Assembly: GCA_903842345.1 (NCBI GenBank) | Contig: CAIMLR010000042.1 | Coordinates: forward strand, 21,744-85,743 | From: an uncultured Myxococcales bacterium | GTDB taxonomy: Bacteria > Myxococcota_A > UBA9042 | Direction of reading: 5' to 3' | DNA length: 64,000 nucleotides | Shown: piece after piece, positions 1-64,000 of the stretch | Layout: each line of letters opens with the position of its first letter | How positions within the stretch are numbered: position 1 is the stretch's first letter | Program-made: the position numbers and the translations under genes | Notes under the pieces: model-generated | Database searches by the model: none | What the model saw: only the letters and a program-made list of their open reading frames with translations | What the model was told of the DNA's origin: nothing

Positions 1-975
1 GTCAGGGAACTGAACGGCTACCGGATTGTTCGCCTCATCGGCAGCGGTGGCATGGGTGATGTCCTGCTCGCGGAGCATCGGCTCCTGAAGCGCCCGTGCG
101 CCATCAAACTGGTGCGTCAGGACCGCGTTCGCGACCCGCAGACCCTCGCGCGCTTCGAGCGGGAAGTGCAGACGATGGCGCAGCTGAGCCACCCTAACAC
201 CGTGACGATTTACGACTATGGCCATCTCGAAGACGGCACGTTCTTCTACGTGATGGAGTACGTGCCAGGCCTGACCTTGGCCGACGTCGTGACGACGCGC
301 GGCCCGCTGTCACCGGAGCGGGTCGTGTTCCTCTTGCGCCAGGTGTGCGGCGCGCTGGCGGAGGCGCACAGCATTGGCTTCGTCCATCGCGACATCAAGC
401 CGGAGAACATCCTGATTTGTAACCAGGGTGCGATTCAGGACACGGTCAAGCTCATCGATTTTGGCCTGGTCCAGCGGGTCGAAGCGGAGGACAACGACCA
501 TCGCCTCACGAGCGACGGCGCCATCCTCGGGACCCCGGCGTACATGTCGCCTGAGCAGGCATCCGGCGACAAGATCGGCCCCGGCAGTGACATCTACAGC
601 TTGGGGCTTGTTGCCTATTTCATGCTGACCGCGGAACTGCCGTTTCAAGGCAAGAACCCGCTTGCGCAACTCTCCGCGCGCCTCAAGCTTGACCCGGCGA
701 GCCCAAGTCGGGCCCGAGCCGACATGCCGGCCGATCTGGAAGGGGTGCTCGTTCGCGCAACGCGCCGCGACCCGGCTGATCGCTTTGCGGATGCCCAGGC
801 ATTCCGAAAAGCACTTGGCAAGTGCACCTGCGCTGGCAAGTGGGACGACGACAGCGCGCGAGGTTGGTGGCAGGTTGTCGACTCGGGCGCTGTCGCTCCA
901 GTGGATGCAGCTTCGTTGGCAGCGCACAACGAGTTGGTGCGATCACCGACCGTCGACGACCCTTCGGTCACGTGA
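1..975 (+). CDS. Hanks-type Ser/Thr protein kinase, 5' truncated by the window edge
   Basis: Frame is open from base 1 (VRELNGYRIVRLIGSGGMGDV). Motifs GxGGMG, AIK, HRDIKPEN, DFG, GTPAYMSPEQ, DIYSLG. Confidence 0.93.
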   Translation, partial: VRELNGYRIVRLIGSGGMGDVLLAEHRLLKRPCAIKLVRQDRVRDPQTLARFEREVQTMAQLSHPNTVTIYDYGHLEDGTFFYVMEYVPGLTLADVVTTRGPLSPERVVFLLRQVCGALAEAHSIGFVHRDIKPENILICNQGAIQDTVKLIDFGLVQRVEAEDNDHRLTSDGAILGTPAYMSPEQASGDKIGPGSDIYSLGLVAYFMLTAELPFQGKNPLAQLSARLKLDPASPSRARADMPADLEGVLVRATRRDPADRFADAQAFRKALGKCTCAGKWDDDSARGWWQVVDSGAVAPVDAASLAAHNELVRSPTVDDPSVT

Positions 976-1116
976 CTACTGCCGGGACGCCGACGCTGAC
1001 TGGTTGAAGGGAGGTGGCGCGGCATCCCGTCGCCGACAAGTCACGCGATAAGCTGTCCGAGGATTCTTCGCCCTTCTCTGAATGCACGCGCAATACAAGC
1101 CCCCCGCGGCGACGTT

Positions 1117-2046
1117 CTACAAGCCTGCGCGCGCGTCACGGAACGCCTTTGCCAAGCGATCCGCGGCGTCGAAGCGGTCGCGGTCCCCGACATGAACATA
1201 ACGCTGCGTCGTTGTTACGGAACTGTGCCCGCAGATCTCCTGCACGACGCGCAGTGGTGTGCCGAGCGATGCCAGCGCCGTCGCCGACGAGTGGCGCAAA
1301 AGATGCGGCGTGACCGACCGGCGAATTCCGGCAATTTTTGCGTACCGGGCAACCATCTGCTGCACGCTTCGGACGCAGAGCCGACGGCCTCGGTCCGATA
1401 GGAAAAGCGCCTGCTCCGCCGGATCGCGAGTGAGGCGCGGTCTTGCGGCCAGGCAGTCGCCGAGCGCCGCGGCCGCGACATCGTTGCACACTGCTGCGAA
1501 GACTTTTCCGCGCTTACGCCGCACGCCGCGGAGCAGATGCTCGGCGAGATCAACCTGGCTCAGATCCAGCGACACCACCTCGGCGACACGCAGCGCTGTG
1601 TGTAGGAACACTTGGACGAGCGCGACGTTTCGGTGTCGATACGCCGCCGGCGATTGCGTCTCAACGGTTGAAACAAGTTGCACCATCTCGGCGAGGGACA
1701 GCGGCTGCGGCTCTGCCTGGACGATGTGCTGGCGATCGATGCCGTCGGTCGGGTTACGCGCGACGCGGCCTTCTTCCTGGAGCCAGCGGTACAGCGCACG
1801 CACGCCCGTGAGCCGCAGATTCCACGTGACTTTGGACGTTGGTCGACCGCGGTCCAGGCGCAGAAACGTGATAACGCCCTTGCGATCAAGGTGCGTCAAG
1901 GCATCTTCATCGCCGGCGTGGCAAAGAAGCGCCGCCGCGAGCGTCGAGTACGCAACGATCGTGCGCGGCGAGAAGTGGCGGACTTCAAGGAGGTACTGCC
2001 GGAAGTCGCGGCAGAGTTCGGAGGACGAGGCATCGGGAAGCGTCAT
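1117..2046 (-). CDS. XerC/XerD-like tyrosine recombinase
   Basis: N-terminal SAM-like region (YLLEVRHFSPRTIVAY...RNPT). Catalytic set: LRVAE (R), RRKRGK (K), HLLRH (HxxR), CGH, TTQRY (Y). ATG at 2046 chosen. Confidence 0.9.
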   Translation of the reverse strand: MTLPDASSSELCRDFRQYLLEVRHFSPRTIVAYSTLAAALLCHAGDEDALTHLDRKGVITFLRLDRGRPTSKVTWNLRLTGVRALYRWLQEEGRVARNPTDGIDRQHIVQAEPQPLSLAEMVQLVSTVETQSPAAYRHRNVALVQVFLHTALRVAEVVSLDLSQVDLAEHLLRGVRRKRGKVFAAVCNDVAAAALGDCLAARPRLTRDPAEQALFLSDRGRRLCVRSVQQMVARYAKIAGIRRSVTPHLLRHSSATALASLGTPLRVVQEICGHSSVTTTQRYVHVGDRDRFDAADRLAKAFRDARAGL

Positions 2047-2092
2047 AGGTGCTCGGCGCGGGACGGTTCGTCCACGGCCGACACCGTACAAT

Positions 2093-2120
2093 ATAGCGTG
2101 ATTTCAGAGTTATACGCAAC
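2093..2120 (-). promoter_or_regulatory. XerC-arm-like sequence or promoter upstream of the recombinase
   Basis: Minus strand reads GTTGCGTATAA-CTCTGA-AATCACGCTAT. First arm is 9/11 to the E. coli dif XerC arm GGTGCGCATAA; second arm matches poorly. Could simply be -10 boxes. Confidence 0.3.
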
Positions 2121-2219
2121 ATCGCCGGTCGCTGGGGGTGTGGATATCCTGCAGCGGCGTCGGCGCGATCACCACTTGCTGGCGCGGGAATCCGCCCAGC
2201 CCACGTTGCCGAGGATCCC

Positions 2220-2987
2220 ATGAGTCGTCAGATTTTCTTCATTGTGCTTGCCGCCGCCATCGCGTTGCCCGCGTGTGGCACCGCGACGCGGGTCGTCCGC
2301 GACGAAAAGCTTACCTTCGAACTCGCCAAGGAAACGCCCGCAGAACAGGACCGGGACGGCCTGACTGTGACGGTCCGGATGTTTGGCCCGGCCGAAGCAG
2401 ACAAGGATCCCGCGACGTACAAGACGATCAGCATGGATGTCGTGCAGGCCGGGGCCGCGTCCAAGCAGGCGGTCGGTGTCCGGCTTCTGCCGGCGCCGTT
2501 CTTCAAGGTGACCATCCGCAATCACACGCAGTTCGCGCTGAAACTCGACCGCGCCATCATCCGCGTGAAGGACGAGGCCGGGAACGATTACCCGGTGCTC
2601 TCCAAGCGCGAGCTTCAGGAGCGGCTGACGAACTACCTGGCGGGCCGCAAGGCCGTCTACGCCGCCCAGAATGTTGGCATCACGTTTCCGGTGGACCAAC
2701 TCGTCGGCGAATACCGGTCCATGCGGCTTTTGTCGCGCGACACCGAACTCGCGCCGGAGGACAGTTTCACGGGGTACCTCGCACTTGATTTCCCCGACGA
2801 CCAGTTCGAGGCGTCGAAGCTCACGGGTTGGTCCGAGAAGGCTGGTCTCCTGAAGCTCCAACTGTACCAGGTCCCTGTGCAGACCGACGCCGCCGGCAAC
2901 GTCGTGAAAGCGACGAAGTTCGAGTTCAACGTCAAGAGCAAGGTCGACGTCACGGAGCGGACCGAAGAATACCGGACGCTGTTCTAG
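2220..2987 (+). CDS. Hypothetical lipoprotein
   Basis: Signal peptide with lipobox LPAC; beta-rich mature region; no family recognised. Confidence 0.75.
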   Translation: MSRQIFFIVLAAAIALPACGTATRVVRDEKLTFELAKETPAEQDRDGLTVTVRMFGPAEADKDPATYKTISMDVVQAGAASKQAVGVRLLPAPFFKVTIRNHTQFALKLDRAIIRVKDEAGNDYPVLSKRELQERLTNYLAGRKAVYAAQNVGITFPVDQLVGEYRSMRLLSRDTELAPEDSFTGYLALDFPDDQFEASKLTGWSEKAGLLKLQLYQVPVQTDAAGNVVKATKFEFNVKSKVDVTERTEEYRTLF

Positions 2988-3067
2988 CCGCCCCGCCAGA
3001 GCCCCGCCTAAGAAGTCGCGCCCCCAAGCAGACTTTGCGTTCGACCCCAAACCTTTGGAGCTCCACA

Positions 3068-3877
3068 ATGAACAAGAAATTCGCCCTGACCGTTTGTTTT
3101 CTGCTTTGCGCATCGTGTAGCGGCAAGACCGCTTCAGGCGGCGGTGGCGCGGGGACGGATCCCGACACGGCCTCTGCCGCTGACAGCAAGGACGGGTCAA
3201 ACGACATGGCGACAGCCATGGACGCCGCCCAGTCCGACGTTTGTGCCGACGACGACCATGATGGCTTCATGGCGATCTCGTGTGGCGGCAGTGACTGCGA
3301 TGACAAAGACCCCGCGGTGCATCCGGGCGCGACGGAGATCTGCAACGGCAAAGATGATGATTGTAATGGAAAAGTCGACGACATGACAGGAGCGGAAATC
3401 GTCGCCAGCGGCCACTGTGGATCCTGCGAGGTCACCTGCAGCGGCGGCCAGGTCTGTACGGCGGGTACATGCGCGACGCCGGCGAAGACGTGCACCGACG
3501 CCTGCAGCATCGGCGACAAGAAGTGCCAAGATGGCTGCACCGTCGTCGCGTGTGTCGCCGCCAGTGGCTCGAGTGACTGCAACACCTGGGGCACGAGCAC
3601 GACCACTTGCACGAACGGCACTGGCTGCAACCTCGGCGAGTGCGGACCCGGCGGCACGTGTGGCAAACCTCCGGCACCCTGCATGAGCGACGATAACGGC
3701 ATGTTCTCTGGAAAGTTCAGCTGCTCGAGCACGAGCTTCACGGACCAGCAGCCGCTTCAGTATTGCGGCGGCGGCAGCGTCGGATGTGGCGGCGGCAGCG
3801 GTTGTCCGGTGCTGTTCAACCACGGGTACAGCGCCGGCTGCAGCGGCGGAAGCTGCAACTGCGAGAAGATGCAATAA
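3068..3877 (+). CDS. Cys-rich lipoprotein with a putative metal-binding (MopE-like) motif
   Basis: MNKKFALTVCFLLCASC signal. DDDHDGF...DCDDKDPAVHPGATEICNGKDDDCNGKVDD motif followed by many C-x(n)-C units. Confidence 0.8.
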   Translation: MNKKFALTVCFLLCASCSGKTASGGGGAGTDPDTASAADSKDGSNDMATAMDAAQSDVCADDDHDGFMAISCGGSDCDDKDPAVHPGATEICNGKDDDCNGKVDDMTGAEIVASGHCGSCEVTCSGGQVCTAGTCATPAKTCTDACSIGDKKCQDGCTVVACVAASGSSDCNTWGTSTTTCTNGTGCNLGECGPGGTCGKPPAPCMSDDNGMFSGKFSCSSTSFTDQQPLQYCGGGSVGCGGGSGCPVLFNHGYSAGCSGGSCNCEKMQ

Positions 3878-4215
3878 TTCGTCACGGCTTCACCACTGGG
3901 CTCCGCTTCGCGTGGGAGCCGTACTGCTCGCCTCCGTATGTCATGGGCGGGCTTGCGGATCAGCTCGATATGTTTTCGATGGACGACCTGTCGGCTCACC
4001 TGACGGGGCACCGATCGACTGTCCGTTCGACGGTGACCTGCGCGAGCAAGAAGTCAATATAATCCACGTGTCAGTTGCGCTTCGATCCGGCTCTTTACAT
4101 GGCCCAGTGGTCAATGACTGACTGCCCGCGGCCTCGTCCGACCCGACGAGGACATACACGCGCGAACATGCGCAGCGTCAGCGGCGCGCGAAACCTGCGC
4201 GTCGCTGTGGCGCCG

Positions 4216-6093
4216 CTACGGTCCAATCGGTAGGTCAACGATAATATGCGGCCGCAAAGAGGACTCACCTTCAGCCTCGGCTATCGGGATCGTCCGCACC
4301 GGCGGCCCCAGCCGCGGATATTCGTTTAGGAGGGAAACGGGTTTCGCGCTGGCGGAGCTCCGCGACAGCCACGAAGCATCCGCGCCAGACATCACCCATC
4401 GCGGCGCCTCTCCGCCCTCAGCGTACGCAGACGGTTGGAGGCGAACAGCGCCGAGAAATTCGAAGTGTTCTGTAGGGTTAGCATCAGGTTGCGGCTCGCC
4501 GTGGTCGATGGTCCACAGGCGACCGCCAGACGCCCACAACGGGTAGAAGCCGTTGGCCTGGTTTCGCAGCGCGCAGAACACGACGCCGAGTGGATGGGGG
4601 TGACGCTTCTCATCAAAATCGGATCGGCGCGGGCTGGATGGTGTGGGCGCAAAGAAGAACTGCTGTCCCAGCTGCCAGCCGTACACGGGCCGATGGTCGG
4701 GCGCACAGAACAAGGAGGGCTCTTCGTCGCCTGGCGATCGATCCTTTACCAACGGCGTCGAGCCCTGCTGCAGTTCTTCGAGATCCGGCACGTCGTCATG
4801 ATCGGAATCCGAATCGCGCGGACTTGTCCGATGGACCAAGGCCTCGATACCGTCACGGATCCCATCGCCGTCGGTGTCTGGCTTTCCTACGACTGCGCCG
4901 AAGTACGGTTCGAAGACGTCAGGCAGGCCGTCGCCGTCATCATCTGCCGCCTGCCGCTCTCGCTCGGCGGCAATTTCACGTAGGAGGGCTGGCGAAGCAG
5001 TCGTGTCGCTGGCCTGAATGGCCACTTCGATTTTCACCCGTCTGCGGATGGCCAAACCGACGTACGCCCGCTGACCGCCGACTTCGACAGGTCGCACCCA
5101 GAACGTCTGCGGGACGCCCCCCAAGATCTCGAGATTGCAGAGTTCGCGTTTGTCGTTCGAGTCAGACGACCACAACGTCGTGCCGCGCAGAGCTGGTTCG
5201 GTCCGATCGGACCCGTCGTAGGGGACGGCCTCAAAGCACCGGTCGTAGTCGTGCGGGGCGATGCGCTCGTGGATGGGAATCACTCGCAGGTCGGACTCGG
5301 TCCTCCGATCCGCAGTGTTGCCGGAGCAAACAGGAGCTGACCCAGACGTCGATTGCCCATACGCGATGTCCATCGGGCGTACCTTGGGGGGGAGTGGCGA
5401 CGGCCACGCGATGTACAGCGCTGCGGCGGTCGCTACTCCGAGTCCCCAATTCTTACGGCAGAACAGAATGAACGCCTTGCAGGCGTCATAGAACAGTTCA
5501 AAGATGGCCAAGCCTTCAGCCACCAATTTGCTGCCTTCGCGTCGCGTTGGCCGGATGTTCTCAAGTTGCTTGATCGCCGGAACGATCGACTCATCGGGCG
5601 CAGCTCCCCCGCGAATTCGCCCTGATTTTATCCAGTTGTCTTCGGTGATCGCATCGGCGCGCCGAAGGAGCGAGATCTGGTCGTCAGGAATGCCCGTCGC
5701 CCACCGGATCAGGGCGTGAACCGCCGGCAAATCGCCGGCCCTCGAACGCAGTTTGCTTAGCCGACGCCAGACTTCCGAGATGGGATCCGGAAAATGTCTG
5801 GCAATTTCACGAAGATTTTTGTCGAAGTCCGCTGGTCTCTCCGGTCGCGCCACTTGCGGGTCACCTCCCGGTGCGCTGTCGATGAGCCGCAGGATCTCGG
5901 GAATTTCGTCCACGCCCACACCGTCGCGCTCTTCGATGATGGATTCAAGGCGTTGCCAGCATCCCAGCTTGAACTCGTGCCGGGACTTGGCATCGCGCAG
6001 GCGCCCCGCGAAGCCGTCAAAAACCAGTCGGATGTGTTCCTGGGTGCGTGCCGGCAGCTGTGCCGTCTTGGTGATAATTTGGCTGTCAGCCAT
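4216..6093 (-). CDS. Single-pass membrane protein with thrombospondin-type-3-like Ca-binding repeats
   Basis: GGAGG RBS before ATG 6093. One hydrophobic segment (WGLGVATAAALYIAWP). DDDGDGLPD, DTDGDGIRDG and DSDHDDVPD repeats. Confidence 0.75.
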   Translation of the reverse strand: MADSQIITKTAQLPARTQEHIRLVFDGFAGRLRDAKSRHEFKLGCWQRLESIIEERDGVGVDEIPEILRLIDSAPGGDPQVARPERPADFDKNLREIARHFPDPISEVWRRLSKLRSRAGDLPAVHALIRWATGIPDDQISLLRRADAITEDNWIKSGRIRGGAAPDESIVPAIKQLENIRPTRREGSKLVAEGLAIFELFYDACKAFILFCRKNWGLGVATAAALYIAWPSPLPPKVRPMDIAYGQSTSGSAPVCSGNTADRRTESDLRVIPIHERIAPHDYDRCFEAVPYDGSDRTEPALRGTTLWSSDSNDKRELCNLEILGGVPQTFWVRPVEVGGQRAYVGLAIRRRVKIEVAIQASDTTASPALLREIAAERERQAADDDGDGLPDVFEPYFGAVVGKPDTDGDGIRDGIEALVHRTSPRDSDSDHDDVPDLEELQQGSTPLVKDRSPGDEEPSLFCAPDHRPVYGWQLGQQFFFAPTPSSPRRSDFDEKRHPHPLGVVFCALRNQANGFYPLWASGGRLWTIDHGEPQPDANPTEHFEFLGAVRLQPSAYAEGGEAPRWVMSGADASWLSRSSASAKPVSLLNEYPRLGPPVRTIPIAEAEGESSLRPHIIVDLPIGP

Positions 6094-6336
6094 CCGCGCC
6101 TCCCAGGACGAGGGAATACCTGCCGTCAAGTTAGGATCGGTCGGCGGGGCGCGCTATTGCAGCGCACACGAACATTCGAAATTCAAAACTCACTGATTCT
6201 ACATCTGTCTTGATGTCAGACAAGACCAATTCGCACGGCAATCGGGGTTTTGTTGCAATTGGCTTAGACCGGACATCCCGCCAGGGCGTCCGGTTTGCGC
6301 TGGTGGCTTCCGCTTTTCTCCGACAACCCGTCGCTG

Positions 6337-6381
6337 AAAAAAAAGAAGCCCCAACCCACGGTACGAAACGTGGGATGAGGC
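6337..6381 (-). terminator. Rho-independent terminator (minus strand)
   Basis: GCCTCATCCCACG-TTTCGTAC-CGTGGGTTGGGGC stem followed by TTCTTTTTTTT. Confidence 0.7.
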
Positions 6382-6597
6382 CAGTGACGGCGAAAGGCGC
6401 ACATCACCTGGCAAATCAAGGGCGTAAAGGGCGCCCCAGATATGCGTAGGAAAAATCTCCAGTTGTGGACGGAGCGCCGCCGTGCGCGGGCCTTGGTTGC
6501 GAGCCTTGGCCGTGAACCGAACGGCGTGCCGGTGACGCGTGACTCCGCGGGCGGCGGGCGTTCGGCCGACCTCGGCGCCGAGCGCGACAGTCGACAG

Positions 6598-7398
6598 ATG
6601 GCGAACAGCCATCTTCGCCCCATACCTCAACGCTACGCGTTGCATAGGTTTGTGTCAACTGCGTGGCTCTGGTTGGTCGCGGCGGTCGTGGGCAGCTGCT
6701 CGATGGGTGACGCCCGCCCCCCGGTCGAGGTGAGCCCCGAACGCAACGTTGTAGAAATCGTGTGTTCCGCTCGCCGCGACTCCATCTGCACGCCCGAAAC
6801 CCTTGCACCTGTAGTCCACGCGGCGTTGGAACAGACCGGCGGCGCGCGCCTGTGGATGCTCACAGGCGAGTTGGTCACCGCCGTCGCGCAAACCCAGCCG
6901 CTGCAGTTGCCGCGACGCGGTGGACCTCGGTCCAAGTCCGCCGCGCGTGACAAGTGGATTCGCGTTCAAGTGGAGGCGATGGCGGCCGCTGCGGGCGCGA
7001 ATGTCCCTCGTGTGCCCGGCTTTGAGCAGCACCTCGTCGAGGCGATCGGGACGGCCGCTGCCGCGGGCGGCGCTGCCGTTCCACGGCAGATTTGGGTCAT
7101 CGCCGACGGCAGGGAAGTCTCCGGACCGCGCTATCACATGGACATGGACTGCGCGTCACCCAAGCCCCAGAAGTTTGCGGCGGTTGCGACGGCGAACGCC
7201 TTCGCGAACCACGTCCTCGATGGCGTGACTGTCCAGTTCGTCGCCCAGGCGCAAGTGCGCCCCCCGAAGCGTCCAGGGTGCCGGTGGAGCGTCTCCAAGG
7301 TCAACAAGATCCGGAATTCCTGGAACGAGGCCATCTCGGCCTCTGGTGGCAGCGTGAGGTTTTGGTCGGATGTTCCGGCCAAGACGATCGCTGAGTGA
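6598..7398 (+). CDS. Putative lipoprotein, possibly with a VWA-like alpha/beta fold
   Basis: Hydrophobic stretch ending in lipobox VGSC. QIWVIADG resembles the MIDAS-side 'hhhTDG' strand. Start uncertain. Confidence 0.55.
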   Translation: MANSHLRPIPQRYALHRFVSTAWLWLVAAVVGSCSMGDARPPVEVSPERNVVEIVCSARRDSICTPETLAPVVHAALEQTGGARLWMLTGELVTAVAQTQPLQLPRRGGPRSKSAARDKWIRVQVEAMAAAAGANVPRVPGFEQHLVEAIGTAAAAGGAAVPRQIWVIADGREVSGPRYHMDMDCASPKPQKFAAVATANAFANHVLDGVTVQFVAQAQVRPPKRPGCRWSVSKVNKIRNSWNEAISASGGSVRFWSDVPAKTIAE

Positions 7399-7437
7399 CG
7401 TCGCAGTCCAGGCTGCGGCGAGTTGAAGAGGTGCAAT

Positions 7438-8265
7438 ATGCTGGAAGTTTTTGATCCCATCCGTCGTGCGGCGTCCGCCGACGCACTTGCAAAAGTTCCG
7501 CTGGAAGACGGCCGGCGTGCATTTGTCGAGCGCCGCAACGGGCGGCGCCCGGAGCGCGCCGAGGCCAGTGACCCCAGGCTGGTGCAGGCCGCGGACACAT
7601 TGTCGCGTGCCGATGCCGTGGCGGAGGCGGAGGCTGACGTGCGCGCGACCGAGCTCGCGGCGCCGCCCGCGGCCATCTCGCTCGGGTTGATCATTTTGGG
7701 GCTGTTTGCCCTCGAAACGTTCGGCGCCTATGACTTGGTCGAGCAGTCCTTGGATGTTCCCGGGCAGACGGCGATCGTGCTCGGCCTTGCGCTCGCGGCT
7801 TTCGTTTTCGGCGCCACGGCAGCGACGGCGGAGGAACTTGGACGTGCCCGGGCGCGCCCGCCGGGGCAGCGCTCGCGGCGGACAGTCGCTGTGGTGCTTG
7901 GCTATGGCCTGCTCGTTTGCGCGGCCGTGACGGCGCGCTTCCTGGCGCTCGGTGACGCCGACGGAGCCACTCCAGCCGGAAACGTCGCGTCGAGTATTCT
8001 GATCGCCGCGGCCGTGATCGGGCCGGCGTGGCTCGCCAAGTCCTTGTTGCCCAAGTGGTTGGAAGCTCGCCAACTCCACCAGCAGCTCCGTCAGGCGCGG
8101 GCGCGGCTGCGGCAGCAGCAGAGCCAGGTCAACTCGGCCCAACTGCTGCTGACGGGTAATGACGACGCTCCGGCGCGCTGGGACACCGCGACGACTCAGG
8201 ACGCCGCCGCGTACACCACGTTCTATCGCCGTGCCCTCGCCGAACACGGCATCAACCCGCAGTAG
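7438..8265 (+). CDS. Multi-pass membrane protein with C-terminal coiled coil
   Basis: GAGG RBS; about 4 hydrophobic helices; RQLHQQLRQARARLRQQQSQV heptad-like tail. Confidence 0.75.
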   Translation: MLEVFDPIRRAASADALAKVPLEDGRRAFVERRNGRRPERAEASDPRLVQAADTLSRADAVAEAEADVRATELAAPPAAISLGLIILGLFALETFGAYDLVEQSLDVPGQTAIVLGLALAAFVFGATAATAEELGRARARPPGQRSRRTVAVVLGYGLLVCAAVTARFLALGDADGATPAGNVASSILIAAAVIGPAWLAKSLLPKWLEARQLHQQLRQARARLRQQQSQVNSAQLLLTGNDDAPARWDTATTQDAAAYTTFYRRALAEHGINPQ

Positions 8266-8294
8266 CAACTACGCAAACACAAAAGGTGATTTCC

Positions 8295-9257
8295 ATGAGC
8301 AATAACGGAGACAACAAGATCAAGCGGCGGCCGTTCGAGATTCCGATGGGCGGCGCGGGCAACGCTGCACGAAGCTTTGGTCCGTCCGTCGCGAGCCTGA
8401 ACCGTCGTCTCGATGGCGGCATCGCGCCGAAGTACATCGATCCGGCGCTCGGCAAGGCGCAATCGCAGGCGTTGGCCGACCGCGAGATGGGCGTTCCGGC
8501 CAGCTACATCGAGGCGCGCATCGAGGACACACCGCTCGATGGCTCTGGCCCAATCGTGCTGCACGTCGACCGTCCGGAGCCGATTCTCGCGGTCCTTGAG
8601 CGCGCGCCACCGCGCGCAGAGTTCCTCGCGTACCTCGTGATCGCGAGCGCGGGCCTGCCGCTGCTGGGGCTCATGGTTGCCCTGGGCAAGCATGACTTGC
8701 GGAGTCGCGAGGGCTTGACGCAGTTCATGCGGTCCCTTGCCCAGGTCACGGCCCGCAGCGGGTCGGAGCGCGTGCTGGGTGACCGGGCGAGTCTTGCGCA
8801 CCGTGGCCAGGAAGCCGGCGTGCGCCGCGAGTTCATCGCGCACTTCGAGCGTAATCTGCCACGGTTTGCAGGCGGCCTCGAATTGGAGGACGCGCCGATT
8901 ACGTTGACGCGCGGGGGTATGGCTGCCGAGGCGGTCATCGTGCTTTCGCCCGCCGGTGTTTGGCGCACGCCAAGCGAACTCGAACGGGGTTTGGCCGATC
9001 ACGCGACAGTTCCGCTCTTGCGTGGCTCAAACCTAGTGCTCATCGAGCCGAACACTGCCGGTGCGCTCCGGATCCACAGCGCCAGGCTCCGGCTCTCGGA
9101 CGGTGCACTGAGCGTCGGCGGCGCGGTGCTTCCGGGCCAGCGGGGCCTCATGGCCGCGTTGCCGGGTGCCGCGGGCCGCGCGACCGAAGCTCTCGCGCGT
9201 TCGATGACACTTACCGCGGAATGGTCGCGGTTTAACGGCGTGGCGACATCGGATTGA
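8295..9257 (+). CDS. Hypothetical protein with one central hydrophobic segment
   Basis: In-operon ORF; FLAYLVIASAGLPLLGLMVALG segment; no family recognised. Confidence 0.7.
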   Translation: MSNNGDNKIKRRPFEIPMGGAGNAARSFGPSVASLNRRLDGGIAPKYIDPALGKAQSQALADREMGVPASYIEARIEDTPLDGSGPIVLHVDRPEPILAVLERAPPRAEFLAYLVIASAGLPLLGLMVALGKHDLRSREGLTQFMRSLAQVTARSGSERVLGDRASLAHRGQEAGVRREFIAHFERNLPRFAGGLELEDAPITLTRGGMAAEAVIVLSPAGVWRTPSELERGLADHATVPLLRGSNLVLIEPNTAGALRIHSARLRLSDGALSVGGAVLPGQRGLMAALPGAAGRATEALARSMTLTAEWSRFNGVATSD

Positions 9258-9333
9258 GCAAACGGGAACACCGTCGCGCGGTGCATTGAGCACTGCGCGA
9301 CGGGTGATTCCACCTCGTGAGAAAGGAGGCGTC

Positions 9334-9633
9334 GTGGAGGTGATTCGTTGGATCGTGGCTATCTGGGCAACGCTGCGCCTGTGGCGTGCAACACATCGTC
9401 TGGAAATCGCTGGGCTCGGTGGCGTCGCTGTCTGGATGCTTATGCCCGTCGCTCTGCACACCGCGTCCGGGATGCTCATGCCCGCCATGGACGGACTCAT
9501 CGGCGTCCTGTTGCTCATCGGCCTCGCGATCGTGAGTCACGTGGTTTTTCGCAGGCAGCGCGCTGTGCTGCAGCGCCAGTTTCCACCAACTGGCGCGAGC
9601 ACGAAGCGCCGCGTGCGTCCGGAGGAGCCATGA
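9334..9633 (+). CDS. Small membrane protein (2-3 TM)
   Basis: AGGAGG RBS before GTG 9334; hydrophobic helices. Stop overlaps the next ATG (ATGA). Confidence 0.65.
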   Translation: MEVIRWIVAIWATLRLWRATHRLEIAGLGGVAVWMLMPVALHTASGMLMPAMDGLIGVLLLIGLAIVSHVVFRRQRAVLQRQFPPTGASTKRRVRPEEP

Positions 9634-11099
9634 GCGGCTTCGACCTTTCGCGCCGCGCTCGCGTCGCCCCGCTGCCTGATGTCGAGGCGTCAAAAGTACC
9701 GGACGGCGCAACGCTACTGTCGGACGTGCACGCAGTTGAGCGTGGTTGGCTTGATCCTTCGTCACTGACATCGCCAGGCCACCTCCTGGTTCCGGCCCCG
9801 ACCGGTGGGGGCAAGTCGGCGCTACTCATGAACGTCTTGACCTCACGGAAGTCTGACCACCTGTCTTTGCATTTCCTCTGCGCCGACCGGAAGGGAGAGG
9901 CGATGGAATACGGTCTGCCGATGACTGCGCTGCGGAATGTGTCGGCCTTGCAAACGACCTGCTATATCAACCTGTTCGCCCCCGATGGCGCGCCCGGCCG
10001 GGTGCCCATGAATTTGGCGAAGGCCAACTATGGTGATGCACCCCGTCGACTGATCGCGCAGTCGCTTGCCCACCTCATTAGTAAAACCGCAGCAGGGGAG
10101 GCGCAATCGGGCTCGGCGTCGTACCGCATCCAGGCGGTGCTCGTTTCTGTCGTCTGGGCCGTGCTGTGCGCGGATCACCCTTCACGGTCGCTGCTCTGGG
10201 CCGCCGATTGCCTGACGCTTCCTGACGGCATCGCCCGTCTTGCCGCGCTCGTGCCTGATGAGGAGGTGCGAGTCGAGTTGCAGTCGGTGCAAAGTTCTCC
10301 GTCGGACGCCCGTGCTGGCGCTCTCGCACGGCTGCGCGTCCTGAACGGCTGGGACGGGCTCGCGGCGCAGCTCGGTGCGGGCAGTTGCATCGACTTTGGC
10401 AATTTGGCGCGCACCTCAGATGTGTACATCGACCTCGCCAATGCGCCTGCCGGTTCAGACCAGGTTGTGCTGACGTTTGGCAACCTTTTGGTTGAGCAGT
10501 TTGCCCGCGCGCTACTTCGTCGCCCACCACCGGGATTTCCACCTGGCGTCACCACCTGTTTCATCGACGAGGCGCTTCAATTTGCCCCCGCGCTCACTAC
10601 CATTGCCCGTCCGATCCTTGAAACGGGCCGCAGCTTCGGGGTCGAACTCTGGCTCTCAGCCCAGCATCTGCGCGGCCTGCGGGATCTCGGCACCGTGTGG
10701 GATGCCATCATTGCCAACAGCCACCGGCTCGTCGGCGCTGTCGGGGCCGAAGATGCGTCGCTGATTGCCCGCGAACAATACGGGTCCGCCGGCGACCCGC
10801 GCGCGTCCGCGATGATACGCCGCATCGCCGCCATGAAGCCGCGCGATTTTTGCCTGGCCGCGCGCGACCGCGTGCAGTTCTTTCGCTCCGCGGACATCGA
10901 CTTCCGAGCCCTGGAAAAAGCCCGGCGGAAGCACGAGGACCAGTTTCAAGAAGTGTACTGGCGGCTGTCCCCGCGAGTGCTGCCCCGGCCCGTACGGCTC
11001 TGGGAAGTTGGCGGCCCGCGAGTCGACACGTTCGCAAGCGTTCATCCATCGTCAGAAACCCCGCGTCCGCCGAAGCGTCCGCGTTCCAGGTTTGGGTGA
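9630..11099 (+). CDS. P-loop ATPase of the T4CP (TraD/VirD4/TrwB)-VirB4-HerA superfamily
   Basis: Walker A APTGGGKS, Walker B TCFIDEA, GRSFGVELWLSAQ (arginine-finger/Q motif), IIAN. GGAGG RBS; no TM segment. Confidence 0.82.
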   Translation: MSGFDLSRRARVAPLPDVEASKVPDGATLLSDVHAVERGWLDPSSLTSPGHLLVPAPTGGGKSALLMNVLTSRKSDHLSLHFLCADRKGEAMEYGLPMTALRNVSALQTTCYINLFAPDGAPGRVPMNLAKANYGDAPRRLIAQSLAHLISKTAAGEAQSGSASYRIQAVLVSVVWAVLCADHPSRSLLWAADCLTLPDGIARLAALVPDEEVRVELQSVQSSPSDARAGALARLRVLNGWDGLAAQLGAGSCIDFGNLARTSDVYIDLANAPAGSDQVVLTFGNLLVEQFARALLRRPPPGFPPGVTTCFIDEALQFAPALTTIARPILETGRSFGVELWLSAQHLRGLRDLGTVWDAIIANSHRLVGAVGAEDASLIAREQYGSAGDPRASAMIRRIAAMKPRDFCLAARDRVQFFRSADIDFRALEKARRKHEDQFQEVYWRLSPRVLPRPVRLWEVGGPRVDTFASVHPSSETPRPPKRPRSRFG

Positions 11100-11103
11100 A
11101 ATC

Positions 11104-11436
11104 ATGAATACATTAATAATATTACTGCGTTTTACGACCAAGGTGGTGATGGCAATTGGTGTCGCCGCGTGGTGGATGGGCTGGACAGTGTTGACCGGCG
11201 TTGCCTACGCGAATGCCCGCATGCGCTCGCAACAGGCGCAAACACGAGGCGTGTTTTGCAAAAGCCACCATCGGCTTGTGGAGATCGACGATTGGCAGTG
11301 CAGCTGTGGCTACCGTTGGCATGGTCCGGGATGGTGGTGCCCGGCGCCTGGATGTTTGAGGCCTTCCGCCCCATTCCTGCCGTGCAGTGAGCCCTCGTGT
11401 TCGCTGTCGGTCGACAACCCGCATCGTACCGTCTGA
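11104..11436 (+). CDS. Membrane-anchored Cys-rich (Zn-binding) small protein
   Basis: N-terminal hydrophobic helix, then CKSHH, CSCGY, CPAPGC and CSEPSC. Confidence 0.7.
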   Translation: MNTLIILLRFTTKVVMAIGVAAWWMGWTVLTGVAYANARMRSQQAQTRGVFCKSHHRLVEIDDWQCSCGYRWHGPGWWCPAPGCLRPSAPFLPCSEPSCSLSVDNPHRTV

Positions 11437-11447
11437 AGGAGTGTGTC

Positions 11448-12203
11448 GTGGATCGACGCAGAAGAACCGAACCCGCCGCCCGCGCACACGTCACGCTGAC
11501 CGAAAGAGACGGCTTCGTGCTACTTGCGCTTGCGGAATGCGGTTATCTAAGTGCAGCGCAAATTTCCCGCGAGTGCTTTCCGAGCGCTGATCGCTGCAGG
11601 CGTCGTCTGCGACAACTTCTCGACGCCAAGTATATCACTGCGTTCCTGTGCGCGTCACGGGACAGCAATATCCTGGCGATCGGCCGCGACGGCCTTTTGG
11701 CGCTCCGGGACCTCGGCCACGACATCACTGGGCTGACGACGCCGGCGCCGCTTCGGGCATCGGCCGCGCGGCACACGCTGCTCATTTCAGACATGCGGTT
11801 GTGGGCGGCTCGTTTGAATGAGGCTGGGCTTGGTCAGCTGTACGCGTGGGAGCCAGGTCGCGGCGAGTACGCGCGCCAACTTGGTCTCGCTCAGCACCAT
11901 CTAGCGCCAGACGCGCTCTGCGTCGCGAGCGTTCAAGGACATGAAATCACAGCCGTCATTGAAGCTGACTGCGGACATGAAACTCAGGCCCTGACCTTGA
12001 AGCTCCGGGCGCTCAAGGGCTGGCTCGCGACGCGGCGCGATACCGAACTGTGGCTAGTTGTAATCGGCGACGACGTCCGCATCCGGCAGATCCGGACGAT
12101 GATTTCGGAGGCCGGCGTTGGTCGTTGGACGCGGCTGTTCCGCCAAGAGGAAGTCATATCCAGGCCGTTGGGCGACCCGCCAGGACTCGTCGAACGCCCG
12201 TGA
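11448..12203 (+). CDS. Replication-relaxation family protein (MOBC-like relaxase candidate)
   Basis: N-terminal wHTH (LTERDGFVLLAL..CGYLSAAQI..RRRLRQL), HTL motif and PD-(D/E)xK-like core (PDAL...IEADCGHE). GAAGGA RBS before GTG 11448. Confidence 0.8.
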   Translation: MDRRRRTEPAARAHVTLTERDGFVLLALAECGYLSAAQISRECFPSADRCRRRLRQLLDAKYITAFLCASRDSNILAIGRDGLLALRDLGHDITGLTTPAPLRASAARHTLLISDMRLWAARLNEAGLGQLYAWEPGRGEYARQLGLAQHHLAPDALCVASVQGHEITAVIEADCGHETQALTLKLRALKGWLATRRDTELWLVVIGDDVRIRQIRTMISEAGVGRWTRLFRQEEVISRPLGDPPGLVERP

Positions 12204-12255
12204 TCGTAGTCCGTCTGTGAACTTTCGCATCAGCGTCAATACACTGATTTGACAC

Positions 12256-12879
12256 ATGAAAAATGAACTGATAGACAGTGCACACGCGTCCAGCGTCTCC
12301 GCCAAGAAGGCGAGCGTGGGCAGCGTTGCCGTCCAACTTCAGCATGCGCAGTCGTCACCGAAGCCGGCGCACGGGAGCGACGAACTTGTCGTGGCCGTCA
12401 AGGCAAACACGGCGATGCTCGCGCGCATTGCCGACGAACTGGCGCTTGCTCGTCTGTCCAAACAGGACACGGTGACGACGCGAGAAGCCGCGATGTTGCT
12501 TAGGACCACAGAGGCCGGTGTGCGGATGCGCGCCAGTCGAAACAGCGCTGCGCTTTCGCCGGTCGGCAAGCGAGGCAAAGAAAACGTATATCGGCGCGCC
12601 GACGTGCTGCGCCTAGGTGTGGAGGATCCCCATGAAAGGATGGAAGAAACTGGAGCCGATGGGCGTTTACAGACGCAAGGACGGAAGACTTGCCGTGAAA
12701 GTCGGCATCTGGAAAGACGGCAAAATGGAGTTTGCCCAGCGGAACCTGGAGCTGAACGCGACCGTGCCGGAAGCCGCGCAGCTGGCGCTGACACTACAGG
12801 CGCAGCTGCGCAGTCCGCCGTCGACCCCTGTCGCACACCGCCCGGATACCGGCCAAAGCGTCGAGACGTACGCCCGTGA
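12256..12879 (+). CDS. Excisionase-like HTH protein with a long tail overlapping the integrase
   Basis: VTTREAAMLLRTTEAGVRMRA...GKRGKENVYRRADVLRL is a MerR/Xis-type wHTH. The ORF runs 248 nt into int. Confidence 0.7.
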   Translation: MKNELIDSAHASSVSAKKASVGSVAVQLQHAQSSPKPAHGSDELVVAVKANTAMLARIADELALARLSKQDTVTTREAAMLLRTTEAGVRMRASRNSAALSPVGKRGKENVYRRADVLRLGVEDPHERMEETGADGRLQTQGRKTCRESRHLERRQNGVCPAEPGAERDRAGSRAAGADTTGAAAQSAVDPCRTPPGYRPKRRDVRP

Positions 12880-13846
12880 ATGGCTCGATAGCCACAAGCA
12901 GACGCTGAAGCCTGCCGCTGCACGGCATTACGAATCCGCAATCTGGGACCACTTCGTACCGAAGCTCGGCTACCTCGCGTGTCACGCGATGACGCGGGCC
13001 ATGTTGTCATCCTGGGTGATCTGGCTCGATCAGCAGGTACAGCCGATCCGCCACAACCTGGATGACACCGTGCGCGAGGGCTCCGGTCAGCCGTACAGCA
13101 AGGACACGCTGACGTCGTGGTGGCGGCCGGTCGTGCAGATGCTGCGCGACATGGCGGCCGACCTCAACATGCTCGACCCGACGCTCCGCGTGAAGCCGCC
13201 GAAAGGGAAGCCGGGCGCAGCGCCGAAGCGCGAGATGCGGTGCCTCACTGGCGAAGGGCTGAAGGCGCTGCTCCTCGCGGCGCGGCAGTACACGCCCGAT
13301 CGGTACGCTGAACTTGTCATGCTGGGCTTCACGGCGATGCGTCCTGGCGAAGTCTACGCATTACGTTGGGACGCCATCGAGCTCGACACGGGCACGCTGC
13401 ACGTGCGTCGCAGCGTCAGTGACGGCCAACTGACGGAGACGACCAAGACCAGTGCGGCGCGCACGACGCGGATGAACGCCGTGCTCTTGGACGCGCTCAT
13501 TGCCCACCAAGCGTGGCAGCAGAAACGGAATCGCCCGGCGGAGATCAAGTCGGGTCTGGTGTTTCCAAGCCTTAAAGGCACACCGCGCGAGGGCAACAGC
13601 CTGACCGCCGCGCTGGAAATCGCGACAGAGGCAGCTGGCATCAAGCAGAGGGTGACGCCGCAGGTGCTCAGGCGGTCGGTGAACACCTTGGGTGTTTTGG
13701 CGGGGGTCGACCGCATCACGTTGCGTGCCATGATGGGGCACACCTCGGAGGAGATGACTCAACGATATTCAGGAGTTCCGGACGCAGCCAAGGATCGTGC
13801 GCTCGAGATGATTTTTGGCGACCTCGTGGGTGCGTTCAGTTCATGA
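12632..13846 (+). CDS. Phage/ICE-type tyrosine integrase
   Basis: GGAGG RBS; N-terminal arm-binding-like beta motif (VYRRKDGRLAVKV). MRPGEVYALRW, TKT, QVLRRS, MGH and RYS. Confidence 0.92.
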   Translation: MKGWKKLEPMGVYRRKDGRLAVKVGIWKDGKMEFAQRNLELNATVPEAAQLALTLQAQLRSPPSTPVAHRPDTGQSVETYAREWLDSHKQTLKPAAARHYESAIWDHFVPKLGYLACHAMTRAMLSSWVIWLDQQVQPIRHNLDDTVREGSGQPYSKDTLTSWWRPVVQMLRDMAADLNMLDPTLRVKPPKGKPGAAPKREMRCLTGEGLKALLLAARQYTPDRYAELVMLGFTAMRPGEVYALRWDAIELDTGTLHVRRSVSDGQLTETTKTSAARTTRMNAVLLDALIAHQAWQQKRNRPAEIKSGLVFPSLKGTPREGNSLTAALEIATEAAGIKQRVTPQVLRRSVNTLGVLAGVDRITLRAMMGHTSEEMTQRYSGVPDAAKDRALEMIFGDLVGAFSS

Positions 13847-13953
13847 AGGCGCGGGGGCTTCCGGACGCGCCCAGCTCGCACGTTGCTCCGTCCCTCGCCG
13901 AACCTGTTGGCGGTCGTGCTGTGCCGTTCGCGCTGCGAGCCCGCATTCTGTTT

Positions 13954-13989
13954 CCCACCGTTGGGGCCGCTGCCATTCGCGCTACCGTT
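13954..13989. repeat. Three imperfect 9-bp direct repeats, possible integrase arm sites
   Basis: CCCACCGTT (13954), GCTGCCATT (13969) and GCTACCGTT (13981), downstream of int. Palindrome CAACATGTTG at 14010-14019. Confidence 0.4.
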
Positions 13990-14066
13990 GGTTGTTCGAC
14001 CCTCCGACTCAACATGTTGCATCAGCCGGTGCTGTCGAGGCCCAACGAGGCCAGCGATCAACGCCG

Positions 14067-14435
14067 TCAAGCCTCCGGCGTCCGCGCGCGCTCAATCCAC
14101 GACTTGTAGGCCAAACACACAACGAGCAGAACCGCGAGCAGGATTGCCGCGAGGACGAGCGTCCTCATAACACCAGACCCAATCGAGGGCACCGAGCGAA
14201 CCGGCATTATTGCTGCCGTCGCAGCATTCCGGATCCTGCCAGTTGTCTCCGCGGATGAAAGGCTGAGGCTGCGTTCCTGAGGGTGGTGGCGCCACCAGAG
14301 CGCTACGACCGCGACCAGGACAATTCCGACGACGATCGCTGGCACATGCTCGGGCTGCGCCGGAAATGGGATGCGAAGGTGAAAGCCAAGCGCATCCAGT
14401 GAGAATTGTTGGCATTCACGAAGTGAGTTCAGCAT
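14067..14435 (-). CDS. Small two-TM membrane protein
   Basis: GGAGG RBS; two strongly hydrophobic helices (VPAIVVGIVLVAVVALWW; TLVLAAILLAVLLVVCLAY). Confidence 0.7.
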   Translation of the reverse strand: MLNSLRECQQFSLDALGFHLRIPFPAQPEHVPAIVVGIVLVAVVALWWRHHPQERSLSLSSAETTGRIRNAATAAIMPVRSVPSIGSGVMRTLVLAAILLAVLLVVCLAYKSWIERARTPEA

Positions 14436-14538
14436 GGTCGAGACCTCCGGAGCGCGAGGCTGGCACGGGTAGACATTGGCCGCAACTGAAGTTGAGCTCG
14501 CGCCGTCAGGACGTCATCCAAAGAGCGAGTTGGCGGAC

Positions 14539-14802
14539 CTAGATGCTGAGTTGATGCGTCCAGGAGGGAATCCAGTTGGTGCTCAGGAATCGGACCAAAT
14601 CTGGCGTGCCGAAGTAGGTGGTGCTGCCATACTCGGTGAAGGCGAGCGCGGCCTTCTCGACGTTCAGGCCTTGCTCGCGGGCGGCCGCCATCAGTTGAGC
14701 AAGCGCTCGCTTACGATCGGCGTCCGTGTGGCTCGGGGCGTCAGCCTCAAAGACCGCAAAATCAATGCCTTGTTCGCGTAAATGCGCCATCCGAATCGTC
14801 AT
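14539..14802 (-). CDS. Small soluble hypothetical protein (87 aa)
   Basis: AAGGAGG RBS before ATG 14802; protein-like alpha/beta pattern (FAVFEADA...TYFGTPDLVRFL). Confidence 0.8.
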   Translation of the reverse strand: MTIRMAHLREQGIDFAVFEADAPSHTDADRKRALAQLMAAAREQGLNVEKAALAFTEYGSTTYFGTPDLVRFLSTNWIPSWTHQLSI

Positions 14803-15016
14803 GGTACTACCTCCTTGCGCCAAGGCTCAGCCTCGGCCATGATTGCAACGTCGCTCGCCAAGTCGCGGACGACCCACCCGATCTTGCGACCTTTTGGCGG
14901 CCTGTCAATGGACCTGTAGGGGATGGGCGCCATGAATATGAACCGCCCACGGCACGACACCGAACCGTCACATCCTCGATCTTCGTTTGGTTGCCCCAAG
15001 ATTCCGTAACATATTG

Positions 15017-16201
15017 ATGCTAGGTGAAATTTTGACACAGCCGTCCCCGCAGAACGAATCACCATTTTTGCAAGCCCGTCGTCTGATTCGGGTCAGCCAA
15101 ACCGTCGCAGGCGATCTCGCCGGCGTCTCACGTCAGGCGATCGGCGCGTTGGAGAAGGGCGAAAGAACTCCAAAGGTCCCGGAGCTACTCAAGCTTGCGT
15201 CGTTGTACCGACTCCGGCCCGAGACGCTTTTGGCGGGCGGCGAGCTCCTTACGGGCGCCGCGCCGCGCGGTCTTGCGCTGTTTCGCGCCGCCGATGGGGC
15301 GCAGTTGACCGCCCACGACAAGCGCGAAATTTTTCTCGCGGAGCAGGCGCTGGAGTCGTGGTCCACTCCGACGACGATGCCGGTCCTTCCACCAGGCCTG
15401 CTCGTGCCAGAAGTTTGTGACCACATCCGCCGCCTCGTCGATGAAGTCCGGATCCCGTTCGACCCGTTCCGCGCGCTCTACAACATGGGCGTTCTCCTCT
15501 GGTTCACATCGCTCAACAAAGTAGACGGGGCGATTATCCGGACAGGCGCAAGCGATCGGTGGGCCATGGTCGTCAACTCGGACCAGCCGGACGACCGGAT
15601 CCGCTTTTCTGCTGCGCACGAGCTTGCCCACGCCGTTCTAGGACATCGCGGTTGGGAGCATCTCCACATTGATGCGTTTGGCGCGCCACGCGACCAGCAG
15701 GACAAGGACGCAGACCAGTTCGCCGGCGAGTTGCTGATGCCCGCGACATCGTTGCTGCGCGAAATCGAGTCCTACCGGAACGGAGACAACCTATCAGAAC
15801 TCTTGTACAGAATCGCAGACCGCTTTCAGGTCAGCTACGCTGCCGTCGTCGTACGATTCGGGAATCTTGGTGTCTTCACGCCCGCCACCGTCGAGCAGCT
15901 CCGGACGATCAGGCCAACTGATTTGGAGGCAAGGCTTGCTCTCAAAACGAAGCGCGTCGAGAAATTTCAGGGCGATGCAGTGCTTCCGGCCTTGTGCGAC
16001 AAGTTGGTGCGCGAGCAACGTTTGTCTGCCGGCTGGAACGCGGACTTCGCAAACGGTTGGTATCACGTGCGAACCATCCAGAACGCGGCCGTTCGCCAGT
16101 ACATCCAGACGGTCCGGCCCATCGACCGGGCAGACAGCATCAACCAGGTGCACCAGGCCGTTGCCGCGTGGATCGCTCGCCAATTCCCGTGCGCTTGGTA
16201 G
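15017..16201 (+). CDS. XRE-family HTH fused to an ImmA/IrrE family metallopeptidase
   Basis: SQTVAGDLAGVSRQAIGALEKGER HTH. RIRFSAAHELAH (HExxH), ADQFAGELLMP and FQVS motifs; extra C-terminal ~70 aa. Confidence 0.9.
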   Translation: MLGEILTQPSPQNESPFLQARRLIRVSQTVAGDLAGVSRQAIGALEKGERTPKVPELLKLASLYRLRPETLLAGGELLTGAAPRGLALFRAADGAQLTAHDKREIFLAEQALESWSTPTTMPVLPPGLLVPEVCDHIRRLVDEVRIPFDPFRALYNMGVLLWFTSLNKVDGAIIRTGASDRWAMVVNSDQPDDRIRFSAAHELAHAVLGHRGWEHLHIDAFGAPRDQQDKDADQFAGELLMPATSLLREIESYRNGDNLSELLYRIADRFQVSYAAVVVRFGNLGVFTPATVEQLRTIRPTDLEARLALKTKRVEKFQGDAVLPALCDKLVREQRLSAGWNADFANGWYHVRTIQNAAVRQYIQTVRPIDRADSINQVHQAVAAWIARQFPCAW

Positions 16202-16214
16202 GTGGCGCCAACCG

Positions 16215-17057
16215 CTACGCGGCGCGGCTGCGGAGCGCAGCGGCGTGACGCAGCCCGGCGGCCACATCTGTCATCGACTGGATGCGGCCAGTGACGAGCA
16301 TTGACGACATCCGGCGAATCAGGGCGTTGAACTGTGCGGCACCGGCCGAGTTCGCGACCACGATGTCCTGACGAATCCCAAGACCAAGCGCCATCGGCAA
16401 TTGCCGCCCGAGCGTAAGTTCGGCGAGCGTCATGCCAAGCGAGTAGACGTCGCCAGGCGCCTGGCAATCCCCGCTGAGCCACTGCTCCGGGCTGCAGTAG
16501 TACTCCGTCCCCAACCCGCCGTTGGTCAAGTGCTGGAGAACCTTGGACTCGCGGTGGACGAAGCCGCCGAGCCCCCAGTCCGCGATCACGACCACACCGG
16601 CAGACATGAGGATATTCTCGGGCTTCAGATCGCGGTGAATGTGCCCCCGCGCATGGGCGTACGCCAGCGCGTCAGCGAGACGAGCCCCGAAGGCCGCCAC
16701 TTCCCACCAATCGTAGGGCAACTTGCGATCAGCCATGTGCTTCCGCAGACTCTTTTCGTAGACCGGCATCGCATAGAAGCGCTCCGGACCATCGGACACG
16801 TTTTCGCCCAAATACGGGACGATCATTGGATGCTCCAGCGTTTTCACAATCCCGATCTCGCGCTCAAATCGCAGACAGATCGTCTGGTTTACCTTCCACT
16901 GGTCGTTCAAGTACTTGACTGCAATCCGCTTTCCGATGGGCAAGTCGAACGCGTTGGACAGGATGACCTCTGCCTCCTCGACTCGACCGAGGCCGCCAAT
17001 ACCCAGATTGCGGAGCGTCTTGAACCGCGCTACACCACGACGAAGCTGATCTGCCAT
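16215..17057 (-). CDS. Compact soluble Ser/Thr protein kinase
   Basis: GIGGLGRV, AVK, FERE, HRDLKPEN, DWG, GTEYYCSPEQ, DVYSLG; no TM or sensor domain. Confidence 0.92.
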   Translation of the reverse strand: MADQLRRGVARFKTLRNLGIGGLGRVEEAEVILSNAFDLPIGKRIAVKYLNDQWKVNQTICLRFEREIGIVKTLEHPMIVPYLGENVSDGPERFYAMPVYEKSLRKHMADRKLPYDWWEVAAFGARLADALAYAHARGHIHRDLKPENILMSAGVVVIADWGLGGFVHRESKVLQHLTNGGLGTEYYCSPEQWLSGDCQAPGDVYSLGMTLAELTLGRQLPMALGLGIRQDIVVANSAGAAQFNALIRRMSSMLVTGRIQSMTDVAAGLRHAAALRSRAA

Positions 17058-17463
17058 CACACGCCTGCCTTTGCGGACTCTGCCGCAGGTTGACGCCCCG
17101 TATCAGGCCTTCCACCCGCCATTCGGACGGAGGCCAATCCGGTAACGCCATACCAAACGTGCGCCGATCCGATTTTGTTGGCAAGCCACCCCATATGGCG
17201 ATCAGACAGAGTTGCCTGATTGTCACAATCCTGGGTGTGAACGGCGCCTCGCGCCGGCCAAACCGGCGCGATCGCTTCGATGCGCTGTGCTTTTCGCTTA
17301 TTGAGAGCCCGACGCAGAATCGGCAGCTTCTGCCGCAACATGCCACCCGTCTGCCGGCGGCGCGAGACCCAAGAGTTGGGCCGGTCAAGCACCTGCGAAC
17401 GGACGCGGATGTTGCGCCGAGGATCCCGCGTCGTGCGGGTTTTCATGGCACCCTTCGCGCCCG

Positions 17464-17504
17464 TTCTAGGGCTTCATTCTAGGGCCACCGCGATTTTCTA
17501 GGGC
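17464..17504. repeat. Three exact 9-bp direct repeats TTCTAGGGC (arm-type sites)
   Basis: Copies at 17464, 17477 and 17496, about 40-80 bp from the tRNA 3' end. Confidence 0.75.
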
Positions 17505-17525
17505 TAATCACGTTTCGCCGTTGTC

Positions 17526-17538
17526 TAACTTATTGAAA
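17526..17538 (-). promoter_or_regulatory. IHF-like binding site beside the tRNA att core
   Basis: Minus strand TTTCAATAAGTTA vs consensus WATCAANNNNTTR (1 mismatch). Confidence 0.5.
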
Positions 17539-17542
17539 TCTT

Positions 17543-17617
<75 letters not shown>

Positions 17618-17765
17618 ATTCTTTCCACACCACCCGGCGCGCGCGGCCCCGTTGCGGCGGATTCGTATCGCGGCGCGCCGTCCGCGTCAACTCCACTCGC
17701 ACCGAATCCGCCGGCGTGGCATCCTACACGCCCGATTCCGGCCGCTCCAGCCGTCAGGACTTCCC

Positions 17766-20700
17766 GTGCAGCCGTCCACTCCCGTCATCTCGCTCCGCGG
17801 CATTCGCCAGAACAACCTGCGCGGCTTCGATCTCGACCTGCCGCTTGGACAGTTGATCGTCATCACCGGCGTTTCCGGGTCGGGCAAGTCCTCGCTGGCA
17901 TTTGACACGCTGTATGCCGAGGGTCAGCGCCGGTACGTCGAATGTCTTTCGTCTTACGCCCGCCAGTTCATCGAGCGCATGGATCGCCCGCAGGTCGATG
18001 AAATCAGGGGCATCCTGCCATCCGTCGCGCTGCGCCAGGGCCGAACGATCCGCGCCGCGCGGGCCACGGTCGCCACGCTGACGGAGCTCGGCGAGCACTT
18101 TCGGATGCTGTTCGCCCACGGTTCGACGCCCGAGTGTCCCAAGTGCGGCGCGGCGGTGCAGCGGACTTCGCTCGGCGTGCTGGCCGATGCGCTGCTGGCT
18201 CACGCCGCGGGCCGCAAGGCCGCGATCACCTTTGAACTGCCTGTTCTCTCGACCCTTTCCGCCCAGACGGCCCTGCTCGGCTTGGCCGCCGCGGGCTACA
18301 CGCGGGCGTTCGAGGCGGGGCGCGCCCAACCATTGGTGGACCTCCTGACCGATGATCGCGTCGGCGTGCCGGTCCACGTGCTGCAGGACCGCCTGGTCGT
18401 GGATGCCGCGGAGCGCTCGCGGCTGTTTGATTCGCTGGAGCAGGCGATGCGCCGCGGGTCCGGCGCGGTGTCGATCTGGCTGGACGGCGAAGCTTTTGAG
18501 ATGAACGCGTTTGCCCGGATCGGCGCCTCCGCCGGGTTCTGGCAATTCCGCGCGACCGGCAGCTTGCGTTGCGCGACGTGCGCCACGGAGATCGAGCCGC
18601 CGTCGCCGCACCTCTTCAGCTTCAACTCGGCGGTGGGCGCATGCCCGGCGTGCAACGGTTTTGGCCGTTTGGCGGATCTCGACCTCGACCGCGTTGTGCC
18701 AGACGGCCGCAAGACGCTGAAGCAAGGCGCCATCAAGCCGTGGTCCACGGAATCGACGACGGATGAACGCCGCGATCTCGCGCGTTTCTGCGAGCGCATG
18801 GTCATCCCGATGGACGTCCCGTGGATTGCGCTCACGGCGGAACAGCGCGCGGCCATCGTCGCTGGCGAGAAAGGCAGCGTCCGCGCGGGCAAGTTCTACG
18901 GCATCCGCGGCTGGTTCAAGTGGCAGGAGAGCCGGACGTACAAGATGCACGTCCGCGTGCTGCTGGCGCGCTATCGCGCCTACGTGCCGTGCCCCATGTG
19001 CGAGGGCACGCGGCTGCGTGCGGAGGCGCGCGCGTGGAAATTGCAGGGCTGGAGCCTGCCGGAGTGGCTTGCCGCGACGCTGCGCGACGTGCAAGACCGA
19101 CTGCGGACGCTGCAGTTGGCGGAGATGGCCCAGGCCGCGCTGGAGCAGCCGCTGCGGGAAGTGCGCCAGCGAATCGAGTTCCTGGACGAGGTCGGCCTGC
19201 ACTACCTCTCGCTCGACCGGGCCGCGCGCACGCTGTCCGGCGGTGAACTGCAGCGCGTGCAGCTCGTCGCCGCGCTCGCGACTGGCATGAGCCAGGTGCT
19301 GTACGTGCTGGACGAGCCGTCCGTCGGCCTGCATCCGCGCGACAATGACCGGTTGCTGCGGATCCTCGAGCGGATGCGCACGGCGGGCAATACGGTCGTT
19401 GTTGTGGAACACGATCCGGCGCTGATGCTCGCGGCGGACACGATCATCGATCTCGGTCCGGGCGCGGGTTCCGAGGGCGGCGCACTGCAGTACTTTGGCC
19501 CGGCGACGGGGCTGGCGGCGGCGAAGGCTTGCCTGACGGCGGACTACCTGACCGGTCGGCGACAGGTGGATGTGGGCGACGAAGCGCCTTCCCTCCAGCA
19601 GTCCAAGCGCAAAGCTGCGATTCGCCAGCAAAAGTGGCTGACGATCCGCGAGCCGACGGCGCGCAACCTGCGCGGTCAGGATGTCCGCCTGCTGCAAGGC
19701 GCGCTGAACGCGGTGTGCGGCGTGTCCGGCTCGGGCAAGTCGACGCTGATTGAGGAAGTGCTGTACCGGCAGTTGCTGCGCCAGCGCGGCGAGTCGGTCG
19801 ACGAACCGGGCGCGTGCGCGGGCATCGACTGCGATCTGCCGATCGGCGAAGTCGTGCTCGTCGATCAGGAAATGCCGGCTGCCGCGAGCCGCGCCAATTG
19901 CGCGACCTACCTGAAAGTGTGGGACGCAATCCGCAGCCGGCTGGCCGAGGAACCGCTGGCTGTCGCACGCGGCTACACGCCCGCGACGTTCAGCTTCAAC
20001 CGCGAAGGCGGGCGATGCGCGGTGTGCGAAGGCCTCGGCTTCGAGACCGTCGACATGCAGTTTCTGAGCGACGTGCACATGACCTGCGAGGCTTGCGAAG
20101 GCCAGCGCTTTCGCACGGACGTCCTGCAAGTCCGCCACCGCGGCAAGAGCGCCGCAGACTTCCTGAACATGACGGCCGCCGAGGTCGCTCAGGAATTCGC
20201 CTTTGACGCGACGCTGGCCAATCCGATGCGGGCGCTGACGGAGCTCGGTTTGGGCTACCTGCGCTTGGGCCAACCGCTGTCCACGCTGTCCGGCGGCGAG
20301 TCGCAGCGCGTCAAGATCGCGTGGCATCTGCTGCAGGCGCGGACCAAGAATGCGCTGTTCCTGCTGGATGAGCCGTCGACCGGTCTGCACTTGCACGACG
20401 TGGCGATCCTGCTGAAGAACCTGCGGGCGCTGACGGCGGCGGGCAACACGGTCGTGCTCGTCGAGCATCACCTGGATCTGATCGCCGCCGCGGACCACGT
20501 CGTGGAATTGGGACCCGATGGCGGGCCGGCGGGCGGTCACGTGCTGTATCAGGGTGATGCGGAGGGGCTGGCGGAGCACGACACGCCGACGGCCGCACAC
20601 CTGCGGCGGCACAAGCTGGGCGCGCACTACCAGCGCGCGGCGGGGCTGGGCCTCGACACGGCGGAGTCGCTGCTGCTCGACGTCCAGCGCGACCCGGGCC

Positions 20701-23279
20701 ACGTCGCGGTGCGCGGTGCGCGCGTCCACAACCTGCGCAACATCTCGCTCGACGTGCCGCGCGACCGCTTTACGGTCGTCACGGGACTTTCGGGTTCGGG
20801 CAAATCCAGCCTCGCGTTCGACGTTGTGTTCGCGGAAGGTCAGCGGCGTTTTCTCGATTGCCTTTCGCCCTACGCGCGCCAGTATTTGCCGCCGGCGAGC
20901 CGCCCCGACGTCGAGAGCCTCGCGGGACTGCCGCCGACCGTCGCGATCGCCCAGCGCACGACGCGCGGCGGCACGCGGTCGACGGTCGCGACCCTCACGG
21001 ACATTTACCCGTACCTGCGCCTGCTCTACGCCCGCTGCGGCACGCAGCTTTGCCCCAAGTGCGGCGGCGCGGTTTCCGGCCAGACGGCGACGGACGTGGC
21101 CGACGCAATCACGGAGCGCTTTGGTCAGGCGCCGGTCTACGTGATGGCGCCGGCCGTGCGCGGCCGCAAGGGCCACCACCAAGGCATCGTCGATCGCGCG
21201 ATCGGGTTCAGTCACGCCTGGCTGCACGTCGACGGCGCGCTGGTGCCCATCGAGGCCGTGCCGCCGCTGCGGCGCTTCGTCGTGCATGACATCGATTTCG
21301 TCGTCGCGCGCATTCCCGGCGACGTGCCCAACCGCGCGGCGCGGATTGCCGAAGCCGTGGACATCGCGCTGGGTCTGGGTGACGGAACGGTGATGGCGCG
21401 AACGTCGGAGACGGCCGCCGTGCCGTGGTCGCTCCGGCGGCACTGTGGCCGCTGCGATATCTCCGTGGAGGCGCCGGATCCGCGGCTGTTCACGTTCACG
21501 TCGGCCGCGGGCTGGTGCAAGTCGTGCCAAGGGACCGGCATCGAGCCCGCGGTGGTCGCGGACAAGCCCAAGAAGCGCAAGAAAACCAAGGAAGACGGCA
21601 AGTCCACGGCCGATCTGGCAAAGTCCGGCCTGCCCGATGGCGGCGAGAAGTTGGACGAAGATGCCGTGCGGTTGGTGGAGGCCTGTCACGCGTGCCAAGG
21701 GAGCCGCTTGCGGCCGGAAGCGCGCTCCGTGCTTGTCGCGGGCCAGACAATCGACGTGGCCGTGCGCCAGGGCCCGGCAAAGCTGCAAACGTGGCTGGAG
21801 GCGGTGCGCTGGAACCGCCGTGATGCCCAGGTCGCCGATCCCATCGTCGCGGAAGTGGCCGCCCGCTGTGCGTTCCTGCAGCGCGTGGGCCTCGATTACC
21901 TGGCGCTCGGCCGCGCGGCGACGACCCTGTCCGGCGGCGAGAGCCAGCGCATTCGACTCGCGGCGCAATTGAGCTCCAACCTGCGCGGCGTGCTGTACGT
22001 GCTCGATGAGCCGACGATCGGCCTGCATCCCGCCGACAACGCCAAGGTCCTCGATGCGCTCGATGGCCTTGTGACGCGCGGCAACGGCTTGCTTGTCGTG
22101 GAACACGATGAGGAGACGATTCGGCGCGCGGACCACATCATTGAGCTCGGGCCGGGTGGCGGCAATACCGGCGGGCAGTTGGTGTTCCAGGGCACGCTGG
22201 CGGAATTGCTGGTGGCCAAGGACTCGCCCACGGGTCAGGCTTTGCGCGATCCGCACACGCGGCGCGTGCGCAAGGAGCCGCGTCCGGCCGCGGAGCACTT
22301 CATCACGGTGCGGGGCGCGCGCCACAACAACCTGCAAAACGTGACGGCAAAGTTCGCCCGCGGTCGCTTCAATGCAGTGACGGGCGTGTCAGGCTCCGGC
22401 AAGTCGACGCTGGTGCGGGATCTGCTGGTGCCGGTGGGCAACGCGATGCTGCAGGAGCAGGCGTTCGTCGCGGATCTGGACGGCATCGATGGCCTGACCG
22501 GCTTTGGCCGCATCGTGGAGGTGGACCAGAGCCCGATTGGCCGCACGCCGCGCAGCTGTCCGGCGACCTACATGGCGATTTTCGACGACCTCCGCGCGCT
22601 CTTCGCCAACCTGCCTGACGCCAAGGTGCGCGGACTGACCGCCAACAAGTTCAGCTTCAACACGGCGGGCGGGCGCTGCGAGACGTGCCTCGGCGCGGGC
22701 CAGGTGCGCGTGGAAATGAGCTTCCTGCCGACGGTCTTTGTGCCGTGCGAGGCGTGCCAGGGCCGGCGCTATCAGGAGCCGGTGCTGGCCGTGCGGCACA
22801 AGGGCGCGTCCATGGCCGACGTGCTGGCGATGTCGATGGCGGAAGCGGCCAACCACTTCGCCGCAGTGCGGGCGGTCGCGGCGCCGCTGGAGCTGGCGGT
22901 GCAGCTGGGCCTCGGCTACCTGACGCTGGGCCAGGGGAGCCACACGCTGTCAGGTGGCGAGGCGCAGCGCTTGAAGCTCATCCTCGAGCTGGCCAAGAAG
23001 CGGCGGACGGAGACGCTGTATGTGCTCGACGAGCCGTCGACGGGTCTGCACCTGGAGGACGTGCGCAAGCTGCTGGGCGTGCTGCACGCGCTGGTCGACC
23101 GCGGCGACACGCTTGTTGTCATCGAGCATCAGCTGGATATCGTGAAGGAGGCCGATTGGCTCGTCGATCTGGGCCCGGGTGCGGGCGAGAGCGGCGGTCA
23201 GCTGACGTGGCAGGGCGGTGTGCGGGAGCTCGTGAAGTCCAAGCTCAAGACGCCGACCGCGGTGGCACTGCGGGTCTAG
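17766..23279 (+). CDS. uvrA: Double-length excinuclease ABC subunit A (about 1837 aa)
   Basis: Four Walker A (G[VL]SGSGKS), four LSGGE signatures, four LDEP(S/T)xGLH and CxxC Zn fingers. GTG 17766 start. Confidence 0.93.
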
Positions 23280-23295
23280 GCGCGCCTGACGGTCT

Positions 23296-24246
23296 CTAGT
23301 CGTGGGCGAGAAGCTGTGCCCACTTTTCGGGGTCGATCGCGCCTTCTTTGTCGTCCTTCGTGTTCTTGGCGGCGGTCGCCTTGATGCGCTCGGCGAGCAC
23401 GGTCTTGGCCGGCTGGCCCTTCTGCTCGTCGGCCTTCTCCACTTCGCGCTGGACCATGGACTTGAGCGCCATGTAGCTGCCCCAGCCAACCTGCCGCGTG
23501 CCGTTGACGAAGAAGCCAGGCGTGCCCGTGGCGCCCATCGTCTCGGCCCACTTGGATTCTTCCGCCAGACGCTCGGCGTTCTTCGGGTCGGCGACGTCCT
23601 TCTTCCACTGTTCCATGTTCAGACCCAGCTCCTTGGCCGTGTTCTCCAAGCTGGCGTCATCCAACGCGCCGGTCTCAAACAGCTTGTCGTGGTACTGCCA
23701 GAACTTGCCCTGCTTCTTGGCCGCCCACGCTGCCAGAGCGGCGGGCTTGGAACGACCGTGCATCTCCAGGGCGTTGTTGCGGAAGAAGACCTTGACCTTG
23801 CCCGGAAAATCCGCGGCGAGCTGCTTGATCGGATCGGCCGACCGCTTGCAGACCGGGCACTGGAAGTCGCTGTACACGTTGACCACGACCGCGGCGTCTT
23901 TGGCGCCGAGATACGGGCTGCTCATGTCCTTGGGCGACACGCCCAGCTTGGCCACATCCACGCCTTTGCCGGCGCCTTCATCGGTCTGGCTGTCCAGACT
24001 GCCCGAGGCCTTGGCCGCAGTGGGCGCAGGCGACGGACTGGGCGATGGCGCGACCGCAGCAGGTGCCGGGGTCGGCGCCGCGGACGCGGGCTCAGGTGCG
24101 GGCGTTGGCGCGGCAGCAGGCGCGGCTTCAGGCGCAGCGGCGGGCATCACGGGCCCGTGCGCTTGCGTCTTGGCATCCCAGCTACCCACGACAAAACCGC
24201 CCATCGCCACGACAACGGCAAGGGCCAGAACGTTGGATTTCTCCAT
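23296..24246 (-). CDS. DsbA-family thioredoxin-fold protein
   Basis: N-terminal TM, Pro/Ala linker, VYSDFQCPVC and GTPGFFVNG (cis-Pro motif). Confidence 0.88.
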   Translation of the reverse strand: MEKSNVLALAVVVAMGGFVVGSWDAKTQAHGPVMPAAAPEAAPAAAPTPAPEPASAAPTPAPAAVAPSPSPSPAPTAAKASGSLDSQTDEGAGKGVDVAKLGVSPKDMSSPYLGAKDAAVVVNVYSDFQCPVCKRSADPIKQLAADFPGKVKVFFRNNALEMHGRSKPAALAAWAAKKQGKFWQYHDKLFETGALDDASLENTAKELGLNMEQWKKDVADPKNAERLAEESKWAETMGATGTPGFFVNGTRQVGWGSYMALKSMVQREVEKADEQKGQPAKTVLAERIKATAAKNTKDDKEGAIDPEKWAQLLAHD

Positions 24247-24273
24247 GTGACTCACTCCTGAATAGACGAAAAA

Positions 24274-25167
24274 CTATTTGGCGACGGTGATGGACAGCGG
24301 CGTGACCGTGTACTGACCCTTGTAGTAGCTGACGATGCCCTGCACGTTCAGCTTCTGGCCCTTGGTGTAGTTGGCGGCGCCAGTCTTGTCCGTGACGTAG
24401 TTGCCAAAGCCGGACGAGACATTGATGGACTTGTCCGCGTCCGTCTTGCCGACGGCGATGTAGTGGATCTTGCCATCCGTGCCGAGCACGCCCGGGTCGG
24501 CCACGATGACGCCTTCCAGCGAAATCAGGACGCTCTCGTACGACTCGTTGGTCGCCGCGGGCTGTGAAGCGCCGATGCTGTCCACGTCAACCGTCACCGC
24601 GACGGGCAATTCAGTCGTGCCCTGCGGCGTGACGGCGATCGGCTTGACCTCAGTCACGCAGAACGCTTCCGAAACGTCGCCCGTGACCGTGATCACATCG
24701 CCGACCTTGAGGGTCGTGAGCGGGCCCGGCGAGGACGCGTAGAGTTCGACGCCCGACCACTGGCCGCCGCCCTTGGTCTGCACCCACACGGCGTCGGACG
24801 TCTTGCCGCTGGTCTTGGACGTGGACGTCTGGACCGGTGCGACAACGACGACCTGCGACAACGTGATGCCCTTGGCGCCGTCGACGAAGCCGGCTTCGTT
24901 GGTGCAGCCCGTGGAGCTGGGATCCTGCTGGATCTGCGAGATGGTGGTCGTGGTGCCGGCCGTCGTCGCGTCCGTGCCGCCGCCCGTCGTGGTGTCCTGA
25001 CCGCCGCTCGTCGCGTCCGTGCCCGCCGCCGCGCCGGTGTCCTGGCTGGTGGTCGTATCCGTCACCGCGCCGGTAGTGCCGCTGCCACTCGTCGTGTTCG
25101 CGCAGGCCGAAGCCATCACGCACAGACCCGCCATCGCCATTCCCTGCCACTTCATCACATTGCGCAT
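24274..25167 (-). CDS. Lipoprotein with tandem OB-fold-like domains
   Basis: Lipobox ASAC; Thr/Gly linker; VWVQ...GGGQWSGVELY...LKVGDVITVTG and a second similar unit. Confidence 0.72.
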   Translation of the reverse strand: MRNVMKWQGMAMAGLCVMASACANTTSGSGTTGAVTDTTTSQDTGAAAGTDATSGGQDTTTGGGTDATTAGTTTTISQIQQDPSSTGCTNEAGFVDGAKGITLSQVVVVAPVQTSTSKTSGKTSDAVWVQTKGGGQWSGVELYASSPGPLTTLKVGDVITVTGDVSEAFCVTEVKPIAVTPQGTTELPVAVTVDVDSIGASQPAATNESYESVLISLEGVIVADPGVLGTDGKIHYIAVGKTDADKSINVSSGFGNYVTDKTGAANYTKGQKLNVQGIVSYYKGQYTVTPLSITVAK

Positions 25168-25298
25168 TGCCTTACTCCGCGATCGAGGTGGCCCGAAGAT
25201 GGACCACGAAAGGTGGCATGCTACGGTTAGCCCACGACCAACGTCAACGTCAGACGTGACGATTGCATTCCACAGTCAGCGATTTTCGCCGCGTTGGA

Positions 25299-26588
25299 CT
25301 AGTTGGGCAGCAGGACTGAATCGGCCGACGCGCGCAGTTTCGCCACCGCGAGGTCGCAGTGTTCGCGTGTGACGATGAGCGGCGGCGTCAGGCGCAACAC
25401 GTTGGTCCCCGCCACGGACAGGAGCAGTCCGCGATCGCGCGCGGCATCCACGACTTTCTTGGGATCGCCGTCGATGGCCACGCCGCACATCAGCCCGCGA
25501 CCGCGCACGTCCAGCGTGTACGGCTGGCCATCAAAGGCCGCGTGCAGCGCCTGCAACAGGTACGCGCCCACTTCCGCGGTGTGCGCGACAAGACCATCGC
25601 GGGCAAAAATCGCCAGCACGGTACGGCCCGCGCGCATCGCCAGCGCGTTCGCGCCAAAGGTCGTCGCATGGCTACCCGCGACAAGCGCCATCGCCACGGG
25701 CTCGCGCGCAAGGACGGCGCCAACCGGAATGCCGCCGCCCAGCGCCTTGGCCAGCCAAATGATGTCCGGGACGATGCCTTCCTGCTCAAACGCAAAGAAC
25801 GTGCCCGTGCGGCCGAGGCCGGTCTGCACTTCATCGAGGCACAGCAGGATGCCGTGATCGTCGCACAACTGCCGCAGGCCCTTGAAGAAACCGGGAGGCG
25901 GCACGGCCACGCCGCCCTCGCCCTGCACCACCTCGATCATCACCGCGCCGACCGTGTCGTCGATGAGCGCCGCGATGCTCGCCAGATCGCCAAACTCGCC
26001 GTAACGGAAACCCGGCACCAGCGGCTCAAAGCCCTCCTGGTATTTCGGCTGCGCAGTCGCCGTCATCGCCGCGTAGGTGCGCCCGTGGAAGCTGCCGTGC
26101 ACCGTGATCACGCCCGGGCGCGGCTTGCCCAACACCTTGGCGTGGTAGCGACGCGCCATTTTGACGGTCGCTTCCGTGCCTTCTGCCCCAGAATTGCAGA
26201 AGAACGCCCGCGCCGCCTGGCCCGTGGCGCGCTGGAACTCCCGGCAAAGGTCCTCCGCGAGCGGCGCGGCGTGGGCGTTGTGCCAGTAGTTCGACTGGTG
26301 AATCAGCTTCTGCGTCTGATCCTGCAGCGCGGCGACGAGGTCGGGATGATTGTGGCCCAAGCCGTTCACGGCCACGCCGGCGGAGAAGTCCAGAAAGCGT
26401 TCGCCGTCCTGCGTGATGCCCCACGGACCGTCGCCGTCGACGAAGACGATCGGCGCATTCCGGTAGTTCGGCGTCAGATAGCGCTCCGCAAGCGCGGCGA
26501 TTTCCGCGGTGGAATGCGGCGCCAGCACGATGGCCTCCGGTTTGCCGCCCGTCTGCCCCTGCTTCTGCCCGTTCGTCCGTGTGTCCAT
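25299..26588 (-). CDS. argD: Acetylornithine aminotransferase (class III PLP)
   Basis: FLDFSAGVAVNGLGH, NSGAE, FHGRT, EVVQGEGG, DEVQTGLGRTG, AKALGGG and LRLTPPL. Confidence 0.92.
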   Translation of the reverse strand: MDTRTNGQKQGQTGGKPEAIVLAPHSTAEIAALAERYLTPNYRNAPIVFVDGDGPWGITQDGERFLDFSAGVAVNGLGHNHPDLVAALQDQTQKLIHQSNYWHNAHAAPLAEDLCREFQRATGQAARAFFCNSGAEGTEATVKMARRYHAKVLGKPRPGVITVHGSFHGRTYAAMTATAQPKYQEGFEPLVPGFRYGEFGDLASIAALIDDTVGAVMIEVVQGEGGVAVPPPGFFKGLRQLCDDHGILLCLDEVQTGLGRTGTFFAFEQEGIVPDIIWLAKALGGGIPVGAVLAREPVAMALVAGSHATTFGANALAMRAGRTVLAIFARDGLVAHTAEVGAYLLQALHAAFDGQPYTLDVRGRGLMCGVAIDGDPKKVVDAARDRGLLLSVAGTNVLRLTPPLIVTREHCDLAVAKLRASADSVLLPN

Positions 26589-26791
26589 TGCCTGCCTCAG
26601 CGGGTCGGTCTGCGCCCGCGCCACGGCCGATCACGATAGCCAAAGCGGCGCGGAAACGCGAGTTACGCATCGGTGCGCCCGCTCAACACTTTCTTGACCT
26701 GTTGGATGAGGCCGCCTAGCCTTGGCGATAACTGGCACAGTGTCGCATTTTGCGGCATTGCAGTTGGAAACGACCTTGGAGACCCTCCCGC

Positions 26792-27847
26792 ATGGCGGTC
26801 AAGAACGCAGTCGGCCTTGATATCGGCACCTCGTCGATCAAGGTTGCCCATGTCCAGGAGACCAAAAAAGGCGTCCAGCTGCTGGCGTTTGACACGATCA
26901 TGTTGCCGCCGGACACCATCCGCGACGGCCAGATCCTCAACGCGCCGCAACTGGTCCAGCGGATCCAGGAACTGTTCGCGCTCAACAAGATCAAGCACAA
27001 GCAGGTCGCCGTTTCGCTCTCCGGCCACTCCGTGATCATCAAGAAGATCTCGCTGCCAGAGATGACGCTCGCGGAGCTGGAAGACTCGATCCAGTGGGAA
27101 GCCGAGCAGTATATTCCTTTTGATATCAAAGACGTGAACGTCGACTTCCAGATCATCGATCCGCACGCCGGTCAGGCGCAGATGGACGTGCTGCTGGTGG
27201 CTGCCAAGAAAGCCGTGATCGAAGAGATGTGCGAAGTCGTGCGCGCCGCCAAGCTGGAGCCGGTGCTCGTGGATGTGGACGCTTTTGCGCTCTACAACGC
27301 GTTTGAGCTCAACTTTCCGATTCCGATGGACCAGACAGTCGCGCTCATCAACGTCGGCGCGTCGACGATCAACATCAACGTGGTGTCGGGCGGCATGACG
27401 TCCTTCACCCGCGACATCACGGTGGGCGGCAATCTGCTGACGGAAGAGATTTCCAAGCAATTCGCGGTGCCCTGGGAAGAAGCGGAGCACATGAAGACAA
27501 CGTCGGAAACGACGCTGTCCATGTCCGGCGTGCTGCGCGAAGTGCAGCGCATTTCGGGTCGCGTGTCAGAAGTGCTGATTGCTGAGATCCAGCGGTCGCT
27601 GGACTTCTTTGCCGCGACGGCGATCAACGCGGACATCAGCGCCGTGTATCTGTGTGGTGGCGCGGCGTTGCAGTCCGGGCTGATCGAAGGCATGGAGCGG
27701 CGCCTCGGCACGCACGTGCGCGCGCTCAACCCGTTCAACAACGTGGTGATCGACCCCAAGAAGTTCGATACCGCACTTCTGCAGCGCATGGCTCCTCTCG
27801 CCTCGGTGGCGATGGGGCTGGCCTTGCGTAAACCCGATGATCGGTAA
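26792..27847 (+). CDS. pilM: Type IV pilus assembly protein PilM
   Basis: VGLDIGTSSIK, QWEAEQYIPF, LINVGAS and LCGGAA; heads a pilMNOPQ operon. Confidence 0.95.
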   Translation: MAVKNAVGLDIGTSSIKVAHVQETKKGVQLLAFDTIMLPPDTIRDGQILNAPQLVQRIQELFALNKIKHKQVAVSLSGHSVIIKKISLPEMTLAELEDSIQWEAEQYIPFDIKDVNVDFQIIDPHAGQAQMDVLLVAAKKAVIEEMCEVVRAAKLEPVLVDVDAFALYNAFELNFPIPMDQTVALINVGASTININVVSGGMTSFTRDITVGGNLLTEEISKQFAVPWEEAEHMKTTSETTLSMSGVLREVQRISGRVSEVLIAEIQRSLDFFAATAINADISAVYLCGGAALQSGLIEGMERRLGTHVRALNPFNNVVIDPKKFDTALLQRMAPLASVAMGLALRKPDDR

Positions 27848-27862
27848 CGGAGAAGCGCAAGC

Positions 27863-28951
27863 GTGCTGCTGATGATCCGGATCAACCTGCTGGGCAGAGC
27901 CAAGGGCCAAAAGGGCGGTAAGCGCAGCTTTACCCTGCCGCGCATTCCCAACGTGGGTTTGCTGCTCGCGCTGTTGATCCTGGTGATTGAAGGCGCGGTT
28001 GCGTTCCAGTGGTCGCAGCAGGCAGCGGACACGGCGAACAAGCTGGAGAGCAAGGGTCGCAAGCTGCGGGAAGAGGTCGACGACTTCGCGAAGGTCAAGA
28101 CGGAAGCCGACGAGCTCAAGCACAAGCTGGAAGAAAGCGGCAAAGAGAAGCTGATCTTTGACGAGCTGATCGCGGAGAAGATCGGCCCCGCCAACGCCTT
28201 GACGTACCTGTCCTTCATGCTCGCGCCGCGCAAGGAAGCCGAAGTCCCGGGCGATGAATTGAAGCAGATGGAGTTGGCAGGCTGGCGCGTCAATTGGCCG
28301 GGCGAGAAAGCGCGGGCGTGGCTGACGTCGATCAAGGAGCGCGATGGCGAAGTGACGCTTGTCGGCGGCGCGGTGGATCACGGCGACGTGGCGGAGGTCG
28401 CGCGGCGTCTGGAGGCGAGCGCGCATTTCCGCGAGATGAAGCTCGTGTCGCAAGAGCGCAAGGTCGACAACCAGTTGGGCGTCACCTACATCGAATTTAC
28501 GATTCGCGGCGCGATGATCTATCTGGTCGATCCGTACAAACCCGCTGGCGCGGAAGGCGAACCGCCGCCGCAAGCTGCAGATGCGGATGCCGACGCGACT
28601 TCTGGCGATGGCAGCGCTGCTGGCGATGCTGAAGATGGCGTAACGGTCCTGAAATCCGCGTTGCTCCCGCCCGCCGATGCCGCCAATGGCGAAGTGGACG
28701 CCGGCCCGACGGACGTCGATGCGCAGGCACCTGAGACGAAAGAAGAGAGGGACGCCGGCCCGCCGCCCATCGTGCCCAAGCCCGCAGCGCCAGCCGCCGC
28801 GGCCGAACCGGAGCGCAAGCCCGCCACCGCCCCGCTTTTGCAGGAAGCCGTAGAACCGCCGCCCGCCGATCGCGCCGCCGACCCGGGTGATCCGGGCGCA
28901 GCACCCGCACCCTCAGCCCCGTCCGCCCCCGCTGGCGGCGAAAACCCATAA
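27863..28951 (+). CDS. pilN: Type IV pilus assembly protein PilN with a long Pro/Ala/acidic tail
   Basis: IRINLL PilM-binding motif, TM, coiled coil and PilN core. Confidence 0.88.
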   Translation: MLLMIRINLLGRAKGQKGGKRSFTLPRIPNVGLLLALLILVIEGAVAFQWSQQAADTANKLESKGRKLREEVDDFAKVKTEADELKHKLEESGKEKLIFDELIAEKIGPANALTYLSFMLAPRKEAEVPGDELKQMELAGWRVNWPGEKARAWLTSIKERDGEVTLVGGAVDHGDVAEVARRLEASAHFREMKLVSQERKVDNQLGVTYIEFTIRGAMIYLVDPYKPAGAEGEPPPQAADADADATSGDGSAAGDAEDGVTVLKSALLPPADAANGEVDAGPTDVDAQAPETKEERDAGPPPIVPKPAAPAAAAEPERKPATAPLLQEAVEPPPADRAADPGDPGAAPAPSAPSAPAGGENP

Positions 28952-28961
28952 GGAGCAGCGC

Positions 28962-29696
28962 ATGGACCAGTTCATGAAACTGCCACCTGGCCAAAAAGCC
29001 GCCGTCCTCGCGGCGGTGTTGGCCGTGATTGGTCTGGGCATGTACTTCTTGCTCGTCGACCCGCAGTTGGGCCGGGCCGCGGCCGCGCGTGCGACGCTGC
29101 AGAAGACGGAGAAGGAACTCTCTGACCTCAAGGCTGAAGCGAGCCAGGAAGAGTTGGCCAAGCTGCGCAAACAGAACGACGAACTGAACGAGAAGAACAA
29201 GGAAGCCAAGAAGATGCTGCCGGCCTCGGAAGAGGTGCCTGACCTCATCGACTCCGTGCAAAACGATGCGGTTCACGTGGGTTTGCAGGTCCGACGCTTT
29301 GACCGGCTCAAAGAGCAGAATCAGGATATGTACCTGGCGATCCCGATCCGCATGGTCGTGGACGGCAAGATGAACGACCTGATCCGCTTCCTGCGGATCT
29401 ACGCCGGCAATGACCGGCGCGTCGTGCACATCAAGGAACTGACGATCGAACAGACGGCGCCGGACGCGGAAGTCATCAAGAAGAAGATCGCGGCCTCGCA
29501 GCCGGACGGCAAGGCCTCCCAGCGCGCCGTGATCACGCCCGAAGATCGGCTGCTGCAGGCGATCGAGGAAGCGGAGTTGGTGTATGATCTCGTGACGGTC
29601 CGCGCGACGTTCACGGCGTACGCCTACACGTGGACGGGCAAGCCGGCGCCGCAGGGCACCGCCATTCCCGTTCGCAACAACCGCAAGCGCACGTAG
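28962..29696 (+). CDS. pilO: Type IV pilus assembly protein PilO
   Basis: TM, coiled coil, LPASEEVPDLI and YLAIPIRMVVDG; AGGAG RBS; synteny. Confidence 0.88.
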   Translation: MDQFMKLPPGQKAAVLAAVLAVIGLGMYFLLVDPQLGRAAAARATLQKTEKELSDLKAEASQEELAKLRKQNDELNEKNKEAKKMLPASEEVPDLIDSVQNDAVHVGLQVRRFDRLKEQNQDMYLAIPIRMVVDGKMNDLIRFLRIYAGNDRRVVHIKELTIEQTAPDAEVIKKKIAASQPDGKASQRAVITPEDRLLQAIEEAELVYDLVTVRATFTAYAYTWTGKPAPQGTAIPVRNNRKRT

Positions 29697-29714
29697 CCGG
29701 AGCAAACGAGACCC

Positions 29715-30383
29715 ATGGTCCTGACGCAGAAGCCCAATTTGCCCCAGCCCGCCGCCCGCCGCTCCACGGCGGCTTTGGTGTTGTTGGCGTTCTTGGCGGC
29801 GTGCGGTGGCAGTGCGCCGGAAAAAAAGCCAGCGCCAGACGAGAGGCCCAAGCCCAAGGCGCCCGTGCCGGAGCCCGCGGAAGGCGGCGCGTCGATCGAT
29901 GGCTGGATCGTGCTGGGCGAAAATCCCAAATGGAAGCCGATCAAGCCGCTGTTTGAAACGTATGCGAAGCGCGAAGTGACGGGGCTGCACAACCCGATGC
30001 GCTCGAATCTGACGGCGTTTGTCGAGAAGCCCGTGCCGACCGCGACGCGCGCGGAAGACGAAGTCGTCGACAAGCCGAAGGAAAAATTGGAGGACACGCC
30101 GTTCACGCGCGTCAAACTCGGCACCCTGACGCTGATTGTGCTTGTCACCGGCGTCGCCCAGCCCAAGGCAGTGCTGCTGGACGGTGAGGGCAACCAACTC
30201 GTCGTCATGCGCGGCGACCACCTCGGTTCAGAAGGCGGCGTCGTCAAGGCGATTACCCAATACGAACTGCAAGTTTCTGTCCCGGGCGAACCTGACGTCG
30301 TCAAGTCGCTCAAGCCGCCGCTGAATCCAGTGGAAGAACTCGACGCCGAGACTCAAGGTGCCGGCAAGAAGCCCGAACTGTGA
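29715..30383 (+). CDS. pilP: Type IV pilus lipoprotein PilP
   Basis: Lipobox LAAC; NPMRS and LTLIVLV..PKAVLLDGEG..VMRGDHLGSEGGVVKAI; synteny. Confidence 0.85.
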   Translation: MVLTQKPNLPQPAARRSTAALVLLAFLAACGGSAPEKKPAPDERPKPKAPVPEPAEGGASIDGWIVLGENPKWKPIKPLFETYAKREVTGLHNPMRSNLTAFVEKPVPTATRAEDEVVDKPKEKLEDTPFTRVKLGTLTLIVLVTGVAQPKAVLLDGEGNQLVVMRGDHLGSEGGVVKAITQYELQVSVPGEPDVVKSLKPPLNPVEELDAETQGAGKKPEL

Positions 30384-30401
30384 GCCAGAGGTAAACTGCC
30401 G

Positions 30402-33400
30402 ATGAAGATCACAATGCTGCAAAAGACGACCCCGCCGTTGCTGGACCGCAAGTCCGCACTTTCGCGGGCCATTAGCCAATTGCTCGTCGTCGCGATGGCG
30501 CTGCCGGCGCCGATGGCGACCGCGTGGGCCAACGAGCCCGGGCGCGCGACGCAAGCGGTCGTGTCCCTGCTGGGCATCGACGTGCAGGAAGCGCCGCAGA
30601 CGACCGTCATCACGGTGCACGGCAGCACCGTTCCGACCTTCACGACCTACCGGCTGGACAAGCCGCAACGGCTGATCGTCGACGTCGTCGGCGCCAACGT
30701 GACCGCCAATGAGCCGCGCTTCGTCCAAAATGGCGTGGTGCGTTCCGTGGAAGCGGTGCCTTTCAAGCGCGGTGCGGCCAATTTTGGCCGGGTGATCGTG
30801 ACATTTGAGCAGGACGCGCTGTACCACGTGCGGGCGGAGGGCAATAGCGTCGTCATCGTGGTGGACGGCAGCGATCGCAAGCTGAATCAGGCGCAGACCG
30901 CACAGGTGGCCGCCGCCGAAGAAGCGGCGCGCACGGCGGCGCAGCGCGAGCGGGATTTGGCCGCGGAACTGCGGAAGTCGCGGCAGCGGGAGGAAGACGC
31001 GCAGACCGCGCAGCACGACGCCCAGGTGGCGCAGCGCAAACTGCAAGACGACCTGGATGCCCTGAAGCAGCAGGCGGGCGACAAAGCCGCGCTGGAAGCC
31101 AAGCAGGCGGAGATCAGCCAGTCGGCGGCGGCGTTGGACGCGGCGAATCAACGGCTCAAAGAAGAGCAGGACGCGGCCAAGAAGCTGCGCGAACAGCTCA
31201 ATCAAGAACGCCAGAGCCTGGCGGCGGTGATCGCCCAGCGCCAGTCGGAAGAAGCGCGGATTGAACTGCTGCGCCAGAAGATTACGGAATTGCAGCGGGA
31301 TACGCAGCGCAAGGATGATGCGCGGATCGCCGGATTGCAGGCGGAGCTCGAGCGCGCGCGCAAGCAGGCGGAGCAGTTGCGGACCGATGCGCGGGACATC
31401 GCGGGATCGCGGCGCACGGCGCAAGCGGAAGAAGTCGCGCACTTGAAGAAGGTGCTGGCCGGCAAGGACGCGGAGTTGCAGGGCGCATTGGCGCGGTCAG
31501 ATGCGGCGTCCAAGGCGCAGGCGGCGCAGCTCAAGCAGGAGCTCGGTCAGGCGCGCGATCAGTTGAAGCAGACGCAAACGGCGCTGGAACGCGCGGCCAA
31601 GGCCGATGCCGAGCGCGAGCTGGCAGAGCGCAAATGGCGCGAGGCGGAGCAGCGGGCCGTGCGCGCGGAGCAGGAGCTGGCGGCGCGGACGGTCGAACTG
31701 TCCAAGAGCCGGGCGGAGACGGCGGATTTGGCGCGCCAGAAGAAAGAAGCCGACGCGCGAGCGACGGAAGTGGCCCGGCTGCTGACCGAGCGCGAGCGCG
31801 AGATTGAGGGCGTGAAGCTGGCGCTGAAGGAACGCGAGTCCCTGCTGACGGCGGAGCTGGCCGCGGCCAAGGATCGCGAGGCGGCAGCGGCCAAGGCCGG
31901 TCGGCAGACGGAAGCCGAGCAGGCGGCGCGCGAGCGGACGGAACTGGAAAAGCGCCAGAGCGCGCTGACCGGCGAACTGGCTGTGCGCGAGAAAGAACTT
32001 GTGCAGGCGCGCCACGATGCGGCGGACAACCAGCAGGCCCGCGCCCAAGCGGAACAGGAAGCAGAGCGGTTGCGCGCGGAGCTGGCCAATCGCGAGCAGG
32101 CGCTGCGGAGCCTGCAACAGGGCAAGTCGACGGCCGACCAGAAGAAGCTGGCGGAGGCGGAAGCGCAAGTGCAGGCGGCGCGCGCGCAACTGCAGTCGCA
32201 GCTGGCGGAACGCGACCAGAAGATGGCGGCGCTGCAGAAGCAGGTGACCGGCGAACTGGCGCAGATGCACAAGCAGCTGGAAGGCCTGCGCGGCGATCTG
32301 GCCGCGGCGAAGCAGGAGACGCGGGACGCGCGTGAGACGGCCCAGACGCGCGAACTGGAACTCCAGGCGACCAAGGCGAGCGCGCAGGAACGCGAGAAAG
32401 CGCTGCAGGCGGCGAAAGAGACGGCGGACAATCGCGCGGCGCAAGTGGCGCGGCTGTTGGACGAGCGCGAACGGCAGATTGGCGCGATGCGCACCGACCT
32501 GCAGACCCGCGAGGCGACGCTGACGGCCGAGCTGACGCAGGCCAAAGCGCGTGAAGTGGCGGCGCAGAAAGCCGGCAAGAAAGCGGAAGTGGAAGCGGCG
32601 GCCAAGACGCGGACTGCGCTGGAAAAAGAACAGTCGGCGCTGCGCAAGGACCTGGCGTCCCGCGAGCGCGATCTGGCGAGTGCGCGACAGGAAGCGGACA
32701 AGAACGCGACGGCGCGGCGGCAGGCCGAGCAGCAGGCGGAGACGCTGCGGCAGGAACTGGCCCACCGCGAGACGGAACTGGAGACGCTGCGCGCGGCAGG
32801 CGACGGCGCGGCGCGCAAGAAGCTGGGTGACGCGGAAGCGCGCGTTGCGGCGACCCGGCAGCAGTTGCAGGTGCAGTTGGCGGATCGCGATCGCCAGTTG
32901 GCGGCGACCGAGCAGCGCTTGCAGGCGCAGATGGACCAGGTCAAGGCGGAGTTGGCGCGGACCAAGGCGGAGTCGGCGCGCAAGGACCGCGAGCTGACGG
33001 CGGCCCGCGAGCAGGAAGCGCGGCAGAAGAAGCTGGCGGACCAGGTGTCGACGCAGTTGCACGATCGCGAAGAAGAGATCGCGGGCCTGCGCAAGTCCGT
33101 GCAGGCGCGCGAGGCCAGGCTGCAGGCAGCGATGACGTCCGCGCGTGAGGCCGAACACAAGGCGCAGCGCGAAGGTCGGGCGCAGGATGCGGCCAAGGCC
33201 AAGGCGGAGCGCACGCGGCTGGAAGTGCAGCAGGCAGACCTGCGCAAGGAACTGACGGCGCAACAGGCGAGCCTCGCGGACGCGCGGCAGGAAGCGGCGC
33301 GGCAGGCGGAAGCGCGCCAGAAGGCGGAAGCGGACGCGCGGCGCCTGCAATCGGCACTTGCCGATCGCGAGCAGGCTTTGGCGGCGCTGCAGAGCACGTC

Positions 33401-36400
33401 GGCGTCGGCGGCAGAGCTGGAACACGCGCGCAAGTCCGTGGAAGAAGCGCGGGCGCGGCTGAGCGAGCAGGAAGTTGCGCAGGCGGCCCGGCTGGCGGAA
33501 ATGCAGACGCAGTTTGACGGCCGGCTGGCCAAGATGCAGGGCGAAATGCTGGCGGCACACGCCCGCGAACTCGCGGATCTGCGGGCTGAGCGGGAAGCGC
33601 GGGAAAAGCAGTCGCAGGAGCGCGCGGCGCGTGTGGAAGGGCTGCTGAAGGATCGCGAGAGCGAGCTCAAGCGCCTGCAGGATGAAGTGAAAGTGCGCGA
33701 GATGACGCTCGCGGCGCAGCTGGAAGACGCCAAGGCGCGCGAGCAGGAAGCGTCGGCCAAGGGCCAGGAAGCCGAGGCGCGCAAGGCCGCGGTCGATCGC
33801 CAGAAGCTGGAAACGGCGATGGCGCGGCTGCAGGACGACGTGAAGGCGCATGAGCTCGCGCTGGCATCAGCGCAGCAGGATGCCAAGGCGCAAGCGGATG
33901 CCCGCGCTCAGGCGGAACAGCAGGTGCAGTCGCTGACCGTGGCGCTGCGCGAACGCGAACAGGCGCTTGCGTCGGCGCGGCAGTCCGGCGGCACGAACGC
34001 GGGTCGCGTGGCTGAAGCGCAGGCGGATCTGGACAAGGCGCAGCTGGAGCATTCTGCGGCGCTGGCGGCGCGCGACGCGCAGATCCAGAAGCTGGAGCAG
34101 GACGTGGAAGCGCGCATCGCGCAGGTACGCGAGGAGTTGGCGGTCGAGCACAAGAAACGGGAAGCGGCGCTGGCGCAGCAGATGGAGAAGCAGAGCGAGC
34201 AGTATGAAGCGCGCATTGCGATGACCGAAGCGCAGGCGCAGAAGGCGAGCGAGCATGAGCAGAAGCTCTCGACCTTGCTTTCCCAGCGGGAACGCGAGCT
34301 GAAGGCGCTGCAGACGCAGCTCGGCGAGCGGCTGGCCAATCTGGACGCGGAGACGGCGGACGCCAAAGCGCGCGAGCTGGCGGCACAGAAATCGGGACAG
34401 ACGCAGGCGGCGGCCGCGGCGGTGCGCGACCAGAAGCGGCTGCAGCGCGAGCTGGGCGAGGCGCGCAAGCAGATGCGCGAGCGCGAAGTGGCCATCAACA
34501 CGGCGCGGACCGAGGCGATCAGCCAGCAGAAAGCGCGCGAAGAGACCGACAAGCGGGCGCGGGCGCTGACGGCGACGCTGGAAGCGCGCGCGGCGGAGCT
34601 GCAGGAGTTGCAGCGCGATTCCAAGGCGGATCGGGCGCGCGTGGCGGCGGCTGAGAAGGCCGTGACGGAAGCGAAGGCGCGGCTGGAAGCGACGGAGCGG
34701 GCGCGGGCGGACGCGGATCGCGCGACGCAGAAGCGACTCGAACAGGAAATTGCCAGCGTGCGCAAGCAGATGGCGGCGGAAGCGGCGGCGCGTGAGAAGG
34801 CGCTGGCGGACCAGTACGCGGCGCGCGAGTCGGAGCTGCAGTCGCAGTTGAAGCAGTCCGAGACGCGGCGCAAGGCGGCGGAATCGACGGCGGCCAAGAC
34901 CGCGCCGATGGACGATTACCTGAAGCGCCAGCAGGCGCGCATCGCCGTGCTGGAATCGCGCGCCGATCGCGAGCGCGAGTCGCGGCAGGAAGTGGCCAAG
35001 CTGGCGCAGGACGAGCGCAAGCGCGCGGAAGAACTGCAGCAGCAGCTGGCCGAGGAGCGCGCGGAAAAGGCGCACAAGGATCAGGAGCTGGAGACGCTGC
35101 GGCGGCAGGCGGCGCAGGCGGACGCGGCGGCCAAGAAGGCGCAGCAGCGGGACGTGGACAAGCAGGCGGCCGCGGCGGCGGAGAAGCAGAAGACCCTGGC
35201 GGCGCAAGCCAAGGCCAAGGATGAAGACGGGCTGCGGCGCGAAGCGGGGGCTGAACGGCAGCGGGCGCGGCAGGATCGCGGCGGCGATGTGCAGGGCACG
35301 CTGATCCAGGACGTTGCGATCACGGCGGAAGGCAAGGAGCGCGGCCACCTCGTGCTGCCGCTCAACGCGCAGATCAAGGCGAGCCAGGTTGTGGTGTTGA
35401 GCCGCGATGCGCACCGCCTCGTGCTGCGGGTGACCGGCGCGCGTGTGCCGGAACGGCTGCAGAAGACCTACGACACAGGCGGGCTGCAGGGTCCGATGGA
35501 CCGCGTGACGGTCTTCTCGCCGGAAGGCCAGAAAGAAGAAGTGCGCGTTGTCGTGGACCTGAATGAAGGCGTGACCGACCGCCTGCGCGTGGAAGGTGAC
35601 CGCGTCCTGTGGGATTTTGAGCGGCTTGACGCCCGCGCGACGAACGTGAAGTCGGCGTTTGCCCAGAAGGGCGGCGCGGTCAAGACGGGCGGCGAAGGCC
35701 TGGCGGTTGCGCCGCAGCCGGCCCAAGCGGCTGAAGATCCCAGTGGCGGCGGCGGTGCTCCCCCGAGCGGCGTGGGCGGCGGATCAGCGGCGGAGTCGCA
35801 GGGCGTCAACGCTGACCCGATTCGCGCACCGTGGCGCAAAGCGCGCCGCTACACCGGCAAGCGCATCAACCTGACCATCAAGGACGCCGACATCCAGCAC
35901 GTGCTGACGTTCCTCGCCAAGGAAGGCAAGGTCAACATCATCGCCGGTCCGGAAGTCAGCGGCAAAGTCACGTTCCACCTGGAGAACATCCCGTGGGACC
36001 TCGCGCTGGACGTGATCCTGCGCGCCCGCGACCTCGACTACGTGCGCCAATCCGGCGTCATTCGCGTCAGCACGCGTGAAGCGCTGCGCAAAGAGTTTGA
36101 ACAGGAGGTAGAAAGGCGACAGAAGCTCGAAGACGTCAAGCAGCTCGTCGTCCGGATCATCCCGGTAAACTACAGCCAAGCGACTGAAATCGCGCGCCAA
36201 GCCAAGGAACTGAACTCCAAGAAGGGCACGTCCTCGGTCGACACGCGCACCAACGCGCTCATCGTCAAGGACACGGAGGAGCACGTTGCGGCGATCGAAG
36301 AGATGGTCCGCAAGCTCGACACGCAGACCCCGCAGGTGCTGATTGAAGCGCGCATCGTGGAAGCGCAGAGTTCGTTCAGCCGCGACGTCGGCGTCCAGTG

Positions 36401-37151
36401 GGGCGGCAACTTCGCGGCCTCCAGCTTGTACGGCAATGAAACGGGCCTGTCGTTCCCATCGGCGCTCGGCATCGCGGGCGGCGCGGACTCCAACGGCGGC
36501 ACCGCCGGCCTCGGCAGCTCTGTCCCCATCACGACGCCAAACTACGCGGTCAACTTGCCAGCGGCCGTCGGTAGCGGCGCGGGCGGCGCGATTGGCTTCT
36601 CGCTCGGTTCGCTCGGCGGCGCCGCCAACTTGAATCTGCGTCTGTCGGCCGCGGAAACGGAAGGTACCGTCAAGATCGTTTCCAGTCCCAAGGTGCTGAC
36701 GCTGGACAACACGACGGCGACCATCAGCCAAGGCGTGCAGATCCCGATCTCGGTGGTCAGCGCCCAAGGCGTGCAGACGCGCTTCTTTGACGCCCGCTTG
36801 CTGCTGTCGGCCACGCCGCACATCACGCAGGACGGCAACATCGCGATGAAGGTCCGCATCACCAAGAACGAGCCGGACTTCTCCAATCGCGCGGCGGACG
36901 GCAATCCCTCCGTGAACACGCGTGAAGCGCAGACGGACCTGCTGCTCGGCGACGGCGAGACGACGGTCATCGGCGGCATCTATACGCGCTCGACCTCGAC
37001 GGCCATCAAGAAGGTGCCGATCCTCGGCGACCTGCCCTTCATCGGCGTGCTGTTCCGCAGCCACTCCGATCAGGACAAGCGCACGGAACTGCTCATCTTC
37101 ATCACGCCGCGCATCGTCAATCGTTCGACCGCCATTTCCGTGGGCAAATAG
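30402..37151 (+). CDS. pilQ: Giant type IV pilus secretin PilQ (2249 aa) with a ~1470-aa coiled-coil insertion
   Basis: Signal peptide (AWA), AMIN (aa ~53-156), coiled coil (~160-1630), second AMIN (~1634-1740), N0 (YTGKRINL), N3 and secretin (PQVLIEARIVE...ELLIFITPRI). Confidence 0.93.
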   Translation: MKITMLQKTTPPLLDRKSALSRAISQLLVVAMALPAPMATAWANEPGRATQAVVSLLGIDVQEAPQTTVITVHGSTVPTFTTYRLDKPQRLIVDVVGANVTANEPRFVQNGVVRSVEAVPFKRGAANFGRVIVTFEQDALYHVRAEGNSVVIVVDGSDRKLNQAQTAQVAAAEEAARTAAQRERDLAAELRKSRQREEDAQTAQHDAQVAQRKLQDDLDALKQQAGDKAALEAKQAEISQSAAALDAANQRLKEEQDAAKKLREQLNQERQSLAAVIAQRQSEEARIELLRQKITELQRDTQRKDDARIAGLQAELERARKQAEQLRTDARDIAGSRRTAQAEEVAHLKKVLAGKDAELQGALARSDAASKAQAAQLKQELGQARDQLKQTQTALERAAKADAERELAERKWREAEQRAVRAEQELAARTVELSKSRAETADLARQKKEADARATEVARLLTEREREIEGVKLALKERESLLTAELAAAKDREAAAAKAGRQTEAEQAARERTELEKRQSALTGELAVREKELVQARHDAADNQQARAQAEQEAERLRAELANREQALRSLQQGKSTADQKKLAEAEAQVQAARAQLQSQLAERDQKMAALQKQVTGELAQMHKQLEGLRGDLAAAKQETRDARETAQTRELELQATKASAQEREKALQAAKETADNRAAQVARLLDERERQIGAMRTDLQTREATLTAELTQAKAREVAAQKAGKKAEVEAAAKTRTALEKEQSALRKDLASRERDLASARQEADKNATARRQAEQQAETLRQELAHRETELETLRAAGDGAARKKLGDAEARVAATRQQLQVQLADRDRQLAATEQRLQAQMDQVKAELARTKAESARKDRELTAAREQEARQKKLADQVSTQLHDREEEIAGLRKSVQAREARLQAAMTSAREAEHKAQREGRAQDAAKAKAERTRLEVQQADLRKELTAQQASLADARQEAARQAEARQKAEADARRLQSALADREQALAALQSTSASAAELEHARKSVEEARARLSEQEVAQAARLAEMQTQFDGRLAKMQGEMLAAHARELADLRAEREAREKQSQERAARVEGLLKDRESELKRLQDEVKVREMTLAAQLEDAKAREQEASAKGQEAEARKAAVDRQKLETAMARLQDDVKAHELALASAQQDAKAQADARAQAEQQVQSLTVALREREQALASARQSGGTNAGRVAEAQADLDKAQLEHSAALAARDAQIQKLEQDVEARIAQVREELAVEHKKREAALAQQMEKQSEQYEARIAMTEAQAQKASEHEQKLSTLLSQRERELKALQTQLGERLANLDAETADAKARELAAQKSGQTQAAAAAVRDQKRLQRELGEARKQMREREVAINTARTEAISQQKAREETDKRARALTATLEARAAELQELQRDSKADRARVAAAEKAVTEAKARLEATERARADADRATQKRLEQEIASVRKQMAAEAAAREKALADQYAARESELQSQLKQSETRRKAAESTAAKTAPMDDYLKRQQARIAVLESRADRERESRQEVAKLAQDERKRAEELQQQLAEERAEKAHKDQELETLRRQAAQADAAAKKAQQRDVDKQAAAAAEKQKTLAAQAKAKDEDGLRREAGAERQRARQDRGGDVQGTLIQDVAITAEGKERGHLVLPLNAQIKASQVVVLSRDAHRLVLRVTGARVPERLQKTYDTGGLQGPMDRVTVFSPEGQKEEVRVVVDLNEGVTDRLRVEGDRVLWDFERLDARATNVKSAFAQKGGAVKTGGEGLAVAPQPAQAAEDPSGGGGAPPSGVGGGSAAESQGVNADPIRAPWRKARRYTGKRINLTIKDADIQHVLTFLAKEGKVNIIAGPEVSGKVTFHLENIPWDLALDVILRARDLDYVRQSGVIRVSTREALRKEFEQEVERRQKLEDVKQLVVRIIPVNYSQATEIARQAKELNSKKGTSSVDTRTNALIVKDTEEHVAAIEEMVRKLDTQTPQVLIEARIVEAQSSFSRDVGVQWGGNFAASSLYGNETGLSFPSALGIAGGADSNGGTAGLGSSVPITTPNYAVNLPAAVGSGAGGAIGFSLGSLGGAANLNLRLSAAETEGTVKIVSSPKVLTLDNTTATISQGVQIPISVVSAQGVQTRFFDARLLLSATPHITQDGNIAMKVRITKNEPDFSNRAADGNPSVNTREAQTDLLLGDGETTVIGGIYTRSTSTAIKKVPILGDLPFIGVLFRSHSDQDKRTELLIFITPRIVNRSTAISVGK
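31749..34860 (+). repeat. Five diverged tandem protein-level repeats (196-225 aa) inside pilQ
   Basis: Anchor motif [LQ]Lxx(R/E)ExE(I/L) at 31779, 32454, 33054, 33642 and 34275. Each is followed by AKARE-x5-G-like and LAxREQAL-like motifs. Confidence 0.8.
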
Positions 37152-37154
37152 CGC

Positions 37155-38780
37155 ATGGCGAACGTGGTGCTGGTCGGCATGCCCGCGTCGGGCAAGACGT
37201 CCGTGGGCGCAAGCGTCGCGGCTTCGTTGGGGCTGACTTTTGTCGACCTGGACGCGCACATCGGCCAGATCGCCGGGCTCAACGTGGCGGACCTGTTGCG
37301 GCGCGAGGGCGAAACCACGTTCCGGCTGCGGGAGGCTGAGGCGCTCGATCGCGCGCTGGAAGGCGACGGCAAGCTGCTGGCGAGCGGCGGCGGTTCCCCG
37401 TGTTTTCACGACGGCATGAACCGGATGCGCGCCGCGGCGCACGTGATTTGGCTGGACGCGCCGGTGGACGCACTTGTGGAGCGAACGCTGCAGGACGGCG
37501 ACCGGCCGCTTCTGGGCCACACGCGGCTGGAGCAGACCGTGGCGCTGCGGGATTTGGCTGAGCGGCGCACACCGACCTACGCCCGCGCGCATCGCCGGGT
37601 GGACGCGACCCAACCGCTGCCGGCCGTGGTTCGGCAGGTTCAGGCGGCGCTGCGGCCGTCCGTCCAAGCGACGATCGCTTTTGAAGGCGTGGAGCATCCG
37701 CTCGTCATCGACGATGGGCATGTGAGCGACGCGGCGGATGCGCTGGCGGAGCTCGCCGGAAGCGGCAAGATCGCCCTCATCGTCGACCGCAAGGTGCGCG
37801 CGCAGGCCGAGCCGCTGGAAGCGATGCTCAAGGCGCGCGGCATCATGACCGTGCTGCTGGAAGTGCCGGGCGGTGAAAAGTCCAAGGATCTGCGGACGGC
37901 GGCAAAACTGTGGCAGGATCTGGCGCAGCATCAGTTTGACCGTTCGGACCTGCTCGTGGCGATTGGCGGGGGCGCGACGACGGACGTCGGCGGCTTTGTC
38001 GCGGCGACCTGGCTGCGTGGCGTGCGCCACGTCGCCATGCCGACGACCGTGCTGGCGATGGCGGACGCGAGCGTCGGTGGCAAGACGGCGATCGACCTGA
38101 ACGTGGGCAAGAACCTGGTTGGCGCATTCCATCCGCCAGCGCTGGTCTGGCTGGCGCTCGGTGCGCTGGAGACGCTGCCCGGCGTGGAATGGCGCAGTGG
38201 TCTGGCGGAAGTCGCGAAGATCTTTGTGGCGTTGGACGCCGATGCCTGGCGCGCGCTGTTGCGGGATGCCAAGTCGCTGCGGCGGCGCTCCGTGGCCGCG
38301 CTCAAGCCGCACGTGCAGCGCGCGGTCGAGCTCAAGGCGGAAATCGTCGCCCGCGATCCGCGGGAGCAAGGCGATCGCGCACTCCTGAACTTGGGACACA
38401 CGCTGGGGCACGCGCTGGAGGTCGATTCCGGCTTTACGCTGCGGCACGGCGACGCGGTGGCGCTGGGGCTGATCGCGGCGGCGGAGCTGTCCGTTGCGCA
38501 CGGCACGGCCGATGCGAACTTGGCCGTGGAACTGCGCGCTGGCTTTCAAGCGCTGGATCTGCCGACCCAATGGGAAGCGATGGCGACGCCCGCGGTGCTT
38601 GGGCGGCTCGGTCAGGACAAGAAGATGCGCGGCGAGCTGCTGCGGTTTGTCGAAGTGGCAGCAATCGGACGGGCGGTTGTTCGTCCTTGCCGCGTCAAGG
38701 AACTCGAGAGCATGCTGGCGGCCTTGGCGGCCCATGCGCAACGGCCGGCGGTTGCATCCGTCGGCGGGATGCGGAGGTAG
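37155..38780 (+). CDS. aroKB: Fused shikimate kinase / 3-dehydroquinate synthase
   Basis: GMPASGKT...FRLRE...SGGG (AroK), then GGGATTDVGGF, DASVGGKTA, KNLVGAFH, LNLGHTLGHALE and HGDAV (AroB). Confidence 0.93.
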   Translation: MANVVLVGMPASGKTSVGASVAASLGLTFVDLDAHIGQIAGLNVADLLRREGETTFRLREAEALDRALEGDGKLLASGGGSPCFHDGMNRMRAAAHVIWLDAPVDALVERTLQDGDRPLLGHTRLEQTVALRDLAERRTPTYARAHRRVDATQPLPAVVRQVQAALRPSVQATIAFEGVEHPLVIDDGHVSDAADALAELAGSGKIALIVDRKVRAQAEPLEAMLKARGIMTVLLEVPGGEKSKDLRTAAKLWQDLAQHQFDRSDLLVAIGGGATTDVGGFVAATWLRGVRHVAMPTTVLAMADASVGGKTAIDLNVGKNLVGAFHPPALVWLALGALETLPGVEWRSGLAEVAKIFVALDADAWRALLRDAKSLRRRSVAALKPHVQRAVELKAEIVARDPREQGDRALLNLGHTLGHALEVDSGFTLRHGDAVALGLIAAAELSVAHGTADANLAVELRAGFQALDLPTQWEAMATPAVLGRLGQDKKMRGELLRFVEVAAIGRAVVRPCRVKELESMLAALAAHAQRPAVASVGGMRR

Positions 38781-38783
38781 CGG

Positions 38784-39662
38784 ATGACAACGTGGCAAAT
38801 CACAGGACTGACGTGCGTGCTGGCGGCGAGCCTGATCGGCTGCGCGCACAGCGGCGATTCGCAGGTGCTGCAGTACCGCGGCGCGGTCCAACCGCTCCGG
38901 ACGGGCCAGAGCTGTCAGGCGACGGACACGACGCGGCTGCTCGACCACCCGGTGCTGGATCTGGCGATGGCCAAGAGCTACCGGTTCTTTCCGGCGCTGC
39001 AGAGCATGTTGCCCAAGCTCACGGCCATTCCCGGCATCAACCCGAACGTGCAGGACACGAACACCATCAACATGACGTCGATGACCGTGTCGGTCCAGTC
39101 GGGCATGCTGAGCACCTCGCCTTTTGGCAACAAGACGGGCGTGGCCGGCGGACCGACGTCGCCGACCAAGACGTGGACCGTCCCGATGTCCGGCACGATG
39201 GAAGCCCAGGGCACGCTCATCACCGGAGCGGATCTGGTGCCGGAAAAGGCGCTTGTCGGCTCCAAGTTCGTCCCGGTCGGCGAGGACTGGCGGAGCCGCT
39301 TCTGGAGCTCCGCGACCGGAAGCACCAAGGACTTCTCCAAGGTTGAAATCATCCTCAGCTTCCAGTTCACCGGCGTCACCTTGTCCGGCGACAACGTCAT
39401 CACCGACGTGGCGACGCTGCCGATGACGGTTTGCTACGGCTGCCTGCTGACGCCGGCCACGGTTTCGCCGACCGTCGACGCCGGGTCGTACTACGCGGGC
39501 TGCGGCACCGCCGTGGTGCCTGCCGACGCCCTGATCTCCTGCCTCCCCGGCCAGGACGACTACATGGATTGCCGCTACTACTGCCACGAGTGCCAGAAAT
39601 CCAAGCCGACCAACGGCCCCGGGTACGACGGCTGCGACACCAAAACGCTCTGTGTGCCGTGA
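38784..39662 (+). CDS. Hypothetical lipoprotein with Cys-rich C-terminus
   Basis: Lipobox LIGC; VCYGCL and CLPGQDDYMDCRYYCHEC. Confidence 0.75.
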   Translation: MTTWQITGLTCVLAASLIGCAHSGDSQVLQYRGAVQPLRTGQSCQATDTTRLLDHPVLDLAMAKSYRFFPALQSMLPKLTAIPGINPNVQDTNTINMTSMTVSVQSGMLSTSPFGNKTGVAGGPTSPTKTWTVPMSGTMEAQGTLITGADLVPEKALVGSKFVPVGEDWRSRFWSSATGSTKDFSKVEIILSFQFTGVTLSGDNVITDVATLPMTVCYGCLLTPATVSPTVDAGSYYAGCGTAVVPADALISCLPGQDDYMDCRYYCHECQKSKPTNGPGYDGCDTKTLCVP

Positions 39663-40609
39663 ACTACCCTGAAGCCATCCAGCGTCAGGCGGACATGCTC
39701 GGCAACCGGGTCCGCAAGACCTTTCGCCACCTGCGCAAGACCATGGCGCGCGACCAGATCGAGGCGTTCCGGCTCTACGACCGGGACATCCCGGAGCTGC
39801 GAGTCGTTGTGGACTGGTACGCCGGTCACGCCGTCCTGGGTGAGTATGTGCGCGACCAGACCGACGTCCCGGAATTCCTGCCGGCGATGGCCAATGCGGT
39901 CGCGCAGGCGCTGGAGATCCCGCTGGCGCATGTGCACGTGAAGCAGCGGCGCACGGGCGCGCGCGGTCATCGCTACGAACGGCTGGAACGCAAAGGCGAA
40001 CGGCTGGACGTGCGCGAGGGCGACCTGACGTTCCTGTGCAACCTCGACGATTTCATCGACACGGGGCTGTACGCCGACCATCGCCTGACGCGGAAACGCG
40101 TGCGCGACGAGGCGGAGGGCAAGGATTTCCTCAATCTGTACGCCTACACCGGCGCGTTCACCGTGGCGGCGGCCAAGGGCGGCGCGCGGTCAACGCTGAG
40201 CGTGGATGCCTCGCAGCAGTACCTCGACTGGGCGCGCGACAACCTGGTGCGCAACGACCTGATGGGCCCGCAGCACACGTTTGCCGCCATCGATACGCTG
40301 CAGTGGCTGGATTGGGCGCAGCGCAACGGCCAGCGGTTTGACCTCGCGTGGGTGGATCCGCCGACGTTCTCAGCCAATCGCCAGCAGGGCCGCGAGTTTG
40401 ACGTGCAGCGCGATCACCGGATGCTCCTTGAGGCGGTGATGGCGGTCATGCGGCCCGGCGGCGTCCTCTACTTCTCGACCAACCACCAGCGCTTTGTCGA
40501 CGACCTCGGCGGCCTCGCCGCGGACATCACCGACATCTCCGCGTCCACGCTGCCGATCGACTACCGCAACCAGGCCGTCCACCGCTGCTGGCGTCTGGTC
40601 GTTTCCTGA
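39659..40609 (+). CDS. Stand-alone RlmK/RlmI-like 23S rRNA SAM methyltransferase
   Basis: FRLYDRDIPE, DTGLYADHR, FLNLYAYTGAFTV and DPPTFS; GTG overlaps the upstream stop. Confidence 0.88.
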   Translation: MNYPEAIQRQADMLGNRVRKTFRHLRKTMARDQIEAFRLYDRDIPELRVVVDWYAGHAVLGEYVRDQTDVPEFLPAMANAVAQALEIPLAHVHVKQRRTGARGHRYERLERKGERLDVREGDLTFLCNLDDFIDTGLYADHRLTRKRVRDEAEGKDFLNLYAYTGAFTVAAAKGGARSTLSVDASQQYLDWARDNLVRNDLMGPQHTFAAIDTLQWLDWAQRNGQRFDLAWVDPPTFSANRQQGREFDVQRDHRMLLEAVMAVMRPGGVLYFSTNHQRFVDDLGGLAADITDISASTLPIDYRNQAVHRCWRLVVS

Positions 40610-40665
40610 CGCGACTTGGCGTTATCGCGGCGGATTCGCTACAGTCCGCGCATGGAGGTTCCCCG

Positions 40666-42495
40666 ATGCGCCGTTTCCTGCTCGCTGCGTGCTCTGCCGC
40701 CCTGCTCCTCCCATCCGCGGCGTTTGCGTGCGGCGGCTGCTTTGTTCCAGCGGGTTTGACAAGCACGCCCGTGCTCCAGAACGCCGAACGCATCCTGTTT
40801 TCCCACGACGCCGTGACCAAGAAGTCCTACGTCTGGGTTGAAATCCGCTATGCCGGCCCGCCGGGCGATTTTTCCTGGGTCCTGCCGCTGCCCAAGGCGC
40901 CTGACGTGTCCGTCGGCGATTCCTGGCTGTTCGATCGCCTGGATTTGGCGACCGCGGCGCAGTTCAAGCTCGATTTTGACACAAGCGAGAACTGCTCCTA
41001 CGCGTCGACGCAATCGAGCGGTTTTGGCTGTGGGAGCGCGACCGCGACGGCGGGTTCAGAGGACCTCGCGACAAGCCCCAATCAAGGCGGATTTGGCGTG
41101 GACGGCGACGGCGTGAAGGTGCTGAAGCACGCGCAGGTCGGCAAATACGACTACGTGCTGGTGCAGGCGACCTCCAAGACGGAAGGCGCCGCCAAGATGG
41201 TCAAGTGGCTGCAGGACAACAACTACGGCATCCCGGACGCGGCCAAGCCGATCCTGGATTCCCACGTGGCGCGCGGCGACGTCTTTGTGGCGCTGCACCT
41301 CGTGGCTGGCGCGTCGATCAAGGAAATCCGGCCGATCGCTCTGACGATGGACGATTCTGAAGCGTGCGTGCCGCTGCGGCTGACGTCCATCGCGGCGGTG
41401 GATGACATGGACGTGGTCGTGACGCTGGCGGGCGAAGGCCGGGCGATTCCCAAGAACCACATGCATGTTGTCGTGAATCCGGCGCGCATCGATTGGTTTG
41501 GCGGCGCGGCGAATTACCAGCAAGTGCTGGCCGCGGCGATCGATGAAGCGGCGGGACGGGCTTTTGCCACGGAGTATGCCGGCAAGTTGCCGACGTCGAT
41601 CACGACGATCGCCAACATGAACCAGGTGACGACGCCGACTTTTGACCTCACGGCGCTCAACACCGAGACGCTGGCCAAGGCGAAGACGCGCGACGCCGCT
41701 TGGAAGCAGATCGTCATCCAGAAGCTGCCGATTACCCAAGCGGTGGCGGACGTGCTGGAGACGTACTTCCAGATGGCGGGCAGCGCGGACGTGGTGACGT
41801 TCTATCAGCAACTGCAGGCGGCAAACGGGCTGATTGAGTCGCCGCTGGGTGCGCTGGACGGTGCGGGGATGGCGGCGGATCTGGAGACCGCGTTCTGCAA
41901 GCCGGTCCGCGAGATGGCGCAGCGGCTGGGCAGCGCGGCCAAGGTGACGCGGCTGGTGATGCGCATTTCGCCGGCGGAGATGCAAAAAGATCCGGTGTTC
42001 GCGTATTCCGCGACGCTGCCGGACGTCAGCAACGTCAACAACGCCGTGGCGCACGGCATCTGCCGCAAGGGCGACTACACCCAGGATGCCGAGCGGCTGA
42101 CGCTGCCGGGGCTTGGCTCGTGGGTGTTCGAGAGCCCCGAAGGCTTCGCGAAGATCAAATCGGCCGCAGATTCCCGCTTTGCGACGGCGCCGGCGGCGCT
42201 GCACGTGGAAGTGTTGGACGAGACGGGCGCGCCGTTCCCGGTCAAGGTCGAGGACGTGGGCAAGGTCGACGCGGCGATCGCGGGCGCGCACGCGGGCGTG
42301 CCGTCGCTGGACATCAAGCTGGATCCGGCGGGCGACCGCTGGACGCCGCCGCCGACCGACGCGTTGTTCGGCACCAGCGCCGGCAGTTCGGCCAAGACGG
42401 GCTGCCAACAAGGCCGCTCGCCGGCCGTTCCGGGCGCCCTGCTGCTGCTCGTTGGCGGTGCGATCCTCGCCATCCGCAGGCGCCGCGCGGAATAG
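40666..42495 (+). CDS. DUF2330-type surface protein with MYXO-CTERM-like sorting tail
   Basis: AFACGGCFV start, FSWVLPLP, VGKYDYV, WLQDNNY and PLRLTSIAA. C-terminal GC + TM + RRRR. Confidence 0.82.
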   Translation: MRRFLLAACSAALLLPSAAFACGGCFVPAGLTSTPVLQNAERILFSHDAVTKKSYVWVEIRYAGPPGDFSWVLPLPKAPDVSVGDSWLFDRLDLATAAQFKLDFDTSENCSYASTQSSGFGCGSATATAGSEDLATSPNQGGFGVDGDGVKVLKHAQVGKYDYVLVQATSKTEGAAKMVKWLQDNNYGIPDAAKPILDSHVARGDVFVALHLVAGASIKEIRPIALTMDDSEACVPLRLTSIAAVDDMDVVVTLAGEGRAIPKNHMHVVVNPARIDWFGGAANYQQVLAAAIDEAAGRAFATEYAGKLPTSITTIANMNQVTTPTFDLTALNTETLAKAKTRDAAWKQIVIQKLPITQAVADVLETYFQMAGSADVVTFYQQLQAANGLIESPLGALDGAGMAADLETAFCKPVREMAQRLGSAAKVTRLVMRISPAEMQKDPVFAYSATLPDVSNVNNAVAHGICRKGDYTQDAERLTLPGLGSWVFESPEGFAKIKSAADSRFATAPAALHVEVLDETGAPFPVKVEDVGKVDAAIAGAHAGVPSLDIKLDPAGDRWTPPPTDALFGTSAGSSAKTGCQQGRSPAVPGALLLLVGGAILAIRRRRAE

Positions 42496-42573
42496 CCAAG
42501 CCCCTTGGCGGTTTGACGCCATCGGTGGCGCGCCTTACCCTCGCCACCCGTCCCCCGGATTCGGAGAAAGCCT

Positions 42574-43074
42574 GTGCTGCTGAAGATGATGAATGCGATG
42601 TCCCTGCGAGCGCTGCTCCTGTTGACCCTGCTCCTGAGCCTCGCCGCGTGCGGTCCGGGCTACCTGGACGCGGGCCAAAAGGTGCCGGCGACGACGCAGA
42701 ACAAGGAAATCTTTGAGGTGCTCAAGGCCTACCATCAAGCCGTTGAGGAGCGGGACATCGAGGCGCTCAAGGGCCTCATCTCGCTGCAATTCGCTGAGAA
42801 CGGCGGCACAACCGACGATCCGAGCGACGATTACGGCTACGACAAAGTCATCCAGAAGCTGACGATGCTGCGCGACAACGTCAAGAAGCTGCATTTGCAG
42901 CTGCAGCTGCGGGAAATCGAGGTCAAGGGCGATGACGCGGCGGCGGAAGTGCACTTTGTCGGCACGGCGCTCCTGACCGAAGGCGGCGTGGACAACTACC
43001 GCACTTGGGACGACATCAACCGCCTCAAGTTCAAGCGCGAGGACGGCGCATGGCACATCATCGGCGGCCTGTAG
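42574..43074 (+). CDS. Lipoprotein, NTF2/SnoaL-like fold
   Basis: Lipobox LAAC; YHQAVEERDIEALKGLIS...FKREDGAWHIIGG pattern. Confidence 0.75.
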   Translation: MLLKMMNAMSLRALLLLTLLLSLAACGPGYLDAGQKVPATTQNKEIFEVLKAYHQAVEERDIEALKGLISLQFAENGGTTDDPSDDYGYDKVIQKLTMLRDNVKKLHLQLQLREIEVKGDDAAAEVHFVGTALLTEGGVDNYRTWDDINRLKFKREDGAWHIIGGL

Positions 43075-46058
43075 GCTTTCTTCTGGCAGCGCTGCTGCTG
43101 GCGTGTGTCCCGGCTTTTGCCGAAGAACCTACCGCGCTGGGCCGTGAAGCTGGCGATTACCTGCTCCACGGCAATGTGAAGGCCGCGCTTGCGGTCTTTG
43201 AACGCACGGCGCCGCTCGACAAGATTCAGCTTTCCGCGGCCGACGCGGTCGTTGCGGCGCAAACGCTGCTGCGGCAAGGGCGTCTGGGCGAAGCGCGCGC
43301 GCTGCTGACGCCGCATTTGGCCGGCAAGATCCTCGACCCGCAGGTTGCGCTGACCCAGGCTGAAGTGGAGCGGCAGTCCGGCACGCTGCCAGGGCGCGTG
43401 GCGCTGTTGGGCAAGGCGGTCAAGGCCAATCCGGGCGATCCGCAGCTGCAAGTGGCGCTGGGCGCGGCGCTGTATGAGGCGGGCAAGGCCCGTGAAGCCC
43501 GCAAGCTGCTGGATCCACTGGCGGATCGCTACGAAAACGGCCAGTTCAAGGAGCCGCTGGATTTGCTGGCGGTGGCGGAGTCCCTGCGCCTGAACGGCTA
43601 CGTTCGCGACGCCAATCGCGTGTACGAGCAGGCGAATCAGGCGGTGGAGAACGATCGCGAGCGGCTGGCGCTGGAGCTGGCGTGGGGACGGCTGTTCGTC
43701 AGCAAGTACAACTACCGCGACGGCGACAAGGCGCTCAAGAAAGTGCTGGCGATCGATCCGAAGCAGCCGACGGCGCTGGTCCTGATGGCGCGGATCGACC
43801 TGAAGTCCGATCAGGACGTGGCCAAGGCGCGCCGGCGGCTGGACGCGCTGCTGGCCGACAATCCCCGCGATCTGGACGCGCTGGTGCTGCGGGCGGAAGT
43901 GGCGCTGCACGACGAAGATTATCCGGTGGCCAAGGGCTTTTTGGATCGCGCGCAAGCGCTGCGGCCCGACAGCCTGGACGTCCTCGCCGTGCGCGGGGCG
44001 CTGGCCAAGCTGAGCGATCAGCCGGCGGATTTCACCGCGGCGGAAAAGGCGGCCCGGAAGGTCAATCCGGACGATGGCCGGCTTTGGCTTGTGACGAGCG
44101 AATACCTGGAGATGGCGCACCGCTACCGCGAAGTGCTCCTGCTGCTGCAAACGGCGATCCAGACGCAGCCGGAGCTGTGGCAGGCGCACGCCGCGCTGGG
44201 CATGGGCTACGCGCGGGTGGCGGACGATCAGAAGGCGCAAAAGGAGCTGGAAACCGCGTACGGCGGCGATCCGTTTGACGTGCGGACCGCCAATCAGCTC
44301 AACGTGCTGTACGACGGCGTGCTCAAGCAGATGGTGACGCTGCCGGGCAAGAAGGCCGACCTGCGCGTGCACCGCAAGGATCGCAAGGCGTTTGAGCGCG
44401 AGATGCTGCCGTTCCTGCAGGAGGCGCTGACGGCGCTGGAGGCGAAATACGGCTTCACGCCGGAGAAGCCCATCCAGGTGGAGATTTTTCCGGAGACGGA
44501 GCAGTTCAGCGTGCGGACGGTGGGCCTGCCGGCGCTGGGGGCGCACGCGGTGTGCTTTGGCCACCTGGTGACGTCGCGGTCGCCCAATGAGCGGCCGTTC
44601 AACTGGAAAATGGTGCTGTGGCACGAGCTGAGCCACATTTTTCACATCCAGATGACCGACGGCCGCGTGCCGCGCTGGTTGACGGAAGGCCTGGCGATGA
44701 TGGAGAGCGCGTGGGCCAATCCGCGCTGGTCGATGCGGATGGATCGGCGGGCGTACGACCGGCTGAAGGCGGGGCAACTGGCGCACGTCGCGGCGTTCAA
44801 TCTGGCGTTTTCGCAGGCGCAGTCGATGCAGGAGATTGTCGACGCGTATTATCAGGCGATGCTGCTAACGGAATTCCTGAGCGAGCGCCATGGCTTTGCC
44901 AAACTGCGCAACCTCGTGGCGGGCTACCGGACCGGCGCGACGACGACGGATCTGGTCCAGCGCGAATTTGGCGTGACGCCCGAGGAGCTGGATCGGACGT
45001 TCGCGATCTGGCTGACGCAGAAACTGGCGCGGTTTGACCACGACTTTCGGCCGTACCTGCCGGGGCTGGTCAAGGAGCTGGTGACGGACAAGCTCGCGCC
45101 CACGCCACAGCCCGAGGACGACGCCGAGGAGAGCGAGCAGACGGTCGAGAGCGCGGACGCGGCGGGCGACGTGACGCCGCAGACAGACACGGTGCGGCCG
45201 CTGAAGGGGCAACTGACGCTGGCGGTGACCGCGCTGCACACGGGCCAGGGCCGCAAGGCGCTGCAGACACTGCAAGCGGAGCTCAAGGCGGGGCCAAAGC
45301 TGGACCTCAGCAAGCCGCAGAACCAACTGGATTTGTGCACGCTGCGCGGGCTGCTGATGGACGCGCTGTCGGCCGCGGGGGATCGCCCGGGCGCGGCGGA
45401 GCAGGCACAGGCGCTTGTGGACGTGCCAAACGGCCAGTGCGACGGCGTCAGGCAGCGCGCTGTGCTGGCAATGGCGCACAAGCCGGGCTCGGATCCGCTC
45501 GACATCGTGACGAATCTGGCCGTGGCGAGCCGGCTGGATCCGGGCGACGGGTCGATCGCCGCGCTGTGGGTCGATGCGGCGGAGCGCGCGCACGCGGCGC
45601 TCGTGGAAGGCGGCGAGGCAGCCAAGAAGCCGTGGGTCCTGGTCGTGGCGCCGCAGGGTCAGCGGGCCGAGGCGCGGGCACGGATTCGCGTCGCGGTGGA
45701 GCTGGACACGAACGAGCCGAAGTTTGCGGCTTCACTGGCCAAGCTGGCGTGGCTGGATTGGCAGGCGGGCCAGAAGGACGCGCTGGAGGACCTGAAGCTC
45801 GGCGCGACGGCGCTGATGGAGACCGACCCGTCCGGGCGGCTGGCGGTGCTCTACGAGGCGCGGCTGCTGCAGGCGGAAGGCCAAGCTGTGCCGGCGATCC
45901 TGCCGTACCGGCTGGCGGCCGAGCGCGCGGGGACGAGCAAGGATCGCGCCGAAGCGTGGTGCGAGTTGGCAGAAATGGCGGCAAGAACGCCAGCCAAGGA
46001 CGATGCGGGCGAGGCCAAACGGCGCTGCGACGCGGAGAAGACAGCGCCCGCGCCTTGA
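43050..46058 (+). CDS. Secreted TPR protein with gluzincin (peptidase MA-like) domain
   Basis: Signal peptide AFA; many TPR-like helices; LWHELSH...PRWLTEGLA. Confidence 0.85.
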   Translation: MAHHRRPVGFLLAALLLACVPAFAEEPTALGREAGDYLLHGNVKAALAVFERTAPLDKIQLSAADAVVAAQTLLRQGRLGEARALLTPHLAGKILDPQVALTQAEVERQSGTLPGRVALLGKAVKANPGDPQLQVALGAALYEAGKAREARKLLDPLADRYENGQFKEPLDLLAVAESLRLNGYVRDANRVYEQANQAVENDRERLALELAWGRLFVSKYNYRDGDKALKKVLAIDPKQPTALVLMARIDLKSDQDVAKARRRLDALLADNPRDLDALVLRAEVALHDEDYPVAKGFLDRAQALRPDSLDVLAVRGALAKLSDQPADFTAAEKAARKVNPDDGRLWLVTSEYLEMAHRYREVLLLLQTAIQTQPELWQAHAALGMGYARVADDQKAQKELETAYGGDPFDVRTANQLNVLYDGVLKQMVTLPGKKADLRVHRKDRKAFEREMLPFLQEALTALEAKYGFTPEKPIQVEIFPETEQFSVRTVGLPALGAHAVCFGHLVTSRSPNERPFNWKMVLWHELSHIFHIQMTDGRVPRWLTEGLAMMESAWANPRWSMRMDRRAYDRLKAGQLAHVAAFNLAFSQAQSMQEIVDAYYQAMLLTEFLSERHGFAKLRNLVAGYRTGATTTDLVQREFGVTPEELDRTFAIWLTQKLARFDHDFRPYLPGLVKELVTDKLAPTPQPEDDAEESEQTVESADAAGDVTPQTDTVRPLKGQLTLAVTALHTGQGRKALQTLQAELKAGPKLDLSKPQNQLDLCTLRGLLMDALSAAGDRPGAAEQAQALVDVPNGQCDGVRQRAVLAMAHKPGSDPLDIVTNLAVASRLDPGDGSIAALWVDAAERAHAALVEGGEAAKKPWVLVVAPQGQRAEARARIRVAVELDTNEPKFAASLAKLAWLDWQAGQKDALEDLKLGATALMETDPSGRLAVLYEARLLQAEGQAVPAILPYRLAAERAGTSKDRAEAWCELAEMAARTPAKDDAGEAKRRCDAEKTAPAP

Positions 46059-46091
46059 CGTGCTGCGCCGAGCCTGCGAGAACGACGAACC

Positions 46092-46826
46092 ATGATCTCG
46101 GTGCAAGAAGTCTACAATCGCTGCGGGTCCTGTCGGCACTTTGAGCCGATGTTCACGGACCGCATGTCCCGCACCATGGGCGAGTGCAAGGGCAAGCCGA
46201 CGCATCCGACCGTGGGCGCGCAGGAATTCGGCTGCCCGAACTATCATCTGGACCGATCCAAGCTGGTGCCGGGCACGCCGCTGCCCGACGACGCCGACGT
46301 TTCGCCGGCCGAACGCGAGCGCCAGCGGCGCATGGCGATGGTGCAGCAAGGCCACGCGCGGGATGTGGCGGACGCGCGGCGGTCAACGCCGGTGCGGCGG
46401 GCGTACGAAGAGGTCGAGGAAAGTCGGCCGAAGATGAACTACATTCCGCTGTCGCTGGGCGATGGCGACACAGAGGGCTCCATGGACCGCCATACGCTGA
46501 AATCGATCCTCGCGGAAGTGCTGGATGAAGCGCTGAACGTCTCCGACGCGCCGATGGCGGCGCGGTTCAAGGGCGGCAAGGTCATCGTGCAGCCGGGCAA
46601 CGCGGAGCTGCAGGCCAAGGAAATCGACATCGACGTGCTGTTCCGCAAAGTGGTGGCGATTCGCGACAAACTGCGGGTGCTGGAGCAGAAGATCAACGGC
46701 TCGGAGAACCTGGACGCCGCGGAAAAAGTGCAGATTCAGCAGTACATCACGGCGTGCTACGGCACGATGACGACGTTCAATTTCCTGTTCCGCGACCGCG
46801 ACGACGGCTTCGCGGGCCAAGGCTGA
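46092..46826 (+). CDS. Hypothetical protein with N-terminal Cys cluster and helical C-terminal domain
   Basis: CGSCRHF...C...CPNY; KVVAIRDKLRVLEQKIN...YITACYGTMTTFNFLF. Confidence 0.8.
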   Translation: MISVQEVYNRCGSCRHFEPMFTDRMSRTMGECKGKPTHPTVGAQEFGCPNYHLDRSKLVPGTPLPDDADVSPAERERQRRMAMVQQGHARDVADARRSTPVRRAYEEVEESRPKMNYIPLSLGDGDTEGSMDRHTLKSILAEVLDEALNVSDAPMAARFKGGKVIVQPGNAELQAKEIDIDVLFRKVVAIRDKLRVLEQKINGSENLDAAEKVQIQQYITACYGTMTTFNFLFRDRDDGFAGQG

Positions 46827-46897
46827 TCGTCCACTTGCGGGCGGGCGATCGCAGGGCTACCCTCGCGCGGCCTTGACCCTCGAGACGTGACACCGCA

Positions 46898-48571
46898 ATG
46901 ACCATTGACCCCAAAGACCTGCGCACGCTGCTGATCCGCGTGACGGCTGTGACCCTCGCCGTGCGGCTTGTGCCGCTGATCGGCCAGGACCTCGGCGTGC
47001 ACGAGGCGGCGCTGGTGCTGGGCTTGGGCGACGCTGGCCACGAGCCGTGGACGCAGGCGACGCGCGGCATGCTGCTGGCGGGCGGCGGCTTCTCGGCGTT
47101 CGCCCGGTTGATTCCGCTGCTGTGCGAGATTGCCACGCCGGCGCTGGCGGTCGCGTTTGCGCGCGCAGCGGGCTGGGGCGCGATTCCGGGGCTGCTCGCG
47201 GGCCTGCTGTTGGCGATGGGGCCGCTGGGACTGGACATGGGCGAGCGCGCCGATGGCGTGGCGTTCGTCACCATGGCGGCGCTGGCGGCACTCGCGCTCC
47301 TGCGCGCCGGTCTCCGGGATGGCGATGCCAGGAAGACCGGGCTCTCAGCGCTGCCGGTGCTGCTGGCGGGATCGCTGGCGCCGTCGCTGCTGCTGCTGGT
47401 CCCGGGCGCGCTGTACCTCTCCGCACGAGCGGTGACGGGCGATGCCCCCAAGCGCGCCGGCCTCGCGGCATGGCTGCTGGCGACGGGCGGCGTGGTGGGA
47501 ATTCGCCTCGGTGTCGTGGGCACGCTATTGCCGCATGCGCCGCTGACCGCTGCTTGGTGGCTCGGCACGGCGACGATGGACCCGTCTGGCTGGGCGGATA
47601 CGCCGCCGTGGCAAGCGGCCGCACAGGCGTTGGGCGCGGTGCTGCCGACGGGTACGCAGGGCGCGCTGGCGCGACAACTCGACCTTCAGCAGACGTCTTT
47701 GCCGGCGTTGGTCATCGGCGGCGGCCTGCTGCTCACGGCGCTCGCTGGGCTGTGGCGCGGCCGCGTGCGCCCGGATCCGATCGCGCTGCCGGCTTCAGAA
47801 CAGACCGGCTGGCAAACTCTGGGCGTGCACGTGTCGGTGCCGCGCGACCTCGGCGATCGCGACATCGCGCCGCTGGTGCTGCCTCTGGCGCTGGTGCTCG
47901 GCTTTGCCGCTTGGAGCGCGTGGCGTGGGCAGGTCGACGGGCTGACCGACGCCCTCGCCGTCGGGCGCGCGTGCGCAGTGCTGCTGGTGGGCGTGGGCCT
48001 GAGCGCGCGGGCGATGCCGCGGTCGCAGACGGAATCCGCGAGCACTGGCCGCAGGGCCGCGTGGCAACTGGCGATCACGGCTGTCCTCGTGTTTGGCATC
48101 GGCGCAAGCCATTTGCTGGCCCAGACGCAGGCGGCCGATCGCCAGTCCGCGCGCAAAGTCGCGCGGTTTGCCCGCGAGAGTCTTGGCCAAAAAGGCGCGA
48201 TGCTGGCGCTTGGCGGCCGCGGCGTGCCGGTGCTCTTCCTGCTCGACCCGTACTTGCACGAAAAACGCCTGGCCTGGAGTTCGCTCGATCCCGCCGAAGC
48301 GCTGGAGAAGCTGACGACGCTGCTGGTGCAAAATCCGGATGCCGTCGTGCTTGTCGGCGACCGCGACGCGCTGGGACCGACGGACGAGAACAGCCAGCCG
48401 CGGGAAGAGCTTGAATCCGTGTGGCATTTCCTGCTGCCGACGCTCACGGCGTCGGGTTGGCAACAGGTGGAGGACAGCCATCGCTTCCTCGGCCACACGG
48501 CGGTCCTGACGTTCGTGCGGCAGGCCGCGCCGCAGATTCGCCCGCAGCTCGCGCCCGGACAAGCCCCGTGA
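46898..48571 (+). CDS. Polytopic membrane protein, possibly GT-C-like
   Basis: More than 10 hydrophobic segments and a soluble C-terminal domain. Confidence 0.72.
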   Translation: MTIDPKDLRTLLIRVTAVTLAVRLVPLIGQDLGVHEAALVLGLGDAGHEPWTQATRGMLLAGGGFSAFARLIPLLCEIATPALAVAFARAAGWGAIPGLLAGLLLAMGPLGLDMGERADGVAFVTMAALAALALLRAGLRDGDARKTGLSALPVLLAGSLAPSLLLLVPGALYLSARAVTGDAPKRAGLAAWLLATGGVVGIRLGVVGTLLPHAPLTAAWWLGTATMDPSGWADTPPWQAAAQALGAVLPTGTQGALARQLDLQQTSLPALVIGGGLLLTALAGLWRGRVRPDPIALPASEQTGWQTLGVHVSVPRDLGDRDIAPLVLPLALVLGFAAWSAWRGQVDGLTDALAVGRACAVLLVGVGLSARAMPRSQTESASTGRRAAWQLAITAVLVFGIGASHLLAQTQAADRQSARKVARFARESLGQKGAMLALGGRGVPVLFLLDPYLHEKRLAWSSLDPAEALEKLTTLLVQNPDAVVLVGDRDALGPTDENSQPREELESVWHFLLPTLTASGWQQVEDSHRFLGHTAVLTFVRQAAPQIRPQLAPGQAP

Positions 48572-50493
48572 TCACAGCGGATTTGGCCGCACTCGATCAG
48601 GTCCTCGGCGATTTTGAAGCGCGGCCCAGTCAAGTGGCGATGGCGGCGGCCGTCGCCAACGCGATTGCCACGCAGACCGACCTGCTGGTGGAGGCGGGCA
48701 CGGGCACGGGCAAGACGCTCGCGTACCTGCTGCCGATCCTCGCGTCCGGCAAGCGCGCGCTGATTGCGACCGCGACGCGGCACCTGCAGACCCAGATCCT
48801 GCAGAACGACATTCCGGTGGCGCTGGCGGCGACCGGCGTGACGCGTGAAGTGGCCGTGCTCAAGGGCCGCAGCAACTACCTGTGCAAGCTGCGGCTGGAG
48901 CACCGGCTGGAGCAGTCGCGGTACTCCCTGCCGATGGCGCTGATGGCGGCGGAGTCGGTGGCGCGGCATTCGCAAGTCGGGGATCGCAGTGAACTGGTCG
49001 GCATCGCGGAAGACGACCCGATCTGGCCGGAAATCACGTCGACTGCGGACAACTGCCTCGGCCAGGAATGCCCGCATCAGGACACCTGCTTCGTGCTGCA
49101 AGCGCGGCGGCGGGCGATGGCGGCGGACCTCATCGTCGTCAACCATCACCTGCTTTTTGCCGACTACGCCGTGCGCGAGCGTTGGGAACAGGGCGGAATC
49201 CTGCCGGAAGTCGGCGTGGTGGTCATCGACGAAGCGCACGGTCTGGCGGACACCGCGAGCGCGTTTTTTGGCTCGTCGCTGGGTGAACGACGGGTCGGCA
49301 ACCTGCTGGCCGACCTGCGGCTGGCGCTGCCCAACGTGCCGGATTCCCTGTTGCGCGAACCGATGCGGGCGCTCCTGGACCGCGCCGATCCCGCAGCCTT
49401 GCGGCTGTTCGCGCTCATGCGCCTGCAGCCGCACGGCCAGGTCGTGCGTGGGCGCGTGCAGGACGCGCTGGCGAGCCCGGCGGTCGAGCTCGCCGCGCTG
49501 CTGGCGGAGCTGGCGGAGATGATGCAGGAGCCGATGCTGGCGACGGACCCGCTTTGGCACAAGTTCGACGAGTCGCTGTTCGCGGTGCAACAGGACATCG
49601 AGCGCGTGCTGTTTCCGCCGCGCAGCGAGGACGGCATGGTCCGGTGGATCGAGCACCGGCGCCACGATGCGATCGTGATCGCGCGGCCTGTGGACGTCGC
49701 GCCGATCCTGAAGCGGACGCTGCTGGCCGAGCCGGTCGTGCGGATTTTCACGTCCGCGACGCTGGCGGTGGCAGGCGATTTCCGCCACGCCCGCGAGAAA
49801 CTCGGGCTGCCTGACGACGTGCCAACGCTGAGCTTGCCGTCGCCGTTTGATTTTCCCCGTCAGGCGCTCCTGTACGTGCCCGAGGCGATCCCCGACCCGT
49901 TTGCCCCCGACCGCGACGCCCGCGTGGCGGAGACGATCCTGGATTTGGCAGTGGCGGCGGGCGGCGGCACGATGGCGCTGTTCTCCAGCCGGCGCGCGCT
50001 GAACGACGCGCTGGCGCGGCTGCGTCCCGAGCTGGTGCCGTACGGCATGGAGCTGCTCGCGCAAGGTGAGGCGCCGCGGGAAGTGCTGCTGGAGCGGTTC
50101 GTGCTGAGCCAACCGGCGGTCCTGCTCGCGACGATGGGCTTCTGGCAGGGCGTGGATTTGCCGGCGGATGCGCTGCGCGTCGTCGTCGTCGACAAGATTC
50201 CCTTTCCGCCGCCGGACGATCCGCTCCTCGTCGCGCGCACGGAGCAACTGCGCGCCCAGGGGCGCGACGCTTTTGACGACCTGTCGATTCCGCTGGCCGC
50301 GACTGCGCTGCGCCAGGGCTTTGGCCGCCTGATCCGCAGCCAGCGGCACTGGGGCGTCGTGGCGCTGCTGGATCCGCGACTGCTCAAGCGGCGCTATGGC
50401 CAGAAGCTGCTCGACAGCCTGCCGCCGGCCAAGCGCACGCGCAAGTTTGCAGATGTGCGCGACTTCCTGACGGACCGCCTGCATCCGGGCTGA
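48568..50493 (+). CDS. DinG/YoaA family ATP-dependent DNA helicase
   Basis: EAGTGTGKT, KGRSNYLC, Fe-S Cys, VNHHL, DEAH, TSATL, GVDLP and QGFGRLIR. Confidence 0.93.
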   Translation: MITADLAALDQVLGDFEARPSQVAMAAAVANAIATQTDLLVEAGTGTGKTLAYLLPILASGKRALIATATRHLQTQILQNDIPVALAATGVTREVAVLKGRSNYLCKLRLEHRLEQSRYSLPMALMAAESVARHSQVGDRSELVGIAEDDPIWPEITSTADNCLGQECPHQDTCFVLQARRRAMAADLIVVNHHLLFADYAVRERWEQGGILPEVGVVVIDEAHGLADTASAFFGSSLGERRVGNLLADLRLALPNVPDSLLREPMRALLDRADPAALRLFALMRLQPHGQVVRGRVQDALASPAVELAALLAELAEMMQEPMLATDPLWHKFDESLFAVQQDIERVLFPPRSEDGMVRWIEHRRHDAIVIARPVDVAPILKRTLLAEPVVRIFTSATLAVAGDFRHAREKLGLPDDVPTLSLPSPFDFPRQALLYVPEAIPDPFAPDRDARVAETILDLAVAAGGGTMALFSSRRALNDALARLRPELVPYGMELLAQGEAPREVLLERFVLSQPAVLLATMGFWQGVDLPADALRVVVVDKIPFPPPDDPLLVARTEQLRAQGRDAFDDLSIPLAATALRQGFGRLIRSQRHWGVVALLDPRLLKRRYGQKLLDSLPPAKRTRKFADVRDFLTDRLHPG

Positions 50494-50571
50494 ACGCGCC
50501 GCGAGAAGCTTGTCAGTGCCACCCACGCTGCTACTCTGTCGGCGGATCCTTCCCGCAATTCCGAGGCTCAC

Positions 50572-51381
50572 GTGGCGCGCAAGACCACCCCAGCATCCCA
50601 GCACGCCACTGCCGCACAGGAACACAACGTGCCGTGCATCGTGGTGCCGTGCTTCAACGAGGCACTGCGGCTCGACACCGCGGCGTTTGCGGATCTTGTC
50701 GCGTCAGGTGAAATGCGGCTGATCTTCGTCGATGACGGTTCGACGGACGGGACGCGGGACATCGTCGACGCGCTGTGCACTGAAACCCACGGTCGCATCC
50801 AATTGCTCAAGCTGGAGCAGAACCGCGGCAAGGCGGAGGCGGTGCGCCAAGGGCTGCTGCTGGCCATTGCCCAGGGGGCGCGGGAAGTCGGCTTCGTCGA
50901 TGCCGACTTGGCCACGCCGCCGACTGAACTGCGGCGTCTCCTGGCCGTGCTGCACGAACGCCCGGACGTGCAAGTCCTCATCGGCGCGCGCGTCCGGCTG
51001 CTGGGCAACGCGGTCGAACGCAAGGCGATGCGCCACTACCTCGGCCGCGTTTTCGCAACGGCGGCGTCGCTCACGCTGGCGCTGCACATCTACGACACGC
51101 AATGCGGCGCCAAGCTGTTCCGCGCAACTCCGGCGCTGGAAGCCGCGCTGGCGGAGCCGTTCGTGTCGCGCTGGATCTTCGATGTGGAGCTGCTCGGGCG
51201 TCTGGCCTGGGGTGGTCCGGGCGTTGCGCCGCTCGCGGAAAGCGCGTTTGCAGAAGTGCCGCTGCAGATCTGGCATGACGTGGCAGGTTCCAAGCTGCGG
51301 CCTGGGCATTTTGTCCGCGCTGCCGGCGATCTTGTGCAGATTTGGCTGCGACTGCGCGCACGGCAACGGCAACGCGGATAG
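50572..51381 (+). CDS. Glycosyltransferase family 2 (dolichyl-phosphate glucose synthase-like)
   Basis: VPCFNE, VDDGSTD, NRGKAEAVRQG, DADLATP, DTQCGAK and WIFDVE. Confidence 0.9.
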   Translation: MARKTTPASQHATAAQEHNVPCIVVPCFNEALRLDTAAFADLVASGEMRLIFVDDGSTDGTRDIVDALCTETHGRIQLLKLEQNRGKAEAVRQGLLLAIAQGAREVGFVDADLATPPTELRRLLAVLHERPDVQVLIGARVRLLGNAVERKAMRHYLGRVFATAASLTLALHIYDTQCGAKLFRATPALEAALAEPFVSRWIFDVELLGRLAWGGPGVAPLAESAFAEVPLQIWHDVAGSKLRPGHFVRAAGDLVQIWLRLRARQRQRG

Positions 51382-51426
51382 TCGCGGCCCCAGCGCGGCC
51401 GGAACGTCGGTCACGGACAACGGTTG

Positions 51427-53043
51427 ATGCGTCATCGTCCCAATCCTGACATCGACACGCAGCCGTTCCCGCCGGACGGTGGCGACGACGCGACCCAACG
51501 CGGCCCGTGCCTGACGATTCTCGCCCACCCGGAGCGGGAAATGGTCGGCGCTCGGGCGTTCGTCGGGCAGCTGCAGCAAGGGCGCATTGCCGAGCTGTCG
51601 CGCCTTGTCCCGGAATTCACGACGGCCGACGGGCAGCTGACCCAGCCGATCGGCGATCCATACGCCAGCCGGCAACCGACGCTGCTGACCTGGCGGGACG
51701 GGCTTGTGCTGACGCCGTGCGTGGGTGGAAGCCGCGTGGTCGTCGCCGGTCAGCCGCTGACGCTGCCGCGGCACATCGACCTGAGCGCGCTCGAGCGCGG
51801 CGTGGTGCTGGAGATCTCCAACCGGACGGTGCTGTTGCTGCATCTGCGGGCGCTGCCGCAGGCCGTGGCGGCGTGTGGGCTGATCGGCGGCAGTGAAGCT
51901 TTGGACAACGTGCGCCAGCAGATCGCGCTTGCCGCGCCTCTCGCCGTGCCGGTGCTGGTCACGGGCGAGACCGGCGTCGGCAAGGAGCTTGTGGCGCGGG
52001 CGCTGCATGAGACGAGTCCGCGGCGCGATGGCCCGTGGGTGGCGGTCAACGTCGCTGAAATTACCGCCGAGACCGCGGCATCCGCGCTTTTTGGCCACGT
52101 GCGCGGGGCGATTGCTGGCGCGACGCAGGACCACGACGGGCTTTTTGCCCAAGCGAACGGGGGCACGTTGTTCCTCGACGAAGTCGGCGAAATGGCGCCC
52201 GACGTGCAGGCGATGCTGCTGCGGGTCCTGGAGACGGGTGAGGTCCAGCGTTTGGGCGACCACCGCGTCCGCAAAGTCGATGTGCGCGTCGTAGCGGCGA
52301 CCGACCAGGATCTGGACGAACGCAGCCTGCTGCGGACGCCGCTGCTGTATCGGCTGGCTGGCTACCGCGTGCGCGTCCCGGCGCTGCGGCAGCGGCTGGA
52401 AGATCTGGGCGCACTGCTCGCCCATTTTCGCGATGAGGAACTGGCCCTCGCAGGGCGCCCGACCGGGCAGGCGTGGATGCCAGCGGGCTTGGTCGCGCAA
52501 TTGGCGACCCACAAGTGGCCGGGCAATGCCCGCGAACTGCGCAATTTGGTGCGGACGCTGGTGATTCAGGCGGACGGCGACGAGCGTCTGGGTACCAGTT
52601 TTTCGCTGGAAGCCTGGCTGGGCGCGCACCGGACGACGGGTCCACAACCGCCGATGGCCAACCTGGAGACTTCGGCGCTGACCGACGATGCGGTGGCGAC
52701 CGCGCTGGCGCGCAACCGGTGGAGCCTGACCGCGACTGCCCGTGAGTTGGGCATCGCCCGGTCAACGCTGTACCTGCTGATTGATCGCAGCAGAACGCTG
52801 CGGACTGCGGGCGATGTCACGCCGGCTGAGCTGCGCGCCGCTCAGGAACGTGCCGGTGGCGACATTGACGCGATGGCGCAGTTGCTGCACGTGTCGCCAC
52901 GCGGCTTGCGGTTGGCGCTGCGGGGCGCAGGCATTGCCGGAATCGGCGTGACGTCAGAGGATCGCGCTCTGGGCGACTTTGCCGCCCCCGCGCGACTCAC
53001 TGCGGCGGATCGCGCATCACACGGGCCAACTCGAGACGATTGA
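51427..53043 (+). CDS. Sigma54-activator-like AAA+ regulator with degenerate GAFTGA and tandem C-terminal HTH
   Basis: GETGVGKE, LFGHVRGAIAGA, GGTLFLDE, LYRL and WPGNARE; FHA-like N-terminus. Confidence 0.88.
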   Translation: MRHRPNPDIDTQPFPPDGGDDATQRGPCLTILAHPEREMVGARAFVGQLQQGRIAELSRLVPEFTTADGQLTQPIGDPYASRQPTLLTWRDGLVLTPCVGGSRVVVAGQPLTLPRHIDLSALERGVVLEISNRTVLLLHLRALPQAVAACGLIGGSEALDNVRQQIALAAPLAVPVLVTGETGVGKELVARALHETSPRRDGPWVAVNVAEITAETAASALFGHVRGAIAGATQDHDGLFAQANGGTLFLDEVGEMAPDVQAMLLRVLETGEVQRLGDHRVRKVDVRVVAATDQDLDERSLLRTPLLYRLAGYRVRVPALRQRLEDLGALLAHFRDEELALAGRPTGQAWMPAGLVAQLATHKWPGNARELRNLVRTLVIQADGDERLGTSFSLEAWLGAHRTTGPQPPMANLETSALTDDAVATALARNRWSLTATARELGIARSTLYLLIDRSRTLRTAGDVTPAELRAAQERAGGDIDAMAQLLHVSPRGLRLALRGAGIAGIGVTSEDRALGDFAAPARLTAADRASHGPTRDD

Positions 53044-53983
53044 CCACACCGAGCCGGCCATACGCCTGCTTGATCTGGCTGCGCACGGTCTCCACGCTCT
53101 TGTTCAGCGCCTTGGCGATCTCTGGCGCTGTCGAGCCCGTCAGCACCTGCGCGATGACCGCAGCCTGCGCCGGCGTGAGCACCAGCCGCGGGTCGACGTG
53201 CGGGCTGGTCAGCGGCAGCAGCTCGCCCAACCAGCCCGATCCCTGCGGCCCATGCAGCGGCGTCAGGCGCACTTCCGCACCCGCAGCGGCAATGGCCGTC
53301 GCAGCCAGCGGATCAGCGCGCGTCGCCCGCTCCACGGCACTGAGCAGCCGCGCGGCGCGGTCCTGATCCAGCCAGCGGTGCGCGGGCGGACTGGCCAACT
53401 GGACCGCACCCGTCGACGCCAGGACGATGTGACCCGCCGGCGGGGCCTCCGTGCCGACCTGATGGCGAATGGCCTGCCGCAGCCGGTCGTGCACCCAGCG
53501 CGCGTGGCCATCGCGCAGCGCCCGACTCAGCCGCGCGGTCACGCCCGTGCGCCGCCGATCCCAGACCGCAGCGAGCACGCCAACGACGCCGGCTTCATCC
53601 TTGACCACCAGCCGGTGCTCCTCGTGCAGGTCATGACGCACGTACACATTGCGGGCAAACGCGTGGGTCCAGAACGCCTTCGCGTCCGGCTGCCAGGTGG
53701 TGATTTGCCACGTCAATGGCCGCACGCTGAGGTCCAGGCAAGCGCTGCGCGAGACGGGACGGTCGTCCAGCGGCTGGAGCATGTCCGCCGCCGCTTTGTG
53801 ACCGTCGCTCCAGATGCCACTCCACCAAAGGCGGTGGGCATCGCTTGCGCTGGGCACCTCGCCTACGCGGCCAAACCACACGAGGTCGGCGCCCATGCGC
53901 GTGCGCATCTCCGCCAACGTTGCGGCGAGATTGGGTTTCAGGCTGCCAGAAAGGCCTGTGGGATCAAGGGGGGCCACGGCCAT
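52997..53983 (-). CDS. LuxR-family HTH transcriptional regulator
   Basis: C-terminal LTPAQAAV...IAKALNKSVETVRSQIKQAYGRLGV; GAGG RBS before ATG 53983. Confidence 0.85.
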   Translation of the reverse strand: MAVAPLDPTGLSGSLKPNLAATLAEMRTRMGADLVWFGRVGEVPSASDAHRLWWSGIWSDGHKAAADMLQPLDDRPVSRSACLDLSVRPLTWQITTWQPDAKAFWTHAFARNVYVRHDLHEEHRLVVKDEAGVVGVLAAVWDRRRTGVTARLSRALRDGHARWVHDRLRQAIRHQVGTEAPPAGHIVLASTGAVQLASPPAHRWLDQDRAARLLSAVERATRADPLAATAIAAAGAEVRLTPLHGPQGSGWLGELLPLTSPHVDPRLVLTPAQAAVIAQVLTGSTAPEIAKALNKSVETVRSQIKQAYGRLGVVNRLELARVMRDPPQ

Positions 53984-54077
53984 GACAAGCCTCTCGCGGA
54001 CGTGTTCGTTGTGCTGAAGGATTGCCGCAATGGGCGATTTTGTCGAGCGCGGCGACCCGCCCGCGTGCCGCGAATCC

Positions 54078-54124
54078 AATACCGTCCGACGTCGGACGGT
54101 ATTCGGACGGTATTTCGGACGAAT
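54078..54124. promoter_or_regulatory. Perfect 26-bp palindrome plus phased half-site repeats (operator array)
   Basis: AATACCGTCCGAC-GTCGGACGGTATT at 54078-54103; TCGGACGGTAT at 54092 and 54103; TCGGACGAAT at 54115. Confidence 0.75.
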
Positions 54125-54387
54125 CGAACGCATCGCATGCACCCAAACGGGTGATTGTCGTCGCCCGGCAATCGGTGAACCATGGTCGGGCTGGAAGATG
54201 CTTGGGGGCGCGACTAGCGAGTGTATTGAGGTTGGCCGCCGGTTCGTCTGCGGACGGCCAACCTCAATACCTCGCGCCATCGCCACAAAATGGTCGGCCG
54301 CGGCCTCGACGCGGGCCGTGGCAACGGACGTCCAGCGCCGATTGGACGCAACCGCTGGATGACGCGACAATCGCGGCGGAGGCGGCG

Positions 54388-55356
54388 ATGCGAACGACAC
54401 CCATGCTGGTCTGGATGCTCTGCGGTTGCGCGGGGGCGGCACGGGCGCCCGCAGCGACCACCTTGCGCGCGACACCGATCGACGCGTGCGCGGCGACCGT
54501 TCCAGCGGATATCACAGCAGCGTACGGCGGTGGCTTTGCTTTGACGTGGCCGCAGTGGTCCGGCTTTGGCGGCTGGTCCGATCTGCGCGTCACGCCCGAC
54601 GGCGGGACGTTGCTCGCGGTCTCCGATGACGGCCATTTCCTGCAGGCGGCGCTGACGCATCGCGCCGGCAAGCTGACCGCCGTCGCGGGGCAAAACACGG
54701 GCGCGCTGCCGCACTGCCCGGACAAGCGCGTGTGCGACGTGGAATCGATGGCCCTGCGCGCCGATGGCTCGTGGTGGCTGGGCGTGGAACGCCAAGTGGG
54801 CACGACCGACCAGATCTGGCAATTTCCCGCGTCGCAGCCGCCGTTCCAGGTCGAGCCGACGCGCGTGCCCGTGCCGCCGGGACTTGAGGCGATGCCGCGC
54901 AACGCCGGTCTGGAGGCGATGACGGCGCTGGCGGATGATTCCGTGCTGGCGATCGCCGAAGGTCCCGAGCCGGTGCCAGCGACGCTGCCGATGTGGCGTT
55001 GGCAAGCCGGGCAATGGCGCGCGCTCGCGTACCCGACGACGCCGGATTTCCGCCCGGTTGCGCTCGCGGCGCTGCCGCCGGGTCATCGGCTGGGCGACGC
55101 GCTGGTGCTGGAGCGCAAGTGGCTGGCCGCAACGCACGAGGCGGGGACGCGGATTGTGGCGCTGCGCCTACCGCAGTCAGGCCAGGTGGCGCAGACGCGT
55201 GAAGTGCTGCGGCTGGATCCGGCGCACTGCCCGATCGACAACTTTGAAGGTCTTGCGACGCGGATGCAGGATGGCGTCCTCTGGCTGTACCTGCTGTCCG
55301 ATGACAATCAAAGCCCGCGCCAGCAAACGTTGCTCTATGCGTTCACGGTGCAATGA
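54388..55356 (+). CDS. Esterase-like/phytase-like beta-propeller family protein
   Basis: FGGWSDL, LAVSDDG, DVESMA, NAGLEAM, DNFEGL and LSDDN. Confidence 0.82.
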   Translation: MRTTPMLVWMLCGCAGAARAPAATTLRATPIDACAATVPADITAAYGGGFALTWPQWSGFGGWSDLRVTPDGGTLLAVSDDGHFLQAALTHRAGKLTAVAGQNTGALPHCPDKRVCDVESMALRADGSWWLGVERQVGTTDQIWQFPASQPPFQVEPTRVPVPPGLEAMPRNAGLEAMTALADDSVLAIAEGPEPVPATLPMWRWQAGQWRALAYPTTPDFRPVALAALPPGHRLGDALVLERKWLAATHEAGTRIVALRLPQSGQVAQTREVLRLDPAHCPIDNFEGLATRMQDGVLWLYLLSDDNQSPRQQTLLYAFTVQ

Positions 55357-56508
55357 CTAGGCCGGCGTGACTTGGGCGAACGCCCAATCGAGCCACGGGA
55401 GCAGCGCTTCCACGTCGCTTGTCTCAACCGTCGAGCCGCACCAGATGCGCAGGCCCGGCGGCGCGTCGCGGTAGAAGGCCGCATCGAGCGCGACGTCTTC
55501 CGCGTCCAGCAGCGCTGCCATCCGCTTGGCGACGGCGGTCTGCCCCGCCAGGTCGAGCGCGCGGTACCAGTCTGCGGAGAAGATCAGGCAGACCGACGTG
55601 TTGGAGCGCGTCGCGGGATCCGCGGCGAGGAACTCTGCCCACGGCGTGCGGGCGACCCAACCCTCCAACGCTGCGAGGTTGGCCTCAGAGCGCGCCCTGA
55701 GCCCGGGCAGACCACCGACGCGCTCCGCCCATTTCAGCCCGTCCAGCGCGTCTTCCACGCACAGCATCGACGGCGTATTGATGGTCTCCCCCTGGAAGAT
55801 GCCTTCTTGCAGCTTGCCGTCCTTGGTCAGGCGGAAGAGCTTGGGCATCGGCCACGGCGGCGTGTAGGACTCCAGACGGGCGACCGCCCGCGGGCTCAGC
55901 ACGAGCATCCCGTGCGCCCCCTCGCCGCCGAGCACTTTTTGCCAGGACCACGTGACGATATCGAGCTTGTGCCACGGCAGATCCATCGCGAAGACCGCGG
56001 ACGTCGCATCGGCGATGGCGAGGCCCTGGCGGTCATCGGCGATCCAGTCGCCGTTGGGCACTTTGACGCCTGACGTCGTGCCATTCCAGGTGAAGACGAC
56101 GTCGCGGTCCCATGCCACTTGCGCCAGATCGGGCAAATGCCCGTAGTCGGCGCGCAGCACCCGCACGTCAGGCAGCTTCAGTTGCTTGACGATGTCCGTG
56201 ACCCAGCCTTCACCAAAGCTCTCCCACGCGAGCACGTCCACGCCGCGCGCGCCCAGGACCGACCAGAGCGCCAATTCCACCGCGCCCGTGTCAGACGCGG
56301 GCACGATGGCGATGCGGTAGTCCGCCGGCAGTCCGAGAATCGCGCGCGACTTGTCCAGCACCTGCTCGATGCGCGCTTTGCCGGGCTTGGAGCGATGCGA
56401 GCGGCCGACCAACGTGTCGCTCAGCGCGTCCAGCGACCAGCCCGGCCGTTTGGCGCAGGGCCCGGAGCAGAACCGCGGGTTGTTTGGCTTGCGATTGGGC
56501 TTGTTCAC
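55357..56508 (-). CDS. serC: Phosphoserine aminotransferase (Methanosarcina/alphaproteobacterial type)
   Basis: [43 protein letters not shown] and GLRIWCG. Confidence 0.93.
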
Positions 56509-56572
56509 GGGGAACTCCAGACGCTGGCGCGTGGGCGCTGCGCATGGGGCAGCACGGCGGGCCGGCAGGTCA

Positions 56573-57646
56573 TCAGAACGGCAGCTTCTCAACCACTTCC
56601 GCTTTCTTGCGCAGTTCCACCAGAATGCGGCGCTCTTCCGTGTAGCCGCGGCGCGTGGTCAGCTGCGCGCGAATCTCATCGCGCACTTCATTGTAGGGCC
56701 GCGTCCGCTCCTCGTTCTTTTCGATCAACCGCAGCACGTACCAGCCCCAGCGCGTCTTGATCGGCTTGGACACCTCGCCGACCTTGAGCTGGAACGCCAC
56801 CGGCTCAAGCTCCGCCTCGGCGGACATGCGCGTCAGGTGCAACGGCGGCAGCGGGCCTTCACTGTATTGCTTGGCCACCTGCTCAAAGTCCTGGCCCTTG
56901 CGCAGCGCGGCCGACGCCTCTTCCGCCTTCTGCTCGGCTTTCTTCTGCACTTCAGCGTTGGCGTCAGCCGGCACGCGGATCAGGATCGGCCGCAAGTCGC
57001 GGGACGCAGTCTCCAGCCACGCCGACGGATTCATGTCGTAGTACGACTTGGAATCCGCCTCGCTGACTTCCACTTTGCCCAGCTTCTGCACCAGCTTGGC
57101 GCCCAGACGCTGCTGGCGAATCTGCTCGCGCATCTGCTCCAGCGTCGTGTGCGCGCGCTGCAGTTCGGCGTTGAGCGCCGCTTCGTCAAAATGGCCGTCG
57201 CCCTTGCGGAAGCGCGCCGTAAAGTCTTTCCACGCGTCGTCAAATTCAGCGTCCGTCAGCGTGATGTTCTCATTGCGGATCGCCTGCTCGCGCAGCTCCT
57301 GGTCGATCAGCCGGTTCAGCACGTTCGTCGCGATCTTGCGCATGCGGTCGGCGGGCACCTTGGTCGATCGCCCAACGAGACGTTCAAACTCGGCGTTGAA
57401 ACGCTCCGGGCCGATGTCGCGGCCATTGACCGTGGCGACGGGACCGACAGCGCGCGGAACCCCATTGGCATTGACCGCAGCCGCCGGCGCAGCGCCCGTG
57501 GTCTCCGTGGCAGCAGCGGCGGGCGCCGCCCCTTCCGCACCGGGCTTGGCAGCAGCGCTTGCGGGCGCAGCGGCAGGAGTGGGCGTACGCGAACAGGCGG
57601 GCGCGAGCGCAAGCGCAAGCAGGGCAAAGGCAAAGCGTGATGTCAC
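56573..57646 (-). CDS. PpiC/SurA-type peptidyl-prolyl isomerase lipoprotein
   Basis: Lipobox APAC; [15 protein letters not shown] and [16 protein letters not shown]; GAGG RBS before GTG 57646. Confidence 0.88.
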
Positions 57647-57756
57647 TGGATGTATCCTCGTGATGACGGGTTGGCGGGGGGCCAGCCAATCAATGCCCCG
57701 GCGGGCGAATTTGTTCCCGAACGCTTCGGGTGCCAGCCATGGTGGCACGGCCGGCG

Positions 57757-57805
57757 CAAAAAGCGCAACGCCCCGGTGAATCCGTAGATCCGCCCGGGGC
57801 GTTGC
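57757..57805 (-). terminator. Rho-independent terminator of the OMP gene
   Basis: 12-bp stem GCAACGCCCCGG/CCGGGGCGTTGC (57765-57805), followed on the minus strand by GCTTTTT. Confidence 0.7.
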
Positions 57806-57865
57806 CAGAAACCGTCAGGCCCGAGGCCGACTGCGAGCGCTATGCGGCCGAAGCCACACGCTGGC

Positions 57866-59176
57866 TCACCAGTCGTAGCCGAGCGCCCAGTTGAGGGCCC
57901 AACCCGGCGTCGCGTTGCCCGTCACGGCGTTGATGCCGTTGTTGAAGAACGCGGGGTTGATGTCGAGATCCAGGTCCCAGCCCATCAGCTTGATGCCAAA
58001 GCCCGTGGACACCGTGTTGGTGACCGTCGAGAAGTGGGTCTCGTTGTTGGCCGGCGCGGTCGCCGTGTTGTTGATGTTGGTGCGCGAGATGACCTGGCGA
58101 GCGCCGAGGCGCAGGAACAGCCATTCGAACGCCTTGGCTTCAGCGGCGAAACCGTACCACGGCATCAGGTTGTTGGAGTTCTCCTGATCGACGGCCGAAA
58201 CCGTCGCCGCGCTCGAGCCGTTGCCCAGCGAGGAGTGGTAGATGAAGCCGATGCCCGGCTGGATCAGCACGCCTTCCATGTTCGGCGGCGCGATCGCCAG
58301 GTCCGTACCGAGGATGATCCACGTGTTGTTGACGGTGCCCTGCTTGGACTCGTTGCCGATGCCGTTCTCGTCCGAGCGGGACTGGTGGGCAATGGCGCGT
58401 GAGTCGTAGTTGATGCGCAGGAACGGGACCAGCTTGGAGATCTGGCTGACCATGAACTCGCCCTTGGCGGTGAACGCGATGCCGAACAGGCCGTTCGACA
58501 CGTAGCGCGCCAGGTTGCTGTTGTCCATGTTGGTGAACGTGCCGGCCATGATGTTCAGGCCGAAGTCCAGGCTGTTCACTTCGTTGATGTCGAAGCCGAC
58601 GCCCGCGTTGAAGTCAACCCAGGTATTCGACTCTTCGTCGTCGTACTGGTTGCCGGTGCTCGTGGTGCCCGTCTTGTCCTTGCGGTTGCCACCGAGCGAC
58701 AACGTCGCGCCGAGGCGCACGGACTCGCCGGCCTTCATGCCGAAGCCGATGCCGAACTGGTGGTTGGTCGGGTCGGCGACGGCGCCGCTGTAGCCCGGCA
58801 GGTTGCCAGCGAGGTCGGTCGGGGTCTTGCCCTGAATCGTCGTGCTGTTGATGACAGACGACCACGGCGAGCGCTTGCCGAACAACATCAACACCGGCGG
58901 AGCGGGATCGTCCGACAGCGCGTAGCGGATGTTCATGGAGCCGTAGGTCGTGCCGGCCGTGTTGTCCACGTCGACGCTGTTCTTGTACGCCACCATGAAC
59001 TGCGGGAACGTGTTGATGTTCGCGCTGTCACGGATGGTGATCGTCTTTTCGTTGAAGGCGCCGCCCAAGCCGCCCGCGGCCGAGAGGCTGTTGATGCGGG
59101 TCTCGGTCGCCATGGCCGAGCCGGCGAACGCCATGCCCACCGCAGTGGTCAGGGCTGCTGTCAGCAGTTTCTTCAT
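57866..59176 (-). CDS. Outer-membrane beta-barrel protein
   Basis: Signal peptide (AMA), alternating beta strands and terminal aromatic residue (LGYDW). Confidence 0.82.
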   Translation of the reverse strand: MKKLLTAALTTAVGMAFAGSAMATETRINSLSAAGGLGGAFNEKTITIRDSANINTFPQFMVAYKNSVDVDNTAGTTYGSMNIRYALSDDPAPPVLMLFGKRSPWSSVINSTTIQGKTPTDLAGNLPGYSGAVADPTNHQFGIGFGMKAGESVRLGATLSLGGNRKDKTGTTSTGNQYDDEESNTWVDFNAGVGFDINEVNSLDFGLNIMAGTFTNMDNSNLARYVSNGLFGIAFTAKGEFMVSQISKLVPFLRINYDSRAIAHQSRSDENGIGNESKQGTVNNTWIILGTDLAIAPPNMEGVLIQPGIGFIYHSSLGNGSSAATVSAVDQENSNNLMPWYGFAAEAKAFEWLFLRLGARQVISRTNINNTATAPANNETHFSTVTNTVSTGFGIKLMGWDLDLDINPAFFNNGINAVTGNATPGWALNWALGYDW

Positions 59177-59543
59177 CTTCCTCTCCTTCGAGTCGTCCCG
59201 TTTCGGACGAGCAATCCACGGTGGGCGATCTGCGGCCTGCGCAAGTTCGCCTGTATTTATCAGGTCCTTCGAGTCCCGCCACATCCAAGAACAGCGCATG
59301 TCCGCTTGGATGACCGCCCGGAATCCCGAACGGCGGCGCGCAAGTATCACACGCCGACGAGAACTGGAACCCCCCAGGCTCCCCGACCTGGGCTCATGCA
59401 ACGCCGCGAGTTTGGTTCAACGCTGTTCTGTGTCAAGTTTTGTAAAATCGACGACCTTGCTGTCATCGAATGGTGTACGCCATGTTGGCAAACGTGAAGT
59501 CGCCTTCGTTTGACGCCGGATACCCGTGTGGTACCTTCGCGGC

Positions 59544-60542
59544 GTGATCCAGTTCTACCACGTCCAGAAACGCTACCCGAACGGCACTGACGCCCTCACC
59601 GACGTCACATTGCGGGTCCGTGAGGGCGAATTCGTGTTTCTGACCGGCTCGTCTGGCGCCGGCAAATCAACGCTGCTGCGGCTGCTTTTGGTCATGGAGC
59701 GGGCGAGCGACGGGCAAATCCTCATCGGCGGCCGCAATATCCACGTGCTGCGCGACTCCAGCGTGCCGTACCTGCGCCGCAACATCGGCGTGGTGTTTCA
59801 GGATTTCCGCCTGATTCCGCGCCGCACGGTCTTTGAAAACATCGCCATTTCGCTGGAAATTCTGGGCATCAAGGGTTCAGAAATCGAGCGCCGCGTCAAC
59901 CAGATGCTGGAGGCCACGCGCCTGCTGAACCGCGCGCAGGCGTACCCGGGCGACCTGTCCGGTGGCGAGCAGCAGCGCGTCGCGATCGCGCGGGCGCTGG
60001 TCAATGAGCCGGCGATCCTGTTGGCCGATGAGCCGACGGGCAATCTGGATCCTGAGCTTTCGCACGAGATCATTGAGCTGCTGCTGAGCATCAACCGCAA
60101 GGGTACGACGGTCGTCGTCGCGACGCACGACACGGCGCTTGTGGAACACTACGCGATGCGCACGCTTGTGCTGGCCAAGGGCCAGTTGGTCGAGGACCGG
60201 CCGAAATCGGCGCGCGCGGACAAATTCCTCGCGGGCGAGCGCCCAAGCCAGATGGAACGCGCGAGCCAGTCGGACCGACAGACGGTGCCCATGCCGCTGG
60301 ATCGCCAGACGGGACCGCTCACCAGCCTGATCGTGCCGGGCACCGCGCCGACGGTCGCGCACAACGCCACGACCACGACCGGGCCGATTCCTTCGGGCGC
60401 CGGGATCCTGCCGCTCGTCGGCTCGCCGTTCTCGTCCTCGCCCGTGCGGATGACGGCGCCGGTTCCGGTGCTGGAAGATCTGCCTGAGGAAGGCGACCTT
60501 TCAGCGCCCAGCGACGGAACGGATAGCGGAGGCGAGTCATGA
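59544..60542 (+). CDS. ftsE: Cell-division ABC ATPase FtsE with C-terminal extension
   Basis: GSSGAGKST, VPYLRRNIGVVFQDF, LSGGEQQR, ADEPTGNLD and ATHD; followed by ftsX. Confidence 0.93.
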   Translation: MIQFYHVQKRYPNGTDALTDVTLRVREGEFVFLTGSSGAGKSTLLRLLLVMERASDGQILIGGRNIHVLRDSSVPYLRRNIGVVFQDFRLIPRRTVFENIAISLEILGIKGSEIERRVNQMLEATRLLNRAQAYPGDLSGGEQQRVAIARALVNEPAILLADEPTGNLDPELSHEIIELLLSINRKGTTVVVATHDTALVEHYAMRTLVLAKGQLVEDRPKSARADKFLAGERPSQMERASQSDRQTVPMPLDRQTGPLTSLIVPGTAPTVAHNATTTTGPIPSGAGILPLVGSPFSSSPVRMTAPVPVLEDLPEEGDLSAPSDGTDSGGES

Positions 60543-61441
60543 AACGCGCGCCCCGCATCGGCTACGTGCTGCACCAGGCTTTTCTGCTTGTGCGCTCCTC
60601 ACCTTGGCTGACCGCCGTGAGCGCCTTGACCATCGCGCTGGCGCTGACGCTCGTCGGCCTGTTTGCGATGGTGCTCGTCAACGCCAGCCACCTGATGCAC
60701 AGCCTGGGCGAATCGCTGACCATTCCCGTGTACCTGCACGAGGCCGCGACGACGCCGGACGTCAAGGCCGTGGAAGCGCAGATTCGCCAGCGCAAGGGCG
60801 TCAAATCGGTAAAATTCCTGACGCCGCAGCAGGATCGCGAACGCAACAAGCAGGCGATGACGCCGGAACTGCTGGAAGGGCTGGATGAGGCGGCGATTCC
60901 GGGCCAGCCCGTGCTGGAAGTTGAACTCGAGGCCGATCTCGCGAGTCGCGGCGACGTCGAAGAGCTGGCGAAGTGGGCGGCGAGCCTGAAGTCCGTGAAA
61001 TCCGTGGACGAAGTGCCGACCGGCGCAGAGAAGCTCAGGCTGTTGTTTGCGCTCGTGGAGATCGCGCGTACGGTCGGCCTCGTCCTGTCCATCGTGCTGC
61101 TGGCGAGCGCGATGTTCTTCGTGTTCTCGACCATTCGCCTGGGCGTATTCGCGCGCCGCGACGAAATCGAAATCCTGTCGCTCGTCGGCGCGACGCCGAG
61201 CTTCATCCGCCTGCCATTTCTCGTTGAGGGTGCCCTGCAGGGCTTGGCCGGCGCGATCGTGGCGATGCTGCTGCTTGGGTTGCTGCACCTGGAATTGCGC
61301 GGTCTTGTCCGCGATGTGCACCTGCTCAACCTCTCCTGGTCGCTGATGCCGCCGGGCATGATCGCGTGGCTGGTGCTCGGTGGTCCAACGGTCGGCCTGA
61401 CAGCGAGCGCGCTGTCCGTCGGCCGCTACCTGAAGGTATAA
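60539..61441 (+). CDS. ftsX: Cell-division permease FtsX
   Basis: TM-periplasmic loop-3TM; NTIRL-like TIRLGVFARRDEIEI and LVGAT..FIRLPF. Confidence 0.92.
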   Translation: MKRAPRIGYVLHQAFLLVRSSPWLTAVSALTIALALTLVGLFAMVLVNASHLMHSLGESLTIPVYLHEAATTPDVKAVEAQIRQRKGVKSVKFLTPQQDRERNKQAMTPELLEGLDEAAIPGQPVLEVELEADLASRGDVEELAKWAASLKSVKSVDEVPTGAEKLRLLFALVEIARTVGLVLSIVLLASAMFFVFSTIRLGVFARRDEIEILSLVGATPSFIRLPFLVEGALQGLAGAIVAMLLLGLLHLELRGLVRDVHLLNLSWSLMPPGMIAWLVLGGPTVGLTASALSVGRYLKV

Positions 61442-61444
61442 GCC

Positions 61445-62569
61445 GTGAAACGCGTGTGGCTTTTGGCCATCGTTGCGATCGCGCAGACCGCCTACGCGCA
61501 ACCGCTGCCGCAGCCGCCGCATTTGGACGGCGCCGAGAAGAAGGCGCTGCTTGACCGCTACGCCAAGCAGCTGGACACCGAGCTCGGGCTGCTGAAAGCG
61601 CTGGACGAGCTGGATCGCGATTCGACGGAAATCGACAACAAGATCGTGAAGTTGTCGGTAGAACGCGCGGAGGCGACCGATGCGCTGGTGGCTGCGGAAG
61701 ACGCCCGCGCCAAGGCGGAGACAGAACTGGCGAAGATGCGGCTGGCTGTACAGGCCCGTTTGCGCGCGCTGGCGCGGATTGAGGCGCTGCCGTCCCTGCG
61801 TTTTGCCCTGTCGACGGACGATTTCGCCAAATCCGTGGTGAAAGATCGCCTGCTGCGGCGCCTCATCGTGGACGACCGGGTGCGGCTGCGCGATTACACA
61901 AAACGGCTGACGGATCAGGAGCGGCTGACCCAGTCGCGCGACGCGGCGCTCAATGCGCTGAACCAGCTGGACCTGACGCTGCACGACAAGAAATGGCAGG
62001 CGGAGCAGGAGCGGCGCGACAAGCTGGCGCTGATTGTGCAGATCGACGAGGACAAGAAGACCGCGGAGCGATTGGCGCGCGATCTGGATGCGGCGAGCCG
62101 CGAAGTAGCGGCAAAGGTCGCCACGCTGAAGGAATGGCAGGAGCGCAAATACACGTTCGCCCAGACCCAGGGCAAGCTGCTGCCGCCGGTGGCCGGGCGC
62201 GTGGAAGTTGGCTTTGGCGAGGTCAAACACCCCAAATTTGGCACGATCCTGATGCACCGGGGCCTCGACTATCGCGCGGCGGGCAGCCAGATTGGCGCGC
62301 CGGTGCGGGCGGTGTTTTGGGGCCGCGTCGCCTACGTCGGCTGGCTCACCGGCTACGGCGACACCATCATCCTCGACCACGGCCGCGGTTGGCACACCAT
62401 CTACGCCCACCTCGACAACATCCGGGTCGCGGTCGACGAAGTGGTCCCCGCCCGGCAACGGATGGCCGACATCGGCCAGTCGGGCTCGCTCAAAGGGCGC
62501 TACCTGTACTTTGAGATTCGCCACAACGGCCAGCCGATGGACCCGGGCGAGTGGTTCAACCGCCAGTAG
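61445..62569 (+). CDS. envC: EnvC-like murein hydrolase activator (coiled coil + M23/LytM)
   Basis: Signal peptide, long coiled coil, HRGLD, GYGDTIILDHG..TIYAHL and LYFEIR; ftsEX synteny. Confidence 0.85.
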   Translation: MKRVWLLAIVAIAQTAYAQPLPQPPHLDGAEKKALLDRYAKQLDTELGLLKALDELDRDSTEIDNKIVKLSVERAEATDALVAAEDARAKAETELAKMRLAVQARLRALARIEALPSLRFALSTDDFAKSVVKDRLLRRLIVDDRVRLRDYTKRLTDQERLTQSRDAALNALNQLDLTLHDKKWQAEQERRDKLALIVQIDEDKKTAERLARDLDAASREVAAKVATLKEWQERKYTFAQTQGKLLPPVAGRVEVGFGEVKHPKFGTILMHRGLDYRAAGSQIGAPVRAVFWGRVAYVGWLTGYGDTIILDHGRGWHTIYAHLDNIRVAVDEVVPARQRMADIGQSGSLKGRYLYFEIRHNGQPMDPGEWFNRQ

Positions 62570-62682
62570 CACGCCGCGCCCGCCTCACCCCGCTGCCGTG
62601 ACAGACGCGTGACGGGGCCCGCTGGTTCGCCAAGGGTTCGCTGTTATCCTCTCCAGCGTGACATGCAGCTGGAGGCAGGATT

Positions 62683-63015
62683 ATGGCTAACATCCAAGAA
62701 ATCGAGATCACGCTGCGGGAACGGCTCCTGGAGTTGGAAACGCGCGTGGGGTACGTGGAAGACGGGCTGCGGCATACGCACGCGCCATTGGAAGCCGACT
62801 TTGCCGAACAAGCCGTGTCGACCGAAAACGACGACGTGTTACAGGCGTTGGACTCGGCGATGCGCAAGGAATGCTCTGAAATTCTTGCGGTCCTGCAGCG
62901 CATGCAAATGGGCAGCTATGGTTTTTGTTCCACCTGCGGCGATGAAGTCCCCGTCCAGCGGTTGCGGGCCTTGCCGTTCGCCCGCGAGTGCGTCGCGTGC
63001 GCCAGCGGCAGCTGA
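62683..63015 (+). CDS. DksA/TraR family C4 zinc-finger protein
   Basis: DFAEQA acidic tip, ALxRM..GSYGFCSTCG...RLRALPFARECVAC. Confidence 0.88.
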   Translation: MANIQEIEITLRERLLELETRVGYVEDGLRHTHAPLEADFAEQAVSTENDDVLQALDSAMRKECSEILAVLQRMQMGSYGFCSTCGDEVPVQRLRALPFARECVACASGS

Positions 63016-63062
63016 CCGCGCTCCCCAGACAGCCAACCATTCCCACCCCCCGTGAGGCGTCC

Positions 63063-64000
63063 ATGAAAAGTGTGCATCTGGCTTCTGTGCTTGGACTGTG
63101 CATCTGGGTCGCCGCGTGCGGCAACTCGGCGACGACGTCGACCGACGACGTGCTCAGCGGAACGGACGACGTCGCGAGCGACGCCACCGGCAGCGACGCC
63201 ACCGGCAACGATGGCACCGACAACGACGCGCCGCTGACCGACACCCTCAGCTACAAATACCCCACGTGCGCCGCCGTCGTCGACTGCGCGCAAGCCGCGT
63301 GCGCCGGAAGCAGCAGCGCCTCCTGCGCTTCCGAATGCCTGGCCAACGGCGCGCCCTCCGCCTTGCCCGGCGCGACCGCGCTGCTGACCTGCGTCCAAAC
63401 CGAGTGCATCGAGGGCCAGTGCAAGTCCGGCGGCAACTCCAGCTGCGTGCAGGACTGCACCTCACTGCGCTGCATGCCCAAGATCTTCGACTGCATCGAG
63501 GACGGCAAGACCGGCGCCAAGGGCTGCGCCGACGTCAAGACGTGCTTTGACACCTGCAACGCCGGCAAAACCAACGTCGTGAGCTGCCTGCAGACGTGCT
63601 ACGAGACCATCAGCGCCGCCGGCAAGGCGAAGGCCAAACCGTTTGCCACGTGCGTCGCGAGCGCGCCTGCCGGGAGCGACCCCACCGCGTCGTGCATGAA
63701 GGAGACGTTCGGCTGCTTCCTCGACGGCAAGTCCGGCGCCAAGGGCTGCTTCGACTCGATCGGCTGCCTGACGGCATGCGGCACGAGCACGGATCAGTTC
63801 AGCTGCGCGCTGGGCTGCTTTGGCGACATGACGCAGGCGGCACAGACCGCGTACCTGGACGTCACGCCGTGCCTTGGCAAGGACATCACCGCGACTGCCG
63901 GCTGCGAGGACAAGCTCGTCGTCTGCCTCGCGCCGACTGGCACGCAAACGTGCGCGGAATCGCTGGGCTGCGCGATGGGCTGCAGCAACACGCAGGGCAA
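63063..64000 (+). CDS. Cys-rich repeat lipoprotein, 3' truncated; absent from the ORF track
   Basis: Manual translation: MKSVHLASVLGLCIWVAAC lipobox, frame open to the window end, repeats DGK(T/S)GAKGC...C...C...SC...C. Confidence 0.85.
   Translation, partial: MKSVHLASVLGLCIWVAACGNSATTSTDDVLSGTDDVASDATGSDATGNDGTDNDAPLTDTLSYKYPTCAAVVDCAQAACAGSSSASCASECLANGAPSALPGATALLTCVQTECIEGQCKSGGNSSCVQDCTSLRCMPKIFDCIEDGKTGAKGCADVKTCFDTCNAGKTNVVSCLQTCYETISAAGKAKAKPFATCVASAPAGSDPTASCMKETFGCFLDGKSGAKGCFDSIGCLTACGTSTDQFSCALGCFGDMTQAAQTAYLDVTPCLGKDITATAGCEDKLVVCLAPTGTQTCAESLGCAMGCSNTQG

Follow-up and report, generated by a model that had tools for sequence, protein, structure and literature searches.

The pilus operon of an uncultured Myxococcales bacterium, contained in the 64,000-nucleotide stretch of DNA analysed here (the window), raises the question of why a pilus secretin should be 2249 residues long, about three times oversized (solved PilQ proteins have 571-901 residues). 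The protein is encoded by one uninterrupted open reading frame that starts with ATG, has a GAGG about 10 nt upstream of its start and shows GC contents of 0.75/0.46/0.85 at the three codon positions. The frame lies 3′ of pilM, pilN, pilO and pilP, identified by Pfam matches and separated by intergenic gaps of 15-18 nt, within a tight pilMNOPQ-aroKB operon (gaps of 3-18 nt) in which the aroK-aroB frame begins 3 nt past pilQ. The genes of the locus are:

26750..27847, + strand: pilM (Pfam PilM_2, E 5e-70)
27863..28951, + strand: pilN (Pfam PilN, residues 152-215; translation)
28887..29696, + strand: pilO (Pfam PilO, E 8e-20; translation)
29715..30383, + strand: pilP, a lipoprotein with lipobox LAAC (weak Pfam PilP match; translation; gene position)
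30402..37151, + strand: pilQ, whole gene, 2249 residues (open reading frame, Pfam, contigs, orthologues)
37155..38780, + strand: fused aroK-aroB, shikimate kinase and 3-dehydroquinate synthase (Pfam SKI, DHQ_synthase, DHQS_C)
38784..39662, + strand: Cys-rich lipoprotein of no recognised family, 3 nt past aroKB

The true start of pilO is likely the ATG at 28962 (MDQFMK...). The pilN product has a transmembrane helix, a coiled coil, the PilN core and then a C-terminal tail of about 130 residues rich in Pro, Ala and Asp; the structured cores of PilN, PilO and PilP are of ordinary size.

The sequence is metagenome-assembled and the encoded protein contains internal repeats, which would fit an artefact in which pilQ had been joined to an unrelated coiled-coil gene or a repeat had been collapsed or expanded during assembly. 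However, per-run assembly of two independent runs recovered the gene from run X2 on a single contig that spans it entirely (29500-37961) and from run X1 on a single contig that ends 317 nt short of the stop codon (29500-36834), each with 0 differences, while runs X4 and X5 from a different study tile most of pilQ and leave short gaps. DNA repeats of at least 44 nt inside the gene are at most 76% identical, the closest copies (85% identity at most) being 19-27 nt long, and GC at the third codon position is high in the coding frame. Moreover, an orthologue of 2261 residues is 87% identical end to end, 57 further long PilQs were found, and complete frames with the same colinear architecture occur in at least 45 species-level genomes (GTDB species). 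The chimeric join that the first-pass annotation had entertained was thus not found, and an assembly artefact is extremely unlikely.

The product is truly a PilQ, the secretin of type IVa pili. The Pfam secretin pore domain (PF00263) is covered in full at residues 2083-2239 (E 8.5e-48), preceded by the ring domains N0 (1826-1870), STN (1844-1891) and Secretin_N/N3 (1917-1978). Compared with solved structures, the C-terminal 430 residues matched M. xanthus PilQ best (3jc8, E 5e-140), followed by P. aeruginosa PilQ at 1e-79, whereas GspD reached only 4e-30 at best; the nearest solved relatives are therefore T4aP secretins and not those of the T2SS or T3SS. The Pfam AMIN family matched two stretches, the better at 59-152, and purpose-built AMIN profiles placed AMIN1 at 52-158 and AMIN2 at 1631-1750. 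Domains and operon context together bear out the original call of an intact PilQ of exceptional size inside a pil operon. From N- to C-terminus the protein consists of a signal peptide, AMIN1, a helical spacer of 1472 residues (hereafter the rod), AMIN2, a Gly/Ala/Pro linker, N0, N3 and the secretin, laid out on the gene as follows:

30402..30530, + strand: putative Sec signal peptide, about residues 1-43 (...ATAWA, then NE), read from the translation
30555..30875, + strand: AMIN1, residues 52-158, distal putative peptidoglycan-binding domain (Pfam; profile; AF2; dN/dS)
30876..31772, + strand: N-proximal helical region, residues 159-457 (conservation; AF2)
31773..32447, + strand: rod module r1, residues 458-682 (phmmer and HMM self-matches; invariant Gly at residue 500)
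32448..33056, + strand: rod module r2, residues 683-885 (self-matches; invariant Gly)
33057..33641, + strand: rod module r3, residues 886-1080 (self-matches; invariant Gly)
33642..34271, + strand: rod module r4, residues 1081-1290 (self-matches; AF2)
34272..34886, + strand: rod module r5, residues 1291-1495 (self-matches; AF2)
34887..35291, + strand: C-proximal helical region, residues 1496-1630 (composition; conservation)
35292..35651, + strand: AMIN2, residues 1631-1750, proximal putative peptidoglycan-binding domain (Pfam; profile; orthology)
35652..35876, + strand: flexible linker, residues 1751-1825 (composition: Gly 18%, Ala 17%, Pro 10%)
35877..36074, + strand: N0/STN, residues 1826-1891 (Pfam STN, type_II_gspD_N0)
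36150..36335, + strand: N3/Secretin_N, residues 1917-1978 (Pfam, E 7e-12)
36648..37118, + strand: secretin pore, residues 2083-2239 (Pfam; 3jc8)

Residues 160-1630 are dominated by Ala (23%), Glu (13%), Gln (12%), Arg (12%), Leu (10%) and Lys (7%), with strongly hydrophobic residues at about 15% and a single Pro, at 1502, which lies with a conserved block (1501-1530) in the C-proximal region. The contrast of heptad a/d positions was 0.338, compared with 0.207 ± 0.007 in shuffled sequences (about 19 SD above), and therefore the rod is more than a compositional oddity. Autocorrelation at lag 14 gave an identity of 0.169 against a baseline of 0.122, and opposite-charge pairs at i+3 and i+4 were enriched (z about 4). 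The rod evolves under purifying selection: its dN/dS is 0.086-0.104 over 1471 codons, compared with 0.06-0.08 for N0-secretin, and column identity among 20 orthologues is 40-70%, with the best-conserved blocks in the N-proximal helical region. AMIN1, a beta-sandwich in the AF2 model, is under tighter constraint than any other region (dN/dS 0.014-0.023).

The rod is built from an N-proximal part of 300 residues, five tandem modules of about 195-225 residues (phmmer and HMM self-matches) and a C-proximal part of 135 residues. A Gly is invariant across 116 non-redundant module copies, and a search of 1.84 billion representatives found the module almost exclusively in this giant-PilQ family. Within the close family, the copy number of modules accounts for protein length from 2076 to 2787 residues, four, five, six and seven copies corresponding to 2076-2143, 2249-2330, 2374-2476 and 2603-2787 residues, respectively. 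One species with a 94% identical C-terminus carries one additional module of 224 residues. Evolution would tune the length of the rod through module gain and loss.

Structure prediction was performed on a single chain. AF2 (pLDDT 86.8, pTM 0.49; 78.9 pLDDT for a model of residues 45-700) predicted helices of about 60-147 residues that are separated by short conserved breaks and fold back on one another, those of the N-proximal region spanning 163-223, 228-299, 306-364 and the start of 368-498. Fourteen breaks were predicted along the rod, one at the invariant Gly of every module, and in the modules they fall exactly at this Gly and at a loop, such that each module would contain a constant helix of 71-72 residues between the Gly turn and the loop, while long predicted helices of 118-147 residues link neighbouring modules. 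In support of a fold-back, the covariation signal at i+j=84-85, with the Gly in the middle, ranked second of 308. Foldseek aligned about 190 residues of the model with three-helix BAR, IMD and designed bundles at an rmsd of 5-8 Å, an alignment that a straight helix could not give. The rod had been described as a coiled coil of up to about 220 nm; the helicity and the heptads hold, as does the arithmetic for one unbroken helix, but a continuous long coiled coil of the myosin or SlpA-stalk type was rejected, as the heptads are divided into about 30 register blocks (38-136 residues each) and interrupted by the 14 predicted breaks. Because the predicted helices are broken and folded back, 220 nm is an upper bound: hairpins at the breaks would shorten the rod to about 35-70 nm, which is just as possible as a stretched-out length of up to about 220 nm.

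Where did such a rod come from? Scored against the AMIN domains of short PilQs, AMIN1 matches the first and AMIN2 the last, and by this orthology the rod is an expanded inter-AMIN linker and not a foreign fusion. The AMIN profiles and the helical spacer likewise agree with the proposal that a distal AMIN sits on a long helical tether. In the Polyangiaceae and Sandaracinaceae of the same phylum, two-AMIN PilQs (e.g. Sorangium sp. So ce1099, 817 residues) have the same domain order and a C-terminus 43-55% identical to that of the giant PilQ, but their inter-AMIN linker is Pro/Gly-rich and 9-45 residues long rather than helical, modular and 1472 residues long. The PilQs of M. xanthus (901 residues; 3jc8/3jc9), P. 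aeruginosa and Neisseria share the N0-N3-secretin core, AMIN domains at the N-terminus, of which the first and last are orthologous, a flexible linker ahead of N0 and the pilMNOPQ cluster, the M. xanthus type having a third AMIN and short linkers in place of the rod. Helical spacers were absent from PilQs of Polyangiaceae, Sandaracinaceae and the Myxococcus type and present, at 242-2027 residues, in Haliangiales, Kofleriaceae, Bradymonadales and several unnamed Myxococcota lineages; in the clades that bear them, every complete PilQ frame has two AMIN domains around a helical spacer. The AMIN-coil-AMIN-secretin architecture, for which a search had been suggested, is therefore not a one-off and is found again in numerous uncultured myxobacteria. 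Rod sequences are wholly different between lineages, with repeat periods of 25/50, 31/62, 32/64, 54/108 or about 210 residues, and one relative contains an exact duplication of 221 residues.

No TolA family appeared among the Pfam matches at E <= 0.01, and a PDB profile search returned generic coiled coils alone (E >= 1e-3), so a TolA domain II-like helix was rejected. Spectrin, dystrophin, alpha-actinin and bacterial EzrA are spectrin-type three-helix-bundle rods. The predicted rod would share with them tandem helical modules, a long helix crossing modules, length variation by module and possibly the role of an elastic tether, and on AF2 topology its connectivity would be spectrin-like. By sequence, however, the spectrin repeat family was rejected: Pfam found no match to Spectrin (PF00435), and the repeat is about 106 residues in spectrin but about 195-225 residues, with helices of about 72 residues, in the periplasmic giant PilQ.

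We propose, with a probability of about 0.4, that the rod provides long-range, multi-point anchorage or positioning of the pilus machine on peptidoglycan. In M. xanthus and P. aeruginosa, the AMIN domains of PilQ bind peptidoglycan at septum and pole, and polar assembly depends on them (PMC10653833). AMIN2 would adjoin the pore via the flexible linker, as in ordinary PilQ, and the rod would keep the strongly conserved AMIN1 tens of nanometres off. Being longer than the distance from wall to outer membrane, the rods would have to follow the surface of the sacculus. With 12-15 subunits per ring, as in solved PilQ, every ring would be fastened to peptidoglycan at about a dozen remote sites, and this long-range, possibly extensible anchorage would fix the position of the machine and spread the load of pilus retraction.

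The same features could be read differently. AMIN1 might recognise peptidoglycan at septa or poles, with the rod acting as a ruler or capture arm that sets the distance or radius of secretin recruitment, in which case module number would tune where on the pole pili emerge and not mechanical anchorage. The extreme constraint on AMIN1 and the quantised protein length fit this reading, as does the finding that PilQ AMIN domains direct recruitment to poles and septa in the same two species (PMC10653833). Nevertheless, the pore-adjacent AMIN2 would bind the same wall locally and one AMIN is sufficient in M. xanthus PilQ (PMC10653833), leaving no obvious need for a long reach, and we regard a ruler as unlikely. 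It is possible that the rod forms a cage or scaffold or spaces pilus machines; more specifically, rods of neighbouring subunits or secretins could pair as coiled coils between molecules into a wall-associated network or cage that spaces or couples machines. A ring would present 12-15 rods, their strong heptads, abundant Ala and few strongly hydrophobic residues suit exchangeable interfaces, and rod blocks are conserved in specific sequence, which hints at defined partners. Such a lattice is unlikely, given that in the AF2 monomer, modelled at good pLDDT, the hydrophobic seams are satisfied within the chain, that rod sequences differ so completely between lineages, and that comparison of neighbourhoods found no conserved partner gene beside pilQ except the uncharacterised Cys-rich lipoprotein, whose gene is co-located with pilQ in 13 of 15 close-family loci.

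Independent expansions with lineage-specific periods, the wide range of spacer lengths and the exact 221-residue duplication would also be expected of a passive linker without a role tied to its length, one that accepts helical low-complexity sequence and lengthens through replication slippage or unequal recombination, or of a rod removed after export. This is quite improbable in view of the low rod dN/dS, the invariant Gly, the constant helices and conserved blocks, which point to structural constraint, and the fact that the spacer is lost in none of the complete frames of clades bearing it. A further precedent comes from SlpA, OmpM and Omp-alpha, spacer proteins in which a coiled coil connects a wall-binding domain to an outer-membrane anchor; their coil length scales with periplasm width and their stalk length varies by lineage (PMC9388160). 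By this analogy the rod could span a periplasm of unusual width or serve a membrane extension. However, the wall domain of these proteins is SLH and their membrane part a porin-like beta-barrel trimer, and their stalk is homotrimeric and continuous from wall to membrane, whereas the giant PilQ rod is segmented. Pfam found AMIN and Secretin in the giant PilQ and neither SLH nor OMBB, so a SlpA/OmpM connector was rejected. With an AMIN at both ends, the rod does not lie between a wall anchor and a membrane anchor; the linker from AMIN2 to N0, about 75 residues long, is ordinary, and the periplasm-spanning PilN, PilO and PilP have ordinary cores. The distended periplasm suggested in the first-pass annotation is thus disfavoured, and a trans-envelope spacer is very improbable.

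Anchorage of a secretin to peptidoglycan has parallels. TsaP and FimV of T4aP systems tie the secretin pore to the wall. GspB/OutB of the T2SS do likewise (PMC9239104). Each of these is a protein of its own that binds the wall through a different kind of domain, and none is known to carry a rod of hundreds of residues as part of the secretin. No published description of a secretin with such a rod was found in the literature searched, in keeping with the earlier remark that none like it had been described. From delta-proteobacteria, the same broad bacterial group, De Souza et al. 2008 (PMC2572700) reported proteins in which AMIN is followed by a charged, TolA-like helical region, listing this as an architecture apart from PilQ, with no lengths, repeats, second AMIN or secretin link; these proteins may have been an early glimpse of the giant PilQs.

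The pilQ gene of the window is one open reading frame of 2249 codons (30402-37151, + strand), with a GAGG motif ~10 nt upstream of its ATG and a GC content by codon position of 0.75/0.46/0.85, which is the usual coding signature for a high-GC genome. Pfam places two AMIN stretches in the protein, and their limits were taken from family-built profiles. The domains and the downstream genes are arranged as follows.

PilQ aa 52-158: AMIN1 (family-built profile)
PilQ aa 458-682, 683-885, 886-1080, 1081-1290 and 1291-1495: modules r1 to r5, diverged tandem units of ~200 aa
PilQ aa 1631-1750: AMIN2 (family-built profile)
PilQ aa 1826-1891: STN/N0 domain (Pfam)
PilQ aa 1917-1978: Secretin_N domain (Pfam)
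PilQ aa 2083-2239: Secretin domain (Pfam, E 8.5e-48)
Window 37155-38780, + strand: aroK-aroB fusion, 541 aa, starting 3 nt after pilQ
Window 38784-39662, + strand: lipoprotein, 292 aa, with lipobox LIGC and a Cys-rich C-terminus, 3 nt after aroKB

A Gly/Ala/Pro-rich linker of ~75 aa joins AMIN2 to N0, and pilM, pilN, pilO and pilP precede pilQ. The ORF call, Pfam and gene order bear out the single 2249-aa frame within a pilMNOPQ-aroKB operon described in the first-pass annotation, and on every sequence criterion testable the product belongs to the T4aP PilQ family. Three antisense frames of 619-1267 aa overlap pilQ and aroKB (31497-33851, 33867-35726 and 35784-39587, - strand); these are most likely GC-rich artefacts, because GC3 is 0.85 in the + frame and the opposite strand is stop-poor. 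Among the partners that span the periplasm, PilP and the cores and coiled coils of PilN and PilO have the usual length. PilN (27863-28951, + strand) also carries a Pro/Ala/Asp/Glu-rich C-terminal tail of ~130 aa past its core (residues ~230-362), which is presumably disordered. The lipoprotein, which has no Pfam match, lies beside pilQ-aroKB in 13 of the 15 close-family loci and in almost no other clade, and is a possible partner of the pilus machine specific to this lineage.

We give hardly any credence to the giant frame being an artefact. The exact pilQ sequence is present in pond-metagenome runs from two studies. A per-run contig from run X2 spans 29500-37961, and thus the whole gene, with 0 differences; that from run X1 spans 29500-36834, also with 0 differences, stopping 317 nt short of the stop codon; and contigs from runs X4 and X5 tile most of the gene, leaving short gaps. 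No RNA-seq run carrying pilQ was listed. DNA repeats inside pilQ are at most 85% identical (those of at least 44 nt at most 76%), with the closest copies merely 19-27 nt long, so mis-assembly by repeat collapse is unlikely. The 'joints' listed at pilQ proved to be chance 20-25-nt matches to unrelated contigs. The protein database holds an orthologue of 2261 aa with 87% identity along its whole length, together with 57 further PilQ proteins of 1260-2646 aa. Across GTDB, surveyed with one representative genome per species (73 loci), all complete pilQ frames whose C-terminus shares at least 48% identity with that of the window encode 1220-2787 aa. The identical contigs and the long orthologues thus speak against the chimeric join that had been raised as a possibility. 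Databases label the long-spacer proteins plainly 'type IV pilus secretin PilQ', an annotation that masks a three-fold size range. A cultured genome with a long spacer was sought starting from a database protein labelled 'Haliangium sp.' (P0037), and this search returned MAGs alone.

The spacer between the two AMIN domains (hereafter the rod) has 1472 residues, comprising 23% A, 13% E, 12% Q, 12% R, 10% L, 7% K, 5.5% D and 2.3% Gly, with a sole Pro at aa 1502; the A/E/Q/R/K/L-rich, almost Pro-free character noticed at first reading was therefore confirmed. Heptad patterning was scored as the a/d hydrophobic contrast in the best register per 28-residue window, and its mean was 0.338 in the rod versus 0.207 +/- 0.007 in shuffled sequences of matched composition. 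The sequence autocorrelation is highest at lag 14, and opposite-charge pairs are enriched at i+3 and i+4 (z ~4). A Fourier scan in 70-aa windows was less informative than the register-based score: its best periods cluster at 3.45-3.65 with low power, and 6 of the 21 rod windows peaked outside this cluster. The heptad register shifts ~30 times, delimiting blocks of 38-136 aa, and the rod is not one continuous coiled coil. The coiled coil proposed between the AMIN domains thus holds as regards patterning above shuffles, but not as regards continuity.

Much of the rod is modular. The modules match one another by phmmer with i-E values of 7e-34 to 6e-10, and a unit profile finds four copies in orthologues of 2076-2143 aa, five in those of 2249-2330 aa, six in those of 2374-2476 aa and seven in those of 2603-2787 aa. 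The PilQ of locus L002, 94% identical to that of the window at its C-terminus, has exactly one additional unit, of 224 aa. A Gly at profile column 42 is invariant across 116 non-redundant copies, within the motif A-x-[KR]-A-G-[RK]-x-x-E-A. Searched against 1.84 billion representative proteins, the module found nothing beyond this PilQ family, three short fragments and one zinc-ribbon coiled-coil protein (P0183); the last was rejected as a second home of the module, being a generic coiled-coil match. A PDB profile search for a solved relative likewise returned generic coiled coils alone. Among the relatives, a 2476-aa protein from ENA (P0005) contains an exact tandem duplication in its rod with a 221-aa period (lag-221 identity 0.32), a sign of either a very recent event or faulty assembly. 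The near-identical database proteins P0016-P0022 have lengths of 1958, 1968, 2008, 2018 and 2058 aa, in steps that are multiples of 50 aa with a 25-aa repeat underneath, which points to length polymorphism at the population level.

AlphaFold2 modelled r4-r5 from a 17-row alignment with a pLDDT of 86.8 and a pTM of 0.49, giving helices at model positions 2-39, 43-114, 120-251, 254-325 and 331-414; the breaks coincide exactly with the invariant Gly and with a Gly/Ser/Asp/Asn-rich loop. In a second model, covering aa 45-700 (pLDDT 78.9), AMIN1 forms a beta-sandwich, after which come helices at 163-223, 228-299, 306-364, 368-498, 502-572 and 577-699. Extended over all modules, the pattern comprises 15 helices of 61, 72, 59, 131, 71, 147, 71, 121, 71, 118, 72, 132, 72, 90 and 107 aa, in which helices of a constant 71-72 aa and long helices of variable length alternate. 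By Foldseek, ~190 residues of the r4-r5 model superpose on three-helix BAR, F-BAR, IMD and designed bundles (rmsd 5-8 Å), which would be impossible for a straight 28-nm helix and indicates that the model is folded back. As a weak check, MI-APC covariation along the anti-diagonal i+j = 84-85, corresponding to a hairpin at the invariant Gly, ranked 2 of 308 (z 2.8-2.9), and at the second predicted hairpin it was at background level (z 0.7). The predicted connectivity is spectrin-like, with a long helix passing from bundle to bundle. The likeness to spectrin-type rods lies in this predicted connectivity alone, as the PilQ rod has no Pfam Spectrin match and its module is twice as long. By helix-length arithmetic, the ~220 nm originally proposed would be reached only if all helices were collinear, whereas a rod with a hairpin at every break would measure ~35-70 nm end to end.

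AMIN1 and AMIN2 profiles trained on long-spacer proteins were applied to the individual domains of short PilQs. In Sorangium, Labilithrix and Myxococcus-type PilQ the first AMIN domain is recognised as AMIN1 (90.6 versus 20.7 bits for the first domain of locus L112) and the last AMIN domain of short PilQs as AMIN2 (102.9 versus 5.9 bits for the third domain of L112), so the rod occupies the inter-AMIN position. The rod is an expanded linker and did not arise by fusing pilQ to a foreign gene. The same position holds a Pro/Gly linker of 9-45 aa in Polyangiaceae and Sandaracinaceae (the PilQ of Sorangium sp. So ce1099 has 817 aa); in the ~900-aa Myxococcus-type and Thermodesulfobacteriota PilQ it is taken by a third AMIN domain. 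Helical spacers consist of 74-89% A/E/Q/R/K/L/D, with Pro+Gly at 1-4% in nearly all.

Length of the helical spacer by lineage
Bradymonadales-like: 243-658 aa
Haliangiales / Kofleriaceae: 244-1045 aa
Two further MAG clades: 412-692 aa
Sister clade of the window's family: 472-1450 aa
The window's own family: 1377-2027 aa

Long AMIN-spacer-AMIN-secretin proteins, whose taxonomic mapping had been proposed, thus occur across several Myxococcota lineages with spacers of 243-2027 aa; the helical spacer is family-wide in these mostly uncultured lineages, with the window's family at the extreme. Profiles of the N- and C-proximal parts of the rod found almost no match beyond the close family, a result compatible with common ancestry of the rods as well as with separate origins. 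No rod kinship was detectable between lineages, and the repeat periods differ by lineage (25/50, 31/62, 32/64, 54/108 and ~210-230 aa), which implies that elongation by tandem duplication happened repeatedly. A midpoint-rooted NJ tree fits either one ancient gain with losses or several gains. When the N-terminal 460 aa served as the query, the homologue search was dominated by low-complexity words and returned one partial fragment. In a Thermodesulfobacteriota MAG, the three-AMIN PilQ of locus L148 (1243 aa) has a 375-aa spacer separating its second AMIN domain from the third; the composition of this spacer (58% A/E/Q/R/K/L/D, 10% Pro/Gly) sets it apart as another type of insertion, although its position is similar.

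In comparisons with three related species, dN/dS was 0.086-0.104 for the rod (1471 codons), 0.06-0.08 for N0-secretin, 0.05-0.14 for AMIN2 and 0.014-0.023 for AMIN1, the most constrained part of the whole protein. These ratios indicate that the rod is under purifying selection. Column identity to the window along the rod is 40-70% in 20 orthologues, peaking at 151-180, 271-300, 331-360, 391-420, 1081-1110, 1231-1260 and 1501-1530.

The AMIN domains of PilQ attach to septal and polar peptidoglycan, and both recruitment to the pole and multimerisation depend on them (PMC10653833; PMC2572700). According to the model that we favour, at a probability of roughly 0.4, the rod provides long-range, possibly extensible anchorage that fixes the pilus machine and spreads retraction load. 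AMIN2 would play the ordinary proximal role and the rod would set AMIN1 tens of nanometres off. Since both ends are presumed to bind the wall and the rod would exceed the wall-to-membrane gap, the rods would run along the sacculus, and a 12-15-mer secretin ring would be pegged to the wall at a dozen or so distant points. That the rod instead spans the periplasm as a spacer is highly improbable. A passive or cleaved spacer is disfavoured by the low dN/dS and the invariant features, and we hold it to be quite unlikely.

The rod might instead act as a positional ruler or capture arm, which we regard as doubtful, and an inter-machine lattice of rods is somewhat more doubtful. We would place at the same low level a wall-associated periplasmic skeleton, in which spectrin-like extensible struts radiate from, and possibly link, polar pilus secretins as a lattice that both bears load and sets spacing, with the number of modules fixing its mesh size genetically; were this true, a periplasmic cytoskeleton-like element would be built into a secretion-system component.

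Type IV pilus retraction forces exceed 100 pN, and to our knowledge AMIN domains are the sole link between PilQ and the wall. The natural PilQ series keeps two AMIN domains and varies their separation from ~20 to ~2000 residues in quantised modules, offering a ready-made length titration for how a pilus machine is fixed, spaced at the pole and made to withstand retraction force. The rod would add a periplasmic, wall-associated modular helical rod to the few known bacterial rod or ruler proteins and, if its modules are extensible bundles, would give secretins their first described spectrin-like elastic element. A giant PilQ, from uncultured hosts and with a function that we infer, would surprise pilus and secretin specialists. 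It shares with SlpA, OmpM and Omp-alpha (PMC9388160) the combination of a domain for wall binding, a stalk of helices and an assembly in the outer membrane; however, it is without their defining SLH and porin features, and its topology differs in that the rod has a wall anchor at each end. In delta-proteobacteria, an AMIN domain joined to a charged, TolA-like helix was reported in 2008 with no connection to PilQ being drawn (PMC2572700). The first-pass annotation knew of no described secretin like this one, and in a literature search of incomplete coverage, where absence is not proof, we likewise found no account of a PilQ carrying a long helical insert, including in the AMIN survey of Herfurth et al. 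2023 and the 2026 survey of myxobacterial T4aP loci.

Two database proteins are larger still (P0058, 3488 aa; P0059, 3470 aa). Labelled 'type II secretion system protein D', they have a secretin domain with PF24471 and PF14611 and lack AMIN, and are another kind of giant secretin. Elsewhere in the window, a 1875-aa frame (17652-23279, + strand) resembles a duplicated ('double') UvrA-like protein: it contains four ABC-type ATPase regions and two UvrA interaction domains, along with a single UvrA DNA-binding domain. The sole RNA gene detected in the window, tRNA-Gly(CCC) (17543-17617, - strand), lies immediately upstream of it. An HTH_3 + M78 peptidase fusion (ImmA/IrrE-like) is encoded at 14987-16198 (+ strand), such fusions being typical stress- or prophage-type regulators.

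Follow-up and report, generated by a model that had tools for sequence, protein, structure and literature searches.

PilQ secretins assemble into outer-membrane rings of 12-15 protomers, and the N-terminal part of a secretin is wholly periplasmic. The type IVa pilus (T4aP) secretins of M. xanthus (901 aa; PDB 3jc8/3jc9), P. aeruginosa (6ve2) and Neisseria (4av2) share N0, an N-domain and the pore, with AMIN domains placed N-terminally, and their genes lie in a pilMNOPQ operon, with aroK/aroB next in line. In M. xanthus PilQ, three AMIN domains are carried on flexible linkers and bind septal and polar peptidoglycan (PMC10653833).

The window analysed here, a stretch of 64,000 nucleotides from an uncultured freshwater myxobacterium (GCA_903842345.1, CAIMLR010000042.1:21744-85743), has the same gene order. 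The ORF at 30402-37151 on the plus strand is a complete pilQ of 2249 aa, the final gene of a pilM-pilN-pilO-pilP-pilQ operon with aroK-aroB downstream:

26750..27847, plus strand: pilM (Pfam PilM_2, E 5.3e-70)
27863..28951, plus strand: pilN, 362 aa (Pfam PilN, E 3e-10)
28887..29696, plus strand: pilO, true start uncertain (Pfam PilO, E 7.6e-20)
29715..30383, plus strand: probable pilP lipoprotein gene, from its position, an LAAC lipobox and a weak Pfam PilP match below the cut-off (E 0.0032)
37155..38780, plus strand: aroK-aroB fusion gene (Pfam SKI and DHQ_synthase), closing the classical pilMNOPQ-aroKB layout

The Secretin pore domain (PF00263) was matched at E 8.5e-48 (162.6 bits against a cut-off of 27.5), with STN (E 8.7e-7, 29.1 bits) and Secretin_N (E 6.7e-12, 45.9 bits) upstream of the pore. 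Among solved structures, M. xanthus PilQ 3jc8 comes nearest (E 4.9e-140), with the match confined to the N0-secretin region, which aligns with residues 474-897 of that protein. By sequence, the product is a type IVa pilus secretin PilQ.

This PilQ is 2.5 times longer than that of M. xanthus. Its two AMIN domains are split by 1,460 helical residues (aa 166-1626), proline-free and rich in Ala, Glu, Arg and Gln, and the core of this insert is formed by five homologous modules of about 200 residues:

30402..30530, plus strand: signal peptide, aa 1-43, ...ATAWA/NEP (inferred from the translation)
30576..30857, plus strand: AMIN domain 1, aa 59-152 (Pfam AMIN, E 7.5e-11)
30897..31685, plus strand: non-repeat helical segment ("pre"), aa 166-428 (no module-HMM match; z <= 1.6 against the modules)
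31686..32360, plus strand: module M1, aa 429-653, Gly 500 (HMM 231.8 bits)
32361..32960, plus strand: module M2, aa 654-853, Gly 725 (HMM 227.9 bits)
32961..33548, plus strand: module M3, aa 854-1049, Gly 925 (HMM 210.6 bits)
33549..34181, plus strand: module M4, aa 1050-1260, Gly 1121 (HMM 240.1 bits)
34182..34814, plus strand: module M5, aa 1261-1471, Gly 1332 (HMM 231.2 bits)
34815..35279, plus strand: non-repeat helical segment ("post"), aa 1472-1626 (no module-HMM match)
35295..35627, plus strand: AMIN domain 2, aa ~1632-1742 (Pfam AMIN, 24.4 bits against a cut-off of 20.5, E 3.3e-5; match at aa ~1652-1725, obtained with the region scanned alone)
35628..35846, plus strand: flexible linker rich in Gly, Pro and Ala, aa 1743-1815 (translation)
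35877..36335, plus strand: N0/STN, aa 1826-1891, and Secretin_N, aa 1917-1978 (Pfam)
36648..37118, plus strand: Secretin pore domain, aa 2083-2239 (Pfam Secretin)

A preliminary description of this DNA had proposed five ancient modules on the strength of two series of recurring motifs. All ten motifs are present where they were placed, the first series starting at aa 489/714/914/1110/1321 and the second at aa 561/786/986/1182/1393 (translation of 30402-37151), and the claimed spacing of 225/200/196/211 aa is exact in both. Smith-Waterman scores between modules were 218-430, compared with 105-118 +/- 11 for composition-preserving shuffles (z = 9.1-27.8), and the observed scores were reached by 0/200 shuffles. 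Flanking helical stretches of the same protein, which are of like composition, served as an internal control: aa 170-428 and aa 1472-1700 scored between z = -0.2 and z = 4.0 when compared with the modules and did not align. The self-similarity of the array thus stands above compositional bias. A MAFFT alignment of the five copies, whose unit length is 196-225 aa, is almost gapless across 195-211 aa at 29-50% identity (M2 and M1 are 49.5% identical). L33, R36 and G72 are invariant across 41 modules. One Gly is invariant in each module (aa 500, 725, 925, 1121 and 1332; 41/41 modules in A1), and the second break is formed by a loop in which no Gly is conserved, so that the "conserved Gly breaks" reported earlier hold for one break of the two. 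These data argue that the five units are truly homologous. The repeat region occupies aa 429-1471 (window 31686-34814); the span first given for it, 31749-34860, has both ends shifted by roughly 50-60 nt.

At the DNA level the modules are 49-60% identical, third positions are saturated (49-53%), and Tandem Repeats Finder saw no long-period repeat in the DNA. A single contig from pond metagenome run X1 spans 30402-36834 with zero differences, and contigs from other samples and from a second study also match. The presence of an identical array in independent pond metagenomes shows that it is not an assembly artefact, in agreement with the earlier view that units so diverged are not an assembly duplication.

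An AlphaFold2 (AF2) model of a single module (M4; pLDDT 92.9, pTM 0.81) contains helices at residues 2-70, 74-145 and 151-210. They are joined by turns at 71-73, a 3-residue hairpin with the invariant Gly, and at 146-150, a 5-residue second break directly after the "LA.RE.AL" motif. In the tandem M4-M5 model (pLDDT 86.8, pTM 0.49) the junction helix is continuous over residues 151-282. In a comparison of 55 modules, indels were concentrated at turn 2 and at the junction, and columns 23-142 had practically none, as a fixed-length hairpin would predict. Each module is predicted to fold as three helices of ~70 residues packed antiparallel into a bundle about 10 nm long, in place of the ~30-nm hinged helical segments that had been suggested. 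Helix 3 is predicted to run unbroken into the first helix of the module that follows, giving a spectrin-like chain of about 50 nm for five modules, which the non-repeat helical segments flanking the array would lengthen further. Foldseek aligned ~200 columns of one module with a designed three-helix bundle and with BAR monomers (TM 0.43-0.58), none of the matches being significant (best E 0.03). A Pfam scan of the whole PilQ matched neither spectrin nor EzrA (E <= 0.01) and gave no BAR hit, and the module profile found no spectrin in the PDB.

The AF2 models, read through DSSP, pLDDT, pTM and Foldseek matches, are single-chain predictions, which tend to refold long helices on themselves and are blind to coiled coils between protomers. 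In an alternative close to the preliminary description, long straight helices from the inserts of adjacent protomers could pair or associate in parallel, for which a 12-15-mer offers partners, to form cables about 150-220 nm long with the breaks as hinges. We consider this arrangement rather unlikely. All three helices show conserved Leu/Ala at heptad-like 3-4-7 spacing throughout, as at a/d positions, the insert has a composition typical of long coiled coils, and what the module profile matches in the PDB and the protein library is in every case a classical coiled coil; yet the single module is modelled as compact, its three helices are length-matched, and its first hairpin is fixed and free of indels. 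The invariant Gly in a 3-residue break, accompanied by a 5-residue second break, also argues against such cables, and a cable of ~200 nm would near the size of the cell pole and have two wall-binding ends.

The distribution of the module was determined with its profile. Among 1.84e9 representative proteins, a search of the kind suggested in the preliminary description gave only five matches at E <= 1e-10: three long proteins, all giant PilQs, and two short ones (314 aa and 166 aa, without a Pfam hit) that we take to be fragments. Weaker matches were generic coiled coils, and within this set the module is thus exclusive to the giant PilQ family. In the host genome, all five matches lie inside ORF 30402-37151. 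The module is present in 33 of the 37 genomes of the host's GTDB order, with about 4-8 matches per genome, and the matches listed for the order fall, in each genome, within one giant PilQ ORF (2100-2830 aa). Unit number varies among these relatives, as had been anticipated: a 79%-identical relative has 6 copies, and G018 and G014 have 7 each, the most in intact ORFs. In genus g4 of the same family, PilQ is just 1123-1159 aa.

In a tree of modules, the last modules (M5 position) of 12/12 sampled proteins form one clade (support 100/99), and positional clades for M4 (99/97) and M3 (100/97) each cover most of the 12 proteins. Modules of the M1/M2 type fall into a single clade and have been duplicated in particular lineages, as in a nearly identical pair in P0005. 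The tree indicates that C-terminal modules are positionally orthologous across genera and that M1/M2-type modules duplicate in individual lineages; the array is old and diverged, as "ancient" implied, but its five modules are not of equal age. dN/dS was 0.09-0.11 in the modules versus 0.06-0.08 in the secretin domain, and 0.01-0.02 in AMIN domain 1. Within the insert, the "pre" segment is the best-conserved portion (0.03-0.06) and "post" stands at 0.13-0.24; both have homologues only inside the giant PilQ family.

Helical, non-homologous inserts, 300-1900 aa long, occur between AMIN domains in many Myxococcota lineages. In sister families of the same class, PilQ also carries a long helical insert between its AMIN domains, but these PilQs do not match the module profile and their inserts show no detectable similarity to the module, so the specific three-helix module may not be essential to function.

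The reading that we tentatively prefer is that the insert is a three-helix-bundle rod serving as a strut or tether that varies in length and is anchored to the wall. Both rod ends would bind the wall through their AMIN domains, as assumed from family membership, and the host ring probably has 12-15 protomers. The host's TolC homologues are 432-559 aa, its PilN has a short, ordinary coiled coil (and, in translation, a C-terminal tail of ~130 aa rich in Pro, Ala and Asp), and the coiled coils and periplasmic regions of PilN and PilO are not elongated; these normal sizes give no sign of an unusually wide periplasm. The predicted rod would exceed the depth of a normal periplasm and hence would not stand upright across it. 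Taken together, the periplasmic N-terminus, the AMIN domain at each rod end and the rod length point to a strut lying along the sacculus. Each of the 12-15 protomers would extend its strut or tether roughly along the sacculus, AMIN domain 1 would fix the pilus port to distant wall sites, and modules gained or lost at the array's N-terminal end would alter the reach between lineages. The likely role would be to withstand the force of pilus retraction by spreading the load or by elastic anchoring, to space or position pilus machines, or both.

Alternatively, modules might pair laterally between protomers or between secretins, forming a periplasmic collar that encircles the machine, or a net that links several machines at the pole. 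The 12-15 arms of each ring would suit such a lattice, and the low dN/dS of "pre" suggests a specific partner, but the operon neighbourhood, examined with Pfam, holds no evident partner gene for the insert. BAR monomers, the best structural look-alikes, act as dimers; their matches, however, have E >= 0.09 and 9-18% identity, and any long three-helix bundle would match. We regard this possibility as distinctly improbable.

The preliminary description had instead suggested a ruler. As a gauge of envelope width, the rod would be perpendicular to the membranes, would set or bridge an unusually wide gap from the outer membrane to the wall or to the inner membrane, and would have its module number tuned to envelope thickness. 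Precedents exist: in E. coli and Salmonella the width of the periplasm is set by Lpp length, and the PilQ of Thermus bridges a wide periplasm by means of extra N-domains (ring domains). Copy number does differ among genera here, but close relatives in the same genus are also one full module apart, a difference not easily reconciled with coordinated change in every other trans-envelope machine, and genus g4 of the same family has the short PilQ. With ordinary TolC homologues, PilN and PilO of unextended periplasmic length and AMIN domains at both rod ends, the ruler is unsupported and very unlikely. That the insert is a neutral linker, a tolerated helical filler growing by slippage or unequal crossing-over, could draw on the non-homologous inter-AMIN inserts of many lineages and on the flexible linkers between M. 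xanthus AMIN domains (PMC10653833), but is largely refuted by selection data, with dN/dS of about 0.1 in the modules and values in "pre" no higher than those of the pore domain, by positional orthology across genera, by invariant residues and by intact ORFs in 33 genomes, and we give it hardly any credence.

The proposed wall-anchored strut has partial counterparts. In delta-proteobacteria, architecture viii (de Souza et al. 2008, PMC2572700) joins an AMIN domain to a TolA-like charged helical region; no secretin figures in its description. Like the host PilQ, it has an AMIN domain followed by a long charged helical segment, is periplasmic and comes from the same broad group; in the host PilQ, the helical region instead lies between two AMIN domains and is made of a defined repeat. 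The predicted topology, tandem antiparallel three-helix bundles with the last helix running on, is that of spectrin (PF00435) and bacterial EzrA. The PilQ module, however, has ~211 aa, predicted ~70-residue helices and a periplasmic location, whereas the spectrin repeat has ~106 aa and is cytoplasmic, and the modelled resemblance is one of design, not of demonstrated descent. BAR monomers and the designed bundle PDB 4tql, the module's top Foldseek look-alikes, resemble it in shape only (E 0.03-0.4, BAR 0.09-0.4; identity 9-18%; rmsd 5-6 Å for the closest BAR). In the literature, we found no description of a spectrin-like rod between two wall-binding domains in PilQ. OmpM/SlpA-type tethers consist of an SLH domain, a long coiled-coil stalk and an outer-membrane beta-barrel, and their stalks, like that of Braun's lipoprotein Lpp, are trimeric parallel coiled coils that stand perpendicular to the wall and have one wall-binding end. 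These systems share with the host PilQ a wall-binding domain, a long helical stalk and an outer-membrane protein, and their stalk length affects envelope geometry; the host PilQ differs in its putative wall binding at both ends and in its predicted chain of intramolecular bundles.

The insert, both of its motif series and all of its modules lie within a single open reading frame (ORF; window 30402-37151, + strand) encoding a protein of 2249 aa. Its domains and the gene that follows it are:

aa 59-152, + strand: AMIN1 (Pfam)
aa ~1632-1742, + strand: AMIN2 (Pfam scan of the region alone, 24.4 bits versus a cut-off of 20.5)
aa 1826-1891, + strand: STN/N0 (Pfam)
aa 1917-1978, + strand: Secretin_N (Pfam)
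aa 2083-2239, + strand: secretin pore (Pfam)
window 37155-38780, + strand: aroK-aroB fusion (shikimate kinase plus 3-dehydroquinate synthase), one 541-aa ORF

These Pfam domains, the order of the pil genes (pilM, pilN, pilO and a lipoprotein gene at the pilP position lie upstream) and a match to Myxococcus xanthus PilQ identify the ORF as a T4aP secretin. M. xanthus PilQ (3jc8) is the closest solved protein (E 4.9e-140) and aligned only from N0 to the C-terminus; every testable hallmark of the PilQ family was found in the window's protein. The AMIN2 assignment rests on its own Pfam match and not on likeness to AMIN1, as hhalign comparison of the two profiles reached a probability of no more than 57%, across 43 columns. 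An alternative placement of AMIN2 at aa 1701-1810 was ruled out, since Pfam gave no match for that piece and its hhalign result did not look right. Between the two AMIN domains, aa 166-1626 form a proline-free insert composed of 22% A, 13% E, 12% R, 12% Q, 10% L and 7% K.

Several features of the surroundings were recorded. The aroK-aroB ORF starts 4 nt past the pilQ stop. The pilN gene (window 27863-28951, + strand) encodes 362 aa, with a tail of ~130 aa (aa ~225-362) that is rich in Pro, Ala, Asp and Glu and looks disordered, and with a membrane-proximal coiled coil of ordinary length. Further upstream, a 1875-aa ORF (window 17652-23279, + strand) carries multiple ABC_tran, two UvrA_inter and one UvrA_DNA-bind Pfam matches; at ~2x the length of UvrA, it is possibly a UvrA-like ATPase that arose by tandem fusion or duplication. 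The organism's own genome (G000; 5.85 Mb, 95.7% complete) holds one secretin besides this PilQ and no second PilQ. The gene of that other secretin (G000:C36:365418-365996, loci L008/L009) has an ORF of about 780-800 aa and is probably of the type II secretion GspD type.

The preliminary description had placed two motif series in the insert at spacings of 225, 200, 196 and 211 aa, and both occur as claimed, the first at aa 489, 714, 914, 1110 and 1321 and the second at aa 561, 786, 986, 1182 and 1393. The protein was cut 60 residues before each anchor to give five modules (M1-M5, aa 429-1471), and each module pair was aligned by Smith-Waterman against 200 composition-preserving shuffles. All 10 of the 10 pairs scored at z = 9.1-27.8, with no shuffle attaining an observed score, and the helical flanks (aa 170-428 and 1472-1700) scored z ≤ 4.0 against the modules; the similarity is thus far above compositional bias, the objection that the preliminary description had itself raised. 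MAFFT aligned the five copies nearly gap-free at 29-50% identity. A sixth, degenerate module was sought in the non-repeat helical segments on either side ("pre", aa 166-428, and "post", aa 1472-1626), and none was found.

In their DNA, module pairs share 49-60% identity (~50% at third positions). Tandem Repeats Finder detected no long-period DNA repeat, as expected at a DNA identity of only 50-60%, and BLASTP of the whole PilQ against itself returned the identity match alone. The array is present in independent pond metagenomes from two studies, one contig of which spans 30402-36834 with zero differences. Candidate assembly "joints" were discounted, as the side matches behind them spanned 20-25 nt and came from unrelated contigs. 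The divergence of the copies and their presence in independent metagenomes show that the array is not an assembly duplication.

We searched for the module elsewhere in several ways. A word-seeded search with aa 429-1472 recovered 12 proteins, all of them PilQs (1400-2476 aa) from uncultured Myxococcales-like MAGs, and a scan of GTDB species genomes yielded five close relatives, all freshwater-lake MAGs. A module HMM found 5 copies in the window PilQ and in several relatives, 6 in a 79%-identical relative (locus L004), 6 in protein P0005, two of them nearly identical, and 4 in P0012; it had no match in the PilQ flanks. When a profile of 41 modules (A1) was run against 1.84 billion representative proteins, five reached E ≤ 1e-10: three giant PilQs and two short pieces lacking a Pfam match, which are taken to be fragments. 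At this threshold the full-length matches are therefore giant PilQs only. An origin of the module outside PilQ was rejected, as the weaker matches were non-specific, to kinesin-, tropomyosin- and crescentin-like coiled coils.

The organism's GTDB order comprises 37 genomes in one family and 14 genera. The module occurs in 33 of these, with about 4-8 matches per genome carrying it, and among the matches listed the complete genes are PilQ reading frames of 2100-2830 aa. Genus g4, whose genomes are 94-95% complete, had no module matches. Its PilQs (L026 and L033, in G008 and G010) measure 1123-1159 aa and have a helical insert of ~330 aa with nothing detectable in common with the window insert; homology is confined to AMIN1, AMIN2 and the pore. 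This genus constitutes a natural short-insert control.

The history of the array was traced with a maximum-likelihood tree to which 12 proteins contributed 55 modules. The last modules of all 12 proteins form one clade (support 100/99), as do the second-to-last modules of nine proteins (99/97) and the M3-position modules of eight (100/97). The remaining M1/M2-type modules fall in a single clade (95/92), within which copies cluster by lineage (n1/n2/n3 of P0005, n1/n2 of P0006, n1-n3 of P0008, n2/n3 of L004). These clades indicate that the C-terminal part of the array is old and fixed, and that new copies keep arising at the N-terminal end. The earlier proposal of five ancient modules is consequently correct only in part. 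Among close relatives the M1-M2 linker measures anything from 0 to ~60 residues. L001 (MAG CAINLT010000094.1) and L005 carry 20-60 additional residues at this junction; the L001 piece matches module helix 1 only (HMM positions 8-70), which marks it as a duplicate of part of the module; its presence would make the junction helix longer.

Selection was assessed from dN/dS of the window PilQ against three congeners (dS 0.5-1.1).

dN/dS by region of PilQ
Modules: 0.09-0.11
"Pre" segment: 0.03-0.06
"Post" segment: 0.13-0.24
AMIN domains: 0.01-0.10
N0-secretin: 0.06-0.08

Purifying selection on the insert is comparable to that on the pore, which argues that the insert is not neutral filler. Its best-conserved part is the "pre" segment (window 30897-31685, aa 166-428), at 92-96% identity among congeners, and this degree of sequence conservation hints at a specific binding partner.

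Across the 41 modules L33, R36 and G72 are invariant, sixteen further positions are ≥ 90% conserved, and large hydrophobics and Ala recur at 3-4-7 spacing. AlphaFold2 modelling of M4 with A1 (pLDDT 92.9, pTM 0.81) predicted helices at residues 2-70, 74-145 and 151-210, with the first turn at the invariant Gly that ends the first motif and the second directly after the second motif. In Foldseek, ~200 of the 211 residues of this model aligned to 4tql, a designed three-helix bundle, and to BAR monomers (TM up to 0.58, rmsd ~5 Å, best E 0.03); as none of these matches is significant, they reflect shape and not homology. The module profile had no homologue among solved structures.

For models of more than one module, a three-module alignment (A2) was set aside, since MAFFT had matched its overlapping paralogous triples by identity and thus out of register, and an in-register M4-M5 alignment (A3) was used instead. 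The resulting model (pLDDT 86.8, pTM 0.49) has helices at 2-70, 74-145, 151-282, 285-356 and 362-421, and in Foldseek it gave single-module BAR-like matches only. The modelled helix 151-282 suggests that helix 3 of M4 may run unbroken into helix 1 of M5, in a spectrin-like manner. Independently of AlphaFold2, indels among the 55 modules gather at columns 12-22, 143-150 and 190-202, and columns 23-142 are free of them except for two single cases, a pattern that fits a fixed-length hairpin and variable junction helices. Since the models are single chains, an extended coiled coil between protomers stays a serious rival to the chain of bundles.

If the modules do form a chain of bundles, a 70-residue bundle at 0.15 nm per residue would make one module ~10 nm long and five ~50 nm, to which the non-repeat segments of 263 and 155 aa would add roughly 20-60 nm. 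The length of 30 nm per unit given in the preliminary description, which would imply 150 nm for five, is not upheld, as the predicted three-helix bundle is roughly three-fold shorter.

Long inserts are not confined to this order. In a survey of 301 Myxococcota genomes with the C-terminal 549 aa as query, PilQ frames of 1500-2200 aa were frequent in the remaining families of this class and sporadic elsewhere, and most other classes had PilQs of 730-1200 aa. The long PilQs sampled share the layout AMIN, long helical insert, AMIN, secretin, and those of other families had no match to the module HMM, "pre" or "post". This likeness in layout and unlikeness in insert sequence mark the inter-AMIN position as one where helical segments have expanded repeatedly. 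The module of 200 aa is private to the family of the window PilQ. One PilQ from another family of the class (L021 in G090; ORF 2089 aa) has an insert that lacks a 200-aa module match and carries ~15 repeats of ~33 aa in tandem (consensus near AELxERTRIAEDEARKAAAREQKxS), together with a block of ~190 aa that is duplicated.

Secretins have their N-terminal part in the periplasm. In M. xanthus, the AMIN domains of PilQ bind septal and polar peptidoglycan (PMC10653833). The window's rod has an AMIN domain at either end, is constrained by selection and is modular, with a variable number of units. We infer from the predicted length that a rod 50 nm long or longer, both ends of which presumably bind the wall, cannot span a normal periplasm upright. 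The TolC homologues of G000 (432-559 aa, full-length OEP repeats), PilN (long merely through its C-terminal tail) and PilO (an ordinary Pfam match) gave no sign of an abnormal periplasm. A rod too long to stand in a periplasm that appears normal favours arms that lie along the sacculus. Such arms would link every secretin with points on the wall that lie tens of nanometres off, with a reach set by module number, and one may speculate on roles in load-spreading, elasticity or machine spacing. As a separate observation, a TolC-type OEP pair at G000:C30:36529-37782 lies in a 1547-aa open frame, ~3x the usual size, which might be explained by fusion or by read-through.

A far-reaching extension, which we consider improbable as a whole, would give the pilus port of the order (and, with other helical sequences, of the class) a periplasmic "spectrin-like skeleton". 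Each secretin ring would bear 12-15 elastic arms of ~70-100 nm, built of chained three-helix bundles and pinned to the sacculus by the distal AMIN domain, that spread or buffer retraction loads of >100 pN and set the spacing of polar machines; their reach would evolve by gain or loss of 10-nm modules at the N-terminal end.

Few outer-membrane machines have been studied as well as PilQ, whose AMIN region is generally viewed as a small number of flexibly linked domains that bind the wall. In the present case, a bacterial order retains >1000 helical residues at this region under selection comparable to that on the pore, made up of a private module that differs in number from genus to genus. Our literature searches turned up no account of a PilQ with a helical insert; de Souza et al. 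(PMC2572700) recorded, in delta-proteobacteria, fusions of AMIN with helical regions resembling TolA, not within secretins. What is new is a defined 200-aa module, predicted to be three-helical and exclusive to one family, with positional orthology and a dynamic N-terminal end, together with a length estimate lower by roughly three-fold. As a compact, well-predicted unit of ~211 aa, it makes the role of wall-anchor length directly testable in M. xanthus PilQ. Should the chain of bundles be true, it would represent a new means of coupling the cell wall to a pilus machine that generates force, and a spectrin-style rod in the bacterial periplasm. Its likeness to spectrin lies solely in the predicted topology; the window module does not match the spectrin sequence model and differs in repeat length.
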